A stretch of 31,488 bases of DNA from a virus (Duplodnaviria; Heunggongvirae; Uroviricota; Caudoviricetes). Under the pieces are notes generated by a model. That model did not search any database and had not been told where the DNA came from. It was given only the letters and a program-made list of their open reading frames with translations. Position numbers and translations under genes: made by a program. The stretch lies in IMG/VR virus record IMGVR_UViG_2778261316_000005, one strand, 5' to 3'. This document shows positions 1 to 31,488 of this stretch, one piece after another. Positions within the stretch are counted from its first letter, which is position 1. The number at the start of each line of letters is the position of its first letter.

Positions 1-678
1 ATGTCAAAGACCACTTGCAGGAAATGTGGAAGCGAAGTAGAGCGAAAAGAGAAAAAATGCCCTTACTGTGCAGCAAAAAACCCAGGCATGAGATGGTGGA
101 AGCCGGTGATATTTATCATTGTCCTGGTCGCGCTACTCAAGGCTTGTTCGTACATACCTGATCCAGATCCGGCAAATCTTAGAAACAAAAATACCACCCT
201 CAAAGAATGGCGCAGCATGCTAAGAGATGACAGGTTGAAGTTTATTGATAGCTACCTTGCGCAAGAAAAAATCATCACCTCCGATACTGGTGGATTCTAT
301 AAATGCATCAGCCAGCACTCATATACGAAAAATGATGAGATTAAAGTTGATGAAGCTCTTGGCTGGTGTAAACAAGACTACCTTAAGAATCCCTCGGCTC
401 TATACCAGATGATTGATTTCGACAGATTTATCAGCAACACACGAAAATCTGACAGCTCTTACATCCCCATTACCAGGGATATAAAAAATAAGATGAACGA
501 CCCTTCATCATTCAAGCATCTTGAAACTAGCTATCGGTTTGTACTGGATAATTCAACACCGTATGCGATAGTCACCACGGTCTATCAAGGAAAAAATGCT
601 TACGGTGCGTCCGTCAAAAACTCGATAAAAGCCAAAGTTGACCTTTCCTCCGGCAGCGTAATTGAATATCTCAATTAA
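1..678 (+). CDS. hypothetical protein with N-terminal zinc ribbon (CxxC-x11-CxxC), one transmembrane helix and a ~170 aa C-terminal domain; AT-rich, probable cargo or host gene
   Basis: 225 aa ORF starting at nt 1 with ATG; MSKTTCRKCGSEVERKEKKCPYC followed by hydrophobic WWKPVIFIIVLVALL; GC roughly 40% versus mid-50s for the phage; followed by a hairpin terminator. Confidence 0.55.
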   Translation: MSKTTCRKCGSEVERKEKKCPYCAAKNPGMRWWKPVIFIIVLVALLKACSYIPDPDPANLRNKNTTLKEWRSMLRDDRLKFIDSYLAQEKIITSDTGGFYKCISQHSYTKNDEIKVDEALGWCKQDYLKNPSALYQMIDFDRFISNTRKSDSSYIPITRDIKNKMNDPSSFKHLETSYRFVLDNSTPYAIVTTVYQGKNAYGASVKNSIKAKVDLSSGSVIEYLN

Positions 679-684
679 ACAAAA

Positions 685-704
685 AGCCCCGCAATTGCGG
701 GGCT
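685..704. terminator. bidirectional intrinsic terminator between convergent ORF1 and ogr
   Basis: Perfect 20-nt palindrome AGCCCCGCAA/TTGCGGGGCT flanked by A5 on one side and T5 on the other. Confidence 0.7.
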
Positions 705-707
705 TTT

Positions 708-956
708 TCACATTGCAAAACTGAGTTGATCGTTACCGTAGTGCGATGCGGGAAACGCATCTGAGGGAATGAAATCAGCCGGTAACTTTTCGCGGGGGGC
801 GCGTTTGGTTACCAGTTTCTCAACGCTGTTGAGCGTAGTAAACGTAATACTGCATTCGAAATTCTGGCACTGGTGATAATGCCGGACTGTCATTTCACTA
901 AGATGGCGACTGGTGCGCGTACGGGCGACGGCACCACAAACAGGACACTTAAACAT
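708..956 (-). CDS. ogr: Ogr/Delta-family zinc-finger late transcription activator
   Basis: MFKCPVCGA...RTSRH...RHYHQCQNFECSITF closely resembles P2 Ogr (MFHCPLCQH...RTSRY...RYHQCQNVNCSATF), including the Cys4 zinc motif. Confidence 0.9.
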   Translation of the reverse strand: MFKCPVCGAVARTRTSRHLSEMTVRHYHQCQNFECSITFTTLNSVEKLVTKRAPREKLPADFIPSDAFPASHYGNDQLSFAM

Positions 957-1001
957 AATGGCCTCCCATGGCGGGAGTTGAACTCGCTCATATTATGGCC
1001 G

Positions 1002-2156
1002 CTATGATTCGGTTTCTGCAATCCATTCAGGTATTTTTGCTTCCAGCTCCAGACGTGTTTTAAACCCACTATCGTCAATAGTGTGGCTTGCCTTCGCAAT
1101 TACCCAGTCCTGTCCGTCAATGACGTCTTTGAAGTCCGTTACCGTTCCGTGCATCTCCGGATACAGATCCGCGCGCCCGTAAGCCAGGGTTAGAGAGAAT
1201 TCAGCAGCTCCGCGCTGGAGTTGTTGCCATTTTGCAGCTGCTGCACGTTGTGCGGCCATCTCGCTGCTGTACGTCGTACGGAGTACAAAAACGTTACCAT
1301 CTTCACCGGCAATATAGTCCCCTTCCCGGCTGCTGCTGCGCGGCTTTTTATCTGCGGTTTTCTTCCGCTTTTTAACAGTGACCTTTTTCTTTTTCCCGAA
1401 ATCCATATCCAGCCAGTACGCCTGCACGCCAGTGTATGCGTCGCGATCTGCAATCCGGAAAGAATGGCGATCTCCACTGCTGCGCGTGATGGAAAATTCC
1501 GGCAACGCTCTGCCGTTTGCGCTTACACCACCACCAGGCAGGATGAAGAGCAGGTAACCATTTTTCACAGTTGCAATAGCGCCCAGCATTTCCGCCATGC
1601 GCGTCAGAAACGACATATCGCTTTCCTGCGTCTGATCTGCATGATCGATCTCGGCGGACATCAGTTGCTCTGAGATGAGAGGTTTTAACTTGTACCTGTG
1701 AGCTATAGCAGAGACGATGCGCTCTACTGTAACGTCATGCCACGACACCTCCCGCTTAACGTTAAATTCATCGCGGAAATCTGCACTTCTGGCCGTGATC
1801 TCGATACGGTCCGGCGGCCCTGAGTGCGCAATTTCATCCACGATGAAAATCCCTTTGTGTACCAGTTTTTCTCCCTGCCAGCCTATCGCTACCGATAATT
1901 CAGCGCCACGTGGCGGTAACTCAATATCTCCCTGGCTGTCATCAACAGTGATAGTCAGTTCATCAGCGTTAAAGCCCCTGTTATCTGTTAATTCTAACGA
2001 AAGTATTTTCTCATCCAGCATGATCAGCGCCTTGCCGCCAAGCATGACGTTAAACGCTGGCACACGTGACAGGTCGCCAGGATAATTTTTGAATTTCTCA
2101 GCACCTGCATTCAGCAGGCTTTTTGCGCTCTCTATTGCGTCAGTTGTCAGTGCCAT
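1002..2156 (-). CDS. D: tail protein gpD (late control gene D family)
   Basis: Conserved LSLELTDNRGF...GDIELPPRGAEL...DEIAHSGPPDRIEITARSADF block. Start placed at ATG 2156 (MALTT...) because of the strong RBS GGGAGGAGAAAGCG; the ORF-track start at 2237 has no RBS and would overlap the promoter dyad. Gives 384 aa, P2 D-like size. Confidence 0.85.
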   Translation of the reverse strand: MALTTDAIESAKSLLNAGAEKFKNYPGDLSRVPAFNVMLGGKALIMLDEKILSLELTDNRGFNADELTITVDDSQGDIELPPRGAELSVAIGWQGEKLVHKGIFIVDEIAHSGPPDRIEITARSADFRDEFNVKREVSWHDVTVERIVSAIAHRYKLKPLISEQLMSAEIDHADQTQESDMSFLTRMAEMLGAIATVKNGYLLFILPGGGVSANGRALPEFSITRSSGDRHSFRIADRDAYTGVQAYWLDMDFGKKKKVTVKKRKKTADKKPRSSSREGDYIAGEDGNVFVLRTTYSSEMAAQRAAAAKWQQLQRGAAEFSLTLAYGRADLYPEMHGTVTDFKDVIDGQDWVIAKASHTIDDSGFKTRLELEAKIPEWIAETES

Positions 2157-2214
2157 CGCTTTCTCCTCCCGCAAATATTTCCATGCGCGCGCGATAGGAC
2201 AAACAGCCTTTTGT

Positions 2215-2232
2215 TGTCGCCTTTCTGCTACA
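2215..2232. promoter_or_regulatory. TGT-N12-ACA dyad (Ogr-type late promoter activator site) between the divergent FI and D starts
   Basis: TGTcgcctttctgctACA; centre about 55 bp upstream of a plausible FI transcript start (FI ATG at 2308) and about 65 bp from the D ATG on the other strand. Confidence 0.45.
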
Positions 2233-2307
2233 TCCATCGCAACGTGTCTGCTGCCCGGAATTCAGCGAATATCACCATGAACTCACTAAACATGATGGCG
2301 GTAGAGT

Positions 2308-3489
2308 ATGACCGACAACCTTTTCCACGGGGCGCGCACCAAAGAAAACACCGACCTCCAGACCGCGATCAATGACATTGATTCAACGGTCATTGGTCTG
2401 GTTGCGGTGGCCGATGATGCCGATCCCCTCACCTTTCCACTTGATACGCCAGTCCTGATCACTCGCGTGATTAGCGTGCTGGGTAAGGCGGGCAAAACAG
2501 GCTCACTGTATAAATCTCTCAAGGCTATTTCCGACCAGGTCAGCACGCGTGTAATTGTTGTTCGTGTCGCTGAAGCAAAGGAAGGAGAAAATGCCAAAAC
2601 GCAATCCCAGCTCATTATCGGTGGCACGCAGGCTGACGGAAGCTATACCGGGATGTTTGCCCTGTTGACCGCAGAGCAGAAAACCGGTTATCGCCCTCGC
2701 ATCCTCGGCATTCCGATGTACGACACGCAGGAAGTGACCGCACAGCTGCGCGTAATTGCGAAGCAGCTACGTGCATTCTCTTACAGCTACTGCGATGGCT
2801 GCGAGACTATCGCCGAAGCGAAAACCTACCGCGAGCAGTTCGCAGAGCGTGAAGGGATGATGATTTGGCCCAACTTCATCGCCTTCAACCCGCAGACCGG
2901 CGTTAATGAAGAATTCCCGGCTGTTGCCTATGCGCTTGGCCTGCGGGCACTGATTGATAATGAGCAGGGCTGGCACAAATCACTTTCTAACGTTGCGGTG
3001 AAAAACGTCCTGGGTATCTCTAAAGACGTGTTCTGGGCGTTACAGGCTGAGGACTCCGACGCTAACGAGCTGAACGCTAACGAGATTACCACGCTGATCA
3101 AACGCGATGGCTTCCGGTTCTGGGGTAACCGTACCACCGACACCGAAGAGTATATTTTCGAGGTGTTTACCCGGACGGCCCAAATTCTTGCGGACAGCAT
3201 TGCGGAAGCACAATTCACCACCGTGGACAAACCGCTTACCCCGGCTAACGTCAAAGACGTAGTAAGCGGGATCAATGCCAAACTTCAGGCGCTGGTCACT
3301 GCTGGCAAACTGATTGGTGCTGCATGCTGGTTTGATATTGTCGATAACCCGACCACCGGTATTCGCCAGGGTAAAGCTGTTGTTCGCTACAACTACAGCC
3401 CCGTACCACCGCTGGAAAACCTGACGCTGATCCAGACGTTTACCGATCAGTATTACGAACCAGCCTTTGCATCGCTGGGAGGTGCATAA
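2308..3489 (+). CDS. FI: contractile tail sheath protein gpFI
   Basis: 393 aa; strong similarity to P2 FI throughout (LRAFSYSYCDG..., GWHKSLSNV..., TTLIKRDGFRFWGNRT..., YSPVPPLENLTLIQ). Confidence 0.95.
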   Translation: MTDNLFHGARTKENTDLQTAINDIDSTVIGLVAVADDADPLTFPLDTPVLITRVISVLGKAGKTGSLYKSLKAISDQVSTRVIVVRVAEAKEGENAKTQSQLIIGGTQADGSYTGMFALLTAEQKTGYRPRILGIPMYDTQEVTAQLRVIAKQLRAFSYSYCDGCETIAEAKTYREQFAEREGMMIWPNFIAFNPQTGVNEEFPAVAYALGLRALIDNEQGWHKSLSNVAVKNVLGISKDVFWALQAEDSDANELNANEITTLIKRDGFRFWGNRTTDTEEYIFEVFTRTAQILADSIAEAQFTTVDKPLTPANVKDVVSGINAKLQALVTAGKLIGAACWFDIVDNPTTGIRQGKAVVRYNYSPVPPLENLTLIQTFTDQYYEPAFASLGGA

Positions 3490-4005
3490 ATGGCTATTCC
3501 GAAGAAACTCCGCCTGTTCACGATGTTTGTCGATGGCGACAACTACATCGGGAAGATCCCCAGCGTCACGCTCCCCAAAATTACCCGCAAAACGGAAGAT
3601 TATCAGGGTGGCGGGATGCTTGGCTCCGCTGCTGTTGACCTCGGCCTTGATTCAGGTGCACTGGATGCATCAATGGTTGTTGGCGGCATGGTCGAAGAGC
3701 TGATCCTGAAATGGGGCGGGGATATTGACGAACTACGCACGCGCTTTGTCGGTGAGATCTACAGCGGTGGAACAAGTTCCCTGCTTGAGGTCGAGATGCG
3801 CGGACGTATTACCGAAGTTGACCAGGGCGAAGCCAAGCAGGGTGATGACACCAGCCATACTTATGCGCTCAAAAATACGTATTACAAGCTCTCCGTGGAT
3901 GACAAGCCTTTGCTGGAAATCGACCTGCTGAACTTCATCTACAAGCGCAACGGCAAGAGTCTCTACCCGGACCGCATTGCGTCCGCCCTGGGCCTCGGCC
4001 AGTAA
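3490..4005 (+). CDS. FII: tail tube protein gpFII
   Basis: 171 aa; MAIPKKLRLFTMFVDG...VTLPKITRKTEDYQGGGMLGS matches the P2 FII N-terminus; RBS GGAGG upstream. Confidence 0.95.
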   Translation: MAIPKKLRLFTMFVDGDNYIGKIPSVTLPKITRKTEDYQGGGMLGSAAVDLGLDSGALDASMVVGGMVEELILKWGGDIDELRTRFVGEIYSGGTSSLLEVEMRGRITEVDQGEAKQGDDTSHTYALKNTYYKLSVDDKPLLEIDLLNFIYKRNGKSLYPDRIASALGLGQ

Positions 4006-4058
4006 TCTTTTTTAACCACTACCAATGGCGGCCAGCCTGGCCGCCCGGAGAAAGAATA

Positions 4059-4358
4059 ATGTCAGTAATTCTCAGCCAACCCATTAAACGCGGCGACCAG
4101 GAAATCAAATCCGTCGCAATCACCGACACAATCAAGCAGGCTGGCTCACTGCGCGGGCTGCGTCTGGTTGACGTTCTTAACTTCGACTATGACGCGGTAT
4201 CAACTCTGTTGACACGCGTCACCGCGCCTCAGCTGACAACCACTGATATTTCCTCAATGGCGACCGGCGACTTTACGGCGCTGTGCGAAGAAATCACGCC
4301 TTTTTTGACGAAAGCGGCGCCGTCCGCACCGAGCGAGGCGGCGACGGCGAGCAAGTAA
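4059..4358 (+). CDS. E: tail assembly chaperone gpE (zero-frame product)
   Basis: 99 aa; position between FII and tape measure; contains the slippery heptamer TTTTTTG at 4301-4307. Confidence 0.85.
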   Translation: MSVILSQPIKRGDQEIKSVAITDTIKQAGSLRGLRLVDVLNFDYDAVSTLLTRVTAPQLTTTDISSMATGDFTALCEEITPFLTKAAPSAPSEAATASK

Positions 4359-4531
4359 GAGAGGCAGTATTCAGCGATGTCGACGATCTGATCGCTGACA
4401 TCGCTGTGATATTTCACTGGCCGCCCTCCGAAATGCACAGCATGGAGTTGCGCGAGCTGATGGCCTGGCGCGAACGGGCGGCCATCAGAAGCGGTAACCA
4501 TGAGAAGGAGGATGACGACGATGGATCTTAG
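4059..4531 (+). CDS. E': gpE+E' fusion produced by programmed -1 ribosomal frameshift at TTTTTTG (4301-4307)
   Basis: The -1 frame continues open from the slippery site (…PF|FDESGAVRTERGG…) to 4531, overlapping the tape-measure start, as in P2 E/E'. Confidence 0.75.
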
Positions 4532-7493
4532 TATTCGCGTTGCGTTCAGTGCAATTGACAAGCTCACCCGCCCGGTCAGCGCCGCCAGTAAAGCCATTGG
4601 CGGCCTTTCTGACTCCCTCAAAAAAACACAGTCTTCCATCAGAGACCTGGAAAAAAGCGCAACGTCATTTGATAAGCTGCGCTCGCAAGCCAATGACACT
4701 GCGCAGAAGCTGAAAAGCACCCAGCGGGCCTTTGACGGTCTCAACCAGAAACAACGCGAAGGCGGCCAGCTTACTGAAGCCCAGACGGCACGACTTGAGT
4801 CGCTTCGCACCAAACTTTCCCGGCTGACTGAAACCTACAGCAGGCAAACGACGCAGCTGCGCACAGCTGCGCAGGCAGTGCGCCAGCATGGGGTTAACCT
4901 CACCACCGGCAGCGGCGCCATTCAGAGTGCCATCAGGCGTACGGAGCAATACAACCAGACGCTTGAGCGCGAACGTCGCCAGCTGGCAGCTACCCAGAAA
5001 GCCCAGGCCAGATACGATCGGGCAAAAGAGACTGCGGGCAAACTTCGCGGTGCTGGTATGGGTATGATGCTTGGCACTGCTGCTGCGGGCTATGCTGGCG
5101 GATCATTCCTGGCGCCTGCGATTGGTTTCGACGAGGAAATGTCACGTGTCCAGGCATTAACCCGCCTTAACAAAGACTCTTCCCAGATGGGAGATCTGCG
5201 GGCGCAGGCTAAAAAACTCGGTGCAGAAACCGCATTCACCTCACGCGATGCAGCCAGCGGGCAGGCATTTCTTGCAATGGCTGGCTTTACCCCAGAAGCT
5301 ATTCAGGCGGCATTGCCCGGCGTTCTGAATATGGCGCTGGCCGGCGGCATGGATCTTGGTGAAAGTGCCGACATCAGCTCCAACATTCTTTCGCAGTTCC
5401 GTCTCGATCCAAAGGAAATGGATCGGGTCAGTGATGTTTTGACCGCAGCATTTACCCGTACCAACACCGATTTAATGAACATCGGTGAGGCTATGAAGTA
5501 TGCAGGAACCGGGATGGCCGGTCTTGGCGTTGATGTTGAACGCACAACCGCCATGATCGGTGTAATGGCGAACGTTGGCCTGCGCGGAAGTATTGCAGGT
5601 ACGGGACTGCAAACCACCTTCTCGCGTCTGGCCGCACCAACAGGTAAAGCTCAGGCAGCCCTGAAAGAATTGGGCGTTTCTGTTGCCGATGCCACCGGAA
5701 AAATGCGACCGGCCGAAGTGGTCCTGTCTGATATTTATAAATCTATCAAAAAGTACGGTGACACAGACCAGTTGTCATTCTTCAAAGACATAGCAGGTGA
5801 GGAAGCAGCAAAGTCATTTCAGGCGCTGGTTAGATCGGCTGGTAGCGGTGAGCTGCAAAAACTCCTTGCCGATTTGCGCGGCTCTCAGGGTGAAGCGCAG
5901 AAGGCAGCGAAGGTCATGGCTGACAACCTCAGCGGTGATCTGAAAAACCTGGACAGCGCATGGGAGGGTTTCCGCATTCAGGTTGAGGAGACTGCCGACG
6001 GCCCTCTGCGCTCTCTCACTCAGGGGCTTAGCGATATGATCACCGCTGCCAGCACCTGGGTAAAAGAAAACCCCCGCCTGACACAAACAATCATTCTGGT
6101 TGTCGGTGGGGCACTCGCACTGGTTGCGGCAATTGGCGCTGCGTCACTGGCGATGGGTATTCTTATTGGCCCCCTCACCAAACTTCAGCTCGGTTTTTCA
6201 CTGCTGACCGGTGGTCGCGGGCTACTCGGCACCATTGCAGCTTTTCGCACTCTCGGCACTGTCGCGGGCCCGGCCATGGCGAACGTCAGAGGATGGTCCG
6301 TCGTACTGTCAGGAATCGCCCCTAACCTGGGAAGAATTTCAGCTATTCTCCCTGCGGTTCGCTCTGGTCTGCTTACCGCATTCCTGTCTCCTGGCGCACT
6401 TTTGGGATCGCTGACTAAAAACATTGGCATGTTGCTGTTGCGCCTCACTGGCTTGCCAGCAATCTGGGGCATGATCACCGGTGCGGTATCTATTCTTGGT
6501 GGGGCTTTATCTTTCTTACTCAGTCCAATAGGCCTGATTGGCGCCGCATTTGTCGCTGCGGGGTTGCTAATCTGGCGATACTGGGAACCCATTAAGGCGT
6601 TTTTCCTCGGTATGTTTACCGGAGTTATGCAGGCGATTTCACCTCTCAGGGATACCTTTGCCACCTTTTCCCCCATCTTTGACATGATCAGCAATGGGGT
6701 TAAATCCGTCTGGCAGTGGTTTACGAACCTCTTATCGCCAGTGCAGACCAGCAAGGAGACGCTTGATAAATGCACGAGCGCTGGGGAGACTTTCGGTAAC
6801 GTGCTCGGCGGGGCAATTAACCTTGTTCTGACCCCCGCAAAAATGCTCCTTGATACTTTAGGCTGGATACTCGAAAAGCTTGGCGTGTTACCCGATGAAG
6901 CAGAGAGGGCGAGCAAGAAACTGGATACCGCGAGAGCCAAAGCCAACGACCTGACTCCCAAAAAACCAGTTTCATGGGAGTGGGACCCACAGCAAAAGAA
7001 AATGGTCCAGAAGGAATGGAACTGGTCCCCCAAAAAAGCAGAGTCGCCAGTTGCTACTGGCGCACCACCAGGGGCCTCGCCACTGTCAGGAAATACCGGT
7101 ACGCAAAGACGTCTGCAAAGCATCGCAGACAATACAAAAGCAACCGCTGACAACACCAAGAAAGTCGGTCCGGGCGACATTATTTTCAAAAACCTGCCGC
7201 GTGCTCTGGCTTTGCGTGGCGCATACCAGGAAGCGCGTGTCACACCGCAATCAGTACCGCGAGTGGCAACACCCGCAGCTGGCGGCATTATTTCAGCGAC
7301 AGCAGCCACACAGGCTCCGGTATCAGCTCCTGTTACCGCTCCGACCGGCGGTGCCCCAGTTTTTAACATTACCTTTAACGATGTTGGTAAGCGCACGGAT
7401 CAGGAGCTGGAGAGAATGATGCGCAATGTTGTGCGTGATGCGATGGCCAGCACCGGCAGAATTAACCGTGGTTCTTTCCGCGACAGAGATTAG
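4521..7493 (+). CDS. T: tail tape measure protein gpT
   Basis: About 990 aa with coiled-coil N-terminal part, hydrophobic Gly/Ala-rich central segments and a C-terminal region; start placed at the ATG 9 nt after AGGAGG (the ORF is open from 4500). Confidence 0.9.
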   Translation: MDLSIRVAFSAIDKLTRPVSAASKAIGGLSDSLKKTQSSIRDLEKSATSFDKLRSQANDTAQKLKSTQRAFDGLNQKQREGGQLTEAQTARLESLRTKLSRLTETYSRQTTQLRTAAQAVRQHGVNLTTGSGAIQSAIRRTEQYNQTLERERRQLAATQKAQARYDRAKETAGKLRGAGMGMMLGTAAAGYAGGSFLAPAIGFDEEMSRVQALTRLNKDSSQMGDLRAQAKKLGAETAFTSRDAASGQAFLAMAGFTPEAIQAALPGVLNMALAGGMDLGESADISSNILSQFRLDPKEMDRVSDVLTAAFTRTNTDLMNIGEAMKYAGTGMAGLGVDVERTTAMIGVMANVGLRGSIAGTGLQTTFSRLAAPTGKAQAALKELGVSVADATGKMRPAEVVLSDIYKSIKKYGDTDQLSFFKDIAGEEAAKSFQALVRSAGSGELQKLLADLRGSQGEAQKAAKVMADNLSGDLKNLDSAWEGFRIQVEETADGPLRSLTQGLSDMITAASTWVKENPRLTQTIILVVGGALALVAAIGAASLAMGILIGPLTKLQLGFSLLTGGRGLLGTIAAFRTLGTVAGPAMANVRGWSVVLSGIAPNLGRISAILPAVRSGLLTAFLSPGALLGSLTKNIGMLLLRLTGLPAIWGMITGAVSILGGALSFLLSPIGLIGAAFVAAGLLIWRYWEPIKAFFLGMFTGVMQAISPLRDTFATFSPIFDMISNGVKSVWQWFTNLLSPVQTSKETLDKCTSAGETFGNVLGGAINLVLTPAKMLLDTLGWILEKLGVLPDEAERASKKLDTARAKANDLTPKKPVSWEWDPQQKKMVQKEWNWSPKKAESPVATGAPPGASPLSGNTGTQRRLQSIADNTKATADNTKKVGPGDIIFKNLPRALALRGAYQEARVTPQSVPRVATPAAGGIISATAATQAPVSAPVTAPTGGAPVFNITFNDVGKRTDQELERMMRNVVRDAMASTGRINRGSFRDRD

Positions 7494-7502
7494 GTGACGA
7501 TT

Positions 7503-7991
7503 ATGATGATGGTTTTTGGAATGTTCGTTTTTATGCTGCGCACCACCCCTTACCAGCAACTCCAGCACTCGCAGGAGTGGAGGCACGTAAAAAACGAGCG
7601 GGTTAACCAGTCAGCTGGCTGGCAGTACATTGGCGCCGGTGATGACAATATAACGCTGTCAGGCGTCCTTTACCCGGAAATCACCGGTGGAAATCTCTCG
7701 CTGTCAGCCCTTGAAACTATCGGCTACGCAGGGCGCCCATGGCCCCTTATTGAGGGTACGGGGCGTATTTATGGTATGTACGTTTTAACACGTCTGGAGC
7801 GGGGCAAGTCCGAGTTTGACCGATTTGGGAATCCAAAAAAAATCGAATTCACCCTCAGCCTGAGCCGTGTCGATGCGGATTACAGGGAGAAGCTACAAAG
7901 CTCGACCGTCAGCGATGCCCTGGCGGGGTTAAAGACGAGTGCAAATAATGCGATAAACCAGGTGAAAGACTCGCTCAACGGCCTGTTTTAG
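7503..7991 (+). CDS. U: tail protein gpU
   Basis: MMMVFGMFVFMLRTTPYQQL...WRH matches the P2 U N-terminus (MMMVLGLFVFMLETAPFQEL); AGGTGA RBS 5 nt upstream. The ORF-track GTG at 7494 lies inside the RBS. Confidence 0.9.
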   Translation: MMMVFGMFVFMLRTTPYQQLQHSQEWRHVKNERVNQSAGWQYIGAGDDNITLSGVLYPEITGGNLSLSALETIGYAGRPWPLIEGTGRIYGMYVLTRLERGKSEFDRFGNPKKIEFTLSLSRVDADYREKLQSSTVSDALAGLKTSANNAINQVKDSLNGLF

Positions 7992-7998
7992 TGATGCC

Positions 7999-8567
7999 TT
8001 AAGCCCCTTCATGTTCCCTTCTTGCTGAAGGGAACTTTTTATAAAGCGTCGACATTCCGACATCAAAAATAATAGCCACCCGCTGTCGTTTCTCCCCTGC
8101 GGCTATCAGTCTTCCCGCCTGTTCCCATTGCTGCTTTGTCAGTTTAGGTCGCCTCCCGCCTATCCTTCCTTCTGCGCGGGCAGCAACCAAACCGGTGCGG
8201 GTGCGCTCAACGATTAACTCTCTCTCCATTTCTGCCAGCGCCCCATGACGTGAAAGAAAAAGCGCCCCATAGGTGTTGAGGTATCAATGCTGTCTGTCAG
8301 GCTGCGGAAGTTAACACCGCGATTGCGTAGCTCTTCGATCATTGTCACCAGGTGTCGCATGCTCCGCCCGAGACGATCAAGCTTCCAGACAACCAGCGTA
8401 TCCCCCTCCGATAAGGTCCGTAATAAACGCTTAAGGCCCGGCCTTTCCGCTTTTGTTCCGCTTATTTTGTCTTCAAATATTTGTACACATCCTGCGCTTT
8501 CCAGTGCATTTCTTTGCAGCGCGGTGTTCTGGTCATTTGTTGACACCCTTACATAGCCGATCAGCAT
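7999..8567 (-). pseudogene. Hin/Gin/Pin/Cin-family serine DNA invertase, split by a 1-nt frameshift (or homopolymer sequencing error)
   Basis: The N-terminal ORF (8214-8567) has the catalytic motif YVRVSTNDQ and ...MGRFFFHVM; the C-terminal ORF (7999-8229) has the HTH domain ...ALAEMERELIVERTRTGL... in another frame. One base is missing in the run at 8241-8244; the joined product would be about 189 aa. Confidence 0.8.
8013..8040 (+). terminator. intrinsic terminator of the FI-U operon
   Basis: Stem GTTCCCTT / AAGGGAAC with a 7-nt loop followed by TTTTT, 22 nt after the U stop; it lies inside the 3' coding end of the minus-strand invertase. Confidence 0.6.
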
Positions 8568-8673
8568 AAAAATCCCCTTTATTTAGATGCCATAGTCCCT
8601 CGCATTGTATCGAGCATCGTCATTTCTGGCTGTACTGCAGGTTAGGTACCGCACCGTCAGAAGTAACTATGTC

Positions 8674-8699
8674 TTCCGGCAAACGTTGGTTTAGGAGAT
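8674..8699. other. gix/hix-like 26-bp invertase crossover site (left boundary of the invertible segment)
   Basis: TTCCGGCAAACGTTGGTTTAGGAGAT resembles the gix consensus TTCCTGTAAACCGAGGTTTTGGATAA; lies between the invertase start and the promoterless alternative fibre tip. Confidence 0.6.
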
Positions 8700-8729
8700 A
8701 TCAGTGCTACAGGTGTTGCGACAGGTAGT

Positions 8730-9065
8730 ATGGGCGGAACCGGATATGCCATATTTCCGATGATGATTGGCGGTGCACGTAAGACTTTTATTATGCAATG
8801 GGGATTGCTGACGCCTCTGAAATCAGGTGGCTATGTGAATATTAACCTTCCTGTCGCTTTTCCTACTATGGTGATGCAGGCATATGCAACACATGATAAT
8901 GCGACACTAAACACACGCCCGACAGTATATGCAATTACTACAACAAGCCGAACCACTATCACTGCGACGGCGACGTGCTTAGATGCTGGCTCAGTGGGCG
9001 CTACAGTGACACGCAGTAGTGACGATACTGCGTGTTACGGTCGTTATTTTGCAATAGGGTGCTGA
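8730..9065 (+). CDS. alternative tail fibre C-terminal variable cassette (Sv'-like), silent in this orientation
   Basis: Reading frame is open back to the left gix-like site (…PANVGLGDISATGVATGSMGGTG…), with no start or promoter of its own; Gly/Thr-rich fibre-tip-like sequence; directly followed by an assembly gene. Confidence 0.55.
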   Translation: MGGTGYAIFPMMIGGARKTFIMQWGLLTPLKSGGYVNINLPVAFPTMVMQAYATHDNATLNTRPTVYAITTTSRTTITATATCLDAGSVGATVTRSSDDTACYGRYFAIGC

Positions 9066-9066
9066 A

Positions 9067-9510
9067 ATGAATCTTAAATATTTTTCTCCATCTGAAAATG
9101 CGTTTTATGCCGGGGAGCTTAAAGAAAGCTATATCGCTGCTGGCTCATGGCCTTCTGATGCCTCGGAGGTTGATGAAAGTCTTTATCTTGAGTTTATCGA
9201 TAAACCGCCAGCAGGTAAGTATCGAGGAGTGGATAATGCAGGAATGCCCTGCTGGCTTGAAATTCCTCCTCCCACAGTAGAGGAAATGGCATCGAATGCA
9301 GAGAATATAAGACAGCAGCTCATTGATAAGGCAAATGTTTATATAAACAATCGTCAGTGGCCGGGAAAAGCAGCGATAGGCCGTTTAAAGGCAGATGAAC
9401 TGGAACGATATAACCTTTGGCTGGATTATCTGGACGCACTGGAACTGGTCGATACTTCCGGTGCGCCAGATATTGAATGGCCTACGCCTCCGGCAGCTCA
9501 GGCCAGATGA
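9067..9510 (+). CDS. tail fibre assembly protein (alternative, U'-like)
   Basis: 147 aa; C-terminal ...DTSGAPDIEWPTPP motif shared with the other tfa (…TAPDVIWPELP); 3' ends of the two genes overlap convergently. Confidence 0.8.
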   Translation: MNLKYFSPSENAFYAGELKESYIAAGSWPSDASEVDESLYLEFIDKPPAGKYRGVDNAGMPCWLEIPPPTVEEMASNAENIRQQLIDKANVYINNRQWPGKAAIGRLKADELERYNLWLDYLDALELVDTSGAPDIEWPTPPAAQAR

Positions 9511-10084
9511 CATCCGGCGCGGTGCTGGTATCCGTTGCCGTCACCGCGTCAATGTAATCCAGCACAGCGTTTAATCGGGTGGTTTCTGTCTGCGTCAGCT
9601 TCCTCCCGGCCTGCAATTTCAGTTGAATCAGACTAATGGAAGCCATTGCAGTATCAATCAGTGACTGACGCTGTGCTTCTGCCGCGCTTACTGCGGCGCT
9701 ATGCTGTGCCTCAGTATCTGTCACCCATTTCTCACCATCCCATTTATCGTATGGCGTTAACGGGGCGATAGTGGTTGTATTTTCGGGGTAATCACCCAGA
9801 GCTGTGATTTCTTTGGCGTCTCCCGTTTCGGTGTTATAGACGATTTCACCGCGATGGTCTGGCACATATTCCCATGAGTTTAAATCTGCCGAACGGCAGA
9901 TTGCATAACCAGCCTTATGTATACCAGGTTCATCCAGACAGGAATATGCCGGGATACCAACACCAACGGCAAGATATTCATTTGAAGTGGAAATATATTC
10001 CCGAGTTTCACCATCATAGCTATAGACGGTAATATCCCCCGCCTTCGTGGCAATAAGCTCGCTATTTAATACAGCGTTATCCAT
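9482..10084 (-). CDS. G: tail fibre assembly protein gpG
   Basis: 200 aa immediately downstream of H (TAATG overlap); tfa-type C-terminal motif. Confidence 0.85.
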   Translation of the reverse strand: MDNAVLNSELIATKAGDITVYSYDGETREYISTSNEYLAVGVGIPAYSCLDEPGIHKAGYAICRSADLNSWEYVPDHRGEIVYNTETGDAKEITALGDYPENTTTIAPLTPYDKWDGEKWVTDTEAQHSAAVSAAEAQRQSLIDTAMASISLIQLKLQAGRKLTQTETTRLNAVLDYIDAVTATDTSTAPDVIWPELPEA

Positions 10085-11370
10085 TATGCAGCCCTCACGA
10101 TAAAGTTAAATGCAATATTTCGCGCACGTGTTTCCGTTGATGTTCTGGCAACAAGTGATGCATCAAAATAATAATTCGCCTGTTTATATGTACCACCTAT
10201 CGCAATTGGTGTGAGATTTGGTTGCACTATTGAAGAGGTAAATGCGCCGAAAGTATTATTATTTGTCCCCGTGGTCATATCAAAAAAGCTACCTGTAATA
10301 TTTTGCAGCGTATCGCTCTGAGCACTCAATAACGCTCGCCCACTGTCCACTCCACGCCCATCATCCCAGCCACGAATAAACTCACCCCGCAGATCTGGCA
10401 GCACAAGACCGGGGTAAACCAGTGCCAGCTTCGGATAATTTTCAGCTGCAAATGGAGCGCCGTTACATTTCAGCCATCCTGTTGGTGGAGTGGCTAAAGG
10501 CCACGGAACAGGCACACCAACGGGTAATGCCGAACCTTCTCCCAAACCAAGGTTTTGGAGAAACTTCGCCACGTCAGGAATATCCCCGCCGTTTTGGCCT
10601 TTCTGCATCGCCCCGGTAATTCGAGCATCATCCCCCGAGGCTACCGTTCCGGCCGTTGTTCCAACATTTCGCGTCGAGCTGTCACCCAGCTCTAAATTCT
10701 GCCGTGCTAATGCGGTATCGGGTAAGTCCGACAGGTTGCGATCTTTTGCCAGCCGTGCGCTCCCGTTATCCATCGCAATTTTAACGGCCTTCGATGTTGC
10801 CGCCTGCGACTCGCTGTCACTGGTCACACTGCTGCTGAGCTGCACAAACCCTTTCTCTGTCGTTGACGCATCCGGGTGATTACGTGACTGCTCATGCGCG
10901 CGCAGCTGGCTGTCAACATACTGGCGTGTTGCCAGAACAACAGCCGGATCAATCTTCAACGTAACGGCTTCGGTGCTGCTGACAATCAGGATCACGCGAA
11001 TAACCTGAACGCGCCCGCTCCCCTCCTGCAACTGAGGCTTATAGGTTTCTGCGCAATTGGCAATCGCCACCATATCGCCATCTTTATCGAAAAGGCCGAT
11101 CTCACGAATCCACCACCCGCCGACGTCTTCCGGTATGACCTGTTCCGCAATGATCTGGCTGGCGTTCGCCGGGTCCACCGTCAGCATATTCAGAGGGGCG
11201 CGGCGTAACTCATGTACGAGGGCAGTTTGCGCCGGATTCGGTGTAGGCAGTACACCATTGCCATCACCAACGGCCAGCTGGGTAATCTCAACTTTCGTAC
11301 CCAACGCCGTGGCTTTTGCCAGTTTTGCCGCCCCGATATTGGTCAACAGGGCAAGATATTTAGTCGCCAC
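10084..11370 (-). CDS. H: tail fibre protein gpH (constant N-terminal part plus the currently expressed variable tip)
   Basis: N-terminus ...GAAKLAKATALGTKVEITQLAVGDGNG...HPDASTTEKGFVQLSS resembles P2 H; start placed at GTG 11370 with a GGAG RBS (the ORF track extends to a TTG at 11391). Confidence 0.9.
   Translation of the reverse strand: MATKYLALLTNIGAAKLAKATALGTKVEITQLAVGDGNGVLPTPNPAQTALVHELRRAPLNMLTVDPANASQIIAEQVIPEDVGGWWIREIGLFDKDGDMVAIANCAETYKPQLQEGSGRVQVIRVILIVSSTEAVTLKIDPAVVLATRQYVDSQLRAHEQSRNHPDASTTEKGFVQLSSSVTSDSESQAATSKAVKIAMDNGSARLAKDRNLSDLPDTALARQNLELGDSSTRNVGTTAGTVASGDDARITGAMQKGQNGGDIPDVAKFLQNLGLGEGSALPVGVPVPWPLATPPTGWLKCNGAPFAAENYPKLALVYPGLVLPDLRGEFIRGWDDGRGVDSGRALLSAQSDTLQNITGSFFDMTTGTNNNTFGAFTSSIVQPNLTPIAIGGTYKQANYYFDASLVARTSTETRARNIAFNFIVRAA
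10537..10562. other. gix/hix-like crossover site inside tail fibre gene H (right boundary of the invertible segment)
   Basis: TTCTCCCAAACCAAGGTTTTGGAGAA; its reverse complement matches the left site at 19 of 26 positions with the same central TT, and the codon phase is the same (N-L-G-L-G versus N-V-G-L-G). Confidence 0.6.
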
Positions 11371-11974
11371 TTGCGATCTCCACGGTATCAATTAAATGGA
11401 TTGCTGCGCCGGTGTAGTCATTGCCACCCACAGCGATAGTTTCAGGAAAATAGGGATATATCGTCAGCGTATCGCCCACGTAACACCCCGCCCCTATCTC
11501 GATATAACCCTGAGACTGAAGCGAAAGCGAAAGGCCGGTGAGGTGACGGCTTCTGGGTTTTGCATCGTTGATCAGGCGCTCAAGCTCCCGATAAGTCTCC
11601 TCGGTGATCCCCTCATCCTGAATGCCGATTTCAAGCCGGAAAGTGCCTGGCTCCTCGCCGTTCTGCCACCACTCAATCACCCTCAGCAAATAGCCGAAAG
11701 GTTCAACAACGCGCCTCAACGCCGAAATCGTGCCTTTGTGACGATGGACAAGCCAGGAGGCTTTGATTACCTGCCTCTTGGTCTGTTCAGACCAGCGCTT
11801 ATCCCAGCGATCAACAGACAACGCCCAGGCCAGATAGGGTAAAAACTCCACGGGGCATTCATCCGGATTCCAGAGCTTTCGAAGGTCGACAGGAATACCG
11901 CTGATCCGCGCCGTCGGTTTCTCCGCATTCCGCATGAAAGTGCTGGCTGAAGGCGGCAGGAGGCTGTTATTCAT
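11360..11974 (-). CDS. I: baseplate protein gpI
   Basis: ...LWNPDECPVEFLPYLAWALSVDRWD...HKGTISALRRVVEPFGYL...TFRLEIG closely resembles P2 gpI. Confidence 0.9.
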   Translation of the reverse strand: MNNSLLPPSASTFMRNAEKPTARISGIPVDLRKLWNPDECPVEFLPYLAWALSVDRWDKRWSEQTKRQVIKASWLVHRHKGTISALRRVVEPFGYLLRVIEWWQNGEEPGTFRLEIGIQDEGITEETYRELERLINDAKPRSRHLTGLSLSLQSQGYIEIGAGCYVGDTLTIYPYFPETIAVGGNDYTGAAIHLIDTVEIASGD

Positions 11975-12863
11975 CCGTTCCCCCTACGTTGATGGTGTGC
12001 GAAATACATCGTGCCGCCTGGGTATCATCGATCACGATATCTTCCGGAGGGTTCAGCAAGACTACACGCTGCACCCCCTGCACATGCAGAGCGGCCATAA
12101 TGGCCGAACGCGCAACATCGCGACCGATTTTCCCCTGCTCTGTGAGCCATGCCCGCAGTGCATCATCTGCCGCACTCAGGATCGGCTCAGATTCCGGCCC
12201 CGGATAGAGATAAAGCAGAGAGTCAATTTCATAATTCACAATCTCCGCTGACTGGACGGTTAGCCGGTCAGCGACAGGCCGCTTATCATCCGCTGAGAGC
12301 GTGTCGTTTACTGTTGCGATCAGCTCGTTGCTAGCCGTGCCATCCCCTTCGGTAGACAGAATGGACACGACGACAACAGCGGGTGAGGGGCTGGTTGCCC
12401 TGGCATCTGCAACTTTACCGCTGGCACTCTTCGCAAAATATTCGTATGCCCCGGTAGGGCCAGCAACGCTCAACCCTTCAAAAGCGGATTGCGCACGCAG
12501 ACGCAGCGCGGTGTCGCTTTCCATCTCTGCATCGGTGGTTTCGGTAGCCGGAATACGAACCAGGCGCTCGGTGTTCAGGTTACCCGCAAGGTTATCAAGA
12601 TCGGTGGAGACGGAATGGCTCAACATGCAGGCCGCAGCCCCCTCATTGATTCGCTGGCGCAGCATTAATTCCCGGTAGGCAATCACCTGCGCCAGTATGG
12701 TCAGGGGTTCAGACTCAAGTTTTAACGCAGCGGCAACAGAAGCCTGTTGTTCATCAGGGAAAGCCGCGATCATGACGGCTTTGACATCCGCCAGAATCAC
12801 TTCAAAATCCAGCGCCTCAATAATCTGCGGCGGGGGTAGCTGCGCCAAATCAACTTGTGCCAT
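11967..12863 (-). CDS. J: baseplate assembly protein gpJ
   Basis: MAQVDLAQLPPPQIIEALDFE...RPVADRLTVQSAEIVNYEIDSLLYLYPGPESEPI matches P2 gpJ. Confidence 0.9.
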   Translation of the reverse strand: MAQVDLAQLPPPQIIEALDFEVILADVKAVMIAAFPDEQQASVAAALKLESEPLTILAQVIAYRELMLRQRINEGAAACMLSHSVSTDLDNLAGNLNTERLVRIPATETTDAEMESDTALRLRAQSAFEGLSVAGPTGAYEYFAKSASGKVADARATSPSPAVVVVSILSTEGDGTASNELIATVNDTLSADDKRPVADRLTVQSAEIVNYEIDSLLYLYPGPESEPILSAADDALRAWLTEQGKIGRDVARSAIMAALHVQGVQRVVLLNPPEDIVIDDTQAARCISHTINVGGTDE

Positions 12864-13218
12864 TGCTGCTTTTCCTGAGTGTTAAGGTTGTCGTCTGCTG
12901 TTCCATAGATTCCGTCAGAGCCCCTGACAATCCCGCCTCCACTGCTCCTGACTGCGAATAACGCACATCCACGATGCTCAGCGTGATCCGCGGCTCCCAT
13001 GTTGCCAGCGCAATAACCACTGCGCTCATCAGCTGCATGCGTGTAACGTCGTTTTGTGGACCATCAATCAGATCAGGAACGAGAGAGCCGTAGTCACGGC
13101 GCATGACCCGCGATCCAATCGGGGTGTTAAGAATGTCACTGGCTGACTGCCACACGTGGGCGGCATCCGTCAGCGTTCCCGTGCCATCAGGATTCATCCC
13201 GGTATAGCGCACCGTCAT
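12850..13218 (-). CDS. W: baseplate protein gpW
   Basis: MTVRYTGMN...PIGSRVMRRDYGSL matches P2 gpW (MTARYLGMN...PVGSRVMRRDYGSL). Confidence 0.9.
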   Translation of the reverse strand: MTVRYTGMNPDGTGTLTDAAHVWQSASDILNTPIGSRVMRRDYGSLVPDLIDGPQNDVTRMQLMSAVVIALATWEPRITLSIVDVRYSQSGAVEAGLSGALTESMEQQTTTLTLRKSSNGTS

Positions 13219-13799
13219 TTCGTGCCCTCCGTCCAGCTTCCGCCACGCTGCACTCCACCATGACCATGATCATCAACCTGCACACCGTTTGAGATGAACG
13301 CACCGCCAGTGTGCGTAAAGTCCCCCTGCATTTTGCCGCCTTCCGTAACGGTGAAATTTTTGGTTTTCAGCATCTCGGTACACTCGACCAGTGGCGTTTC
13401 CAGTAAGACCTTAACCGACGCCTCAATCGTTGCTGATTTAATACCGCTGACCTGCAAAGCCCCTGCTTCTGCGTCATAGCGAAACTTCGCTCCATCCGGT
13501 GCGGTCACGATCATTTCTTTTGCCGATATGCCTGGCGCCGGATTGTCGTTGCTGTAAAGACTTCCCCCTATGATCGCAGCGGTAGTGTTACCCCCAAGGC
13601 ACAGGAACCATACCTGCTCGCCAACAGACGGCGGCACCCAGATGCTGAAAGCGCCTGCACGCTGTGCATTCCAGCGCAGCCAGGTCGAATCCAGCTCTCC
13701 GCTTTTTACCCTTACCCGCCACTTTTCCTCGTCTATCTCCGTCACCGTACCGGTGCGAACGATGTTTTCCAGCAGGCGAATGACTTCAGCCAGATCCAT
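13215..13799 (-). CDS. V: baseplate spike protein gpV
   Basis: ...WVPPSVGEQVWFLCLGG...QVSGIKSATIEA...DFTHTGG matches P2 gpV. Confidence 0.9.
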   Translation of the reverse strand: MDLAEVIRLLENIVRTGTVTEIDEEKWRVRVKSGELDSTWLRWNAQRAGAFSIWVPPSVGEQVWFLCLGGNTTAAIIGGSLYSNDNPAPGISAKEMIVTAPDGAKFRYDAEAGALQVSGIKSATIEASVKVLLETPLVECTEMLKTKNFTVTEGGKMQGDFTHTGGAFISNGVQVDDHGHGGVQRGGSWTEGTK

Positions 13800-14440
13800 C
13801 AGCTCACCCCCAGAGAATCAATGACCTGTCGGGCTATAGCCATGCGGTCCGCCTTGCTCAGGCCGAGCAACTCACGGCGCGGGTAGCTGGCCATCGCGCC
13901 ACTGTCGTTTACCCTGTCCCGTAGCCCGTACTGGTGAACGCGGGCGATGCGGGCAGCAGCGCCCGAAAAACCAACTACAGCCCCCTCAGAAGTCGCTCTT
14001 GCTTTCAGAAAACGGGTTGTGCGCAGTCGGCGAAACATAGGATCGCTTTTCGTGGTATCACGGCGCGTCTCGCTGAAACTGATATCAAGATAACGCTCAA
14101 TATCAGAGCGATAGAACGAGCGAACGGCCCCTTTCCCCTCATCAAAGCCTGTCAGCATGCGTCCCCGGCTTCCACGGGTTGCCCGCCAGTTCCTCAGACG
14201 ACGCTCCTCACCTTGCCAGACAAACCCGATCCCAGCCTGGGAGCGTAAGACGCGGCGATGACGCTTCTGGTATTTCGTGCCATCCGGAGCTGCCTGCTTC
14301 CCTATGCGCTGGCTCTGGCTACGGCGTAATGTAGTCGCTATTCCGCGCGCAGTACGCAACCGTCTCGCTGGCGCCATTGCGGACAGGATGTCTGCAAAAA
14401 CCTGATCGAGTTGATGAAACAGCGCTGCATCATCGGTCAT
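13799..14440 (-). CDS. S: virion morphogenesis / tail completion protein gpS
   Basis: Position between R and V; Arg-rich 213 aa protein typical of the Phage_tail_S family. Confidence 0.8.
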   Translation of the reverse strand: MTDDAALFHQLDQVFADILSAMAPARRLRTARGIATTLRRSQSQRIGKQAAPDGTKYQKRHRRVLRSQAGIGFVWQGEERRLRNWRATRGSRGRMLTGFDEGKGAVRSFYRSDIERYLDISFSETRRDTTKSDPMFRRLRTTRFLKARATSEGAVVGFSGAAARIARVHQYGLRDRVNDSGAMASYPRRELLGLSKADRMAIARQVIDSLGVS

Positions 14441-14886
14441 GCCAGCTCACCTCCGCCAAATACCACTTCCCACTCTCCGCCATTAATGCGTGGGCGGTCT
14501 TCGCTCAGGTGTTTCGCGACGGGCTTCCCGTCAACGGTTTCCACCATGACGCGCTCCCAGACCGGCACCTTGAACAGAAGATCGGCCAGGTCGTCGCTGA
14601 TAATGTCAGCGTCAAACTCCACCTTGCGGTTATTGTCAGGATTCAGCAGTAAATCAGGCTGATATTGCCAGGCCCAGGCCATGATCGGCAGCATCAGATC
14701 ATCAACCGCCCCGGGGAATTCCACGGCGAGAATATTGATGGTGTAGAGGTACATGAAAGACGGTTCGCCGGTCGCTTCAATCCCGATATTGCCTTTTTCC
14801 ACCCAGACGGTGATTTGCTCCGGGTTGGCCTTACACCAGGTGTTACCGGCTATCAGGGCTTCACGCATCAACTCTGCTTTTTTCAC
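14437..14886 (-). CDS. R: tail completion protein gpR
   Basis: 149 aa; synteny and similarity to P2 gpR (…NPEQITVWVEKGNI… versus …NPDMLRIFVDNGSI…). Confidence 0.8.
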   Translation of the reverse strand: MKKAELMREALIAGNTWCKANPEQITVWVEKGNIGIEATGEPSFMYLYTINILAVEFPGAVDDLMLPIMAWAWQYQPDLLLNPDNNRKVEFDADIISDDLADLLFKVPVWERVMVETVDGKPVAKHLSEDRPRINGGEWEVVFGGGELA

Positions 14887-15179
14887 TTTATCCCCCTGGC
14901 GATTCGCCGCAGTTCCAGCTCTCTGATACCCGCCTTATCGGCGTTGCATGTGTCCAGCGCATCCAGCAGCGCATCGGACCACGGAGCGAGGCTCCCGTAT
15001 GTCATTGGTTTTGGCGGTGCTGGCGTTTCAGTTTTTGCCGTCAGGCTTTCCGGTAAAGGTTCCTGAATAATCACCGGCGCCAACTTCGGCGGCTCGCTGG
15101 TACAGGCTGTCAGCCACACGGTCAGGCACAGGCACAGCGGCGCATTTATCACCGACCAGCTCAGTTTTGATATTTTCAC
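14883..15179 (-). CDS. lysC: o-spanin LysC (Rz1-like outer-membrane lipoprotein), starting inside lysB in another frame
   Basis: Signal peptide with lipobox L-T-A-C, Pro-rich mature region; overlaps the 3' part of lysB as in P2 lysB/lysC. Confidence 0.7.
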   Translation of the reverse strand: MKISKLSWSVINAPLCLCLTVWLTACTSEPPKLAPVIIQEPLPESLTAKTETPAPPKPMTYGSLAPWSDALLDALDTCNADKAGIRELELRRIARGIK

Positions 15180-15423
15180 GGCGCTTTTCCCCTGTATCGC
15201 TACGCTTCTGAGCCAGTGTTTTCAGACCAGCGGCTACTTCGTTCACGTCGTTACGTAACGCCCTGACCTCGGCCAGCACATCACCGGTTTGCTTAAGCTT
15301 CTGGTTAGCTTCTCCAAGTGCCGTCTCTGCGGCCTCTCGTTTACTGCTCTCCAGCGTCAGCCTGACGCCTGCGATGACCAGCAGAAGGGAAATAAAAACG
15401 GTAAATACACCCAGCGCTTTCAT
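15028..15423 (-). CDS. lysB: i-spanin LysB (Rz-like)
   Basis: N-terminal transmembrane helix followed by a coiled-coil-rich periplasmic domain; directly downstream of the endolysin. Confidence 0.75.
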   Translation of the reverse strand: MKALGVFTVFISLLLVIAGVRLTLESSKREAAETALGEANQKLKQTGDVLAEVRALRNDVNEVAAGLKTLAQKRSDTGEKRRENIKTELVGDKCAAVPVPDRVADSLYQRAAEVGAGDYSGTFTGKPDGKN

Positions 15424-15971
15424 TTCACCCCCTTCAGCTCAGGCTCTGAGAGGCACCAGTCCCGAAACTCTTCCCGGCGCCTTTCCAGCCCCGGCATACG
15501 TTTTCCGCCGGAGTTGACAAAGTCTGTGAGTCGCTCGCAAACGCCCTGCCAGTTACCATCCTGCGCATTGCGCCAGATTGTTGTTCTGACCTTCTGGCCC
15601 TTTTTGTTGGTGTACCAGCCAAGACCACCACAACCGACGTTAAATGCGCCATCAGTCAGCGCTTCGAAAACACGTTGTGGTGCAGCTGCGCCATTAAACT
15701 CGCGGTTTACGCATTTCTCAGCACGAAACAGGTCATTCACCCATCGCTCGGCGATCTCGCGCTCGGCGTATTCGCGGTTCTGCACGTTACTGGTCGACCC
15801 CATGCCTACGGTCAGCACACCCGACGGGCAGTAATACGGCGTCTTTCGACAATCCTCGTATTTCGCCATCTTCAGCTGCGCTTCAGGACTTGTACGCAGC
15901 GTCTGCGGCCAGAGTGCCGCTGCGAGAGAGACAATCGCCGCAACAGAACAGGCAATAATTCCTCTTTTCAT
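15420..15971 (-). CDS. SAR endolysin (phage lysozyme with N-terminal signal-arrest-release domain)
   Basis: Hydrophobic N-terminus MKRGIIACSVAAIVSLAAALW, then lysozyme motifs (…GVLTVGMGST…, …FNVGCGGLG…, …RREEFRDWC…) resembling P21 R-type SAR endolysins. Confidence 0.85.
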   Translation of the reverse strand: MKRGIIACSVAAIVSLAAALWPQTLRTSPEAQLKMAKYEDCRKTPYYCPSGVLTVGMGSTSNVQNREYAEREIAERWVNDLFRAEKCVNREFNGAAAPQRVFEALTDGAFNVGCGGLGWYTNKKGQKVRTTIWRNAQDGNWQGVCERLTDFVNSGGKRMPGLERRREEFRDWCLSEPELKGVK

Positions 15972-16249
15972 CGCGGTGACTCCCTGATAGTCCGGATTAA
16001 CTCCTTCACGTCCTGCCGGTTCTCGGTATCGTCCCGAATCGCATCGATCAATTCATTCAGCAGAACATTATTGGTTTCATGGATGCGGGACATCCGGCGG
16101 CGATGGAGTTCACCCAGCACGGCAACCACGATCCCGGTGAGCGCAGCAATGAAAGCCAGCCAGTCCTTCTGCGTCATCATGCCTACGCCCGTCAGCAGCA
16201 TCGACCAGAGGTATACCGTCCAGTTCCAGAGGCGGTTTATCAGCTCCAT
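15968..16249 (-). CDS. Y: holin (gpY-like)
   Basis: 93 aa with two hydrophobic segments and a charged C-terminus; immediately upstream of the endolysin. Confidence 0.7.
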   Translation of the reverse strand: MELINRLWNWTVYLWSMLLTGVGMMTQKDWLAFIAALTGIVVAVLGELHRRRMSRIHETNNVLLNELIDAIRDDTENRQDVKELIRTIRESPR

Positions 16250-16440
16250 AATTGAACAGTCTCCTTTGTCGCAGAGGTGTCGACGTCAGGCAGTTCAACT
16301 TCCTGCCCTGCATCAAGGAAGATCTGACCGGCCAGCGCATGATTCGCAGCCAGTACGATCTCGGTCACGCCCTGGGTGATGCCGTAGTGACGCTGACACA
16401 ACAAATCCACTGTATCGCCCTGCAATGCCTTCACTTTCAT
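16240..16440 (-). CDS. X: tail protein gpX
   Basis: MKVKALQGDTVDLLCQRHYG...ELPDVDT... matches P2 gpX (MKTFALQGDTLDAICVRYYG...). Confidence 0.85.
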   Translation of the reverse strand: MKVKALQGDTVDLLCQRHYGITQGVTEIVLAANHALAGQIFLDAGQEVELPDVDTSATKETVQLWS

Positions 16441-16937
16441 CAGAACGCCTCCGCAGAGTTACGGACCACACCCTGAATATCCGAGATAGCCCAGCGCGCA
16501 TCACGCCAGTGATCATTCGCCTGGGTTGCGAGTGCGGCGGCGCGCTTCTCGCCCGCGTCGCCCGTGGTGTCAACATCGCGGAAAGTCTCGATCAGCAGGG
16601 CACGCGAGATGCTGTAAACTGCGCGGCGCCAGCGATATACCTTTACGCTCTCGTCGTTTATCACCATGGCCGGTACGGCGGCCAAACTGGTATATCCGGC
16701 CCCAATCTGTTCAGCCTGCCATTGCTTCAGCTGGTCAGCAGTGTGAGCTACGGCTTCGATGACCACCTGCTTTAAACGCGAAGTGGTAACCGCACCGGTG
16801 ATCCGCATCTCCTTACGGACGTTGCTCAGCACTATCTCGGGCCAGAACTCCCCGGCGGTGACTTTCTCTCCGCCGTCATCCACGTCCGGCACATCCTCCG
16901 CAGAGGGGGTAACTGTGCGAGGGGCCACAAGGCTCAT
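16440..16937 (-). CDS. L: head completion/stabilisation protein gpL
   Basis: 165 aa; synteny between M and X; similarity to P2 gpL (…VKVYRWRRAVY…HWRDARWAISDIQG…). Confidence 0.9.
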   Translation of the reverse strand: MSLVAPRTVTPSAEDVPDVDDGGEKVTAGEFWPEIVLSNVRKEMRITGAVTTSRLKQVVIEAVAHTADQLKQWQAEQIGAGYTSLAAVPAMVINDESVKVYRWRRAVYSISRALLIETFRDVDTTGDAGEKRAAALATQANDHWRDARWAISDIQGVVRNSAEAF

Positions 16938-17040
16938 CGTGTAGTCTCCAGAAAAGGTTGGCGGTGAGCGGACGGAGAAAAGCTAACGCGATGCGTTGCA
17001 GATCTCCGCCCGCGCCGCCAGCGCACGGGGCGCAAGTCGG

Positions 17041-17904
17041 TTATTTTTTATCGGCGGTGCTCTTTTTCGTCGTTGTTTTGCGGGCCGCCGTTTTACGTGT
17101 TGTGTTGCCAGGGTTGCTTTTGGTGGCTGGCTTTTTGGCATCTGGCACCGTCACTTCCGGCGTTGCTGCAGCCTGATCATTACCCCCTTCGCCCCCGCTC
17201 TGGTCTGCGCCCTCACTGTCTGATGCATTTTCCGCAGAGGCCTTTTTCACCTGCCTGGCAAGCTTATCGATCAGTTTTTTCACCCCGGCGCCGGAGTCGA
17301 GATTCAGCGCACGGCGCAACAGCTCCAGCGCAGTCGCCTGTTCATCCGTTGTGCCGTTGCACAATGCAAAAGCGCGGGCTTTATACAGCTTGGCCCGGAC
17401 AACGTCTGGCATATCGCTGTTTTCAGTGATCTCCTGGACCTCATCGAGCACCGCCAGATATGGCTTAACATCAGTGCTGTCATCCGCCTTGACCTGCAAC
17501 AGAATGGGATCGCAAATCTCATCGACCAGCGCTGTCGCTGCCGTGCGGTTAAACCGGTCTGGCATTGCCAGATTGTGCGCGATGACATACCGACCGATGC
17601 GGACGGCCAGTGGATAATCACGAATATCAATCGCCCAAATCATCAGTCGCGTGATCACTTCATCCTGTCGCCCGCTGTCTCCCTCCAGCGTTCCTTCAAT
17701 CCACCCCTCGTAATTGGGTAGCAGCTGGCGTTTAAGCGCGGCTTTTGCCTGTTCGCCCTGAATTTTCTTCAGCGCACTCATATCCATACGCATGCGATGC
17801 AGAATTTGCTCGTGCGCTGTACGCGCCGTTTCTGACAGGTCATCTGCCTTGCCATGGCGCTCAGCCATGACGCGTTGAAAATGTCGTTGTGCCGGTGTCA
17901 GCAT
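17041..17904 (-). CDS. M: terminase endonuclease (small) subunit gpM
   Basis: MLTPAQRHFQRV...MPDVVRAKLYK...GVKK... resembles P2 gpM; start placed at ATG 17904 with a GGGGAAG RBS (ORF track extends to 17994); Lys/Thr-rich C-terminal tail. Confidence 0.85.
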   Translation of the reverse strand: MLTPAQRHFQRVMAERHGKADDLSETARTAHEQILHRMRMDMSALKKIQGEQAKAALKRQLLPNYEGWIEGTLEGDSGRQDEVITRLMIWAIDIRDYPLAVRIGRYVIAHNLAMPDRFNRTAATALVDEICDPILLQVKADDSTDVKPYLAVLDEVQEITENSDMPDVVRAKLYKARAFALCNGTTDEQATALELLRRALNLDSGAGVKKLIDKLARQVKKASAENASDSEGADQSGGEGGNDQAAATPEVTVPDAKKPATKSNPGNTTRKTAARKTTTKKSTADKK

Positions 17905-17950
17905 TGTTTCTTCCCCGATGAACGGCGGGCCGAAGCCCGCCAGTGTGCGG

Positions 17951-19000
17951 TTATGCGCCGCCTTCCGGCGCCTCGGCAAAGGTAATGCCGTCAATGAATG
18001 CGACGTTGCCGTAGTCCTCGATCACAAAGTCATCATTCGATGACTGATAAGTCGCAATACGGTTGTATTCCGGCTCTTCCTTGATCGTCCGGCGCAGTCC
18101 GCCGCGCTGGTAGTACACGGACAGGTTTTTAAACGGCGTGATCAGTACGCCATTGACCGGGAAGTACGGCGCGATAAAGGTCGGCATATTGCCGACACGT
18201 TCCTGCGCGACAATCAGCTGACCGGCCAGCATTTCGGTGTTAGGGTTGGTCTGGCTCATGGCGTTAATCGCCGGGAAGTTGCCGGTGGTCAACAGGTCGC
18301 CCGCCAGGATCACCACGTTGTCAGGATTACGTTTGTGCCATTCATCCATCAGGCTATTTTTGGCGTCGTATACCGCCGCGCCCAGGTTGCCGTAAGTCCC
18401 TTTCGCAATAACCTTGTTATCTTCATCACGCGAGGTGATCGTGACGCCAGAAATCACGCGGTGTGAGGCTTCCGTACGGATTTTCTCCAGCCAGCCGATA
18501 CCACAATCCTGCAACAGCGGGTTAGCCGCGCGGTCTGATGGATCGCTGTATTTGGTGCCGTTGAAACCGATCATGATGCGGTCAAGTGACATCTGGCGAG
18601 CCATCGCCTTGCTGATTAGAGGCTGGAATTCCGGCATATGCGCCCAGGCATCAAGCTGTTCATAGCTGATCCCGTAGTCGTAGTTGACCTTACGGCACAT
18701 GTAATCAAACGGCTCCATTGAATGGTTAGCCCCTGGATTACGACGGTTGGTGGTGCTGTTGTTAACGCCAGCCATCGGGCCTTTGCTGCCAATCAGCACT
18801 TTCTGACCAATCTGCTGATTAACGCCAAACACGTTAATTTTGCTCAGGAAAGAATCACTCTCCTGTGCGGCCTGCTCCATGCGCTGCTGACGCGCCGGGT
18901 CTACCGCAAATTTCGCAGCGACTGCCGCAGCCGATACGCCGTTTAAGCGCGCCTGTTGCGCAATGTACTGATCAAACAGCTGGCGGGTATTGTTTTCCAT
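17951..19000 (-). CDS. N: major capsid protein gpN
   Basis: 349 aa; …MIGFNGTKYSDPSDRAANPLLQD…GWL…NLSVYY… matches P2 gpN. Confidence 0.95.
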   Translation of the reverse strand: MENNTRQLFDQYIAQQARLNGVSAAAVAAKFAVDPARQQRMEQAAQESDSFLSKINVFGVNQQIGQKVLIGSKGPMAGVNNSTTNRRNPGANHSMEPFDYMCRKVNYDYGISYEQLDAWAHMPEFQPLISKAMARQMSLDRIMIGFNGTKYSDPSDRAANPLLQDCGIGWLEKIRTEASHRVISGVTITSRDEDNKVIAKGTYGNLGAAVYDAKNSLMDEWHKRNPDNVVILAGDLLTTGNFPAINAMSQTNPNTEMLAGQLIVAQERVGNMPTFIAPYFPVNGVLITPFKNLSVYYQRGGLRRTIKEEPEYNRIATYQSSNDDFVIEDYGNVAFIDGITFAEAPEGGA

Positions 19001-19023
19001 GTTCTCTGCTCTCGTAGTGGATA

Positions 19024-19857
19024 TCAGTAATCAGCCAGCTGCGCGTTGGCGCCGCCGTTCGCAGGTGGTCGCTGACTGAAGGAAGCTTCAGTGCTCCCCA
19101 GCTTCTGGCGCAGCTCCGCAAGCTCGGTGGTCAGCTTCTGGATAGCGGCCTTATCCTCCTGGCGCTCCTGCTCTGCGGCATTGAAGCGATCAATTTGCTC
19201 GGATTGCGATTGCGCGACCGCCTCAACGACCTGATGCATCTGACTGAAGCGCTGATCGTCCGTTTTCTGACCTTTGCCAATGATGCTCATCACGCGATTA
19301 AACCACTTAACACCTTCATCGCTGTGCTGGGCGGTCAGCTCGATCACCTCTGCTTCAAGCGCTTCGGTGAACATCGGCGCCTCACCCTGCTGGTTATTGA
19401 AGGCCATCACCGATGCACGCTGCTGTGAGGCAAATTTAAGACGCTCAGTACCCAGGCTCGCCGGGGTATCGGTCATTGCCAGACCGACAACATAGGCTTT
19501 GCCGTTGAGGGCAAACTGCGGATGCAGCTCAATACTGGAATAGACTTTTTGCCCTTTGTCGGTCATCTGCACCATGCGCTCAGATGGTTCGATCTCGGCA
19601 TAAAGCGCGGTACGTCCCGCCAGCGCACCTTCGGTGATGTCTTCAGTGCTGAGGGCTACGACATCCCCCATCGCGCCAAAATCGCTGTTCGGGAACATAG
19701 AGAGATAGTGCTCAATGTTGACCCGCGCGCCATACACCTCAGGGTTGTAATTTGCTGCCGCATCGCGAAGGTGCTGCGGTTGAATTTCGCGCCCGTCGAC
19801 GGTATTTCCGGAGACGGCCACGCGAAACTTCTTACGTGGTTTTGCTGTGCCTGCCAT
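19024..19857 (-). CDS. O: capsid scaffolding protein gpO
   Basis: 277 aa; position and composition typical of P2 gpO; divergent from P. Confidence 0.9.
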   Translation of the reverse strand: MAGTAKPRKKFRVAVSGNTVDGREIQPQHLRDAAANYNPEVYGARVNIEHYLSMFPNSDFGAMGDVVALSTEDITEGALAGRTALYAEIEPSERMVQMTDKGQKVYSSIELHPQFALNGKAYVVGLAMTDTPASLGTERLKFASQQRASVMAFNNQQGEAPMFTEALEAEVIELTAQHSDEGVKWFNRVMSIIGKGQKTDDQRFSQMHQVVEAVAQSQSEQIDRFNAAEQERQEDKAAIQKLTTELAELRQKLGSTEASFSQRPPANGGANAQLADY

Positions 19858-19933
19858 GTTCGTTTACTCGCTTGTTTTCTGAGTTCCCGGAGATGATGGC
19901 AGGGGGACGCATTCCCCCTCAACGCGTTGTTGT

Positions 19934-19951
19934 TGTGAGCGGAGCACTACA
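19934..19951. promoter_or_regulatory. TGT-N12-ACA dyad (Ogr-type late promoter activator site) in the divergent O/P intergenic region
   Basis: TGTgagcggagcactACA, roughly 55 bp from plausible transcript starts on both strands. Confidence 0.45.
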
Positions 19952-20017
19952 ACCTAAAGCGAGCGCAAGGGTACGCGCGCGCGGGTTAATCTCCCCGGCA
20001 GGAAGCGAGGAGGATTA

Positions 20018-21739
20018 ATGGCGATTGAAGAAGCATTCATCATGCAGCGTGCACGACAGCTTTACTGGCAGGGCTACCCGCCAGCAGAGATCGCACGCCT
20101 GATGGGGATCAACCAGAACACGGTTTACTCATGGAAAAAGCGAGATGAATGGGACGCCACACCGCCGATCCAGCGCGTGACAACATCCATTGATGCCAGG
20201 CTAATTCAGCTCACTGGCAAAGACAAAAAGACCGGCGGTGATTTCAAAGAGATTGACCTGCTCACCCGTCAGCTGAAAAAGCTGGATAACGGCACAGCGG
20301 CCACCCAGCCGAAGAAAAAGATCCGCAAAAAGCAAAACTATTTCTCAGAGTCGCAGATTGCCGCGTTGAGGGAGAACATTCTCGGCTCTCTGCACTGGCA
20401 CCAGAAAGGGTGGTATGACAATCACCACTGGCGCAACCGTATGATCCTGAAAAGCCGTCAGGTTGGTGCGACGTGGTATTTCGCGCGTGAAGCTCTGGTG
20501 CGCGCCCTGTCTGAGGATGTGAAATACAAGCATCAGCGCAACCAAATCTTTTTATCGGCAAGCCGCCGCCAGGCGTACCAGTTTCGCAGTTTCATTCGCT
20601 CGGCCGCCGAAGAAGTTGATGTGGAGCTTAAGGGCGGCGACATGATCCAGCTGTTCAACGGCGCCGAGCTGCATTTTCTTGGCACGTCAGCGGCTACCGC
20701 TCAGTCATACACGGGCAACCTGTATTTCGACGAATTCTTTTGGGTAGGCCAGTTTGCCAACCTGAAAAAAGTCGCGGGCGCTATGGCAACGCTAAAAGGC
20801 CTTACGCGTACCTATTTCTCCACCCCTTCAGCTGAAAGCCATGAGGCTTATCCATTCTGGACAGGTGAAGCATTTAACAAAGGTCGCAGCCATGGCAAGC
20901 GCATTGAGTTTGATACATCCTGGAAAACGCTTAACAGCGGCCTGATGTGCCCGGACAAGATCTGGAGGCAGATTGTCACGTTGCAGGATGCTATCGACCA
21001 TGGATGGGATCTGACTGATATCGACGAAATCCGGGAAGAGAACAGCCCGGAGGAATACGACAACCTGTACGGATGCCAGTTCATCAAAAGCGGTGAAAGC
21101 GCCTTTGACTATAACAGGCTACTGGCATGCGGCGCTGATGGTTATGACGACTGGCCCGACTGGCGGCCATATGCGGCCCGCCCCATGGCTGATCGTCCCG
21201 TCTGGATTGGCTACGACCCGAACGGCGCCAGCGGCAAGGGGGACAGTGGAGCCATATCCGTTAACGCTGTGCCGATGGTGCCCGGCGGCAAGTTCCGCAC
21301 GATTGAGACACTACGCATACGAGGGATGGAGTTCGAAGAGCAGGCCAATCTCATTATCGGCATGCTCACCCGGTACAACGTGCAGCACATTGGGATCGAT
21401 GGCACCGGTATTGGTGAAGCGGTTTATCAGCTGGTTAAAAAGCATTTCCCGGCAGCGGTTTGTTATCAGTTCTCACCGTCCAGCAAGCGAATGCTCGTGC
21501 TGAAGATGCAACAGCTGATTCGTGGCGGGCGCTGGGAGTTTGATCGTGGTGAGCTTGACCTGGTTGGTGCATTCAACTCTGTCCGCAAGATCGTTACCCC
21601 TGGAGGCGTTGTCACTTACGACACGGACCGCTCTCGCGGCGTCAGTCATGGCGATCTCGCATGGGCGACGATGCTTGCCACCATTAACGAACCGCTGGGA
21701 CAAGAAGGCGGCAGCAGTATGACAGTTACGGAGTATTAA
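20018..21739 (+). CDS. P: terminase ATPase (large) subunit gpP
   Basis: 573 aa; N-terminus ...LYWQGYPPAEIARLMG...SGGDFKEIDLLTRQL matches P2 gpP; GAGGAGG RBS. Confidence 0.95.
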   Translation: MAIEEAFIMQRARQLYWQGYPPAEIARLMGINQNTVYSWKKRDEWDATPPIQRVTTSIDARLIQLTGKDKKTGGDFKEIDLLTRQLKKLDNGTAATQPKKKIRKKQNYFSESQIAALRENILGSLHWHQKGWYDNHHWRNRMILKSRQVGATWYFAREALVRALSEDVKYKHQRNQIFLSASRRQAYQFRSFIRSAAEEVDVELKGGDMIQLFNGAELHFLGTSAATAQSYTGNLYFDEFFWVGQFANLKKVAGAMATLKGLTRTYFSTPSAESHEAYPFWTGEAFNKGRSHGKRIEFDTSWKTLNSGLMCPDKIWRQIVTLQDAIDHGWDLTDIDEIREENSPEEYDNLYGCQFIKSGESAFDYNRLLACGADGYDDWPDWRPYAARPMADRPVWIGYDPNGASGKGDSGAISVNAVPMVPGGKFRTIETLRIRGMEFEEQANLIIGMLTRYNVQHIGIDGTGIGEAVYQLVKKHFPAAVCYQFSPSSKRMLVLKMQQLIRGGRWEFDRGELDLVGAFNSVRKIVTPGGVVTYDTDRSRGVSHGDLAWATMLATINEPLGQEGGSSMTVTEY

Positions 21740-21741
21740 CC

Positions 21742-22794
21742 TTGAGCAAACAAAGACCCACACGCGGCAGGAAGTATGCCAGGGAGCAGGCAGATCTCGC
21801 CGCCTCACTGAAAGCGTCACCGGAGCTGAACTCATTCACCTTCGACGGCCCATGGCCGGTGAGTGGTGCCAGCGACCTGCTTGATAACATGTATTGCGCA
21901 GACAACGGGCGATACTACGAAACCCCTATTGACTGGTATGGCCTCGCCCGTCAGTTTGGCTATGCGAGCTGGCACCAGTCGGCGCTTTATTTCAAGCGCA
22001 ATGTCCTTGCCGGATGCTTTATCCCGCACAAACTTCTTTCCCGCCAGGTGTTCTCCGCCTTCGCACTGGACTGGTTTGTCTTCGGGAATGGCTATCTTGA
22101 GATGCGAAAAAACTGGCTTGGTGGTTCCTTTGGCTTTCGTCACTCGCTGGCGAAATACACACGCCGTGGTTCTGACCTGGACACTTACTGGTTTATTCAG
22201 GCCGGGCTACAGGATCACATGTTTTCAACGGGTTCGGTATGTCACGTTCTCAGCCCGGATATTCACCAGGAAATATACGGCATGCCTGAGTATTTCGCTG
22301 GCCTGCTGTCTGCAAACCTGGCCCATTCTGCTGACAAGTTCAGAAAGCTCTACTACGACAACGGCTCGCACGCTGGCTGCATCGTCTACGTTAACAGCGC
22401 GATGGCCGACCAGGAGAGCCTTGATAAGCTCAAAAAGACGCTGACGGATACCCGGCGCGGCGGGGCGTTTAAGAACATCCTTCTGCACGCACCTAACGGC
22501 GGCAAAGACTCCGTGCAAATACTGCCATTCAGCCAGATATCGGCTAAGGATGAGTTTGTGGGGGTGAAGTCTTCCACCCGCGATGACATGCTGGCAGCGC
22601 ACCGGGTGCCGCCGCAACTGATGGGAGCCATTCCGGAAGGGAACGGTTCATTCGGTGATATTGAGAAAGCGGCTCGCGTGTTCGCCGTCAACGAGCTGAC
22701 ACCCTGTATGGAGGCCATGAAGCATGTTAACGACTGGCTGGGTGAGGAGGTGATTCGCTTCAACCCTTACGCATTGCTTGAACCCACGAAGTAA
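21742..22794 (+). CDS. Q: portal protein gpQ
   Basis: 350 aa directly downstream of P; probable TTG start 9 nt after GGAG. Confidence 0.9.
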   Translation: MSKQRPTRGRKYAREQADLAASLKASPELNSFTFDGPWPVSGASDLLDNMYCADNGRYYETPIDWYGLARQFGYASWHQSALYFKRNVLAGCFIPHKLLSRQVFSAFALDWFVFGNGYLEMRKNWLGGSFGFRHSLAKYTRRGSDLDTYWFIQAGLQDHMFSTGSVCHVLSPDIHQEIYGMPEYFAGLLSANLAHSADKFRKLYYDNGSHAGCIVYVNSAMADQESLDKLKKTLTDTRRGGAFKNILLHAPNGGKDSVQILPFSQISAKDEFVGVKSSTRDDMLAAHRVPPQLMGAIPEGNGSFGDIEKAARVFAVNELTPCMEAMKHVNDWLGEEVIRFNPYALLEPTK

Positions 22795-23027
22795 TCTCCT
22801 GGCCGCATCGTCATTTCTGGCGGTGCGGTACCACCCTCAGCACCATCATTTCCGGCCATATCGGCCACTCGCGAAACACAAATAAACCACACCCCCTACC
22901 AGACGCAGCCAGCGGGCTTCTGGCGCGACTTCTCTCGCGCTGCCGCTTCGCTCAACCATCAACATGAGCGCCCGACAGGCGGCGAATGGCGGATGATATG
23001 ACCCCCTGCCTGACCCCCTTTGCGCGC

Positions 23028-23047
23028 GCTTGCTCCCCCGCCTCGCC
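23028..23047. other. cos site (P2-type 19-nt cohesive end region), intact in the prophage
   Basis: Minus-strand reading GGCGAGGCGGGGGAGCAAGC closely resembles the P2 cohesive end GGCGAGGCGGGGAAAGCAC; located between Q and the early region as expected. Confidence 0.6.
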
Positions 23048-23066
23048 TGCGCGCTAAACCGACCTC

Positions 23067-23170
23067 TTTTTGTGCACTTTGTGCAGGCCGCCCAGGCCCC
23101 GCCAGCGCTGGGGCGGCATGGAAAAAACGTTGTTTCAAAAATTGTGCAAATTTGTGCAACTTTTTGCATC
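23067..23170. repeat. cos-proximal direct repeats of TTGTGCA (putative terminase recognition, cosB-like)
   Basis: Four to five copies (tttgtgcac, tttgtgcag, attgtgcaa, tttgtgcaa, ttttgcat) within about 100 bp next to cos; ACCCCCT-type repeats on the other side (22890-23020). Confidence 0.5.
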
Positions 23171-23185
23171 CGCGCGGCCCCATTT

Positions 23186-23422
23186 TTACACCTGATCAAC
23201 CTCGCCGAGCGCCACCATGATCGCCAGGCGTTCGGCAGGCGGTAACGCTGCAAATTTTTCCTTCCAGCGCTGCGCTTTTCGCTTAATTCGATAGCGATCA
23301 TTGTAATTTTTACCTGCAAAAGTATGCGGATAAGCGCGCCCCTCCTGGTAGTTCATCCAGATTTTCTCCGTCCTCACCCCGCCGCGCGTCATTGCCTGAA
23401 ATTCTTTGCTGCGCCAGCCCAC
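23186..23422 (-). CDS. hypothetical protein at the position of the P2 tin/old accessory locus
   Basis: 78 aa ORF between the A-linked small gene and cos; no recognisable family; basic. Confidence 0.4.
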   Translation of the reverse strand: MGWRSKEFQAMTRGGVRTEKIWMNYQEGRAYPHTFAGKNYNDRYRIKRKAQRWKEKFAALPPAERLAIMVALGEVDQV

Positions 23423-23495
23423 TAACGTTTCGTCATAAAGCTGCGACGGATAGCCAGAAAGGATAACGCTGACGTTCTCCGGCAGACCAGCGCCC

Positions 23496-23711
23496 TCACA
23501 GCTTCATCAGGTTTTTGATCACAATCCTGGTGACAAGGCTGTTGTTCTGCTTAGCTTTTTCCAGGATATAAGCGCAATGCTGGTCTTTAAGCTCATCTGG
23601 ATTGACACATTGCCCCGCCCCATGCTCAACGGTTACCGATCCATTGCCGTTATAAACAATGCGCCCTTCTGCGTCGTACCCTTCGAAGTAGCTGATATAA
23701 CTTGATTTCAT
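23496..23711 (-). CDS. hypothetical protein translationally coupled to the 3' end of gene A
   Basis: 71 aa; ATGA overlap with the A stop. Confidence 0.5.
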   Translation of the reverse strand: MKSSYISYFEGYDAEGRIVYNGNGSVTVEHGAGQCVNPDELKDQHCAYILEKAKQNNSLVTRIVIKNLMKL

Positions 23712-26365
23712 TTTCGCTCCTTAGCATCAATCCCGGCTTTTCGCTTAGCCGCCTTCTTCCAGCGCGTGACCAGGTCACACACCGCCATATATTCAGACGT
23801 CGGTTTATCTTTCTCACCGGCACGCCATGCCTTCACTTCCTGCAACCGGCCATTGCTCATGGCGATCAGTCCACCGCCGTGGCGAACGCGGGCACCGCCA
23901 GCAATCGACCTCACAACGTCATCGCTGACGAAAATCCTGCAACTACGCAGCTGCGCGCCGATGCTGGCGATGGTTTCCTGGCTGACTCCGCCTTGTTTCG
24001 CAGCCTCTCTTTTCTGTACCTGCCGCAGTGCCGCTTCGGCTTTTTTCTTCTGATATTCCGCAACAGCTGCGGCATAGTTATCCGCACGCCGCTCCGCTTC
24101 AGTCCGCAGCTGTTGCCGCCAGCGCTGTTCTGCCTCTTCCGGTGTCAGGCTCATATCTTTCGCAGCGACCACTTTTGGCCCCCACGCCAACGCAGTTTCA
24201 TCATCAACAGACGTGCGTAGGCCGCGCGCGGTACGCTCGAAGGCATGATCTGAGCTTTCGCGGCCAATGTTTTTCAATCTGCTGGTGATTTCCTGCCGCT
24301 GCTGGCGTGAATATCGGCGCAAATCTTCGATATTCAGCGGAAGTTCTGTCATCTGACTGTCCGGGTGATCAATACCGGCATGCATCGTCGGTTTTGACGG
24401 TGTGGTACCAGCTGGCACCGCCACTTTTAACGGTGGTTTTTCGTCCGTTCTGGAGCGCCCCGTACAGTTATTGACAGAACTCCGAGGGGCCGCTGCGCGG
24501 CCTTCTAAGGTCAAAATCTCGACCGGCGACGGCTTACGCTTCGGCACAATCTTGTAATCGGTGGTGCGGGTGAAAATGACGGATTCGCTGCCCGTATAAG
24601 GGCAATAAACGCCAGTAATTTTGGCGACCGTGTCACCATAATCATTGCCGTTTTCGGTGAATTCATAGTTAAGCCGAACGCGCAGGCAATCGCGCGCGAC
24701 AAATGGCCCGCCCTGAGCATTGGTATATCCCGGCCAGTCTGGCGCATCGGCTGCGGCGCGTGCCGCTTCCAGCTCCGGATGCAATACCAGCTCGCGGTCA
24801 CCTAACCGGCGCAGCTCCCGCCAGGTGGTCACCGGCGCGCCGCCAATCTGCTGAAACTGGCGGATATTCCAGCGTGAAGCCCAGGCACGCACGCGCTTTG
24901 CCATATCCCTGACTGGCTGGCCTGATTCAAGATCAAGCTCACCATCCATGCCGTATCCGTCGATATTTTTGGAAATGTATTTGGCGATGTAGCCCGTCGC
25001 CGAACCAAATTGCTCGTCGATTGGCTTAACGGTAAAGCGGTGCTCCTGTGCCCCCGGCTCCTGCCCGTCTTCTCTCATGGCATGCTTACGGAAAATGGCT
25101 GTTGCATAATCCACTTCCTCAGGACGGAGGAAGAGCAACAGGTGCCAGTGAGGGGTTCCATCGTGGTGTGGCTCTGCAACACGAAAACCAAACGTGCGGA
25201 TACCTTCGCGACTCCATTTGGCTCTGACGCGCGCCCAGACTTTGCAAAGGTATTTTTGCGTCTGCCGCGGGCTGACGTGCTGGTACTTATCGTTTCGTCT
25301 GCCTGACTGGACATGCGTTGAGTGGTAACGCGACGGCGCTGTCAGTGTGTAGAACATGCCAACCAGCCCCATTTCATTCGCCATATCCTCAAATCCGCGC
25401 ATGCGCACCATCAGCTCATGCCGCGCGATCTTCGGGTTGGAAACACTACCCATCACCTTATCCAGTAATGAGCTGCGCTCGCCAGTGTCCTGGTCTTCCA
25501 GCTCCATCGCCTGAAGGAATTCGAAGTTCGCTTTTTTCTGCGCCACCCATTCCCTGAAGCAGGGATCAGAGCAATATGGTGAAGCCACTTTGCTGACGTA
25601 GCCGGTCGCGATCATTAGATGTTCGCGCCAGCAGTCATGGATGCGGCGGATTTTGTTAAGCCACCATTTTTCGGAATGAAGTCTGCCGGCGGCACGCAGC
25701 GCCTCGTCGGCGTCCAGTTCTTCGTCGCAATAACGCGCCCACCCTGGGATCGCGATATTGAGCGTCGCCGCTTTGCTCGCTATAGCCCCGTACGCGTAAA
25801 TCGACGAAAACTCGAGATCGGATGTTTGCTCATACTGAAAATCAAACTCGCGCATAAACTCGCTTTTCATCAGGTTCGCAAGCTTATACGCCAGTCTTTT
25901 CAGGCGCTTTTTGTCCGCCCACGGCAGCAGGTGAAATTCATCACGCAGCGGAAGAAGAAGCGCCGGGAGCGTACTTTGTGGGAGGTATTGCGCGTTAACC
26001 GCATCAACACGGCGTAAGACATGCCGCTCAAACGTACCGAACAGCCAACGCACGACGTCTTTTGGCTTGCTGCGTTCGAGGTTTTCAAGGTGCTGCGAGA
26101 AGCGCTTACGGATAAACGCCGGGAGCGTTTGCACCCGGCGGCGGAGGTAGTTAGCGCGGCCATTTCGATCAAATGCCTCACGCGCATCGCCCTCGCGCGG
26201 GCGCAATGGCGCGCGGTATACCGTATCAACCAGATCACCATAAGCGAGCGCCCTGCGCTCGCCTTTCGGTGTCAGATACTCAATGGCTGAACTTTCGGTT
26301 TTATGGGGGTTGATGGCCTGCCGTTTGGTATTCCATTCCCATGCTAAGACGGTGAGATCTGACAT
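23708..26365 (-). CDS. A: replication initiation protein gpA (rolling-circle nicking endonuclease)
   Basis: 885 aa; HUH motif region ...VAEPHHDGTPHWHLLLF... and active-site tyrosine region ...GYIAKYISKNIDGY... as in P2 gpA. Confidence 0.9.
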   Translation of the reverse strand: MSDLTVLAWEWNTKRQAINPHKTESSAIEYLTPKGERRALAYGDLVDTVYRAPLRPREGDAREAFDRNGRANYLRRRVQTLPAFIRKRFSQHLENLERSKPKDVVRWLFGTFERHVLRRVDAVNAQYLPQSTLPALLLPLRDEFHLLPWADKKRLKRLAYKLANLMKSEFMREFDFQYEQTSDLEFSSIYAYGAIASKAATLNIAIPGWARYCDEELDADEALRAAGRLHSEKWWLNKIRRIHDCWREHLMIATGYVSKVASPYCSDPCFREWVAQKKANFEFLQAMELEDQDTGERSSLLDKVMGSVSNPKIARHELMVRMRGFEDMANEMGLVGMFYTLTAPSRYHSTHVQSGRRNDKYQHVSPRQTQKYLCKVWARVRAKWSREGIRTFGFRVAEPHHDGTPHWHLLLFLRPEEVDYATAIFRKHAMREDGQEPGAQEHRFTVKPIDEQFGSATGYIAKYISKNIDGYGMDGELDLESGQPVRDMAKRVRAWASRWNIRQFQQIGGAPVTTWRELRRLGDRELVLHPELEAARAAADAPDWPGYTNAQGGPFVARDCLRVRLNYEFTENGNDYGDTVAKITGVYCPYTGSESVIFTRTTDYKIVPKRKPSPVEILTLEGRAAAPRSSVNNCTGRSRTDEKPPLKVAVPAGTTPSKPTMHAGIDHPDSQMTELPLNIEDLRRYSRQQRQEITSRLKNIGRESSDHAFERTARGLRTSVDDETALAWGPKVVAAKDMSLTPEEAEQRWRQQLRTEAERRADNYAAAVAEYQKKKAEAALRQVQKREAAKQGGVSQETIASIGAQLRSCRIFVSDDVVRSIAGGARVRHGGGLIAMSNGRLQEVKAWRAGEKDKPTSEYMAVCDLVTRWKKAAKRKAGIDAKERK

Positions 26366-26372
26366 ACACCAC

Positions 26373-26546
26373 CTAAACCGTCACTGTGTCACCGGGCTGA
26401 ACCTGGCGAGCATCTTTTTCGGTATCACGGATAATGGTCGTACGGCTGTACCTGCCCCAGCTCAACACCTCCACCTCAACGATCCAGAAATGGCGGTATG
26501 GGCGAACGTCGAGCACGCGAGTGATCACTGCATCAACTGTGTTCAT
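26373..26546 (-). CDS. small hypothetical early protein (57 aa), immediately upstream of A
   Basis: ATG overlapping the stop of the upstream gene (ATGA); ends 10 nt before the A start; below the ORF-track size cut-off. Confidence 0.45.
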   Translation of the reverse strand: MNTVDAVITRVLDVRPYRHFWIVEVEVLSWGRYSRTTIIRDTEKDARQVQPGDTVTV

Positions 26547-26749
26547 CGGGTGGCGACCTCCCGAATCTCTTCGATTGAGTCAAGCAGCAGTCGACGGCGG
26601 GTATGTTCGGCAAAGTGACGTTTGCCGGTGTCTTTCCGGTAGCACTCTGTCTTGCCGACTACCCACATGGATTCCGTCTGGTGCAACTTCTTGCGCTGCG
26701 GGCCGTCTTTGGTAATAACGATGCCCGTATGAGTCTTTTTAATGGTCAT
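26543..26749 (-). CDS. hypothetical early protein (68 aa)
   Basis: Start overlaps the dam stop (TGATG); same strand in the tightly packed early operon. Confidence 0.5.
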   Translation of the reverse strand: MTIKKTHTGIVITKDGPQRKKLHQTESMWVVGKTECYRKDTGKRHFAEHTRRRLLLDSIEEIREVATR

Positions 26750-27714
26750 CAGAAAGGCTCCTGCGTTTCACAGCCCTTGGCAGGGTCGAAGCCTAAAAAC
26801 ATCTCGCCGTAAGTCGCATTCCCCATTACCGGCCCACAATCCGGGCAGCAACCACCGCCAGCACGATCGCAGCCATCACACACGCGAAGAACGCCAATAA
26901 CCTCGCCAGCCATATCGCGGCTTTTGGCGCTCACAGAGCGGCGGACACTCAGGGAGTGAAGGTTGAAGGCGGAATAAATTTCGCGAGTTTCAGGCGTGTC
27001 GCTGTTTGAGATGATCGAGCGGGTGGCGTACTGACGGTTAACAGCCACAAGAGCCGCTACCAGAGCGCGATGATCAACCAGGGTAAAGGGTTTGCCGTAA
27101 GCGGTGAAATTGGCGGTATCGCTCGCAGGAATATAGGGCGGGTCACAATAAATCACCGCGTCATGCGCGAGTTGCATAACGTCAGGGATAGATTGGCGGA
27201 AATCACTATGGATAAAGACCGCTTTTGTGTCGCTGGCCTTTTCGGCGAATAAGCGCATTTCCGCTTCAGGAAAGTAAGGCTCGGCATACTTACCGAATGG
27301 AACGTTGAATTCGCCCTTCCGGTTAACGCGATACAGACCGTTATAGCCATGGCGATTCAGATACAGGAAATACGCGGCATAAAGCATTGCTGCGTCCGGA
27401 TCAGAGTCAGCCTGGCGGGCCAGTGAATTGAACTCTGTGCGCCGTCTGTAGTATTCCTCCGCACTGTTTCCGCCTTTGAAAGCCCAGCGGCAGGCGGCAA
27501 TAGCGTCTTCTTTGCGGCCGGTTAATTGTCGGAAAAAATTAATCAGCGCGATATTGCTGTCGCAGAGAACGTAGCGGCGGTAATCCGTGTTCATAAACAC
27601 AGTTCCACTACCCACAAACGGCTCAATCAGACAATCCGCTTTCGGCAAATGCTTAAGCAGCTGCGGCATAACGCGGGTTTTTCCTCCCGCCCATTTGATT
27701 GGCGATCTGATCAT
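26749..27714 (-). CDS. dam: Dam-family DNA N6-adenine methyltransferase with a Cys-rich C-terminal extension
   Basis: …IKWAGGK…, …EPFVGSGTVF…, …LYLNRHGYNGLYRVNRKGEFNVPFGKY…, …YCDPPYIP… align with E. coli Dam; extra C-terminal tail with CDGC…CCPDC. Confidence 0.9.
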   Translation of the reverse strand: MIRSPIKWAGGKTRVMPQLLKHLPKADCLIEPFVGSGTVFMNTDYRRYVLCDSNIALINFFRQLTGRKEDAIAACRWAFKGGNSAEEYYRRRTEFNSLARQADSDPDAAMLYAAYFLYLNRHGYNGLYRVNRKGEFNVPFGKYAEPYFPEAEMRLFAEKASDTKAVFIHSDFRQSIPDVMQLAHDAVIYCDPPYIPASDTANFTAYGKPFTLVDHRALVAALVAVNRQYATRSIISNSDTPETREIYSAFNLHSLSVRRSVSAKSRDMAGEVIGVLRVCDGCDRAGGGCCPDCGPVMGNATYGEMFLGFDPAKGCETQEPF

Positions 27715-27950
27715 TTGCGAAACTCCTGGTTGTAGGTTTCATGGGTCATGAGTCGCCACTGAGCGCCGCCGTTTTTGCTAAGCAAGCGCCAGCGACGGCC
27801 AATGCGGATCACGAGATAGGCGTGCGGTTTGACGCGGGAGAAGTTGTGCTGACCACGTGAAAAACATTTCAGGGCGGCAATCGCCCTGGTGCATACAGGC
27901 AATGGCGCGCTGCAAACGATTGAAAGACGCGGATGCATGGTGGCCCTCAC
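27711..27950 (-). CDS. hypothetical protein (79 aa), coupled between the exonuclease-like gene and dam
   Basis: GTGA overlap with the upstream stop and ATGA overlap with the dam start; no recognisable family. Confidence 0.4.
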   Translation of the reverse strand: MRATMHPRLSIVCSAPLPVCTRAIAALKCFSRGQHNFSRVKPHAYLVIRIGRRWRLLSKNGGAQWRLMTHETYNQEFRK

Positions 27951-28495
27951 AATGTTTCAAGGTGAGGGGAGGTCAGACGTTGCCATATCTCGCAGGCTTG
28001 CTCGGCTTGATAGGCAGCATCGGTCAACATATAGGTAGCCGTTGACCTACGTGGATGGGGGGCATAACCGGTAACGCCTGCCAGCATGATCAGAGAGGCA
28101 AGGCAACGCAGTTTGAATGCGACGAATTGATGTCCCAAATCGTGCCTTCTTGCCGCATGGATTAACCACTGCGGCACTCGACCAGAGCCCACAGTCCAGC
28201 AATTCAACTCGGTATGCAGGGAAGCATTTTCGCGAATGAAGGAAAAAAGCCCCGCTACCGCATTAAGTTCAGTGCATGTCGCAGAGATAACCTCTGCTCT
28301 TTGATGGGCATCTCCTTTAAGCAGCTCCAGCACTGCTTCTGGATCGATATATTCAACAGTGCGAAGGTCTACAGCCCGATAATATTGCGGGCCTAACTTT
28401 CCTGTTGATGGCTCGAAGAAAACACACTCAATAGCAAAGATTGGCGAATCTGGCGCTTTCCCCAGCGCTCGAATATCTAACATGAAGTTATTCAT
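27947..28495 (-). CDS. putative DnaQ/DEDD-like 3'-5' exonuclease-fold protein (assignment tentative)
   Basis: 182 aa; N-terminal MLDIRALG… resembles the Exo I motif (D-x-E) but with Arg at the Glu position; H…D pair near the C-terminus. Confidence 0.5.
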   Translation of the reverse strand: MNNFMLDIRALGKAPDSPIFAIECVFFEPSTGKLGPQYYRAVDLRTVEYIDPEAVLELLKGDAHQRAEVISATCTELNAVAGLFSFIRENASLHTELNCWTVGSGRVPQWLIHAARRHDLGHQFVAFKLRCLASLIMLAGVTGYAPHPRRSTATYMLTDAAYQAEQACEIWQRLTSPHLETL

Positions 28496-28716
28496 TGTTT
28501 GTTATCCTCGTTAATGGTTAATTCGCGGCTTGCGATCCACCGCTCGACTGATGAATAAATCTCTTCTGGTGTGGCGCTTTCCTTTTTCAGCTGGCCGACA
28601 AAAATACGAAGCAACCCCAAAAGGTGGGCGCGTTCGTGTTTTCGTGCGTTGGTGCTTATCTCTACAAACTCCGGATCACTTATTTCGCCATCCAGCTTTA
28701 TTGACTTAACCGACAT
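28492..28716 (-). CDS. hypothetical early protein (74 aa)
   Basis: ATG at 28716 with AGGAGG RBS; ATGA overlap with the downstream exonuclease-like gene. Confidence 0.5.
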   Translation of the reverse strand: MSVKSIKLDGEISDPEFVEISTNARKHERAHLLGLLRIFVGQLKKESATPEEIYSSVERWIASRELTINEDNKQ

Positions 28717-28783
28717 GCAACCTCCTGAAAAAGGCAAAACGAATCCCCGGCAAAATAAATGCCGTTAATTTAAGCCTGCTTAA

Positions 28784-29056
28784 TTAGTGGTTAGGGCGAG
28801 GTTTTCTTTTAACCTGTTTAAACAACCTTTCGTGCCAGTAATAAAGAAAATCAATAAAGGTCATTCGCGCACGCTCGTGATTACCTCGGATTGTTTTCTC
28901 CAGCCCGTAAATAATCAGATCAATAGACGGGCTATCTGGTGCAATGATAATGCGATTTCCGTTTTTCAAAATTACTGTAAAACCCTGCTCCGCATTTTCT
29001 ACCGCCTCGCGGATCAGCATTTCCCGTTCCCACGATGTTTTCTCTTCAGTAAACAT
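28784..29056 (-). CDS. hypothetical protein (90 aa) in the AT-rich islet
   Basis: ORF in an AT-rich stretch of the early operon; no recognisable family. Confidence 0.5.
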   Translation of the reverse strand: MFTEEKTSWEREMLIREAVENAEQGFTVILKNGNRIIIAPDSPSIDLIIYGLEKTIRGNHERARMTFIDFLYYWHERLFKQVKRKPRPNH

Positions 29057-29073
29057 GTAAGCCCCTTTTCTTG

Positions 29074-29301
29074 TTACAAGAGTTTTTTAAATGCTCTTGC
29101 CAGGGTAGCCAGCACGCCTTTATTTATCTTTTTTGTATAAATAAAAGGTTTGCTCATTTCCTTAACAAAACGAACCTTATTAGGCTCCGGCTTAAAGAAA
29201 CGCCCGTCCGGGCATTCAACCCAGCCCCGCGTATTACGGTAGTGTGTAACCTGACAACCATTTTTCAGGAGGCTTGCAAGTGATGGGATCTCTTCGTTCA
29301 T
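29074..29301 (-). CDS. hypothetical protein (75 aa) in the AT-rich islet
   Basis: Tightly spaced with its neighbours (17 and 12 bp gaps); Lys-rich. Confidence 0.5.
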   Translation of the reverse strand: MNEEIPSLASLLKNGCQVTHYRNTRGWVECPDGRFFKPEPNKVRFVKEMSKPFIYTKKINKGVLATLARAFKKLL

Positions 29302-29313
29302 ATCGTATACCTG

Positions 29314-29496
29314 TTAAAGTTGCCCGCGTGCTTTGCGCTCTACTTCTTCCCGGCGCGCTTTAAATTCTGATAAGGCTTTTTCTCTTTTCTGCCTAACTTT
29401 CTTGCAGTGCAACCTGATTAAAAGCTGAATCAGGCTTATTACTGCGATAGAAAAAATTAAGAGCCCAACAATCATTTCAAGCTTCATATTTTTCAC
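29314..29496 (-). CDS. small single-pass membrane protein (60 aa) in the AT-rich islet
   Basis: Hydrophobic helix MIVGLLIFSIAVISLIQLLI followed by a highly charged Lys/Arg/Glu tail. Confidence 0.4.
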   Translation of the reverse strand: MKNMKLEMIVGLLIFSIAVISLIQLLIRLHCKKVRQKREKALSEFKARREEVERKARGQL

Positions 29497-29692
29497 CGCG
29501 CTTTAATCTATCAATGGTCACCATTGCCTCTGCAAACGCAAAATCAATACCGAAATAGCAGCCGCCGTGCGTAATCTGATATCGCTGGCGGCTGTATGGT
29601 TTTTTGCGTGGGAGTTTCAGAATGGTAAAGCCACGGTAAAGGCTGGTTTTACTATTCAGCTGCGTCACCGCTCCGCCAAATCCACTTTTCAT
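29477..29692 (-). CDS. hypothetical early protein (71 aa) downstream of cox
   Basis: ATG at 29692 with strong RBS AGGGAGGGGGAAC; position corresponds to P2 orf78/B. Confidence 0.45.
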   Translation of the reverse strand: MKSGFGGAVTQLNSKTSLYRGFTILKLPRKKPYSRQRYQITHGGCYFGIDFAFAEAMVTIDRLKRGEKYEA

Positions 29693-29718
29693 GTTCCCCC
29701 TCCCTGAAGCGGTTCGCA

Positions 29719-29991
29719 TTAAAGCCCCATCCACAACAACCAGGCATCACGCTGTTCTACCGGGCGGTTGTAATACGCCTCACGCACAGCACGATTGAAC
29801 TCAGGGATGTAAACCCAGCGCTCACCGGCGCGTGCGTTCGGTTTGGTTGGGTCGCGCAGTTCAATCACTGGCAGCTTTCGGGCTTTGATCATTTCTTCTA
29901 CTGCGGTCTTAGGTTTGCCGATCAGCTCGGCGAACTTCTCCACATGGACAGCATCAAGCGGATATTTGATTGCGTAATCGCTCGCTTCCAT
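29719..29991 (-). CDS. cox: Cox-like excisionase / early transcriptional regulator
   Basis: …EKFAELIGKPKTAVEEMIKARKLPVIEL…RAGERWVYIPEFN…WLLWMGL matches P2 Cox; first gene of the early operon, divergent from C. Confidence 0.8.
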   Translation of the reverse strand: MEASDYAIKYPLDAVHVEKFAELIGKPKTAVEEMIKARKLPVIELRDPTKPNARAGERWVYIPEFNRAVREAYYNRPVEQRDAWLLWMGL

Positions 29992-30129
29992 CGTTCACGC
30001 TCCTGTTAGCTCGTGTTAATCTCGTAAGATCCAGCCCTTTCTAAACCGTTTGAAAACGTTCTAGCGGCTGGTTTACGCACCTGAAAAGGTCACTAACTAC
30101 AAACCTTTTGCGAGAATATAGTCACTAAC
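29992..30129. promoter_or_regulatory. immunity switch region (divergent Pe/Pc-type promoters and operators) between cox and C
   Basis: 138-bp intergenic region between divergent cox and C; direct repeat GTCACTAAC at 30089-30097 and 30121-30129; imperfect inverted repeat CGTTTGAAAACG. Confidence 0.5.
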
Positions 30130-30438
30130 ATGCAACCAAGTCAAATGAAAATGGGACAAAAACTAAGAGCGATCAGGAAAGCTGAAGGGGTAACCCAAGC
30201 AAAATTCAGTGAAATCACTGGTATAGCTCTAGGCACAGTAAAAAATTACGAAGGAGGTCACTCAGATCCTGGGATTCAAATCGTTTTGCAGGTAACCAAC
30301 ACACCTCAACTACAGAAATACACGCTATGGCTGATGACTGACAAAACCTCCCCGCAGGCTGGTCAGATTGCACCGGCCCTCGCGCACATTGGGCCAGACT
30401 CGCCGGAATCAGACCAATCCGAGAAACAGACTGGCTAA
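30130..30438 (+). CDS. C: C-type immunity repressor (HTH)
   Basis: …QLQKYTLWLMTDKTSPQAGQIAPALAHIG… matches P2 C (…QFTKYTLWFMTNQIAPESGQIAPALAHFG…). Confidence 0.85.
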   Translation: MQPSQMKMGQKLRAIRKAEGVTQAKFSEITGIALGTVKNYEGGHSDPGIQIVLQVTNTPQLQKYTLWLMTDKTSPQAGQIAPALAHIGPDSPESDQSEKQTG

Positions 30439-30507
30439 CAGTTTATAAACATTACATTTTCACTATTTGTTACCAAGATAGTGATATCTGCGCCGGAGGG
30501 CTTTCTT

Positions 30508-31488
30508 ATGTCGATTAAGAAGCTCGATGATGGTCGCTACATGGTGGACATTAGACCGCGCGGGGCAGCAGGACGCCGCATCCGCAAGACGTTTGACAGA
30601 AAGGCAGAAGCTACCGCGTTTGAGCAATACACGATAGCGAACGCCAGCCAAAAAGAATGGGCTGGTAAGCGCGCCGACCGGCGGCCTTTAAGTGAGTTGC
30701 TCGATGCCTGGTGGCGGTATCACGGGCAAAACCATGAAAACGGCAAAAAGGAATTCAATCACCTTTTGAAAACAATAAGTGGCCTCGGCGATCCCGCCGT
30801 TAGCCGGTTAAGCAAAAGGGATTTAATGGATTACCGCTCAAGCCGTTTGAATGCCGGGATCAAGGCATCAACGATTAATCGCGAGATGTACCGATTATCC
30901 GGCATGTTTACGAAGTTAATACAGATAGAGGAATTTAGCGGGCAACACCCTGTTAACGGGCTTCCACCACTGGCGGAAGAAAACCCGGAAATGACATTCC
31001 TGGAGCGGGAAGAGATCAACAGTTTGCTGAGCGTGCTGGAGGGGGATTATCTGTTAGTTGCCCTACTGTGCCTGAGCACCGGCGGAAGATGGTCAGAGGT
31101 CGCCACGCTTAAGCGGTCGAATATCGTTAACTGCCGCGTCACGTTCCTGAAGACCAAGAACGGGAAAAAGCGAACGGTGCCGATCTCTGAAGAGCTGGAA
31201 AACAAGGTGAAAAAAGAGGCCAGCGGGAAGCTGTTCAAAGTGGATTATGAAAGGTTCTGCAAGATACTGCGGGCGGTGAAGCCGGATATTCCGGAAAACC
31301 AGGCAACGCACATCCTGCGACACACCTTTGCAAGCCATTTCATGATGAACGGCGGGAATATTATCGCACTGCAACAGATCCTGGGGCATGCGAATATTCA
31401 GCAAACGATGGTCTATGCGCACCTGTCGCCTGACTACCTGCAAAACGCGGTTACACTGAATCCATTGCAGGGAGGAATTGCGGCATAA
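30508..31488 (+). CDS. int: tyrosine integrase (P2 Int family)
   Basis: MSIKKLDDGRYMVDIRP… versus P2 Int MAIKKLDDGRYEVDIRP…; C-terminal catalytic region …ATHILRHTFASHFMMNGGNIIALQQILGHANIQQTMVYAHLSPDYL…; GGAGGG RBS; stop codon at the window end. Confidence 0.9.
   Translation: MSIKKLDDGRYMVDIRPRGAAGRRIRKTFDRKAEATAFEQYTIANASQKEWAGKRADRRPLSELLDAWWRYHGQNHENGKKEFNHLLKTISGLGDPAVSRLSKRDLMDYRSSRLNAGIKASTINREMYRLSGMFTKLIQIEEFSGQHPVNGLPPLAEENPEMTFLEREEINSLLSVLEGDYLLVALLCLSTGGRWSEVATLKRSNIVNCRVTFLKTKNGKKRTVPISEELENKVKKEASGKLFKVDYERFCKILRAVKPDIPENQATHILRHTFASHFMMNGGNIIALQQILGHANIQQTMVYAHLSPDYLQNAVTLNPLQGGIAA

What the first reader, a model, noticed from the sequence alone, without database searches (positions are those of the whole stretch)
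1..707. AT-rich Zn-ribbon membrane protein at the prophage edge next to ogr
ORF1 (225 aa) has a CxxC…CxxC zinc ribbon at the extreme N-terminus, one transmembrane helix and a ~170 aa C-terminal domain. It is much more AT-rich than the phage and is convergent with ogr, sharing a bidirectional terminator. In P2 the att site follows ogr directly, so this is either host DNA or a moron at the prophage end. The architecture resembles membrane-anchored sensors or exclusion proteins, but no family is recognisable to me.
Basis: partly seen in the sequence, partly recalled or inferred. Interest (0 to 1): 0.5.

Follow-up and report, generated by a model that had tools for sequence, protein, structure and literature searches.

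The report
Phage-borne Orf97-like membrane exclusion protein
The gene at the start of the window is cargo of a P2-like prophage, not host DNA; it is a membrane-anchored relative of phage 186 Orf97, which blocks phage infection, so it most likely keeps related phages out of the lysogen.

Summary
Window 1-678 (+) encodes a 225-aa protein with an N-terminal four-cysteine zinc ribbon, one membrane helix and a roughly 165-aa C-terminal domain. Its GC is 41.7% against 53.8% for the rest of the window. It is convergent with ogr (708-956, -) across a symmetric terminator hairpin at 681-708.

The gene is not host DNA. In contigs carrying the identical protein, the att core lies 238 bp upstream of the ATG. 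Homologues keep the same "gene > < ogr < gpD" arrangement at four different chromosomal sites (fieF, yccJ, copA, pgsA) and in a 35.5-kb phage-sized contig (int > gene > < ogr).

A family is recognisable. The C-terminal domain matches phrog_3403 (E 1.9e-51) and phage 186 Orf97 (about 37% identity), whose GenBank record says "expression from plasmid blocks 186 infection".

Orf97 uses a two-helix anchor instead of a zinc ribbon plus helix. Both anchor types occur in both clades of the C-terminal domain, so the anchor is interchangeable.

My best reading is a stand-alone superinfection-exclusion gene that acts at the periplasmic face of the inner membrane. Identity and location are shown; the function is inferred. 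It is a new variant of a known but poorly studied kind, of moderate interest.

The parts
1..678 (+). ORF1: 225-aa Orf97-family membrane protein (zinc-ribbon-anchored variant)
   Evidence: ORF. phrog_3403 E 1.9e-51 over residues 63-224. tblastn to phage 186 Orf97, E 5e-33, 36.6% identity. Alignment A1.
16..69 (+). Cytoplasmic four-Cys zinc ribbon (C6, C9, C20, C23)
   Evidence: Sequence. Cys conserved in the zinc-ribbon members. Sub-threshold Pfam zinc-ribbon hits. AlphaFold2 beta-hairpins, pLDDT 80-85.
94..144 (+). Single membrane helix (about residues 32-48), ending in a conserved K-A/S-C motif
   Evidence: AlphaFold2 helix 33-48. Charge balance predicts N-in/C-out. The PS51257 lipobox pattern is not met because K sits at position -2.
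187..675 (+). Predicted periplasmic domain (residues 63-225): helical lobe about 67-145 with invariant C102 and C123, and alpha+beta lobe about 150-224
681..708 (.). Symmetric GC-rich hairpin shared by ORF1 and ogr (terminator-like)
   Evidence: -20.8 kcal/mol, z -5.65.
708..956 (-). ogr, the late-gene activator, convergent with ORF1
   Evidence: Pfam Ogr_Delta E 1.9e-18.
1002..2237 (-). gpD tail gene; relatives annotate the 384-aa form, which would end at 2156
   Evidence: ORF. PF05954 Phage_GPD in the homologous loci.
30130..30438 (+). P2-type C repressor. Co-oriented with int, and with ORF1 once the genome is circularised
   Evidence: phrog_147 E 3.2e-37.
30481..31488 (+). Integrase at the other prophage end; attR lies just beyond the window
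   Evidence: Pfam Int_N and Phage_integrase. The att core follows int in the E. coli relative.

Best explanation
ORF1 is an accessory gene (moron) of a P2-like prophage. It sits in a variable slot between the phage attachment site and ogr, and it belongs to the Orf97 family of P2/186-like phages.

The protein is a single-pass inner-membrane protein. A small zinc ribbon sits in the cytoplasm, one helix crosses the membrane, and a two-lobed, probably disulfide-bonded domain sits in the periplasm.

By analogy with 186 Orf97, it most likely mediates superinfection exclusion. In this reading the periplasmic domain, tethered at the inner-membrane surface, interferes with genome delivery by incoming P2/186-like phages after adsorption. 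The N-terminal part serves mainly as an interchangeable membrane anchor.

Shown: gene structure, phage location, family membership, anchor swapping. Inferred: topology, the disulfide, expression in the lysogen, the exclusion function and the step that is blocked.
For: Location:
- The att core (AAAAAACCCCCACATCATGTGGGGGAAGACAGGGATGGTG) lies upstream of ORF1 and again after int in E. coli C 236-04A.
- The same core sits 238 bp before the ATG in six contigs carrying the identical protein. Host flanks diverge to its left and the phage side is conserved to its right.
- The reconstructed empty site is intact in 4591 of 5426 E. coli genomes.
- Homologues of 45-79% identity keep the "gene > < ogr < gpD" arrangement at yccJ (Klebsiella), copA (Citrobacter, Serratia, Pantoea) and pgsA (Photorhabdus).
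- A 35.5-kb contig has C > int > gene > < ogr.

Family:
- phrog_3403 E 1.9e-51.
- 36-43% identity to Orf97 of 186, of Peduovirus phages and of VHML.
- 15 invariant columns across 50 members, including two Cys.

Function lead:
- The GenBank note on 186 Orf97 reads "expression from plasmid blocks 186 infection".

Anchor interchangeability:
- Clade A of the periplasmic domain holds zinc-ribbon members and a two-helix member (P0078, 68% identical to P0015).
- Clade B holds two-helix Orf97 and zinc-ribbon members (P0039 at 61% and P0080 at 65% to Orf97).

Envelope location:
- The charge balance predicts N-in/C-out.

Moron features:
- GC is 12 points below the phage.
- The gene has its own terminator.
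- Upstream there is a conserved RBS and a TTGCAA-N18-TTTAAT element shared with the Klebsiella lineage.
- The slot is variable: it holds a different gene in E. coli PCP06171 and nothing in E. coli 6409.
Against: - No experiment bears on this protein. The only functional datum is a one-line database note on a 37%-identical relative expressed from a plasmid, and I could not retrieve the primary paper.
- In 186 the gene lies in the LexA-controlled tum operon. Here there is no tum, no LexA box and a P2-type C/Cox switch, so timing and role may differ.
- The upstream promoter-like element lacks the critical A at -10 position 2 and fails the scan, so expression in the lysogen is unproven.
- PADLOC has no model for it.
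- The last 75-aa module also occurs in non-phage chromosomal contexts, so it is not intrinsically an anti-phage module.
Confidence: 0.6

Rival explanations
1. ORF1 is an ordinary host chromosomal gene that happens to abut the prophage, with the att site lying between ORF1 and ogr.
For: The AT-rich composition differs from the phage.
Against: The att core is upstream of ORF1, and no core or repeat lies at 679-707. Only 1 of 5426 E. coli genomes has the gene, and the empty site lacks it. It moves with ogr to four att sites in six genera and lies inside a phage-sized contig between int and ogr.
Confidence: 0.01
2. ORF1 is a lysogenic-conversion factor that benefits the host envelope, for example a membrane-tethered HdeA-like periplasmic chaperone or an inhibitor of periplasmic enzymes like the Tai4/Rap1a immunity proteins, rather than an anti-phage function.
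Confidence: 0.12
3. ORF1 is a transmembrane sensor or signal transducer. The periplasmic domain senses a signal and the cytoplasmic zinc ribbon passes it on to DNA, RNA or a partner protein, in the manner of an anti-sigma factor.
Against: The zinc ribbon is replaced by a two-helix hairpin with no cytoplasmic domain in close relatives of both clades. There is no HxxxCxxC anti-sigma motif and no adjacent sigma factor or regulator, since the gene stands alone between att and ogr. The ribbon spans only about 20 residues.
Confidence: 0.08
4. ORF1 is processed as a lipoprotein at the conserved L-K-A-C49 motif and acts like the Llp or Cor outer-membrane lipoproteins by masking a receptor.
For: The hydrophobic stretch is short (about 11-13 residues) and followed by a conserved K-[AS]-C in the closest subfamily, with S at +2. 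The alternative cargo in the same slot is a true lipoprotein.
Against: The Cys is absent from the Photorhabdus/Xenorhabdus zinc-ribbon members and from Orf97. Profile comparison shows no homology to the lipoprotein cargo family (probability about 1%).
Confidence: 0.05

Closest known systems
Phage 186 Orf97 (NP_052294.1), phrog_3403
   Same: Homologous C-terminal domain of about 165 aa: 36.6% identity by tblastn at E 5e-33, and about 39% over the last 165 aa. Both have the invariant Cys pair and the WDGSY..P and G.NAYG motifs. Both have an N-terminal membrane anchor and are carried by P2/186-like phages as non-essential cargo.
   Different: Orf97 has a two-helix hairpin anchor and no zinc ribbon. 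It lies after tum in the LexA-controlled p95 operon near cos, whereas ORF1 stands alone between att and ogr in a phage with a P2-type C/Cox switch, with no tum and no LexA box. ORF1 belongs to a separate clade of the periplasmic domain.
P22 SieA (inner-membrane superinfection exclusion protein)
   Same: [quoted passage not shown] This is the kind of mechanism proposed here.
   Different: No sequence relationship was detected by any library searched. SieA was not compared with ORF1 directly, and no exclusion step has been measured for ORF1.
HdeA/HdeB/YmgD and the T6SS immunity proteins Rap1a/Tai4 (small helical periplasmic fold)
Cystatin/NTF2-like periplasmic domains (VirB8, TraM, DotI)
   Different: The similarity is weak and partial, with no sequence match. 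The module forms its own widespread and unnamed sequence family: 1279 cluster representatives at E <= 0.001 match ORF1 as a whole, and many of them match only this module.

Membership tests
Orf97 family (phrog_3403) | Significant sequence similarity across the C-terminal domain | tested here: met
   phrog_3403 E 1.9e-51, residues 63-224 against profile positions 81-241 of 243. tblastn E 5e-33 to 186 Orf97. 15 invariant columns in 50 sequences.
Orf97 family (phrog_3403) | N-terminal membrane anchor with an extracytoplasmic C-terminal domain | tested here: inconclusive
   Predicted helix 33-48, charge bias N-in and an invariant Cys pair. This is prediction only; there is no experimental topology.
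Orf97 family (phrog_3403) | Carried by P2/186-like phages as accessory cargo | tested here: met
   Inside the att boundaries, at four att sites in six genera, and in a phage-sized contig.
Orf97 family (phrog_3403) | Second gene of the LexA-controlled tum operon, as in 186 | tested here: not met
   No tum; the window has C and Cox. No LexA box upstream. Different locus. This is a feature of 186 rather than of the protein family, since VHML ORF47 follows gpD.
Orf97 family (phrog_3403) | Blocks infection when expressed | not testable with these tools
   Known only for 186 Orf97, from the GenBank note.
Bacterial lipoproteins (Llp/Cor-type exclusion lipoproteins) | Lipobox before the Cys (PS51257 pattern) | tested here: not met
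   The regex fails on ORF1 because of K at -2 and passes on the alternative cargo lipoprotein.
Pfam zinc-ribbon families (PF13240, PF13248, PF12773) | Score at or above the gathering threshold | tested here: not met
   17.6, 13.7 and 15.6 bits against cut-offs of 25, 27 and 27.3. The CxxC-x10-CxxC pattern is present and conserved, so it works like a zinc ribbon without passing the curated cut-offs.
HdeA/HdeB acid chaperones | Sequence family membership | tested here: not met
Zinc-binding anti-sigma factors | HxxxCxxC motif and an adjacent ECF sigma gene | tested here: not met
   No His precedes the CxxC. The neighbours are att and ogr only.
Known anti-phage defence systems (PADLOC-DB 2.0) | Match to any defence-protein model | tested here: not met
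   0 families for ORF1 and for 186 Orf97 at E <= 1.

The most novel reading that the evidence does not exclude
The Orf97 periplasmic domain, an HdeA-like helical lobe plus a cystatin-like lobe tethered to the inner membrane, could define a mechanistically new class of injection blockers aimed at the tail tip or tape measure of contractile-tailed P2-like phages.

The ogr-att slot could also be a cargo hotspot not listed among the known P2 hotspots. Because C > int > attP > ORF1 are co-oriented in the circular genome, expression of its cargo might depend on whether the genome is integrated: read-through from the C-int operon would reach the gene only when it is not.
Probability: 0.2. Interest if true: 0.6.

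Novelty: new variant of a known kind. Interest (0 to 1): 0.35.

Why it matters
Superinfection exclusion at the envelope is well described for only a handful of proteins (P22 SieA, T4 Imm/Sp, T5 Llp, HK97 gp15). The 186 Orf97 phenotype has been on record for decades without a mechanism or a curated family model.

This locus shows three things:
- The family is broader than the 186-type protein.
- Its business end is a two-lobed periplasmic domain that accepts different membrane anchors.
- In one P2-like lineage it occupies a variable slot between att and ogr. A 2026 survey of P2 defence hotspots did not list this slot among its hotspots (PMC13586616).

The result gives a well-defined single-gene candidate for testing how contractile-tailed temperate phages are excluded. 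It is not a surprise to specialists, and the function is still inferred.

Tried and rejected
- **att core or direct repeats inside the window.** None found. The window runs from the ORF1 ATG to the int stop, so both att copies lie outside it.
- **Pfam, NCBIfam and PADLOC models for the C-terminal domain.** None exists.
- **Profile search against PDB sequences.** Nothing below E 0.04.
- **Foldseek against PDB.** Nothing below E 0.07.
- **Foldseek against BFVD.** Only uncharacterised phage proteins and lipoproteins, best E 1e-4 over 72 columns.
- **The afdb50 library.** Not available.
- **A genome-contig scan with the single protein.** It returned one locus only, in Pantoea.
- **Possible homology between ORF1's last module and the alternative slot cargo.** The lead was a weak phrog_2320 hit (E 0.012) and a similar-looking G.NA.G motif. 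Both hhalign comparisons (profile against sequence, profile against profile) gave about 1% probability, so I rejected it.
- **Lipoprotein reading.** Rejected on the lipobox rule.
- **LexA control as in 186.** No box found.
- **Promoter call.** The scanner finds none upstream. The conserved TTGCAA-N18-TTTAAT element remains only promoter-like.
- **Literature.** The primary paper on the 186 SOS operon is not held. A 2024 review of exclusion (PMC11436027) had no mention of phage 186 in its text when searched for '186'. The 2022 P2 hotspot paper (PMC9122126) had no hit for 'orf97'.
- **Rfam.** No RNA family anywhere in the window.

Full report
**The observation.** Window 1-678 (+) is an ATG-initiated ORF of 225 aa.
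- The protein starts with C6-x2-C9 ... C20-x2-C23. It then has a hydrophobic stretch at about 35-46 that AlphaFold2 models as helix 33-48, a short low-confidence Pro/Asp-rich linker, and a confidently folded domain from about residue 63 to the end (pLDDT 89-97).
- Pfam zinc-ribbon models hit only below their cut-offs. The four Cys are nevertheless conserved in every zinc-ribbon-bearing relative.
- ORF1 has 41.7% GC against 53.8% for the rest of the window, lower than any other 678-bp window.
- ogr lies convergent at 708-956 (Ogr_Delta, E 1.9e-18).
- The 29-bp gap between them holds a symmetric hairpin at 681-708 (-20.8 kcal/mol, z -5.65).
- The description is therefore correct.

**Host or phage.** The window runs exactly from the ORF1 ATG to the integrase stop, so neither att copy is inside it. 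No core or repeat is found there.
- One complete E. coli genome of 5426 carries ORF1, at 97.5% identity. In that genome the prophage sits between fieF and cpxP.
- A 45-bp direct repeat (GATAAAAAAAACCCCCACATCATGTGGGGGAAGACAGGGATGGTG) occurs about 200 bp upstream of ORF1 and again after int.
- Joining the left flank, one core and the right flank rebuilds a sequence that is intact in 4591 of 5426 E. coli genomes. That sequence is the empty site.
- Six contigs from different hosts that encode the identical ORF1 protein carry the same core 238 bp before the ATG. Their sequences diverge to the left of the core and are conserved to its right.
- ORF1 is therefore inside the prophage.

**The gene travels with ogr.** Homologues keep the "gene > < ogr < gpD" arrangement wherever the phage is integrated:
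- next to yccJ in Klebsiella (79-80% identity);
- next to copA in Citrobacter, Serratia and Pantoea;
- next to pgsA in a Photorhabdus remnant;
- in a 35.5-kb Serratia contig with the order C > int > gene > < ogr, which is the order expected for a non-integrated genome.

**The slot itself varies.**
- E. coli PCP06171 has the same att site and a 94%-identical ogr. Between them it carries a different gene, a 131-aa lipoprotein of phrog_2320.
- A related prophage in E. coli 6409 has ogr next to its att site with nothing in between, as in P2.
- A 2026 survey of P2 defence hotspots does not list an ogr-att hotspot among those it names (PMC13586616).

**Family.** Residues 63-224 match phrog_3403 at E 1.9e-51.
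- tblastn against 50,697 phage records finds 36-43% identity to Orf97 of phage 186, Orf97-like proteins of Peduovirus, Yersinia, Salmonella and Erwinia phages, and ORF47 of Vibrio phage VHML. No record covers 80% of ORF1, because the N-terminus differs.
- Orf97 and VHML ORF47 begin with two hydrophobic helices instead of a zinc ribbon plus one helix.
- A profile search recovers 210 proteins, nearly all 225-250 aa; the named ones listed are all from Enterobacterales.
- An exhaustive HMMER search finds 1279 cluster representatives at E <= 0.001 and 118 at E <= 1e-10. Many share only the last 75 residues, again behind zinc-ribbon-plus-helix or plain helix anchors.
- One of these module-only proteins lies in a non-phage chromosomal context beside flagellar genes.
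- Pfam, NCBIfam and PADLOC have no model for the domain.

**Anchor swapping.** Pairwise identities over the last 165 residues separate two clades.
- Clade A (54-77% among its members) holds ORF1, P0002, P0012 and P0015, which have zinc ribbons, and P0078, which has the two-helix anchor and is 68% identical to P0015.
- Clade B (48-92%) holds 186 Orf97 and P0022, which have two helices, and P0039, P0048, P0050, P0080 and P0107, which have zinc ribbons and are up to 65% identical to Orf97.
- Both anchors therefore occur in both clades. This argues that the conserved activity lies in the C-terminal domain and that the N-terminus is mainly a tether.

**Structure.** A 50-sequence alignment gave a model with mean pLDDT 88.
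- Foldseek against PDB found nothing below E 0.07.
- These are weak fold resemblances at 5-13% identity. They fit a periplasmic location but do not give a mechanism.
- C102 and C123 are invariant, consistent with a periplasmic disulfide; this is an inference.
- The charge distribution predicts N-in/C-out.
- The conserved K-A/S-C after the helix looks lipobox-like. It fails the PS51257 rule and is absent from more distant members.

**Regulation.**
- The prophage has a P2-type C repressor and Cox, and no tum. No LexA box precedes ORF1.
- A good RBS (AAGGAAG) and a TTGCAA-N18-TTTAAT element are conserved between the fieF-site and Klebsiella lineages, although the rest of the upstream region differs. 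The element lacks the key A of the -10 hexamer and is not called by the scanner.
- Expression in the lysogen is therefore unproven.
- In the circular form, ORF1 lies downstream of and co-oriented with C-int. Read-through across attP is conceivable only when the genome is not integrated. This is speculation.

**Conclusion.** ORF1 is a phage-borne, stand-alone member of the Orf97 family with a different membrane anchor and a different genomic position from the prototype.
- The most likely role is superinfection exclusion at the periplasmic face of the inner membrane. This is analogous in kind to P22 SieA (PMC10883804), with no sequence relationship detected by the libraries searched.
- Identity and location are near-certain. 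The function rests on a single database note for a 37%-identical relative, and I rate it at about 0.5-0.6.
- Rivals in descending order: an envelope-fitness factor, a sensor, a lipoprotein receptor mask. The host-gene reading is refuted.
- It is a new variant of a known, little-studied kind, of moderate interest.

Noticed in passing
window 7999-8567 (-): The Hin/Gin-type invertase (Resolvase domain, E 2.2e-40) is split into 117-aa and 76-aa ORFs by a 1-bp deletion in a C-run near 8240, relative to the E. coli C 236-04A copy. Either the tail-fibre inversion switch is frozen or this is a homopolymer sequencing error.
   Followed up: partly
window 2308-7991 (+) against 708-2237 (-) and 9482-14440 (-): The tail block from sheath to gpU is inverted relative to gpD/ogr and to the fibre and baseplate genes, unlike the P2 gene order as I recall it. 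All relatives examined share this arrangement.
   Followed up: no
window 8730-10084: Alternative tail-fibre C-terminus (Gp53-like_C) and two oppositely oriented tail-fibre assembly genes lie next to the invertase. This is an invertible host-range segment.
   Followed up: no
window 22846-23319 (-): A 157-aa ORF lies between the replication gene A and the portal gene, the classical P2 defence hotspot. It has no Pfam or PHROG match.
   Followed up: partly
L023 2515-2976 (-) (E. coli PCP06171); L024 (E. coli 6409): The slot between att and ogr holds a different cargo in PCP06171, a 131-aa lipoprotein of phrog_2320 with unknown function. It is empty in a related prophage of strain 6409. Profile comparison shows no homology between that lipoprotein family and ORF1.
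   Followed up: yes
fieF-cpxP intergenic region (L001 about 7752-7796; L002 about 9522-9567): The att core overlaps a terminator-like hairpin that reads towards fieF, in the direction of cpxP transcription. The reconstructed empty site is intact in 4591 of 5426 complete E. coli genomes, so about 15% have it interrupted and it appears to be a frequently used integration site.
   Followed up: partly
window 28258-29058: A second AT-rich patch (GC 42-45%) in the early region includes ORF 28784-29056, phrog_12038, of unknown function.
   Followed up: no
L029 4001-4495: A 164-aa protein made of a zinc ribbon, a helix and only the last 75-aa module of ORF1 sits in a non-phage context between a two-component system and flagellar genes. 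The module is therefore not phage-specific.
   Followed up: partly
L028 2339-4717: In a 35.5-kb Serratia contig, C, int and the ORF1-like gene are co-oriented across attP. Transcription from the C-int operon could reach the cargo gene only in the non-integrated genome. This is untested.
   Followed up: no
L027 4001-8354: In Photorhabdus asymbiotica a zinc-ribbon Orf97-like gene and ogr survive without the adjacent tail genes, beside CesT-chaperone and Fic-domain genes. It looks like a prophage remnant that kept the cargo.
   Followed up: no
L010 5847-5854; L002 about 9420-9445: TGTGGACA-type repeats flank the att core: one between the core and ORF1, two after int. From memory they resemble P2 integrase arm sites. 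The single copy in L010 is not statistically unusual, since 44 of 200 shuffles have at least one.
   Followed up: partly

Follow-up and report, generated by a model that had tools for sequence, protein, structure and literature searches.

Inverted FI-U tail gene block as the regular gene order of a large branch of P2-like phages

The analyzed window, a stretch of 31,488 nucleotides, contains a prophage of the P2-like phages (Peduoviridae). It encodes the P2-type head, tail and packaging set, with gpQ, P, O, N, M and L as well as FI, FII, E, T, U and D recognized by Pfam and tblastn searches (Table 1). With the exception of gpE, the whole P2-type set matched Pfam above the curated cut-offs, including the P2-specific families Phage_GPO, Phage_cap_P2, Phage_GPL, Phage_P2_GpU and Phage_GPD. 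A late activator with an Ogr/Delta zinc finger adjoins D, which is a membership feature of the Peduoviridae, and its product shares 41-94% amino acid identity with the relatives' genes at the equivalent position (tblastn). The same family feature of an E and E+E' tail chaperone pair connected by a -1 frameshift is predicted here at the sequence level, and an equivalent E/E' frameshift is annotated in the P2 record. Because the hairpin downstream of ogr is a perfect palindrome, it is expected to terminate also the plus-strand open reading frame at positions 1-678.

Table 1. Coordinates of genes and sequence elements in the window (a dot indicates features without assigned strand).
Feature	Position	Strand	Basis and remarks
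Intrinsic terminator 3' of ogr	681-708	-	Perfect 14+14 palindrome
ogr, late activator	708-956	-	Ogr_Delta zinc finger PF04606, E 1.9e-18; 46 nt downstream of D
gpD (baseplate hub / late control D), 384 aa	1002-2156	-	Phage_GPD PF05954; 47% identity to P2 gpD (tblastn)
D/FI divergent spacer	2157-2307	.	151 bp; proposed bidirectional Ogr-dependent late promoter region
D-side -10-like AAATAT	2180-2175	-	Putative function
D-side box CATGCGCGCGCGA	2182-2194	.	Putative function
Activator dyad TGTCGCCTTTCTGCTACA	2215-2232	.	TGT-N12-ACA; putative function
FI-side -10-like GAATAT/TATCAC	2267-2275	.	Putative function
FI-side conserved GAACTCA	2279-2285	.	Putative function
FI, tail sheath	2308-3489	+	PF04984, PF17482, PF22671 (Pfam)
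FII, tail tube	3490-4005	+	Phage_tube PF04985, E 1e-46
E	4059-4358	+	PF10109 weak, 20.0 bits against a 25-bit cut-off; 37-99% tblastn identity to relatives' gpE
E+E' product	4059-4531	+	-1 slippery heptamer T TTT TTG at 4301-4307; E' frame open to 4531
T, tape measure protein, 997 aa	4500-7493	+	PF10145, E 5.8e-50
U, tail protein gpU	7494-7991	+	Phage_P2_GpU PF06995, E 2e-41; last gene of the plus-strand operon
Serine DNA invertase (Gin/Pin type)	7999-8567	-	Resolvase PF00239 and HTH_7 PF02796 on two ORFs
Predicted FI-U intrinsic terminator	8013-8042	+	GTTCCCTTC-TTGCT-GAAGGGAAC then TTTTTAT; 9-bp stem 8013-8035
Invertible tail-fibre segment	8674-10562	.	Alternative fibre tip and chaperone genes; inverted gix-like ends
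gix-like site TTCCGGCAAACGTTGGTTTAGGAGAT	8674-8699	.	Dyad scan
G	9482-10084	-	Pfam
H	10084-11391	-	Pfam
gix-like site TTCTCCCAAACCAAGGTTTTGGAGAA	10537-10562	.	Dyad scan

In this prophage, D does not adjoin U, and D and FI are transcribed in divergent directions. The ATG codon of D (2156-2154) is preceded six bases upstream by the Shine-Dalgarno sequence GGAGGAG (2169-2163), and the start column at 2156 is kept in 21 of 22 aligned sequences, in agreement with the original prediction, which had assigned to D its own ribosome binding site and start at this position. A longer D open reading frame extending up to 2237 was rejected: the annotated gpD of phage 3LV2017 has 384 residues, matching the start at 2156, and the relatives carry small indels upstream of the conserved start.

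The genes FI, FII, E/E', T and U (2308-7991) are located on the plus strand, opposite to ogr, D, the invertase, the fibre genes and the baseplate genes, which are all found on the minus strand. This strand pattern, evident from the open reading frames and Pfam matches, is the one described in the original prediction. In the P2 record (NC_001895), V, W, J, I, H, G, FI, FII, E, T, U, D and ogr occupy one strand with only fun(Z) in the opposite orientation, and the same collinearity is seen in the L003 row of our tblastn locus comparison. Thus, the P2 order from G to ogr is read in one direction, as stated in the original prediction, and the canonical late operon, with FI to U, D and ogr co-directional with V to G, is not present in the window.

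P2 (genus Peduovirus) shares with the window the gene set, the Ogr activator, the frameshifted E/E' pair and a divergent P/O promoter pair served by one annotated activator site, and its proteins are 34-57% identical to those of the window. In contrast to the window, its FI-FII-E-T-U-D-ogr genes form a single co-directional unit transcribed from pF, in which the D start abuts the U stop. P2 also has a separate pV promoter, which is absent from the window because S and V overlap at position 13799.

The two closest phage records, 3LV2017 (Klebsiella, Reginaelenavirus) and KSP20 (Serratia, a 6-kb fragment only), are collinear with the window over approximately 724-5470 (ogr, D, spacer, FI, FII, E and the start of T) with 76-78% nucleotide identity, including the D/FI junction. 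Their spacers of ~151-153 bp contain the dyad, the CG box and the GAACTCA element found in the window. Unlike the window, 3LV2017 has neither an invertase nor an invertible fibre segment; in this phage, U has its own terminator and directly faces a tail collar fibre gene in convergent orientation.

A prophage of Yokenella regensburgei ATCC 49455 (NZ_JMPS01000017) is essentially the same as that of the window, with identical strands, spacer and terminator and 94-100% amino acid identity from ogr to the invertase. Its contig stops within the gix site corresponding to 8674-8699, which shows that this neighbourhood is able to break assemblies and would favour the view that the FI-U block was misoriented by an assembler, perhaps misled by the nearby invertible fibre segment. 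Against this view, the same contig runs uninterrupted from ogr through D and FI to U and into the invertase, ~50 phage records and the remaining informative genome loci share the orientation, and the D/FI spacer is a conserved structured element and not a join. An assembly artefact is effectively refuted already and retains almost no probability. The inversion relative to P2 is therefore supported as real and stable, as the original prediction had proposed, given the identical order in the relatives and the collinearity of the D/FI junction with 3LV2017 and KSP20.

Escherichia phage P88 (Xuanwuvirus, NC_026014) has an architecture identical to that of the window. Like the window, it carries the baseplate genes, H, G, the alternative G'/H' genes and an invertase whose reading direction points away from the fibre segment. 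The U-T-E-FII-FI block is convergent with this invertase, and D and ogr are read divergently from FI. The P88 proteins are 45-80% identical to their counterparts in the window. Its intact invertase gene stops 35 nt short of U, whereas that of the window overlaps the terminator. P88 is an induced, plaque-forming phage (PMC5285337; PMC6456863), indicating that the split order is functional.

The split layout is found in the isolated and annotated phages P88, 3LV2017, phiT5282H, ST16-OXA48phi5.4 and SEN4/5, which represent at least five genera of the Peduoviridae, and in the KSP20 fragment. This type of gene order, which covers Xuanwuvirus, Reginaelenavirus, Novemvirus, Reipivirus and Senquatrovirus, combines D and FI diverging over a spacer of ~150 bp with a U 3' end convergent on the fibre module, and both features are present in the window. 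An optional cargo slot between U and the fibres contains the invertase in the window, and in other members it is empty or holds DUF262 genes (ST16-OXA48phi5.4). When a 1.7-kb query centred on the D/FI junction was used, 31 phage records gave a single match place covering at least 80% of it, and further phage records matched at 66-77% coverage.

Among 21 genome loci compared by tblastn, 19 showed the strand pattern of the window over D, FI-U and the baseplate genes or invertase (Yokenella, Kosakonia, Enterobacter, Serratia, Klebsiella, Pantoea, Pectobacterium, Brenneria, Kluyvera, Salmonella and Hafnia); of the remaining two, L014 shows FI-U only and L023 is uninformative. Since these loci were recovered with the window's own gpU as query, they represent a sample of its relatives and not a random sample of the Peduoviridae. 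All 20 informative prophage loci of other Enterobacterales genomes have the same order, including the Yokenella regensburgei prophage (99% identical), and the opposite orientation of FI-U was not seen in any relative among these loci and ~50 phage records of the clade. The original prediction had treated the orientation of FI-U as unusual, with agreement between close relatives and the P2 reference as its refutation; the reference proved to be as described there, but the close relatives show the order of the window, and the claim of unusualness was not supported. The inverted FI-U block is thus the standard and fixed arrangement in a large branch of P2-like phages that had already been sequenced, and the canonical late-operon order is a trait of Peduovirus and many other genera, not of the whole Peduoviridae.

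A broader census by tblastn with a joined U+D query covered 496 P2-like phage records. In 358 of them U and D are adjacent and co-directional, including phages of Burkholderia, Ralstonia, Pseudomonas, Mannheimia, Stenotrophomonas and Xanthomonas, whereas 50 have U and D at two separate places. Adjacency of U and D extends down to ~29% identity (Arya, PPpW-3 and FoX1) in phages of Beta- and Gammaproteobacteria. Among the records listed, every one with a D at least 60% identical to that of the window has the split order, and from this clean separation by D identity we infer a single ancestral inversion. The FI-U flip is probably the derived state in the lineage of the window, because U and D remain neighbours on the same strand in distant P2-like phages. 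The reverse polarity, with the split order ancestral and the FI-U-D order of P2 derived, is improbable, since U and D adjoin on one strand in the majority of the records just described from both proteobacterial classes and the split state was seen only in records close to the window.

The serine invertase next to U (stop codon at 7999-8001) appears to be split by the loss of one C in the run 8241-8244 compared to the intact 190-residue gene of the Yokenella ATCC 49455 prophage (C4 against C5). The adjacent fibre segment, where Pfam supports the genes at 8730-9065 and 9067-9510 as well as G and H, fits together with this invertase the Gin/Hin/Pin/Cin systems of the Mu G segment type. A dyad scan derived from the local gix sites gave the two ends of the segment scores of 24 and 23 of 24, and no other site in the window exceeded 19/24. 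The FI-U block differs from such segments in being ~5.8 kb long, without flanking recombination sites, in one orientation and mostly without an invertase in the relatives.

The original prediction hinted at a link between the FI-U inversion and the invertase by placing the block boundaries next to it. In a rival reading, the invertase made, or still switches, the block through secondary gix-like sites. One end of the block does abut the invertase gene (7991 and 7999), and serine invertases can work on degenerate sites. However, no listed gix-like site (score of at least 17/24) lies within 2157-2307 or 7990-8010, compared to 23-24 for the real sites; the former result agrees with the original prediction, which had found no such site at the D/FI junction. 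Inverted sites at both ends of the block are likewise lacking, as no inverted repeat flanking FI-U was detected in positions 1-12000. A 17-nt repeat pair of 94% identity (1043-1059 and 7787-7803) was rejected as a flank, as it lies inside D and U and is at about chance level. Close relatives among the 20 informative genome loci and ~50 phage records occur in one orientation only, the invertase of the window is apparently frameshifted, and the same order exists without an invertase in 3LV2017, phiT5282H, SEN4, ST16-OXA48phi5.4 and most genome loci; an invertase is present in only six of the 21 loci and one of five complete phages. Because most relatives lack the invertase and gix-like flanks are absent, the FI-U inversion was not caused by the tail-fibre invertase, and a role for this enzyme is very improbable. 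The invertase is part of the fibre switch.

The best plus-strand terminator-like site after U is the hairpin at 8013-8042, which overlaps the last ~14, non-conserved invertase codons on the opposite strand. This is consistent with the original prediction of an FI-U terminator within the 3' end of the invertase, and a hairpin followed by a T-run occurs at a similar place in a Kluyvera locus.

Ogr-dependent late promoters of P2 contain a partial dyad, TGT-N12-ACA, located ~55 bp upstream of the transcription start, as described in the P2/P4 literature. The D/FI spacer of the window could be aligned with 21 related spacers, collinear with those of 3LV2017 and KSP20, and 19 of the 22 sequences carry an exact dyad at the corresponding alignment position, with a variable N12. 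The alignment also shows a conserved CGCGCGCG box and an AAnnAT element with fixed spacing on the D side, and a conserved GAACTCA on the FI side. Over the whole window, five exact TGT-N12-ACA matches were found where 5.9 are expected. Taken by itself, the motif is thus not significant, and the weight of the dyad comes only from its position and conservation. In its geometry the dyad agrees with the P2 record, in which ~55 bp separate the activator site from the annotated starts; the starts in the window are predicted. The P/O region of the window genome has a comparable arrangement, with one dyad flanked by a CG box towards P and by GAACTCA towards O. In the P2 record, pO and pP share a single activator site, and 111 bp lie between their start sites.

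Based on these comparisons, we infer that D (and ogr) may have its own Ogr-dependent late promoter sharing the FI dyad. If the dyad is centred at -55, the D transcript is predicted to start at ~2168-2170, leaving a leader of just ~12-14 nt with the Shine-Dalgarno sequence at its extreme 5' end, which counts against this model. The short leader would favour a rival in which D is transcribed from an unrelated promoter, or the CG box is an operator or RNA element with another role, with the layout otherwise as described. To our knowledge, the CGCGCGCG box has no known function, which also leaves room for such a reading. A consensus sigma-70 scan found no minus-strand promoter in 2157-2307, a result expected for activator-dependent promoters, for which the scan is uninformative and proves nothing. 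On the other hand, dyad, CG box and AAnnAT keep a constant spacing even in relatives with D identities of only 58-60%, the arrangement is equal at the P-side promoter in six genomes, and the P2 PP promoter, whose start is annotated, has a CG-rich box at the equivalent position. An unshared D promoter is therefore a serious but unlikely alternative.

Taken together, these results favour, with a probability of about 0.85, an explanation in which the FI-FII-E/E'-T-U operon inverted once with its own late promoter in the ancestor of the branch and was then fixed. The resulting order would be the minus-strand baseplate and fibre genes, optional cargo such as the invertase, the convergent U<-T<-E<-FII<-FI operon, and then D and ogr diverging from FI. 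The inversion would have broken the U-D junction of P2 and deprived D of the F-operon promoter; D, and ogr through read-through, would now be transcribed from a late promoter on the far side of the Ogr-binding dyad of FI, making D/FI a second bidirectional late promoter similar to P/O. The FI-U transcript would stop at the 8013-8042 hairpin, and the neighbouring invertase would flip only the fibre segment 8674-10562, with no role in the FI-U inversion.

It follows that P2 is no universal template for P2-like prophages, and that a divergent D/FI junction does not flag a rearrangement or misassembly in this clade. The split gene order is already known through deposited annotations (KSP20, P88, SEN4, 3LV2017 and others), and no comment on the FI-U inversion was found in publications on P88, Citrobacter phiSM, SEN4/5, Serratia PP4/KSP20 and Burkholderia P2-like phages. 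As an observation, the FI-U inversion is correct but ordinary; it carries little weight as a discovery and is useful as a calibration point, with the proposed late promoter of D, gained by sharing the symmetric activator site of FI, as a modest by-product.

The alternating-CG box CGCGCGCG lies ~22 nt past the dyad at both the D-side and the P-side promoter in each of the six complete genomes compared (the window and five phages), and no description of it was found in the literature searched. We propose tentatively, at odds clearly below even, that the inversion made a second bidirectional late promoter in which the one dyad at 2215-2232 fires FI to the right and D-ogr to the left, as one dyad does for P and O, and that the CG box may serve as a contact or DNA-structure element confined to one partner of each divergent pair. 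In that case, the clade would illustrate how an essential phage gene is re-wired once its operon promoter is lost, through re-use of a symmetric activator site. The better-conserved dyad arm (TTGTTGT) points to D at D/FI and to O at P/O; by the CG box, in contrast, D corresponds to P, and this mismatch indicates that the two regions are not simple copies. An origin of the D/FI spacer by duplication of the P/O spacer was rejected as unproven, given the low similarity beyond the motifs and the reversed strong arm. Within each of six genomes, the dyad variant (ACA or AGA) is identical at D/FI and P/O, a concordance that may reflect two evolutionary events only; P88 has the TGT-N12-AGA variant at both divergent regions.

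By ORF layout and Pfam assignments, the window is a complete P2-like prophage. Its gene content makes it a member of the Peduoviridae, and within this family it falls in the branch whose gene order is of the P88/3LV2017 type. The nearest genome is that of Yokenella regensburgei ATCC 49455, one contig of which carries the same ogr-to-invertase stretch with 94-100% amino-acid identity. At the sequence level, the E' frame is entered through a slippery T TTT TTG at 4301-4307.

Annotated features of the P2-like prophage
Feature	Position	Strand	Basis
ogr	708-956	-	ORF list and Pfam
D	1002-2156	-	ORF list and Pfam
FI	2308-3489	+	ORF list and Pfam
FII	3490-4005	+	ORF list and Pfam
E	4059-4358	+	Pfam match under cut-off, supported by tblastn against relatives
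T	4500-7493	+	ORF list and Pfam
U	7494-7991	+	ORF list and Pfam
Serine invertase	7999-8567	-	ORF list and Pfam
Fibre chaperone G	9482-10084	-	ORF list and Pfam
Fibre H	10084-11391	-	ORF list and Pfam
Baseplate genes		-	ORF list and Pfam
Head genes L, M, N, O	16440-19857	-	ORF list and Pfam
P and Q	20018-22794	+	ORF list and Pfam

The FI-FII-E/E'-T-U block (FI-U) opposes D, the late activator gene ogr and the baseplate genes, and is inverted relative to P2. In the P2 reference record (NC_001895), V, W, J, I, H, G, FI, FII, E, T, U, D and ogr all share a strand, and every tblastn match of the window proteins to it was on one strand. All factual statements of the original prediction were borne out, including the P2 gene order that it gave. 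The inversion is not unusual: close relatives have the order of the window, not that of P2. The observation was well made and is correct, but it is ordinary.

When 700-9600 was compared with phage records by megablast, KSP20 of Serratia and 3LV2017 of Klebsiella each gave a single collinear match (76-78% identity) spanning ogr, D, the spacer, FI, FII and E and reaching into T; both records annotate gpD-like and gpFI-like proteins on opposite strands. A more sensitive search, whose 1.7-kb query had the D/FI junction at its centre, gave 31 records in which a single match place accounted for at least 80% of the query, and further records at 66-77% coverage, among phages of Klebsiella, Enterobacter, Escherichia, Citrobacter and Salmonella. 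The inverted order was confirmed in full annotated genomes of five ICTV genera: P88 (Xuanwuvirus), where the invertase converges on U exactly as in the window, 3LV2017 (Reginaelenavirus), phiT5282H (Novemvirus), SEN4 (Senquatrovirus) and ST16-OXA48phi5.4 (Reipivirus). Using gpU of the window, 21 prophage loci were taken from one-genome-per-species bacterial genomes, a sample skewed to relatives of the window, and 19 showed the full pattern (ogr and D on the minus strand, FI to U on the plus strand, then minus-strand invertase or fibres and baseplate); of the other two, the short contig L014 covers FI-U alone and L023 gives no information. The inverted order is functional, because P88, phiSM and the KSP20-like Serratia prophage PP4 are reported to be inducible, particle-forming phages (PMC5285337, PMC6456863, PMC9826266).

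The arrangement is already plain in public annotations, back to the KSP20 record. A search of the literature within reach found no explicit discussion of it. In several annotations D or FI runs too far and covers the divergent spacer, namely the 476-aa gpD-like protein of KSP20 (AB452988, 838-2268) and FI of phiT5282H (5397-6623) and ST16-OXA48phi5.4 (35465-36763), so that the conserved putative promoter region is hidden in those records.

A joined gpU-gpD query matched 496 records in tblastn against all phage records. U and D lay in one place, adjacent and co-directional as in P2, in 358 of these, including phages of Burkholderia, Ralstonia, Pseudomonas, Mannheimia, Stenotrophomonas and Xanthomonas, down to ~29% identity. 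They lay in two separate places in 50, and among the records listed, all those whose D is at least 60% identical to that of the window have U and D split. From this census we infer that the split order is probably limited to a single branch of P2-like phages from Enterobacterales and would most simply represent a single derived inversion. The canonical late-gene order, absent in the window, is a feature of P2 itself and does not define the Peduoviridae.

The FI-U block was also considered as a serine-invertase switch, and this reading failed every test applied. A scan for dyads, with the local recombination sites as its model, detected exactly two strong sites (8674-8699 and 10537-10562), both 26-bp and gix-like, in inverted orientation with central TT and AA; elsewhere in the window the best site scored at most 19 of 24. 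None of the listed sites is at either FI-U junction, in agreement with the original prediction, which had found no gix-like site between D and FI, and the scan and a repeat search found no recombination sites or inverted repeats flanking the block. A 17-nt inverted repeat (1043-1059/7787-7803, 16/17 complementary), near chance expectation for 12 kb, lies inside the 3' part of D and inside U and does not bound the block. None of the relatives compared has the opposite FI-U orientation, and the invertase is present in only 6 of the 21 genome loci and one of the five complete phages. The invertase serves a 1.9-kb fibre switch and is simply cargo, carried in a slot that separates the fibre module from the end of U.

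The two gix-like sites bound this ~1.9-kb invertible segment. One strand of it encodes the H C-terminus and G, the opposite strand an alternative fibre tip (8730-9065) plus chaperone (9067-9510). The ATCC 49455 contig breaks off precisely within the first site; such an end would be expected from a culture mixed for both orientations. In the window the invertase is split into a catalytic-domain ORF (8214-8567) and an HTH ORF (7999-8229) by loss of one C from the homopolymer run 8241-8244, whereas the 99%-identical Yokenella copy has a C5 run and an intact 190-aa product; the lost C is either a real inactivation locking the switch or a homopolymer sequencing error. The FI-U terminator had been placed inside the invertase 3' end, and a 9-bp hairpin with a T-run (8013-8035) is indeed the best plus-strand terminator-like site after U. 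It falls within the final ~14 codons of the invertase frame, a non-conserved tail beyond the ...LYKKFP end of the intact Yokenella copy. The cargo in the slot at the convergent junction after U varies (compared sequences L001, L006-L029): an invertase and fibre cassette in the window, P88 and Kluyvera, nothing in 3LV2017, and DUF262 and other genes in ST16-OXA48phi5.4. By position, this slot appears to correspond to the P2 fun(Z) hotspot.

An alignment of 22 D/FI spacers (2157-2307 in the window) shows a structured, conserved region and not a scar. The activator dyad TGT-N12-ACA (2215-2232) is exact and in the same column in 19 spacers and reads TGT-N12-AGA in the remaining three; its arms are conserved and the 12-nt interval varies freely. 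Across the window the exact motif TGT-N12-ACA turns up five times where chance would give 5.9, so its weight comes only from position and conservation. On the D side, CATGCGCGCGCGA (2182-2194) is nearly invariant and precedes an AAnnAT element (2180-2175, minus strand); the FI side has a -10-like element and an invariant-looking GAACTCA (2279-2285). The claimed D start at 2156 has a strong RBS (GGAGGAG six bases upstream), and its column is kept in 21 of the 22 aligned sequences; a longer D ORF to 2237 is disfavoured by small indels upstream of this conserved start.

Judging by its motifs, the divergent P/O region is of the same design, with one dyad (19934-19951), a CGCGCGCGCG box towards P and GAACTCA towards O, and the P/O regions of the five complete relatives share it. 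At D/FI the better-conserved arm of the dyad is turned towards D, at P/O towards O. In these six genomes the alternating CGCGCGCG box, for which we know of no assigned function, lies ~22 nt past the dyad at the putative D-side (2182-2194 in the window) and P-side (~19974-19985) promoters, but not on the FI or O sides, and it is kept across relatives whose D proteins are just ~58-60% identical. P2 PP has a CG-rich box, CGCGGGGCGCG, in the equivalent position, and in the P2 record pO and pP are annotated with one shared activator site, 111 bp separating their start sites. Within each of the six genomes the dyad variant is identical in both regions (ACA in the window, 3LV2017 and SEN4; AGA in P88, phiT5282H and ST16-OXA48phi5.4), as would be expected if one cognate Ogr reads both. 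This suggests co-evolution of the dyad with Ogr, and as few as two evolutionary events may underlie the concordance.

The start of D directly adjoins the stop of U in P2; inversion of FI-U along with its promoter would have cut D off from the F operon. If the dyad centre lies 55 bp upstream of the start sites, the distance in annotated P2 promoters, transcription would start near 2279-2281 for FI and near 2168-2170 for D, the latter leaving a predicted leader of only ~12-14 nt. A putative second bidirectional late promoter, with its CG box, may be the sole new part of the finding. The S stop and V start overlap (ATGA, 13797-13801), as in P88, so there is no separate V promoter, and the P2 pV promoter and orf30 insertion have no counterpart in the window. 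From O to G (19857 down to 9482) the late genes look like a single operon of ~10 kb, and the late units would be four: P-Q, O...G, FI...U and D-ogr.

A plus-strand ORF (1-678) of at least 225 aa and low G+C (~45%) starts at or before the window edge and had no match in a Pfam search. It stops 3 nt short of a perfect palindromic terminator (681-708) common to ogr. This ORF may be a moron or a flanking host gene; the prophage end (attR) is expected nearby.

Follow-up and report, generated by a model that had tools for sequence, protein, structure and literature searches.

A probable invertible tail-fibre segment of the e14 P-segment type, with a frameshifted invertase gene, in a P2-like Escherichia coli prophage

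A stretch of 31,488 nucleotides (hereafter, the window) carries, within the tail gene cluster of a P2-like prophage, two fibre tips and two tail-fibre assembly chaperones encoded on opposite strands, which raises the question of whether this locus is a switch between tail fibres and, if so, whether the switch can still be thrown. Invertase-driven switching of tail fibres is textbook knowledge from Mu, P1 and e14. The initial annotation of this DNA had proposed a switch like the Mu G segment inside a P2-type tail cluster. This proposal is supported by the crossover sites, by the homology of the invertase and by the inverted arrangement found in relatives, and it can be made more exact: the region is very probably a Din-family (Pin/Gin/Cin/Hin/Fin-type) invertible tail-fibre segment, homologous to the P segment of e14, in a P2-like (Peduoviridae) prophage of E. 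coli.

Crossover sites and fibre cassettes

The segment (8688-10548; 1861 bp) lies between two 26-bp gix/pix-like sites, the left one at 8674-8699 (TTCCGGCAAACGTTGGTTTAGGAGAT, core TT at 8686-8687) and the right one, inside H, at 10537-10562 (TTCTCCCAAACCAAGGTTTTGGAGAA, core AA at 10549-10550). The central dinucleotides, TT and AA, are reverse complements, and the two sites are hence mutually inverted. This is the layout of Din-family crossover sites, in which 12-bp half-sites form an imperfect palindrome on either side of a 2-bp core. Inverted gix/hix-like sites had been annotated at these positions, and the analysis confirms them. Indeed (i) the core pattern AAACSWWSGTTT was found at exactly two positions in 31.5 kb, where 0.01 occurrences would be expected, and (ii) a weight matrix built from the half-sites of Mu gix and e14 pix (annotated records) gives the right site a score of 34.0 and the left site a score of 22.3, while the next-best position in the window reaches 14.5 and the maxima of 20 shuffles range from 6.8 to 17.8. 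Aligned with known crossover sites, both match real gix and pix sequences; the right site and the reverse complement of the e14 site (CTCTCGAAAACCTTGGTTTGGGAGAA) agree at 23 of 26 positions. The left site scores below the reference sites (28-31) because of a weak outer half. This outer half (TTCCGGCAAACG) belongs to the backbone and the inner half (reverse complement ATCTCCTAAACC) to a silent tip cassette; the outer half of the right site is part of the H constant region. Neither the pattern nor the weight matrix revealed a third crossover site above background across the whole 31.5-kb window. A multiple-inversion system, which has at least three sites, as in shufflons, Min of p15B or the three-repeat P2-like locus of EPEC, does not agree with the presence of two sites only.

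On the plus strand, the segment encodes a silent alternative fibre tip (8688-9065; 125 codons), which belongs to Gp53-like_C (Pfam PF21882), and a silent tail-fibre assembly chaperone, the partner of this tip (9067-9510; 147 aa; Pfam Caudo_TAP). On the minus strand, it encodes the currently expressed, variable C-terminal tip of H (10084-10548), which has a StfE-like Collar domain, and the expressed chaperone of the gpG/TfaE type (9482-10084; 200 aa; Pfam Caudo_TAP), 89.5% identical to TfaE of e14. The two chaperone genes overlap tail-to-tail by 29 bp, at the 3' end of the expressed one. The initial annotation had described a promoterless tip with its own chaperone opposing the expressed tip and gpG; both silent genes were found, and a scan of the plus strand upstream of the silent tip yielded no promoter-like site, but the start of the tip had to be moved. 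Coding begins at the crossover (8688) and not at the ATG at 8730: the reading frame opens after a stop codon located three codons before the site, and no start codon belonging to the tip itself is present at the crossover. The silent tip shares 98.4% identity with residues 351-475 of the expressed H of another P2-like prophage (L004) and only 37% with StfP; the silent chaperone is 100% identical to the chaperone expressed downstream of H in L004 and L062, and 59% identical to e14 TfaP. The expressed Collar tip shares 51-59% identity with e14 StfE and with the silent L004 tip.

The constant N-terminal part of H lies outside the segment (10551-11370, minus strand; about 274 aa; Pfam Phage_tail_fib and Phage_fiber_2). 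The open reading frame of H as a whole (10084-11391) matches Pfam Phage_tail_fib and Collar, the Collar domain being located at residues 292-339. The start codon is most likely the GTG at 11370, giving a predicted protein of 428 aa; the 428-aa sequence read from this codon is identical to WP_097737645.1. The codon phase had been said to be the same at both sites, and reading the two junctions verified it: H reads AAC CTT GGT (...FLQNLGLGE...) and the silent tip AAC GTT GGT (...ANVGLGD...).

According to the proposed mechanism, the two inverted 26-bp sites would be brought together by a serine invertase, with strand exchange at the 2-bp core, and the 1861-bp segment (8688-10548) would flip. At present, the H constant region (up to codon 274, ...FLQNL) is joined to the Collar-type tip and followed by the TfaE-like chaperone; after inversion, it would be fused in frame to the 125-aa Gp53-like tip and followed by the 147-aa chaperone. 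The predicted product is a 399-aa fibre protein (H'), whose receptor specificity would be changed, and the host range may change with it. The earlier claim that inversion joins the H constant region to a different tip agrees with this in-frame fusion, which is expressed as a gene in L004, L062 and L067.

Invertase pseudogene and P2-type backbone

A Pin/Gin-family serine DNA invertase is encoded on the minus strand (7999-8567) as a pseudogene made of two ORFs, a catalytic fragment (8214-8567; 117 aa; Pfam Resolvase) and a helix-turn-helix fragment (7999-8229; 76 aa; Pfam HTH_7). Alignment with the intact 189-aa gene of L001 showed that a single G is missing: a 1-nt deletion in a run of five G (plus-strand C-run, window 8241-8244) splits the gene, so that the invertase ends after residue 108 and lacks helix E as well as the DNA-binding domain. 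Once repaired, the protein is 84% identical to PinE and 75% identical to Gin, matches the Gin structures PDB 3uj3 and 4m6f (E 3e-91) and has the RVSTNDQ motif with Ser9, the catalytic serine of this family being expected near residue 9-10. The initial annotation was thus right to place a Hin/Gin-type invertase beside the segment, a close Pin/Gin homologue, but the gene is a frameshifted pseudogene; a broken invertase had been hinted at only through the trans-expression experiment that was proposed. A sequencing error was considered and rejected: the identical deletion is present, with no gaps in the alignment, in L070-L074; at least five independent assemblies carry it, and 13 contigs encode the 117-aa product, so the frameshift is real. 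Judged from its reading frame, the element's own invertase is dead and the element would be incapable of autonomous flipping. Therefore, the switch would be either locked or dependent on a Pin-family invertase acting in trans.

In Din-family systems, inversion depends on a recombinational enhancer that acts with Fis, and its location at the 5' end of the invertase gene is expected from gin and hin. A candidate enhancer is located at 8448-8567, in the first 120 nt or so of the invertase gene, upstream of the frameshift. Identity to Mu gin and Fels-2 fin at third codon positions is 0.60-0.70 in nt 1-120 versus 0.27-0.50 elsewhere, and third-position entropy is lower over codons 1-35 among 17 invertase genes. 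This raised synonymous-site conservation fits an embedded DNA element, and the putative enhancer is probably intact. The other parts required in cis, namely both sites and both cassettes, are intact. A terminator-like hairpin (8013-8035) is present between the invertase gene and the U gene, which converge.

Furthermore, the P2-like tail set V, W, J, I, H, G, FI, FII, E, T, U and D is present, together with gpA, cox, an integrase and a terminase (Pfam, ORF layout). FI through U (2308-7991) are on the plus strand and H, G and D on the minus strand, and the one-strand order of P2, H-G-(Z/fun)-FI-FII-E-T-U-D-ogr, is consequently not found. The flipped order of FI-U is kept in L001-L003 and in many contigs carrying an identical U protein; it is conserved in relatives and is therefore a lineage trait. 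For this reason, a one-off inversion of the block (2308-7991) by this invertase was rejected. The weight-matrix scan found no site-like sequence at the ends of the block. The switch had also been said to occupy the position that P2 uses for Z/fun. This holds for Fels-2 and the canonical relatives, in which the invertase lies between G and FI, but in the window FI-U is flipped and the invertase abuts the 3' end of U.

Orientation in relatives and competing explanations

Comparison with other prophages supports inversion. In canonical P2-like prophages (L004 and L062-L068), H is expressed as a fusion to this Gp53-like tip (98.4%) with the identical 147-aa chaperone, and the Collar tip and the TfaE-like gene are silent and adjoin the invertase. 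The flanks of L070 and L072 are 98-99.98% identical to those of the window, but the segment between them is a different allele in the inverted orientation; the cassettes of L003 are likewise inverted. Homology with relatives always breaks at 8687-8698 and at 10536-10539, where flank homology resumes. The inner half-sites travel with the cassettes, and the outer half-sites remain with the backbone. The segment (8681-10563; 1883 bp) recurs with 99.95% identity in L061, on a backbone that shares only 76-81% identity with the window, whereas L072 and L074 combine backbones about 99.9% identical to the window with different segments. In the comparisons with L061, L072 and L074, every junction falls within the 26-bp sites. 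The same cassette pair also occurs in Mu-like (L065) and other myovirus (L060) contexts. In the phage database no close backbone relative was found, only the cassettes and the invertase being matched (70-91% identity), and NCBIfam and PADLOC gave nothing specific for the chaperones or for the ORFs of no known function.

The predicted 399-aa H' was absent from a collection of 15 billion proteins by exact look-up. Exact scans of viral and metagenome contigs for the predicted inverted junction were also negative, and the un-inverted control junction had only 3 + 1 matches in them; the lineage is nearly absent from these collections, and the missing inverted junction therefore says little. A Logan contig (L079), 100% identical to the window, and a Yokenella contig (L007) both end at window position 10544, the base from which the two orientations would begin to diverge. 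The ends of other contigs are scattered within the segment, so that repeats shared between prophages are an equally good explanation and these two ends are not specific for mixed orientation.

Several explanations can be weighed against these data. It is barely conceivable that this is not an inversion system at all, the inverted repeats being due to chance and the opposed tip and chaperone being left from unrelated recombination. The two sites are complementary to each other at only 19 of 26 positions, but the pattern and weight-matrix statistics argue against chance, the alternative fusion is in frame, a Pin homologue adjoins the segment, and the breaks of homology at the sites and the same cassettes inverted elsewhere effectively refute this explanation. 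It is also very improbable that the switch is active on its own, with the frameshift being an artefact or being bypassed by a -1 slip of tRNA-Gly on GGGG that would restore the wild-type invertase. The deletion does fall within a homopolymer, slippage by -1 on A-TGG-GGC would produce precisely ...HVMGALAEME..., and the two contig ends at 10544 could be read in the same sense; however, the recurrence of the deletion in independent assemblies speaks against an artefact, a run of four G is too short for efficient slippage, neither a heptameric slip site nor a downstream stimulator is present, and the contig ends are unspecific.

A frozen relic is a substantial possibility, albeit one that falls short of being probable: with a dead invertase and no compatible invertase in the host, the segment would never flip, only the Collar-tip fibre would be made and the silent cassette would be heading to decay. 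The frameshift is real and has spread, the outer half of the left site is weak, and many states of decay are seen at this locus in relatives, some having an intact invertase and degenerate sites (L001, L002), others lacking any invertase (L083-L085, L088, L089) and one having an invertase remnant and an inserted acyltransferase (L086). Against decay, both silent ORFs are intact and 98-100% identical to copies expressed elsewhere, the AAAC-N4-GTTT core of both sites is kept, and the occurrence of backbones with the same frameshift but with different segments and orientations suggests rearrangement after, or independently of, the loss of the invertase. Moreover, inversion in trans by a foreign Pin is documented for e14, whose P segment is inverted by PinQ (PMC12529663). 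The Din-family segment of the window could, as a tentative reading, be an orphan switch: its own invertase would be dead, its cis parts would have been kept usable, and Pin-family invertases of co-resident prophages would drive its rearrangement; in addition, its sites may act as junctions at which whole cassette pairs are swapped between unrelated myovirus backbones.

Significance and comparison with known systems

Arrangements of this kind are common rather than unusual among P2-like phages, have already been shown experimentally, and are documented in Fels-2, in P2-like prophages of EPEC and in e14. The locus therefore has little discovery value, and its practical use lies in annotation and host-range prediction. 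In brief, a second fibre is possible besides the one now encoded, the 'ORF' of 111 aa at 8730-9065 actually represents a silent C-terminal cassette, and the two small recombinase ORFs belong to a single broken gene. The comparison with relatives also illustrates cleanly that the 26-bp sites delimit the fibre-tip modules that phage lineages exchange with one another.

Phage P2 shares with the window the tail gene set V, W, J, I, H, G, FI, FII, E, T, U, D and ogr, but in P2 the place between G and FI is taken by fun(Z), an invertase and an alternative cassette are lacking, and the FI-U block of the window is opposite to its P2 orientation relative to H and D. The Mu G segment, with Gin, corresponds to the window in layout and presumed mechanism: the N-terminal part of the fibre is constant and encoded outside the segment, the exchangeable C-termini and their chaperones are encoded within it, and the invertase gene lies alongside. 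The sites of the window resemble Mu gix (window TTCCGGCAAACG..., gix TTCCTGTAAACC...). However, the Mu segment is about 3 kb long, versus 1.86 kb in the window, it sits in a different phage backbone, and its fibre and chaperone sequences show little relationship to those of the window, the exception being an 81-aa stretch of H that resembles Mu S.

Among P2-like phages, Fels-2 of Salmonella (Fin, STM2702) has the same V-W-J-I-H order, followed by a segment with two tips and two gpG-like genes and then by a serine invertase. The invertase of Fels-2 is placed between the segment and FI, where Z/fun stands in P2, and the F operon of this phage is colinear, whereas in the window FI-U is inverted and the invertase converges on U; the two invertase genes are about 72% identical (DNA), the window copy being broken. 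Inversion of the Fels-2 tail-fibre region was observed between LT2 and LT7 (PMC7953296), and in the P2-like prophages of EPEC E2348/69 inversion was shown to be a phase variation (PMC4272514). The P segment of e14, a cryptic prophage of E. coli K-12 (PinE; stfP/tfaP, tfaE/stfE), follows the same two-state, two-site logic and has the same 29-bp tail-to-tail overlap of its chaperone genes. The window differs from it in that the silent tip is of the Gp53-like type and the invertase is frameshifted; e14 is a lambdoid remnant, whereas the window holds a complete-looking P2-like prophage.

Prophage layout and crossover sites

On the basis of ORF layout and Pfam matches, the window is a P2-like prophage in reverse orientation. 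Indeed, the minus strand encodes, from right to left, the capsid and lysis genes, then V, W, J (11967-12863), I (11360-11974), H (10084-11370, with a GTG start) and, downstream of H, a gpG-type chaperone (9482-10084); D (1002 to about 2156) is also on the minus strand, and gpA, a Dam-type methylase, cox, a repressor-like HTH protein and an integrase are encoded at 23.7-31.5 kb. The H protein from its GTG start is WP_097737645.1 of E. coli (100%), and window 6360-16974 is matched at 100% by contig NMDK01000006.1 (GCA_002537655.1); these matches identify the host as E. coli. The early region encodes, on the minus strand, a D12-class N6-adenine (Dam-like, orphan-type) methyltransferase (26749-27714) and an Rv2179c-like 3'-5' exoribonuclease-domain protein (27947-28495). 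Three ORFs, 1-678 (plus strand), 22846-23319 (minus) and 28784-29056 (minus), had no match in Pfam, NCBIfam or PADLOC and may be cargo genes; the first, at the prophage edge past ogr, is also present, as a hypothetical protein, in the related locus L001.

Compared with the P2 and Fels-2 order, the plus-strand block FI, FII, E, T and U (2308-7991) is inverted: D (and ogr, seen in relatives) is divergent from FI and lies upstream of it, and U and the invertase gene are convergent. This flipped order is kept in three related loci (L001-L003) and in many contigs with an identical U protein, and is therefore a lineage architecture rather than a recent event. No gix-like sites were found at the ends of the block.

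The invertible segment (1861 bp, 8688-10548) lies between a left site (8674-8699), TTCCGGCAAACG TT GGTTTAGGAGAT, and a right site (10537-10562), TTCTCCCAAACC AA GGTTTTGGAGAA, which, given their TT and AA cores, are inverted relative to each other. The pattern AAACSWWSGTTT has two matches in 31.5 kb, namely these two sites, for 0.01 expected. A weight matrix was built from eight half-sites of reference sites taken from annotated records, i.e. Mu gix at the annotated G-segment boundaries (L005, 1455-1480 and 4513-4538) and the e14 sites (L006, 3779-3804 and 5606-5631); it scores the window sites at 34.0 and 22.3, the next best position at 14.5 and the maxima of 20 shuffles at 6.8-17.8. At 23 of 26 positions, the right site agrees with one of the e14 sites read in reverse complement. 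The two inverted gix-like 26-bp sites proposed in the initial annotation are thus confirmed, including by their match to real Mu gix and e14 sites. A shufflon was rejected, as pattern and weight matrix both found only two sites in the window; the locus is a two-site, two-state system.

The sites were also said to share a codon phase and they do, the core occupying codon positions 2-3 at both. Across the right site, H reads …DVAKFLQNL followed by GLGEGSALPVG…; at the left site, the plus-strand frame reads stop-LCLPANV followed by GLGDISATGVATGSMGGTG…, with the stop codon three codons ahead of the site. Exchange at the core would give a fibre of 399 aa (H') composed of 274 constant residues and a 125-residue Gp53-like_C tip, with …CAAACGTTGGTTTGGGAGAA… and …CCAAAACCTTGGTTTAGGAGAT… as the predicted junctions of the inverted state. 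Since the frame runs through the left site and exchange is at the core, the silent tip cassette begins at 8688 and not at the ATG at 8730, which corrects the start of the promoterless tip previously placed at 8730-9065. Its promoterless character fits the promoter scan, which predicted no plus-strand sigma-70-like site in the interval separating the invertase gene from the silent cassette. According to Pfam, the current tip is a Collar domain, the silent tip is Gp53-like_C and both chaperones are Caudo_TAP. The two chaperone genes, in opposite orientations, overlap tail-to-tail by 29 bp (9482-9510), and a weak inverted repeat (9406-9437 / 9546-9577) reflects the homologous C-termini of their products.

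The invertase gene

The adjoining Hin/Gin-type invertase is recognizable by homology, but its gene is broken. Indeed, a Resolvase-domain ORF of 117 aa (8214-8567) and an HTH_7 ORF of 76 aa (7999-8229) are two pieces of one gene, separated by the loss of 1 nt: L001 has an intact gene of 570 nt, which reads CATGGGGGCG where the window reads CATGGGGCG (plus-strand C-run 8241-8244). With the G restored, the invertase shares 96.8% identity with that of L001, 84% with e14 PinE and 75% with Mu Gin, matches the Gin crystal structures 3uj3 and 4m6f (E 3e-91) and contains Ser9. The frameshift truncates the protein after residue 108, with loss of helix E and of the DNA-binding domain. From what is established for serine recombinases, the truncated product should be inactive. 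A sequencing error was considered for the deletion and rejected: five independent assemblies (L070-L074) align gap-free across it, the 117-aa truncated product is recorded on 13 contigs, and the repaired 189-aa sequence is absent from the protein collection.

In gin and hin, a Fis-dependent enhancer is located in the 5' end of the invertase gene. At third codon positions, the identity of the window invertase gene to Mu gin or Fels-2 fin is 0.60-0.70 within nt 1-120 and 0.27-0.50 elsewhere, and, among 17 distinct invertase genes, codons 1-35 show the lowest third-position entropy. These sequence values are only suggestive of a putative enhancer within nt 1-120, a region upstream of the frameshift and so intact.

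The segment in related prophages

In L004 (= L062) and L063-L068, canonical P2-like prophages, V-W-J-I-H is fused to the Gp53-like tip of the window (98.4% over 125 aa) and followed by an expressed 147-aa chaperone 100% identical to the window's silent one, then by a silent TfaE-like gene and Collar tip, an intact invertase and FI. The exact sequence of this chaperone is present in 159 index blocks. Judged from sequence, this arrangement is the opposite state to the window's, and its natural joint, …LGLGDISATGV…, is the joint predicted for the inverted window. The prophages sharing the window's backbone (L070-L072, L074, L003) differ from it only within the segment. In L072, there is 1 mismatch over 6439 bp of the H-side flank and 2 over 2404 bp of the invertase-side flank, but the segment is another allele, inverted, and H has 384 aa and a Gp53-like tip. 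L070 resembles L072; in L074 the orientation is that of the window and the chaperone allele is another one; L071 has other cassettes, and L003 has the window's cassettes, inverted. Homology with relatives always ends at 8687-8698 and restarts at 10536-10539. In 20 loci, each inner half-site travels with its cassette, ATCTCCTAAACC accompanying the Gp53-like tip and TTCTCCCAAACC the Collar tip, and the outer half-sites stay with the backbone. Recombination at the site cores would produce such opposite states, swaps and half-site distributions.

The segment behaves like a module that is exchanged horizontally, with the crossover sites as its boundaries: in L061, the backbone is 76-81% identical to the window, yet segment 8681-10563 (L061 5615-7497) has 1 mismatch in 1883 bp (99.95%), and L072 and L074 have different segments in backbones about 99.9% identical. 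The same cassette pair is encoded in L065, a Mu-like prophage, and in L060, of another myovirus type. The U-to-H interval has decayed along different routes in prophages related to the window's backbone: an intact invertase with a degenerate inner half-site (TTCTCCCAATTG…) in L001 and L002; an invertase with a single fibre and chaperone set in L081 and L082; no invertase in L083-L085, L088 and L089; a 90-aa invertase remnant and an inserted acyltransferase (Acyl_transf_3) in L086; and, in L003, an invertase gene with a 1-nt deletion of independent origin.

Activity of this copy and comparison with known systems

The invertible tail-fibre switch initially proposed is supported by the sites, the in-frame fusion, the invertase homology and the opposite states in relatives, and the locus is very probably an invertible fibre segment of the Pin/Gin type, with intact cis parts and a dead invertase of its own. 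The exact H' is absent from the protein collection and the predicted inverted junction from the scanned contigs, which has little weight as the lineage is nearly absent there. The segment could now be frozen and no longer flipping, a reading that we hold tentatively. It may instead be flipped in trans by another invertase; within the family, such action has a precedent in PinQ, encoded by prophage Qin, which inverts the e14 P segment (PMC12529663). An autonomous switch through bypass of the frameshift is highly improbable: a -1 slip on GGGG would restore the wild-type invertase, but nothing suggests that this slip is programmed.

Two independent short-read contigs, L079 (Logan SRR7499276, 100% identical to the window and reported for four samples) and L007 (Yokenella regensburgei ATCC 49455, NZ_JMPS01000018.1), end at window 10544, directly after …CCTTGGTTT, where the sequence shared by both orientations ends. 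As mixed orientation would break a de Bruijn assembly at this base, these ends are compatible with mixed orientation in the sequenced cultures, which is not proof; repeats shared with other prophages explain contig ends equally well, and other contigs of the lineage end at assorted places inside the segment.

The device is the same as in the e14 P segment with Pin, whose cassettes are homologous to those of the window and whose tfaP/tfaE genes have the same 29-bp tail-to-tail overlap (L006 4518-4546). Phase-variable inversion was demonstrated by sequencing and PCR for e14 and two EPEC P2-like prophages (PMC4272514), and the Fels-2 fibre segment is inverted between LT2 and LT7 (PMC7953296). The architecture is common to the window and Fels-2, in the latter with the order ogr-D-U-T-E-FII-FI-invertase-(tip, G', G, H)-I-J-W-V. 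The Z/fun position initially assigned to the switch is only approximate: in Fels-2, the invertase occupies the place of fun(Z) in P2; in the window, owing to the lineage-wide flip of FI-U, the invertase instead meets the 3' end of U and not the FI promoter. Many deposited P2-like phages have an annotated invertase adjoining the fibre genes, and the window departs from known systems only in its flipped FI-U block and its broken invertase.

Follow-up and report, generated by a model that had tools for sequence, protein, structure and literature searches.

A P2-like Escherichia coli prophage with a frameshifted Pin-like invertase gene and an invertible tail-fibre segment, probably inverted in trans

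The tail-fibre locus and its invertase gene

The window, i.e., the whole stretch of 31,488 nucleotides analysed here, is a complete P2-like prophage of Escherichia coli inserted beside fieF-pfkA. The host is E. coli, since the fieF-pfkA flank of locus L004 (GCA_002537655.1) is 99% identical to E. coli; L004 itself matches the window with 100% identity across 4.6 kb. Pfam searches of L004 and of the open reading frames (ORFs) of the window identified the P2-type genes gpO/N/M/L, V/W/J/I/H, FI/FII/E/T/U/D, ogr, gpA, cox, C, and int. A Dam-type methylase is also encoded in the window. Compared with the canonical P2 order, the block of sheath, tube, gpE, tape-measure, and gpU genes (2308-7991, plus strand) is inverted, and it is convergent with the invertase gene (8567-7999, minus strand). 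The genes for gpD and ogr are located beyond the inverted FI-to-U block, on the other strand, and the same arrangement was found in all relatives seen (L001, L002, and L004). A scan for promoters and terminators gave nothing informative. Inside the 3' end of the invertase gene, just past the gpU stop, there is a terminator-like hairpin (8013-8035, plus strand) that would serve the plus-strand tail operon. Two ORFs, 1-678 (plus strand, 225 aa) and 22846-23319 (minus strand, 157 aa), had no match in Pfam or PADLOC. The former is located beside ogr at the prophage end and the latter between the portal gene and gpA; P2-like phages often bear accessory or defence cargo at such positions.

Reading of the minus strand together with the ORF list identified a serine invertase gene of the Pin/Gin type, which is broken into two pieces of 117 and 76 aa (Table 1). 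The two ORFs overlap by 16 nt. The longer piece starts with MLIGYVRVSTNDQ and carries the catalytic Ser in the motif YVRVSTNDQ, which aligns with Gin and Pin. Its native part ends with MGRFFFHVMG, followed by the out-of-frame tail RWQKWRES and a stop. The N-terminal resolvase-type domain of the Din family, with its nucleophilic Ser near residue 9-10, is therefore present in the gene. Pfam assigned Resolvase (PF00239, E=2e-40) to the 117-aa piece and HTH_7 (PF02796, E=1e-13) to the 76-aa piece.

Table 1 Features of the invertase gene and the tail-fibre segment in the window
Feature	Position	Strand	Description
5' invertase fragment	8214..8567	-	117 aa: 110 native and 7 out-of-frame residues, then stop
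3' invertase fragment	7999..8229	-	76 aa, MERELIVERT..., other frame; remaining helix E and HTH_7
G4 run, site of the 1-nt deletion	8241..8244	-	G5 in intact relatives; between codons Gly110 and Ala111
Crossover site R	8674..8699	+	TTCCGGCAAACG TT GGTTTAGGAGAT; central TT at 8686-8687; 107-132 nt upstream of the invertase start
Crossover site L (within the tail-fibre gene)	10537..10562	-	TTCTCCAAAACC TT GGTTTGGGAGAA; central dinucleotide at 10549-10550
Invertible segment	8686..10550		1865 bp; similarity to relatives stops or flips exactly at the borders
Expressed tail-fibre gene	10084..11370	-	428 aa, collar-type C-terminus, equals P0028; constant part upstream of site L
Tail-fibre assembly gene, expressed cassette	9482..10084	-	200 aa, Caudo_TAP
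Tail-fibre assembly gene, silent cassette	9067..9510	+	147 aa, Caudo_TAP
Silent alternative fibre C-terminus	8686..9065	+	Gp53-like_C

An earlier reading of this DNA from its sequence alone (hereafter the sequence-only reading) attributed the break to one base missing in the CCCC run of the plus strand. This run corresponds to GGGG on the coding strand, in the context CAC GTC ATG GGG CGC TGG. The comparison with close relatives confirmed the claim, as four Gs (G4) are found here and five (G5) in every intact relative. In the alignment with L001, the closest intact E. coli relative (96% identical), the deletion point reads GGGGG and the ORF is 570 nt long. The expectation that one added base would restore an intact ORF of 189 aa also proved right: insertion of a single G gives a 189-aa ORF containing HVMGALAEMERELIVERT. 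After this repair, the protein has 84% identity to PinE of e14 and aligns to the crystal structure of Gin (3UJ3) over residues 1-185 (E=3e-91).

The sequence-only reading further held that both domains are intact, only in different frames. This does not hold for the catalytic domain. PF00239 reaches as far as residue 135 once the protein is repaired, and helix E, a part of the catalytic domain, is therefore severed by the frameshift at codons 110/111. In serine recombinases, helix E forms the dimer/tetramer interface and connects the DNA-binding domain with the catalytic core. As neither helix E nor the DNA-binding domain remains on the catalytic core, both fragments should be inactive, judging from established knowledge of serine recombinases. 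By normal translation, the G4 gene cannot produce a full-length enzyme, and it lacks the single polypeptide of about 185-195 aa on which helix E and HTH_7 are joined in the Din family. The 5' part of Din invertase genes is expected to contain a Fis-dependent recombinational enhancer; the 5' 320 nt of the gene are the same as in intact relatives except for a few SNPs.

The tail-fibre region next to the invertase gene has the layout of an invertible segment. Its crossover sites, R and L, are 26 bp long each and lie in inverted orientation; on the plus strand, their central dinucleotides read TT and AA, respectively. Local alignment around the points where the window ceases to resemble its relatives revealed both sites. 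A generic inverted-repeat search missed them because the sites share just about 12-18 nt. The core AAACSWWSGTTT has only two exact matches within the 31-kb window, namely sites R and L. Site L contains TTGGTTTGGGAGAAGG, the exact crossover repeat published for e14 (PMC12529663), and the e14 sites CTCTCGAAAACCTTGGTTTGGGAGAA and TTCTCCCAAACCAACGTTTATGAAAA have their inner halves and central dinucleotides in common with sites R and L. Across loci, the outer half-sites are constant and the inner half-sites move with the segment, which is the pattern predicted by exchange at the central dinucleotide. Inversion in silico joined the silent end in frame and gave a fibre of 399 aa. Judged from their sequence, all cis parts of the switch are intact, including the two sites, the two fibre-end cassettes, and the two assembly genes. 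The segment should hence still be invertible, though not by the product of its own gene. In some relatives, variant inner half-sites occur (GGATTT... and CAATTG... versus GGTTTG...; L003:8478-8503, L001:4024-4049, and L006:323-348), and the segment of L003 has a single assembly gene. This suggests rearranged or decaying switches.

Orientation of the segment in prophages with the frameshifted gene

The invertase gene differs by 0-1 SNP among 15 G4 loci, and all retrieved G5 loci differ from the G4 haplotype at at least 8 sites. The sole SNP among the G4 loci is located at gene position 372 and changes Ala124 to Thr; the window carries T124. Ala124 is kept in every intact copy examined and also in Gin and Pin. 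The repaired A124 protein is identical to an intact invertase of Enterobacter cloacae, and the repaired T124 protein had no occurrence among about 15 billion proteins. The simplest history would thus run from G5/A124 to G4/A124 and then to G4/T124, the frameshift having arisen once and then been passed down within a group of E. coli prophages that are almost identical. A replacement such as A124T, at an otherwise invariant residue and after the frameshift, is as expected for a pseudogene.

For the case of a genuine frameshift, the sequence-only reading regarded the tail-fibre switch as locked in its present orientation unless another invertase acts in trans. For the lineage, a locked switch is unsupported, as the same cassette lies opposite ways in the G4/T124 loci L016 and L009. 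In L009, which has its G4/T124 gene on the same contig, the cassette adjoining site R is the one that adjoins site L in L016 and in L007 (also G4/T124), reversed and with 1 mismatch in 707 nt. The contig of L009 spans just 820 nt upstream of the gene; L009 is 98.8% identical to L019, which has the same orientation. A second pair is formed by L014 (GCA_012832195.1) and the G4 locus L015, in which the constant DNA is identical over 6835 nt and the segment runs the other way over 978 nt, with 1 mismatch. The contig of L014 ends inside the segment, short of the invertase gene. In-silico inversion of L005, which is on the same contig as L015, yields a fibre equal to that of L014 (P0032). The occurrence of a segment in both orientations, a mark of Din-family switches, was found for the cassettes of these two pairs, and the window's own segment was seen in one orientation only. 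Since L009 and L016 both carry the derived G4/T124 gene, the frameshift seems to have been followed by at least one inversion.

The starts of three further contigs fall near site R. Exactly 31 nt (one k-mer) precede the outer half of the site in the Logan contigs L010 and L011 (k=31), and exactly 56 nt (a k+1-mer) precede it in the SPAdes-style contig L012 (k=55). Such starts are read as a branch of the assembly graph at the crossover point, where the inner end is joined to two outer flanks. They are supportive only, since another prophage of similar sequence in the sample could also break the contigs there.

Alternatively, the switch may indeed be locked, and the opposite orientations may result from replacement of the segment by homologous recombination, or from transfer of G4 by gene conversion, instead of site-specific inversion. 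The segments of the G4 loci are mosaic, with at least six types that are 78-96% identical to each other, on flanks that differ by 0-1 SNP. The segments compared were those of the window (8686-10550), L005, L016, L018, L019, L002, and L003, with 0-1 SNP per 2.5 kb of backbone. This pattern implies very frequent cassette exchange between prophages, so a difference in orientation alone proves little, and a cassette in opposite orientation could have been imported, not flipped. In keeping with a locked switch, the protein collection contained no flipped fibre for the window's own segment, the best full-length match being 77% identical. Moreover, when pinE is deleted in K-12, the e14 segment stays in a single orientation in laboratory culture (PMC12529663). 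Nevertheless, divergence like that among the other segment types would be expected of imported cassettes, whereas the cassettes of L016/L009 and L015/L014 differ by a single mismatch each and the long flank of the latter pair is identical. The reversed similarity also breaks exactly at the 26-bp sites, and three contigs break at the k-mer boundary of the crossover. A locked switch is accordingly considered unlikely.

The caveat attached to the sequence-only reading, that another invertase might act in trans, has become the favoured explanation, given the cassette in both orientations among G4/T124 loci and sites near-identical to those of e14. In the proposed mechanism, the catalytic core has lost helix E and the DNA-binding domain through the G5 to G4 deletion at codons 110/111, and a related Din-family invertase from another resident element, e.g., Pin of e14, would invert the segment in trans. 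No second serine recombinase was found within the window. DNA similar to pinE is present in 2724 of the 5426 complete E. coli genomes. PinQ of prophage Qin was shown to invert the e14 segment (PMC12529663), and the same paper, referring to earlier work, states that Pin complements gin and hin (refs 64-65 of PMC12529663). The identity of the repaired protein to PinE, its match to the Gin structure, the similarity of the sites to those of e14, the abundance of pinE-like genes, and the cross-action of PinQ and Pin together make a donor in trans plausible. We infer that a trans-acting invertase caused the inversion, and the switch is probably flipped now and then by the recombinase of another prophage. 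On balance, it is more likely than not that this P2-like prophage, whose own invertase became a pseudogene by a G5 to G4 deletion of single origin, has kept its cis parts and has been inverted since the frameshift, most likely in trans by a Din-family invertase. A more far-reaching proposal is that of an orphan switch, which would flip only with a foreign Din invertase in the cell, the recurrent loss of the cognate invertase being selected to hand over or freeze control. This proposal is tentative and should be regarded as doubtful.

Status of the invertase gene

Inversion in trans has also to be weighed against a leaky self-rescue of the broken gene. If tRNA-Gly slipped by -1 on A_UGG_GGC, moving from GGG to the GGG that overlaps it, a little full-length invertase would be made, enough for rare inversion. 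Perfect re-pairing in the P site is possible, and the next codon would be GCG, with the exact wild-type reading restored. As the reaction rates of invertases are very low, a small amount of protein might be sufficient. The X_XXY_YYZ heptamer is absent, however, and the RNA folding of the region is not more stable than that of shuffled sequence (z=+0.42). The other members of the family have G5 and need no frameshift, hence there is no conserved programmed event, and the T124 that replaces the Ala of every intact copy fits relaxed selection. Self-rescue is therefore improbable. Programmed -1 ribosomal frameshifting as such was rejected in view of the missing slippery heptamer, the missing stimulatory structure, and the single-frame homologues.

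The sequence-only reading offered two branches for the missing base, a genuine frameshift or a sequencing error. In the second case, G4 would be an artefact of sequencing or assembly, and the true sequence would be G5 with an intact gene. The indel does sit in a homopolymer, and another G run close by is 1 nt short in L002, a related long-read-style assembly. Nevertheless, the exact 117-aa product, including its out-of-frame tail, is encoded by 22 or more contigs, which come from independent NCBI, Logan (single runs), and ENA assemblies; a second count of the exact sequence gave 13 contigs. G4 is the same in at least 15 loci from varied assemblers and sources, among them k=31 de Bruijn contigs of 8-32 kb without SNPs. 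It is also perfectly linked to one haplotype, which was never retrieved with G5, the T124 haplotype with G5 being absent from the collection. As G4 is tied to one haplotype and recurs in k-mer-exact short-read contigs, the artefact was rejected as very improbable. The population evidence thus decides for the genuine frameshift and against the sequencing error. The invertase gene is, on this comparative evidence, a true pseudogene with an inherited deletion.

Searches of other collections gave the following results. The G4 allele was not found in a scan of JGI metagenomes, nor in any of 5,426 complete E. coli genomes. A scan of species-representative genomes for the allele returned only an intact copy of Yokenella, and the 8 loci of the invertase gene in IMG/VR are all G5. 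A variant of the same haplotype, the Logan protein P0125 (135 aa), has HVMVALAEMERELIVE followed by a further frameshift. This points either to a frame-restoring insertion in the G run with a second indel after it, or to an error-prone assembly. Phase variation by tract length, as in a homopolymer contingency locus, was rejected as well. Contingency loci have a long tract, usually of at least 7, whose length varies among close relatives, whereas the tract here has just 4-5 G and a constant length within the haplotype (G4 in 15/15 loci, G5 in the other haplotypes).

Finally, the 117-aa and 76-aa fragments could be thought to assemble into a split but working invertase, given that both ORFs are open and that the second starts at Met114, aligned with Gin position 114, and overlaps the first stop, so translational coupling is possible, but the break falls within helix E (PF00239 to residue 135), the interface and linker helix, and this idea is hardly credible; to our knowledge, there is no split serine invertase.

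Invertase genes are also broken or missing in other members of this phage group. A different 1-nt deletion, from G4 to G3, is found at about codon 100 in L002 (L002:6299 region), a loss of 2 nt in the (GA)n run at MERE in L027, and a frameshift in a T-run in P0123. Some of these three may be sequencing errors. A look-up with the gpU protein gave 506 blocks, mostly unrelated family members, as this protein is very widespread. Among the loci with an identical gpU protein, 5/10 (L032, L033, L034, L037, and L038) are without invertase or second cassette, and L035 of the same set has a 90-aa invertase remnant adjoining an acyltransferase gene. Comparison of these loci indicates that invertase loss is recurrent in this phage group.

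Comparison with known switches and significance

The closest known system is the Pin/P segment of e14. It shares with the present locus the constant fibre N-terminus, followed by a site, two convergent cassettes each with an assembly gene, a second site, and the invertase. The inner half-sites and central dinucleotides are also the same, and the proteins correspond closely after repair (see above). In contrast to e14, which is a cryptic remnant with an intact Pin, the present switch belongs to a complete P2-like prophage, and the 1-nt deletion makes a single polypeptide impossible. Gin of Mu, Cin of P1, and Hin of Salmonella, likewise of the Din family, are serine invertases of about 190 aa acting at 26-bp imperfect palindromes centred on a 2-bp crossover, and in Mu and P1 the switched parts are tail-fibre ends, as here. 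These systems differ from the present one in that the gene is frameshifted here. In every cis feature tested, the switch is of the Pin/Gin/Cin/Hin kind; it departs from them only in the requirement for a contiguous enzyme. The action of PinQ on e14 (PMC12529663) is similar to what is implied here, namely control of an invertible tail-fibre segment by an invertase whose gene lies in another part of the genome. In K-12, however, PinE is intact and PinQ is additional, whereas here the cognate gene is dead and the putative foreign driver would be the sole one.

For annotation, the two ORFs should be described as a frameshifted pseudogene of a Pin-like invertase and not as two small proteins, and the neighbouring tail-fibre region as an invertible segment with intact cis sites. 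The system is of a known kind, an ordinary pseudogene with a small twist. It opens no new question but adds a defined natural set of strains in which trans-activation can be measured. If the orphan-switch proposal were true, the choice of tail fibre by one prophage would be set by the invertase repertoire of the prophages residing in the same cell. The lineage represents a natural experiment, in which the own invertase was lost and both orientations are still seen. As the action of PinQ on e14 does experimentally, it supports a cross-talking network of Din-family switches in E. coli.

Follow-up and report, generated by a model that had tools for sequence, protein, structure and literature searches.

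Hairpins that follow capsid genes and intercistronic barriers to mRNA decay are textbook devices. The GC-rich hairpin of the REP/BIME type between malE and malF, studied by Newbury et al. in 1987, reportedly protects the upstream cistron, and the puf operon hairpins of Rhodobacter (Belasco, Klug) are likewise said to be intercistronic stabilisers. In phage phiX174, weak terminators were reportedly described by Hayashi et al. These elements, T_J, T_F and T_G, were also credited with mRNA stabilisation in older work.

T_J, T_F and T_G of phiX174 are located in the gaps after J, F (capsid) and G, and they stop 20-40% of transcription (bioRxiv 10.1101/2020.03.05.979765). In the Bacillus phage SPP1, a stem-loop of -14 kcal/mol is predicted at 8775-8815, and the stop codon of capsid gene 13 is at 8777 (PMC6316719, Table 2). 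Both cases illustrate that phages repeatedly place stem-loops directly after structural genes. The E-hairpin of the E. coli gal operon contains seven G-C pairs, one G.U pair and a 4-nt loop, and has no U-tract. It blocks 3'→5' exonucleases, defines the 3' end of galE mRNA and prolongs a pause; its function is lost when one basal pair is broken and is regained on compensation (PMC9239205). Here we describe a hairpin between the capsid gene N and the small terminase gene M of a P2-like prophage. We found no description of this hairpin in the literature, nor a transcriptome or 3'-end map of a P2-like phage from its clade.

Results

Gene context of the N-M junction

The window (the whole stretch of DNA analysed, 31.5 kb) is a nearly complete P2-like prophage. 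Its head genes keep the P2 order O, N, M, L on the minus strand according to Pfam and PGAP, and P and Q lie on the plus strand, divergent from O-N-M-L. The genes and codons around the junction are:

19857-19024, minus strand: gene O, scaffold (Pfam, PGAP)
17951-19000, minus strand: gene N, major capsid protein, 349 aa (Pfam PF05125 Phage_cap_P2, E=2.9e-126; PGAP 'phage major capsid protein, P2 family')
17953-17951, minus strand: N stop codon, TAA
17904-17902, minus strand: M start codon, ATG
17041-17904, minus strand: gene M, small terminase subunit, 287 aa (Pfam PF05944 Phage_term_smal, E=1.3e-42; PGAP gpM)
16937-16440, minus strand: gene L, head completion (Pfam, PGAP)

Positions 17500-18400 of the window (901 bases compared) are 100% identical to a prophage that is inserted between cpxP and fieF in E. 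coli PCP06171, and the PGAP annotation of that prophage places the N stop and the M start at the same points. In E. coli the lineage is rare, with 19 carriers among 5426 complete genomes, and its closest named relatives are P2-like phages of Klebsiella and Enterobacter. The M N-terminus, MLTPAQRH, aligns with MTSPAQRH of P2 gpM, and thus the N-M spacer is a purely intergenic insertion. The spacer is non-coding, because its lengths in relatives (42, 44, 45, 46, 49, 50, 51 and 66 nt) do not go in multiples of three and M aligns with P2 gpM from the ATG at 17904. The same two facts led us to reject a mechanical open reading frame (17041-17994) in which M would start upstream and run through the spacer.

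Consensus scans, which are a weak test for Ogr-dependent promoters, detected no sigma-70-like sites in 13-23 kb of the window and no Ogr-type TGT-N12-ACA dyad between N and L; by these scans, neither M nor L has a detectable promoter of its own. The sole well-placed TGT-N12-ACA dyad occupies 19934-19951, within the divergent promoter region of P/O. Downstream of the hairpin, the same strand carries M, L and the lysis and tail genes.

Structure of the hairpin

The transcribed strand at the junction reads GGCGCA TAA ccgcacacu GGCGGGC uucg GCCCGCC guucaucGGGGAAGaaaca AUG, in which the spacer can be divided into ccgcacacu-GGCGGGC-uucg-GCCCGCC-guucauc-GGGGAAG-aaaca-AUG. Its elements are:

17905-17950, minus strand: N-M intercistronic spacer, 46 nt, non-coding
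17924-17941, minus strand: hairpin of 7 consecutive G-C/C-G pairs with a C(UUCG)G tetraloop
17935-17941, minus strand: 5' arm GGCGGGC, starting 9 nt past the N stop
17931-17934, minus strand: loop UUCG, an extra-stable tetraloop closed by C-G
17924-17930, minus strand: 3' arm GCCCGCC, followed by GUUCAUCG
17923-17942, minus strand: hairpin with the optional closing wobble U17942.G17923, 8 pairs, -16.3 kcal/mol
17910-17916, minus strand: Shine-Dalgarno (SD)-like GGGGAAG of M, outside the stem and 7 nt 3' of it

The sequence-only reading had placed a perfect GC-rich stem-loop between the stop of a capsid gene N and the start of a terminase gene M, at 17905-17950 and with no U-run behind it. These coordinates are exactly those of the 46-nt spacer, the stem has 7 G-C pairs, and the gene names agree with the Pfam families Phage_cap_P2 and Phage_term_smal and with the PGAP annotation of the identical prophage. 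The 8 nt 3' of the stem contain 3 U and no U-tract, and a terminator scan made no call at the site.

The hairpin has a folding energy of -15.4 kcal/mol alone and -16.3 kcal/mol with the U.G pair. When it was folded in a 446-nt context, every stem pair had a probability of at least 0.998, and the U17942.G17923 pair had a probability of 0.55. Judged from the single sequence, the hairpin is statistically weak and only marginally unusual: the fold of 66 nt gives z=-1.6 and is equalled by 13 of 200 shuffles, and the hairpin ranks second to third among local minus-strand hairpins in the 31.5 kb, where several of similar strength lie inside coding regions. It is the comparative data from relatives, given below, that exclude chance as the explanation.

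Rfam 15 gave no match at the gathering threshold anywhere in the window, and at E≤10 the matches around the N-M site were at chance level only (TarB, 17.1 bits against a cut-off of 80, E=3; M23, 15.5 bits, E=9.5). The pattern GGCGGGC-N4-GCCCGCC, with up to 2 mismatches allowed, occurs as a single copy in a search of the window. A dispersed repeat of the REP/BIME kind was ruled out by this single copy in the window and by the variation of the stem sequence between relatives. The gap between the tail-tube gene and E of the same prophage has no comparable hairpin, which rules out a stabiliser hairpin after every abundant structural gene.

Occurrence among P2-like phages

From IMG/VR and GenBank phages, 255 loci surrounding N homologues were gathered, and both the N stop and the M start could be placed in 248 of them, of which 188 separate the two genes by a spacer of 42-66 nt. 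N and M abut or overlap (-4 to +10 nt) in P2, PSP3, ENT90, RE-2010 and 4LV2017 (Fels-2 type), phiE202, RSA1, K139 and phiCTX, and also in a Halomonas phage and in Mannheimia phages. Such junctions, for example TAAccgATG or ATGA, therefore leave no room for a hairpin. The clade that bears the spacer consists of the window lineage, Kp4851-1 (Reipivirus), 503458/P88 (Xuanwuvirus), SEN4/SEN5 (Senquatrovirus) and uncultured relatives, with N identities to the window down to about 52%. A GGGG(A/G) or GGAGAG motif is kept at the SD position of M in all spacer-bearing relatives. The N-M hairpin is thus a clade-specific innovation and not a general P2 feature.

An independent sample of lineage prophages, with one genome per species, contained the hairpin in 21 of the 22 that have a complete N-M junction and added two further stem types. 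The 21 are from Enterobacter, Kosakonia, Klebsiella, Pantoea, Erwinia, Brenneria, Pectobacterium, Serratia, Mixta, Izhakiella, Yokenella and Chania; overall, prophages of the spacer clade occur in more than 12 enterobacterial genera. The exception is from the insect symbiont Symbiopectobacterium, in which the stem is degenerate with a central mismatch.

Losses were also found inside the clade. In locus L064 the hairpin is cleanly deleted between CGGGG direct repeats, one in the 5' arm and one in the SD, and 24 nt are left; the N-M gaps of L125, L126 and L129 are 13, 9 and 3 nt. The hairpin is dispensable for the family, as most P2-like phages have abutting N and M and natural losses exist within the clade.

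Conservation of pairing and turnover of sequence

Among 51 distinct spacers, 50 form a GC-rich hairpin of -12 to -21 kcal/mol and outdo at least 95% of the dinucleotide shuffles of the same spacer, with a median p of 0.007. The stems are 7-10 bp long, and about 8 unrelated stem sequences are found across the clade. The stem types (5' arm/3' arm) include:

GGCGGGC/GCCCGCC, the type of the window
GGCGGGGC/GCCCCGCC
UGGUGGGGG/CCCCCACCA
GGGCGGGC/GCCCGCCC, with G-C at the position of U17942.G17923 of the window
GGCCAGC/GCUGGCC, up to 10 bp in some
GCAGGCCG/CGGCCUGC, with a 9-nt loop
CCGCCGGG/CCCGGCGG
GCCGGGG/CCCCGGC
GCGGGCUGC/GCGGCCCGC

The loops of relatives vary as well (UUAG, UUUG, UGCG, UUAA, AUU, ACCU, GCCU, UAACU, AGCAA, GAUAACACG and others), and this lack of conservation rules out UUCG as a specifically selected tetraloop.

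MAFFT lost the structural register of the unrelated stem families, whether whole spacers, hairpin segments or the arms only were aligned, and pair counts and controls were computed in Python in a loop-anchored register. Because the best hairpin of each sequence sets this register, the fair control is the per-spacer shuffle test. Over 35 distinct hairpins, pairs 1-7 were 99.6% paired, as compared to 37-51% when the partner was slid by 1-3 nt, and each of stem positions 1-7 is occupied by 3-4 Watson-Crick pair types. In the same 35 hairpins pairing drops to 57% Watson-Crick at position 8 and 23% at position 9. This steep drop past the stem shows that stem length itself is constrained. When the 3' arms were permuted among 18 stem variants, pairing fell to 57±5%, and none of 5000 permutations reached the observed 99.2%. 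One-sided stem changes on the sense strand comprise 7 G.U cells vs. 1 A.C cell (p=0.07); this excess of G.U on the transcribed strand is only suggestive of selection acting on the RNA of the sense strand.

A covariance model trained on the sequences that kept their register recovered the close families well but only some of the distant ones (503458, L027 and L124, at E values of 0.004-0.09), and it also gave antisense self-matches. Across the clade, the stem begins 6-15 nt after the stop codon and ends 11-21 nt before the ATG, and the SD is never within the stem. Taken together, these stems show that the N-M hairpin is kept by compensatory evolution, with the shape conserved and the sequence not.

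A second structure between M and L

The M-L gap (16938-17040; core 16960-17019) contains a long hairpin of -49 kcal/mol with z=-3.9. A 92-124-nt M-L gap of the same architecture is present in nearly all of 237 measurable P2-like loci, ranging from enterobacterial phages to those of Ralstonia, Burkholderia, Pseudomonas and Halomonas. The element has a lower helix GGCGG/CCGCC (GCCGG/CCGGC in the phiCTX group), a near-invariant 3' bulge (C/U)CA, a 7-bp upper helix and a variable apical part, and it ends about 21 nt before the L start. In 34 diverse sequences, 96.6% of cells are paired vs. 74% for shuffles and 39-58% for slid controls. Double changes occur at 10 of 13 pairs, and the covariation score is 0.573 vs. 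0.137, a value that none of 500 shuffles reached. Counted from the pair-type columns, there are about 17 G.U cells for 3 A.C cells, which places the structure in the sense RNA. The U content downstream of the element varies from 1 to 8 of 12, so the element is not uniformly a terminator. No Rfam family matches it, and we found no description of it in the literature. Compared with the N-M hairpin, the M-L element is better conserved and harder to explain, and it is the more valuable lead.

Discussion

The N-M hairpin exists, is stable, and is conserved by compensatory change within its clade. Clade-specificity and compensatory maintenance are new over the sequence-only reading, as is the finding that the terminator half of its proposal is the weaker one. 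That reading took the hairpin to be functional, which is now strongly supported by the conservation of pairing amid sequence turnover across the clade, and it offered a partial terminator or an mRNA-stabilising element as the mechanism. Stabilisation fits best, given the resemblance to the gal E-hairpin, and partial termination is disfavoured as the primary role because the tails are poor in U and no downstream promoter was detected.

By analogy with gal, we give about even chances to the view that the hairpin acts as a barrier to 3'→5' exonucleases in the late transcript, and possibly as a pause site, so that the upstream capsid mRNA would outlast that of M. A polycistronic late transcript would start at P_O and run through O-N-M-L and onward, with the hairpin normally being read through and folding in the RNA 9 nt beyond the capsid stop codon. 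Endonuclease cuts, Rho-dependent stops and spontaneous stops would create 3' ends within M, and PNPase and RNase II would trim them until they reach the hairpin base. The O-N stretch of the mRNA would then persist longer and be more abundant than the M stretch, and the hairpin may also lengthen an RNA polymerase pause at the cistron junction. A single promoter would in this way yield a large amount of capsid protein and only a small amount of the small terminase. We infer these effects on RNA ends, half-lives and the capsid:terminase protein ratio. The placement of the hairpin, directly after the most abundantly needed head protein and before one needed in small amounts, fits such a barrier. 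The freely varying loop fits a generic structural barrier over a protein-specific site. A point against the barrier is that terminating ribosomes may partly melt the stem, which starts only 6-15 nt past the stop.

The other readings have to be weighed against the same data. That the hairpin is a leaky intrinsic (Rho-independent) terminator, at which some polymerases are released and M and the genes downstream are stepped down, seems to us unlikely. A GC-rich stem of 7-8 bp with a 4-nt loop directly after a capsid gene would suit it, and so would the phiX174 elements after J, F and G, which stop only 20-40% (bioRxiv 10.1101/2020.03.05.979765), the SPP1 stem-loop predicted at 8775-8815 right after the gene 13 stop (PMC6316719), and the UUU found 2-4 nt past the stem in some relatives (SEN5 GCUUUGGG, L073 CCCUUUGG). 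However, the tail in the window, GUUCAUCG, has 3 U in 8 where about 5 or more in 8 are expected of a terminator, the 8-nt tails of the 51 distinct spacers hold 0-4 U with a median of 2, whole sub-clades have a single U (AUGACGGG), and the terminator scan passed over the site. Moreover, M, L, the lysis genes and some tail genes of the P_O operon would all drop together, with no promoter or dyad from N to L. The hairpin is not a canonical intrinsic terminator or a strong stop. A role in translation, by which the hairpin would keep ribosomes that terminate at N from re-initiating at M and leave M to be translated at a low rate from its own SD, we consider rather unlikely. In P2 proper, the 3-nt or overlapping junction would, on such a reading, couple M to N. 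In this clade, the hairpin, the spacer and a free-standing SD (GGGGA/GGAGAG) always occur as a set and take the place of the TAAnnnATG or ATGA junctions of other P2-like phages, and the constrained distances on both sides of the stem, the SD outside it and a stem length held to 7-10 bp all agree with uncoupling. On the other side, the predicted accessibility of the M ribosome-binding site was 0.45 for the wild type, 0.42 with the hairpin deleted, 0.50 with it broken and 0.52±0.08 for shuffled sequences. This predicted accessibility does not detectably change with the hairpin, which speaks against a role as an insulator of the M ribosome-binding site. SD-bearing spacers without a hairpin also exist (L064, L125, L126), and an elongating ribosome easily opens a 7-bp hairpin, whereas it is less obvious that a scanning post-termination ribosome does so. 

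The junction also behaves as a mosaic boundary: N is 92% and M 55-59% identical at the protein level in the same phage pairs, and DNA identity falls from about 88% to about 66% right at the end of N in some pairs. This, together with the L064 deletion between the short CGGGG repeats of the 5' arm and the SD, could point to a DNA-level palindrome without RNA function (an insertion relic, a cruciform or a linker for exchange of N and M modules) that is kept by descent. We hold this to be very unlikely. Descent cannot account for about 8 unrelated stems that all keep 7-10 perfect pairs, a recombination linker would be expected to conserve sequence and not pairing, the 7 to 1 excess of G.U on the sense strand is not favoured by a DNA cruciform, and the motif is single-copy in the window and not a dispersed repeat. 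A broader and quite improbable scheme is that the N-M hairpin and the M-L structure (16960-17019) bracket M as a separately processed RNA cassette, in which the capsid and L/lysis segments would be kept and M would be selectively degraded or translated. Both spacers would then be joints for swapping M, the DNA-recognition module, which is visibly mosaic here. A milder version of this scheme takes the hairpin chiefly as a barrier to re-initiation by post-termination ribosomes; as a dedicated translational 'decoupler' it would belong to no established class of elements.

If a decay barrier is indeed the mechanism, one clade sets a very unequal capsid:terminase stoichiometry from a single late promoter. 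Prophages of this clade are common in Escherichia, Klebsiella, Enterobacter, Salmonella and many plant-associated enterobacteria. The relatives offer a natural experiment, with abutting N and M on one side and hairpin-separated genes on the other, natural knock-outs (L064 and L125/126/129) and many compensated stems. At 18 nt and with a flexible sequence, the hairpin also offers a compact part for adjusting expression inside operons. As a known kind of device, it leaves the current understanding of phage gene regulation unchanged.

Comparison with known systems

The REP/BIME and puf hairpins resemble the N-M hairpin in being GC-rich and without a U-tract, and they shield the upstream cistron from 3' exonucleases to give unequal expression within an operon. 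However, REPs are repeats scattered through the host genome that share a consensus sequence and usually come in pairs, whereas the N-M hairpin is phage-borne, single-copy in the window and of no fixed sequence. The phiX174 elements are likewise intergenic stem-loops after structural genes that most transcription passes, and transcript abundance is graded along one unit. They differ in being classed as Rho-independent terminators, several in series, in a single-stranded DNA phage with constitutive promoters; the N-M hairpin is single and has no U-tract. In SPP1, the stem-loop begins at the stop codon of the major capsid gene inside the late-gene cluster, which is the same placement logic, but it has a canonical 7-U run and is predicted to be a true terminator in a Gram-positive host. 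P2, 186/PSP3, Fels-2, phiCTX and K139, the canonical Peduoviridae, have the same genes, order and operon and a homologous M start; their N and M abut or overlap (-4 to +10 nt), which makes a hairpin impossible.

The gal E-hairpin is located about 130 nt past the galE stop, within the galT coding sequence, and acts together with a Rho-dependent stop that has been mapped 10 nt beyond it, whereas the N-M hairpin is 9 nt past the stop in a dedicated 46-nt spacer. In anatomy the two are near-identical, and both lie inside a polycistronic transcript, 3' of the cistron that is preserved or would be, in the same host.

Divergence and size of gene M

Gene M (small terminase) and its junction with the capsid gene N were compared with the corresponding regions of six loci (L017, L027, L028, L030, L066 and L073) from the set collected around N homologues.

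about 17041-17950, minus strand: gene M and the N/M junction

The two genes have diverged unequally. In the same phage pairs, the N proteins share 92% identity while the M proteins share only 55-59%, and in some pairs the DNA identity falls from ~88% to ~66% exactly at the end of N. In every comparison made, the hypervariable stretch was the final third of M (about 17150-17300). Past this hypervariable end, identity between phages rises again at an RNA element in the gap between M and the head completion gene L. The unequal divergence, the step at the end of N and the recovery at the M-L element give M the look of an exchangeable module lying between two structured spacers (N-M and M-L).

M also varies in size. 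The small terminase is mostly longer in the clade carrying the GC-rich N-M hairpin (266-288 residues in the window, SEN5, Kp4851-1, L073 and 503458) than in P2-like phages with abutting N and M (216-249 residues); that of L028, which belongs to the hairpin-bearing clade, has 243 residues. The Pfam domain of the window's M product (17041-17904) spans only residues 35-167 of 287.

A conserved RNA element between M and L

The M-L element was delimited by folding and by comparison of loci.

16938-17040 (core 16960-17019), minus strand: M-L RNA element

The M-L intergenic gap of the window gives a long RNA fold of -49.4 kcal/mol (z = -3.9). The element is also present in L081-L095 and in most IMG/VR loci, and its conservation is Peduoviridae-wide, from enterobacteria to Burkholderia, Ralstonia, Pseudomonas and Halomonas. 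The structure comprises a GGCGG/CCGCC lower helix, a 3' bulge, (C/U)CA, that hardly varies, and a covarying 7-bp upper helix with a variable tip; L starts ~21 nt past its end. Compensatory changes were found in 10 of the 13 pairs, a covariation matched by none of 500 shuffles. A search of Rfam with the element gave no match. The element might serve as a processing site of the RNase III type, as an attenuator or as a protein operator for L.

In five phiE202/phiCTX-like IMG/VR loci (L137, L139, L144, L146 and L150), the M-L gap measures 391 nt instead of the usual ~103 and holds an additional small ORF (ATGAACACCGCC...) between the conserved element and L. This ORF looks like a moron insertion immediately 3' of the M-L structure.

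Natural losses of the N-M hairpin

Natural "knock-outs" of the N-M hairpin occur within the hairpin clade itself. L064 (IMGVR_UViG_2541047105_000007) carries a clean deletion between CGGGG repeats which leaves a 24-nt N-M gap, and the gaps of L125, L126 and L129 are 13, 9 and 3 nt, respectively. The insect-symbiont prophage of Symbiopectobacterium purcellii (L261) has a degenerate stem with a G x G mismatch at its centre. These five loci are comparison material already at hand.

Other structured and variable regions

681-708: strongest hairpin of the window, AAAAAGCCCCGC-AATT-GCGGGGCTTTTT (12 bp, -20.2 kcal/mol)
19858-20017: P/O divergent promoter region, with a palindrome and a dyad within 19901-19951
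19901-19919: palindrome AGGGGGA-cgcat-TCCCCCT, adjoining an Ogr/Delta-type dyad
22802-22829, plus strand: hairpin past the portal gene Q (12 pairs including G.U, -19.3 kcal/mol)
about 8170-10800 (approximate): tail-fibre region, from the annotation of an identical E. coli prophage (L256)

With A- and T-runs on either flank, the hairpin at 681-708 is shaped like a bidirectional terminator. It is located between ogr and fieF, close to the end of the prophage, within an ORF annotated by PGAP as 'hypothetical protein'; this ORF is therefore doubtful. The sole well-placed Ogr/Delta-type dyad (TGT-N12-ACA) is at 19934-19951, and 19901-19951 is presumably the late-promoter control region. The hairpin at 22802-22829 starts 8 nt 3' of the Q stop (22794), with no T-run 3' of it; it may mark where the P-Q transcript ends or belong to the cos region.

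In contrast to the capsid gene, the tail-tube gene has no strong hairpin in the gap that separates it from gene E (about 4207-4256, plus strand). A 9-bp hairpin at 4581-4604 is close to the expected E/E' frameshift region. In the tail-fibre region, the tail-fibre gene is truncated, the tail-fibre-assembly genes are in opposite orientations and a recombinase pseudogene is frameshifted; the region looks like a decayed invertible host-range segment of the Gin/Cin type.

Follow-up and report, generated by a model that had tools for sequence, protein, structure and literature searches.

A probable fil region in an AT-rich stretch of the early operon of a P2/186-family prophage

The early lytic operon and its AT-rich segment

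The window analysed here is a stretch of 31,488 nucleotides of viral DNA that encodes a P2-like gene set, including the GPD baseplate hub, the tail sheath, the tape measure and the GPA replication endonuclease, together with Int, a C-type HTH repressor, Cox, an exonuclease, a ParE-like protein and Dam, and on this gene content it is assigned to the P2/186 family (Peduoviridae) of prophages. The early operon runs on the minus strand, opposite to the integrase and repressor genes, with cox as its first gene, in the order cox, DUF4761, TM57, Fil, orf90, orf74, exonuclease, ParE-like, Dam and then A (Table 1). The present analysis concerns three small genes of this operon, which encode a putative membrane protein (TM57), a homologue of the phage protein Fil and the product of orf90. 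The region is found with 100% identity over nearly its whole length in the IMG/VR contig UViG_2534682222_000020, of which the exonuclease is 99% identical, and a copy of 99.3% identity, adjoining cpxP, is present in the E. coli chromosome PCP06171, the RefSeq annotation of which agrees with our gene set.

Table 1 Features of the early operon and of the adjoining right end of the window.
Feature	Position	Strand	Remarks
Integrase	30481-31488	+	Window's right end
C-type HTH repressor	30130-30438	+	Window's right end
Sigma-70-like early promoter, TTGACT-18-TATATT	30115..30144	-	Candidate by consensus match only; upstream of cox, facing the repressor gene
cox	29719..29991	-	First gene of the early operon; PF10743, E=1.5e-26
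DUF4761-family gene	29477..29734	-	71 aa from ATG 29692 (RefSeq)
TM57	29314..29496	-	60 aa from GTG 29496 or 57 aa from ATG 29487
Fil homologue	29074..29301	-	75 aa; Phage_186_Fil family; PF10893, phrog_816
orf90	28784..29056	-	90 aa; phrog_12038
orf74	28492..28737	-	74 aa from ATG 28716 (RefSeq) or 81 aa from TTG
3'-5' exonuclease (Rv2179c-like)	27947..28495	-	Downstream of orf74; PF16473, E=3.2e-17

The three tightly packed ORFs of 60, 75 and 90 amino acids described in the original prediction from the sequence are indeed present, on the minus strand. The DUF4761 and TM57 genes overlap by 11 nt, and gaps of 12 nt and 17 nt separate TM57 from Fil and Fil from orf90, respectively. Compared with their orthologues in related loci, all three genes are under purifying selection, with dN/dS values of 0.11 (TM57), 0.10 (Fil) and 0.045 (orf90), and they are real genes. 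Their proposed location between a cox-proximal gene and the exonuclease gene is correct, except that a further gene, orf74, separates orf90 from the exonuclease gene. The product of orf74 matches phrog_12723 (E=2.1e-40), its dN/dS is 0.19, and its stop codon overlaps the start of the exonuclease gene. On the other side, the DUF4761 gene matches phrog_2492 (E=7.5e-26) and falls slightly under the 27-bit cut-off of PF15958 (E=2.3e-5, 24.9 bits).

The placing of these genes within the prophage's early lytic operon is supported by the gene order and by the predicted transcription signals. A promoter scan gave the TTGACT-18-TATATT sequence before cox as the sole minus-strand promoter-like site upstream of the three genes, and no such site was found within the three-gene stretch. 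Ten terminator-like sites were found where about three are expected, all of them short weak stems and none convincing, and an Rfam scan of positions 27500-30600 returned a chance miRNA match only. A repeat scan detected short chance repeats only, with none bordering the stretch, and no mobility genes flank it.

The drop in GC content that first drew attention to this stretch was confirmed, with a value of 42.1% for positions 28738-29500 and 53.5% for the whole window. Sliding windows of 763 nt have a mean of 53.7% and a standard deviation of 3.6%, so that the stretch lies 3.2 standard deviations below the mean and only 0.26% of windows are as low; the minimum, 41.3%, belongs to the 763-nt window starting at 28752, and the stretch is thus essentially the lowest-GC part of the window. 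The AT-rich zone is wider than the three genes, reaching from about 28150 to about 29650 and taking in the DUF4761 gene, orf74 and the 5' portion of the gene for the exonuclease. Gene by gene, the GC content is 48.4% for DUF4761, 40% for TM57, 43% for Fil, 42% for orf90, 46.3% for orf74 and 50% for the exonuclease.

Such a dip could mean that the three genes were acquired as a cassette serving anti-defence, anti-restriction, toxicity or superinfection exclusion, and the original prediction took the shift in composition, together with the compact layout, as a sign of horizontal acquisition. The dip is real, and the genes are small and early-expressed, as this reading would have it. However, low GC is common to the homologous early genes of phage 186 and its relatives: in 186, dhr (40.3%), CP83 (39.5%) and CP82 (42.2%) contrast with A (51.8%), and in the Enterobacter phage phiT5282H the DUF4761, fil (43%) and post-fil genes lie at 43-45% while dam is at 54%. 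Likewise, orf90 in 80 relatives has a GC content of 40-49%, compared with locus means of 49-52%. Because 186, phiT5282H and the orf90 relatives share the same AT-rich early genes, the low GC is not a specific mark of acquisition, nor a sign of a recent three-gene insertion; to judge from these compositions, it is the usual state of small non-essential early genes in the P2/186 family. The substitution pattern of orf90 argues in the same direction. Between the window copy and the orthologues of relatives, dS is about 1.5 and dN 0.07, and since synonymous divergence is saturated while so few amino acids have changed, orf90 is an old, constrained resident of its clade.

The Fil homologue and the membrane protein TM57

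None of the three proteins had been thought to resemble anything recognisable, a statement that does not hold for the 75-residue protein. This protein matches Pfam family PF10893 with E=9e-20 and 70.6 bits, far above the gathering cut-off of 25, and it matches phrog_816, annotated as 'cell division inhibitor', with E=2.6e-21; the RefSeq name of its orthologue is 'phage filamentation protein Fil family protein'. BLASTP alignment with 186 Fil gave 31% identity over the N-terminal 49 residues (E=6e-6), with the motifs PSxASLL and GWxxxxDG common to both proteins, and comparison of its profile with 186 Fil gave a probability of 88.5%. PF10893 is present in all 65 homologue clusters of the protein, which extend across Enterobacterales. 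The position of the gene is also that of fil, which lies just after cox, apl-cII or DUF4761 in the phages 186, phiT5282H, SEN5 and SI7. Taking the profile score above threshold, the similarity to 186 Fil and the early-operon position after the switch genes together, the 75-residue protein is by homology a clear member of the Fil family and a putative inhibitor of cell division (filamentation), in agreement with the record of phage 186, which states for fil that 'overexpression blocks cell division'.

In the Fil homologue, the Fil domain lies at the N-terminus and an amphipathic helix at the C-terminus. Its AF2 model is poor (pLDDT 58), the only confident part being the C-terminal helix of residues 61-74, with a hydrophobic moment of 0.72, and the C-terminal end of 186 Fil is likewise a hydrophobic, basic segment. 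A PDB profile search with the Fil homologue gave no match.

For TM57, the start codon at ATG 29487, giving 57 amino acids, is the one annotated by RefSeq in the 99.3% identical E. coli prophage. Hydropathy analysis revealed one strongly hydrophobic segment at residues ~5-25 (Kyte-Doolittle 19-mer mean 2.8), after which comes a tail rich in basic residues, and the protein has a net charge of +8 and a pI of 10.7. It is therefore predicted to be a small single-pass inner-membrane protein with an N-terminal transmembrane helix, the C-terminal tail of which would be cytoplasmic according to the positive-inside rule. TM57 matches phrog_19198, a family with no function assigned (E=4.7e-22), and its 33 homologue clusters are all from Enterobacteriaceae and all named 'hypothetical'. 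Weak NCBIfam matches to pseudopilins (E>0.004, far below the cut-offs) were dismissed as being due to the hydrophobic helix only. A tblastn comparison of TM57 with deposited phages yielded no match, probably owing to low-complexity filtering.

Gene content across 80 related loci

To examine how these genes are inherited, the gene neighbourhoods of 80 viral contigs anchored on orf90 were surveyed and all neighbours mapped; with the exonuclease as anchor instead, a contig scan gave 2 loci only. In all 80 loci orf90 is followed by orf74 and a DUF4761 gene lies upstream, making DUF4761 the conserved upstream border of a variable slot. The slot between DUF4761 and orf90 is filled by TM57 and Fil in 22 loci, by Fil without TM57 in 13 and by DUF4754-like genes of 79 or 128 amino acids (phrog_2549) in 45, so that TM57 is present in 22 and Fil in 35 of the 80. 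In nine of the Fil loci, and in E. coli C 236-04A, a conserved 73-residue gene, left without annotation by RefSeq, separates Fil from orf90. Conversely, prophages of Citrobacter and Enterobacter carry a diverged TM57 homologue next to Fil but lack orf90, orf74 and the exonuclease, and here the order is cox, DUF4761, TM57, Fil, TerB-like, DUF3927 (TciB-like), a 130-residue gene and Dam.

The content of the slot is decoupled from its flanks. Three loci (L042, L043 and L062) have int and cox genes 96-99% identical to those of the window, yet carry the DUF4754 allele in the slot. Two others (L010 and L015) have an int of 39% identity and no detectable cox or repressor homologue, yet their TM57, Fil, orf90 and orf74 are 89-99% identical to those of the window. 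Mosaicism of this kind, with its breaks at gene boundaries, is ordinary among temperate phages. Downstream, orf90 and orf74 persist where the exonuclease has been swapped for types 42-44% or 63-68% identical to that of the window, or is missing, and the pair is consequently not tied to one exonuclease. The orf90-orf74 pair is a separate unit, more stable than TM57-Fil, and the stretch is not a single foreign three-gene cassette.

The comparison of presence and absence among related prophages, which had been suggested as a check of the cassette, hence gave a divided answer: part of the stretch does vary among relatives, but across the 80 loci it does not vary as one unit, orf90 being tied to orf74 while TM57 and Fil come and go and also occur together without orf90. 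At least four alternative contents have been seen in the slot between DUF4761 and orf90, which resembles accessory hot-spots and fits the reading of an acquired anti-defence or toxin cassette, as does the fact that orf90 and TM57 are without known function. That reading is nevertheless very unlikely in our view, given that the three genes do not travel together, that the middle one belongs to the Fil family, that homologous early genes in 186 and its relatives share the low GC, that orf90 is old and constrained (dS ~1.5, dN/dS 0.045), and that no flanking repeats or mobility genes were found. Furthermore, searches of Pfam, NCBIfam, PHROGs, PADLOC and PDB sequences and fold searches returned no defence or anti-defence homology, leaving the proposed anti-restriction or anti-defence role without a match. 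The obvious candidates for anti-restriction lie farther along the operon, namely Dam and, in relatives, cytosine methyltransferases. We instead prefer to view the stretch as a fil region with a variable slot, in which the islet genes are accessory and host-directed rather than replication genes, a view supported by the comparisons above.

The survey also bears on the relation of TM57 to Fil. TM57 lies directly upstream of Fil in every case, in 22 viral loci and 6 further genomic places, with a gap of 12-16 nt, whereas Fil often occurs without TM57, as in 186, phiT5282H, SEN4/5, SI7 and the 13 orf90-anchored loci. From this adjacency of the genes, TM57 would be an optional companion of Fil that most likely modulates or localises the effect of Fil at the inner membrane; alternatively, it may add a second envelope-directed function. 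A different possibility is that TM57 is independent of Fil altogether, acting as a membrane exclusion or injection-blocking protein or as a division or envelope inhibitor in its own right. Its single transmembrane pass and basic tail would suit such a role, and the many phages in which Fil functions without TM57 are consistent with it. We hold this to be unlikely, though less so than the acquired cassette, as TM57 without Fil was seen in none of the 28 places (0/28) and a repressed early operon is a poor place for an exclusion function that must be expressed in the lysogen.

orf90, Dhr and the proposed role of the fil region

Profile and structure searches, proposed along with the original prediction as a means of identifying the proteins, named Fil through PF10893 but left orf90 without a fold or PDB match. 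The orf90 product matches phrog_12038, which has no function assigned (E=1.3e-55), and its 77 homologue clusters are all at least 67% identical, with Klebsiella and Raoultella species as the named sources. The family is very narrow: an exhaustive HMM search of 1.84e9 representatives gave one full-length cluster at 50% identity and no relatives beyond it. The AF2 model (pLDDT 68) has the topology alpha-beta-beta-alpha-alpha, for which fold searches and PDB sequences gave no match, and a PDB profile search returned designed helical repeats only (E>0.2).

In phage 186, fil is followed by dhr, for which the 186 record gives 'inhibits host DNA replication'. In phiT5282H and SEN5, profile alignment identifies the 70-residue post-Fil genes as relatives of Dhr (hhalign probability 84% and 71%, respectively; profile-profile 90.6%), and on these grounds the order Fil and then Dhr recurs across genera. 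Starting 17 nt after Fil, orf90 occupies the dhr position, even though in nine relatives the 73-residue gene mentioned above intervenes.

Comparison of the orf90 profile with the 186-type Dhr profile gave a weak match, with an hhalign local score of 23.5, a probability of 25% and P=8e-4; against a combined Dhr profile the probability was 34%, P being ~4-8e-4 across both profiles, while the phiT5282H-type branch alone gave no signal (probability 0.7%). Two controls were used to judge the score of 23.5. Column-shuffling of the Dhr alignment 500 times gave a mean of 11.3, a standard deviation of 2.5 and a maximum of 19.7, and 89 other ORFs of the window gave a maximum of 16.3, so that the score was reached by none of the 500 shuffles and none of the 89 control ORFs. 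The match corresponds to a helix end and hairpin with the motif E-x-G-F-x-[IV]-x-x-[KR]-[ND]-G-x-x-[IL]-x-[IV]-x-P. Independently of it, BLASTP revealed a colinear C-terminal motif, LFKQVKRKP versus IIKQLKSKP, which may be written as KQ[LV]K[SR]KP, the direct BLASTP comparison of orf90 with 186 Dhr not being significant by itself. In size orf90 is unlike Dhr (66-70 aa), being 20-24 residues longer, and in a global alignment about 22 extra residues separate the hairpin motif from the C-terminal one. We tentatively regard orf90 as a divergent, enlarged Dhr-like protein, with the reservation that its homology to Dhr, judged from these profile scores and motifs, is somewhat less probable than its opposite.

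It is also conceivable, if rather unlikely, that orf90 is not Dhr-like and instead partners orf74 and the exonuclease in its clade as an accessory factor of DNA metabolism or recombination. The strict co-inheritance of orf90 and orf74 (80/80) would be in keeping with such a partnership, as would the overlap of orf74 with the exonuclease start, the equivalent 186 block CP80-CP83, which surrounds an exonuclease, and the weakness of the similarity to Dhr. In contrast, the exonuclease is exchanged or lost while orf90 and orf74 remain, and the Dhr similarity, weak as it is, exceeds both controls in a gene that stands in the dhr position.

From the gene survey and the profile comparisons it seems fairly probable that the stretch represents the fil region within the early lytic operon of this P2/186-family prophage, made up of TM57, Fil and the clade-restricted orf90, which may be a distant relative of 186 Dhr. 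The closest parallel is the fil-dhr segment of the pR operon of coliphage 186 (Eganvirus, Peduoviridae), which belongs to the same virus family and the same early operon. In both regions the genes lie a short way behind the cox/apl switch gene and ahead of gene A and of the non-essential block that contains the exonuclease. Homology of Fil, an AT-rich composition and a small gene directly after fil are further common features. Unlike 186, the window has no cII, DUF4761 being found there instead, and it carries an extra membrane-protein gene upstream of fil; its post-fil gene encodes 90 rather than 66 residues, with marginal similarity to Dhr, and is followed by no clear tR1-like terminator. 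A second parallel is provided by the Enterobacter phage phiT5282H and the Salmonella phages SEN4 and SEN5, in which the order is cox, a hypothetical gene, DUF4761, Fil, a 70-residue Dhr relative and Dam. As in the window, DUF4761 is followed by Fil in the same style of 11-nt overlap, Fil is 69% identical to that of the window, and a small post-Fil gene is present. These phages lack TM57, orf90, orf74 and the exonuclease, and their post-Fil gene is a recognisable Dhr relative, whereas orf90 gives no significant match to that branch taken alone.

Judging by the layout of the operon and by established knowledge of P2 and 186, the early promoter upstream of cox would drive transcription of the three genes in the absence of the C-type repressor, upon infection or induction, and the genes would be silent in the lysogen. 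The Fil homologue, like 186 Fil to which it is homologous, would then block the division of the host cell, with TM57 as its optional companion at the inner membrane, and orf90 might act like Dhr on host replication, as its weak similarity hints. The overall role is most likely to be an early host takeover, in which the division of the host and possibly also its replication are blocked.

A composite of the above readings would see the locus as an early accessory hot-spot holding mutually exclusive host-takeover cassettes, with TM57 and Fil as a two-part, membrane-anchored module for the division block and with orf90, a strongly constrained orphan, as either a new and larger offshoot of the Dhr inhibitors of host replication or an anti-defence protein that has escaped recognition; in this full form we consider it rather unlikely. 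The cassettes that it names are TM57+Fil, Fil, Fil with the 73-residue gene, and the DUF4754-like genes, in Klebsiella/Enterobacter-type P2-like phages.

Small phage proteins that inhibit division are known from other systems, such as Kil of lambda, KilR of Rac, DicB of Qin, Gp0.4 of T7 and Gp56 of SPO1, which are early or host-takeover proteins whose expression leads to filamentation. Like the predicted TM57 protein, SPO1 Gp56 is bitopic in the membrane. None of the five has sequence similarity to the islet proteins in Pfam or PHROG searches.

What is gained here is mainly annotation, in that the 75-residue gene receives a name as a member of the Fil family and the supposed islet becomes the normal fil region of its phage family. 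Two modest leads emerge, namely a small membrane protein found exclusively in the company of Fil and a tightly constrained 90-residue orphan in the dhr position. In the searchable literature we found no description of the molecular target of 186 Fil and nothing on that of Dhr, and no mechanistic work on Fil, Dhr, DUF4761, DUF2724 or DUF4754 was found. For this reason, a comparative set of Fil with and without TM57, and of Dhr versus orf90, could help to study how P2/186-like phages arrest the division and replication of their hosts.

As to the distribution of the region, its closest matches among deposited phages, with about 78% identity, are P2-like phages of Klebsiella. The region is rare in E. 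coli, where 13 of 5,426 complete genomes match any part of positions 28400-29800 and two of them cover this interval.

Genes of the early-operon slot and its neighbourhood in relatives

Between the DUF4761 gene and orf90 (the 90-aa gene of the early operon), a DUF4754-like gene fills the variable slot in 45 of loci L014-L093 and also in L004, L005 and L006. These proteins (phrog_2549) are 79 aa in length, or 128 aa by C-terminal extension, and their genes and Fil, the 75-aa Phage_186_Fil family gene, are mutually exclusive across the 80 orf90-anchored loci. Relatives from Citrobacter and Enterobacter carry, after Fil, a second pair of genes related to division or the envelope, at the same early-operon position: one encodes a TerB-domain protein (phrog_632), the other a DUF3927 membrane protein that belongs to phrog_1470, 'TciB-like inhibition of cell division or resistance to colicin'.

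A conserved 73-aa ORF occupies the interval from Fil to orf90 in E. coli C 236-04A, where RefSeq annotation leaves an unannotated gap of 213 nt at its place, and likewise in nine of the viral contigs anchored on orf90. It gave no match in Pfam or PHROG searches, and the window does not carry it.

Coordinates of the features discussed (L-numbers, related loci)
Feature	Position	Strand	Remark
225-aa ORF	window 1-678	+	adjoins GPD gene
117-aa ORF	window 8214-8567	-	resolvase/invertase N-terminal domain only
Tail-fibre C-terminal gene	window 8730-9065	+	
Tail-fibre-assembly gene	window 9067-9510	+	first of two opposed
Tail-fibre-assembly gene	window 9482-10084	-	second of two opposed
157-aa ORF	window 22846-23319	-	
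ParE-like toxin-domain gene	window 27711-27950	-	lone; PF24732, E=1e-18
DUF4754-like genes	L004:2351-2737; L005:3331-3708; L006:2759-2998		examples
TerB-domain and DUF3927 genes	L097:3501-4114		after Fil; L098-L101 likewise
Conserved 73-aa ORF	L002:3667-3885	-	E. coli C 236-04A; begins MWLQMSLIGAHQLSQ
Conserved 73-aa ORF	L017:3772-3990		Fil-orf90 interval

A ParE-like gene in the early operon

The ParE-like gene lies within the early operon, its end overlapping the Dam start, and no antitoxin-like partner was evident for it. A dN/dS of about 0.08-0.10 shows that purifying selection acts on the gene, and no more than about half of the related loci carry it.

Candidate accessory and invertible regions elsewhere in the window

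Window 1-1100 is a second AT-rich stretch, in which 763-nt windows fall to 42.5% GC. Its 225-aa ORF, with no match in Pfam, opens at the first base of the window and may extend upstream of it; at this end of the prophage, the stretch may represent a moron. Gene A and the gene at 21742-22794, tentatively assigned by position to the capsid/portal module, flank the 157-aa ORF (likewise no match in Pfam) together with approximately 390 nt of flanking DNA. The position of window 22846-23700 is presumably that of the P2 tin/old accessory hot-spot, and the region could therefore house a defence-type moron.

Within window 8214-10084, the 117-aa resolvase/invertase-domain ORF adjoins the tail-fibre C-terminal gene and the two tail-fibre-assembly genes. 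An imperfect inverted repeat of 32 nt (72%; 9406-9437 and 9546-9577) lies between the tail-fibre-region genes. The region appears to be an invertible host-range segment of the Gin/Cin type, the invertase of this putative segment being possibly truncated.
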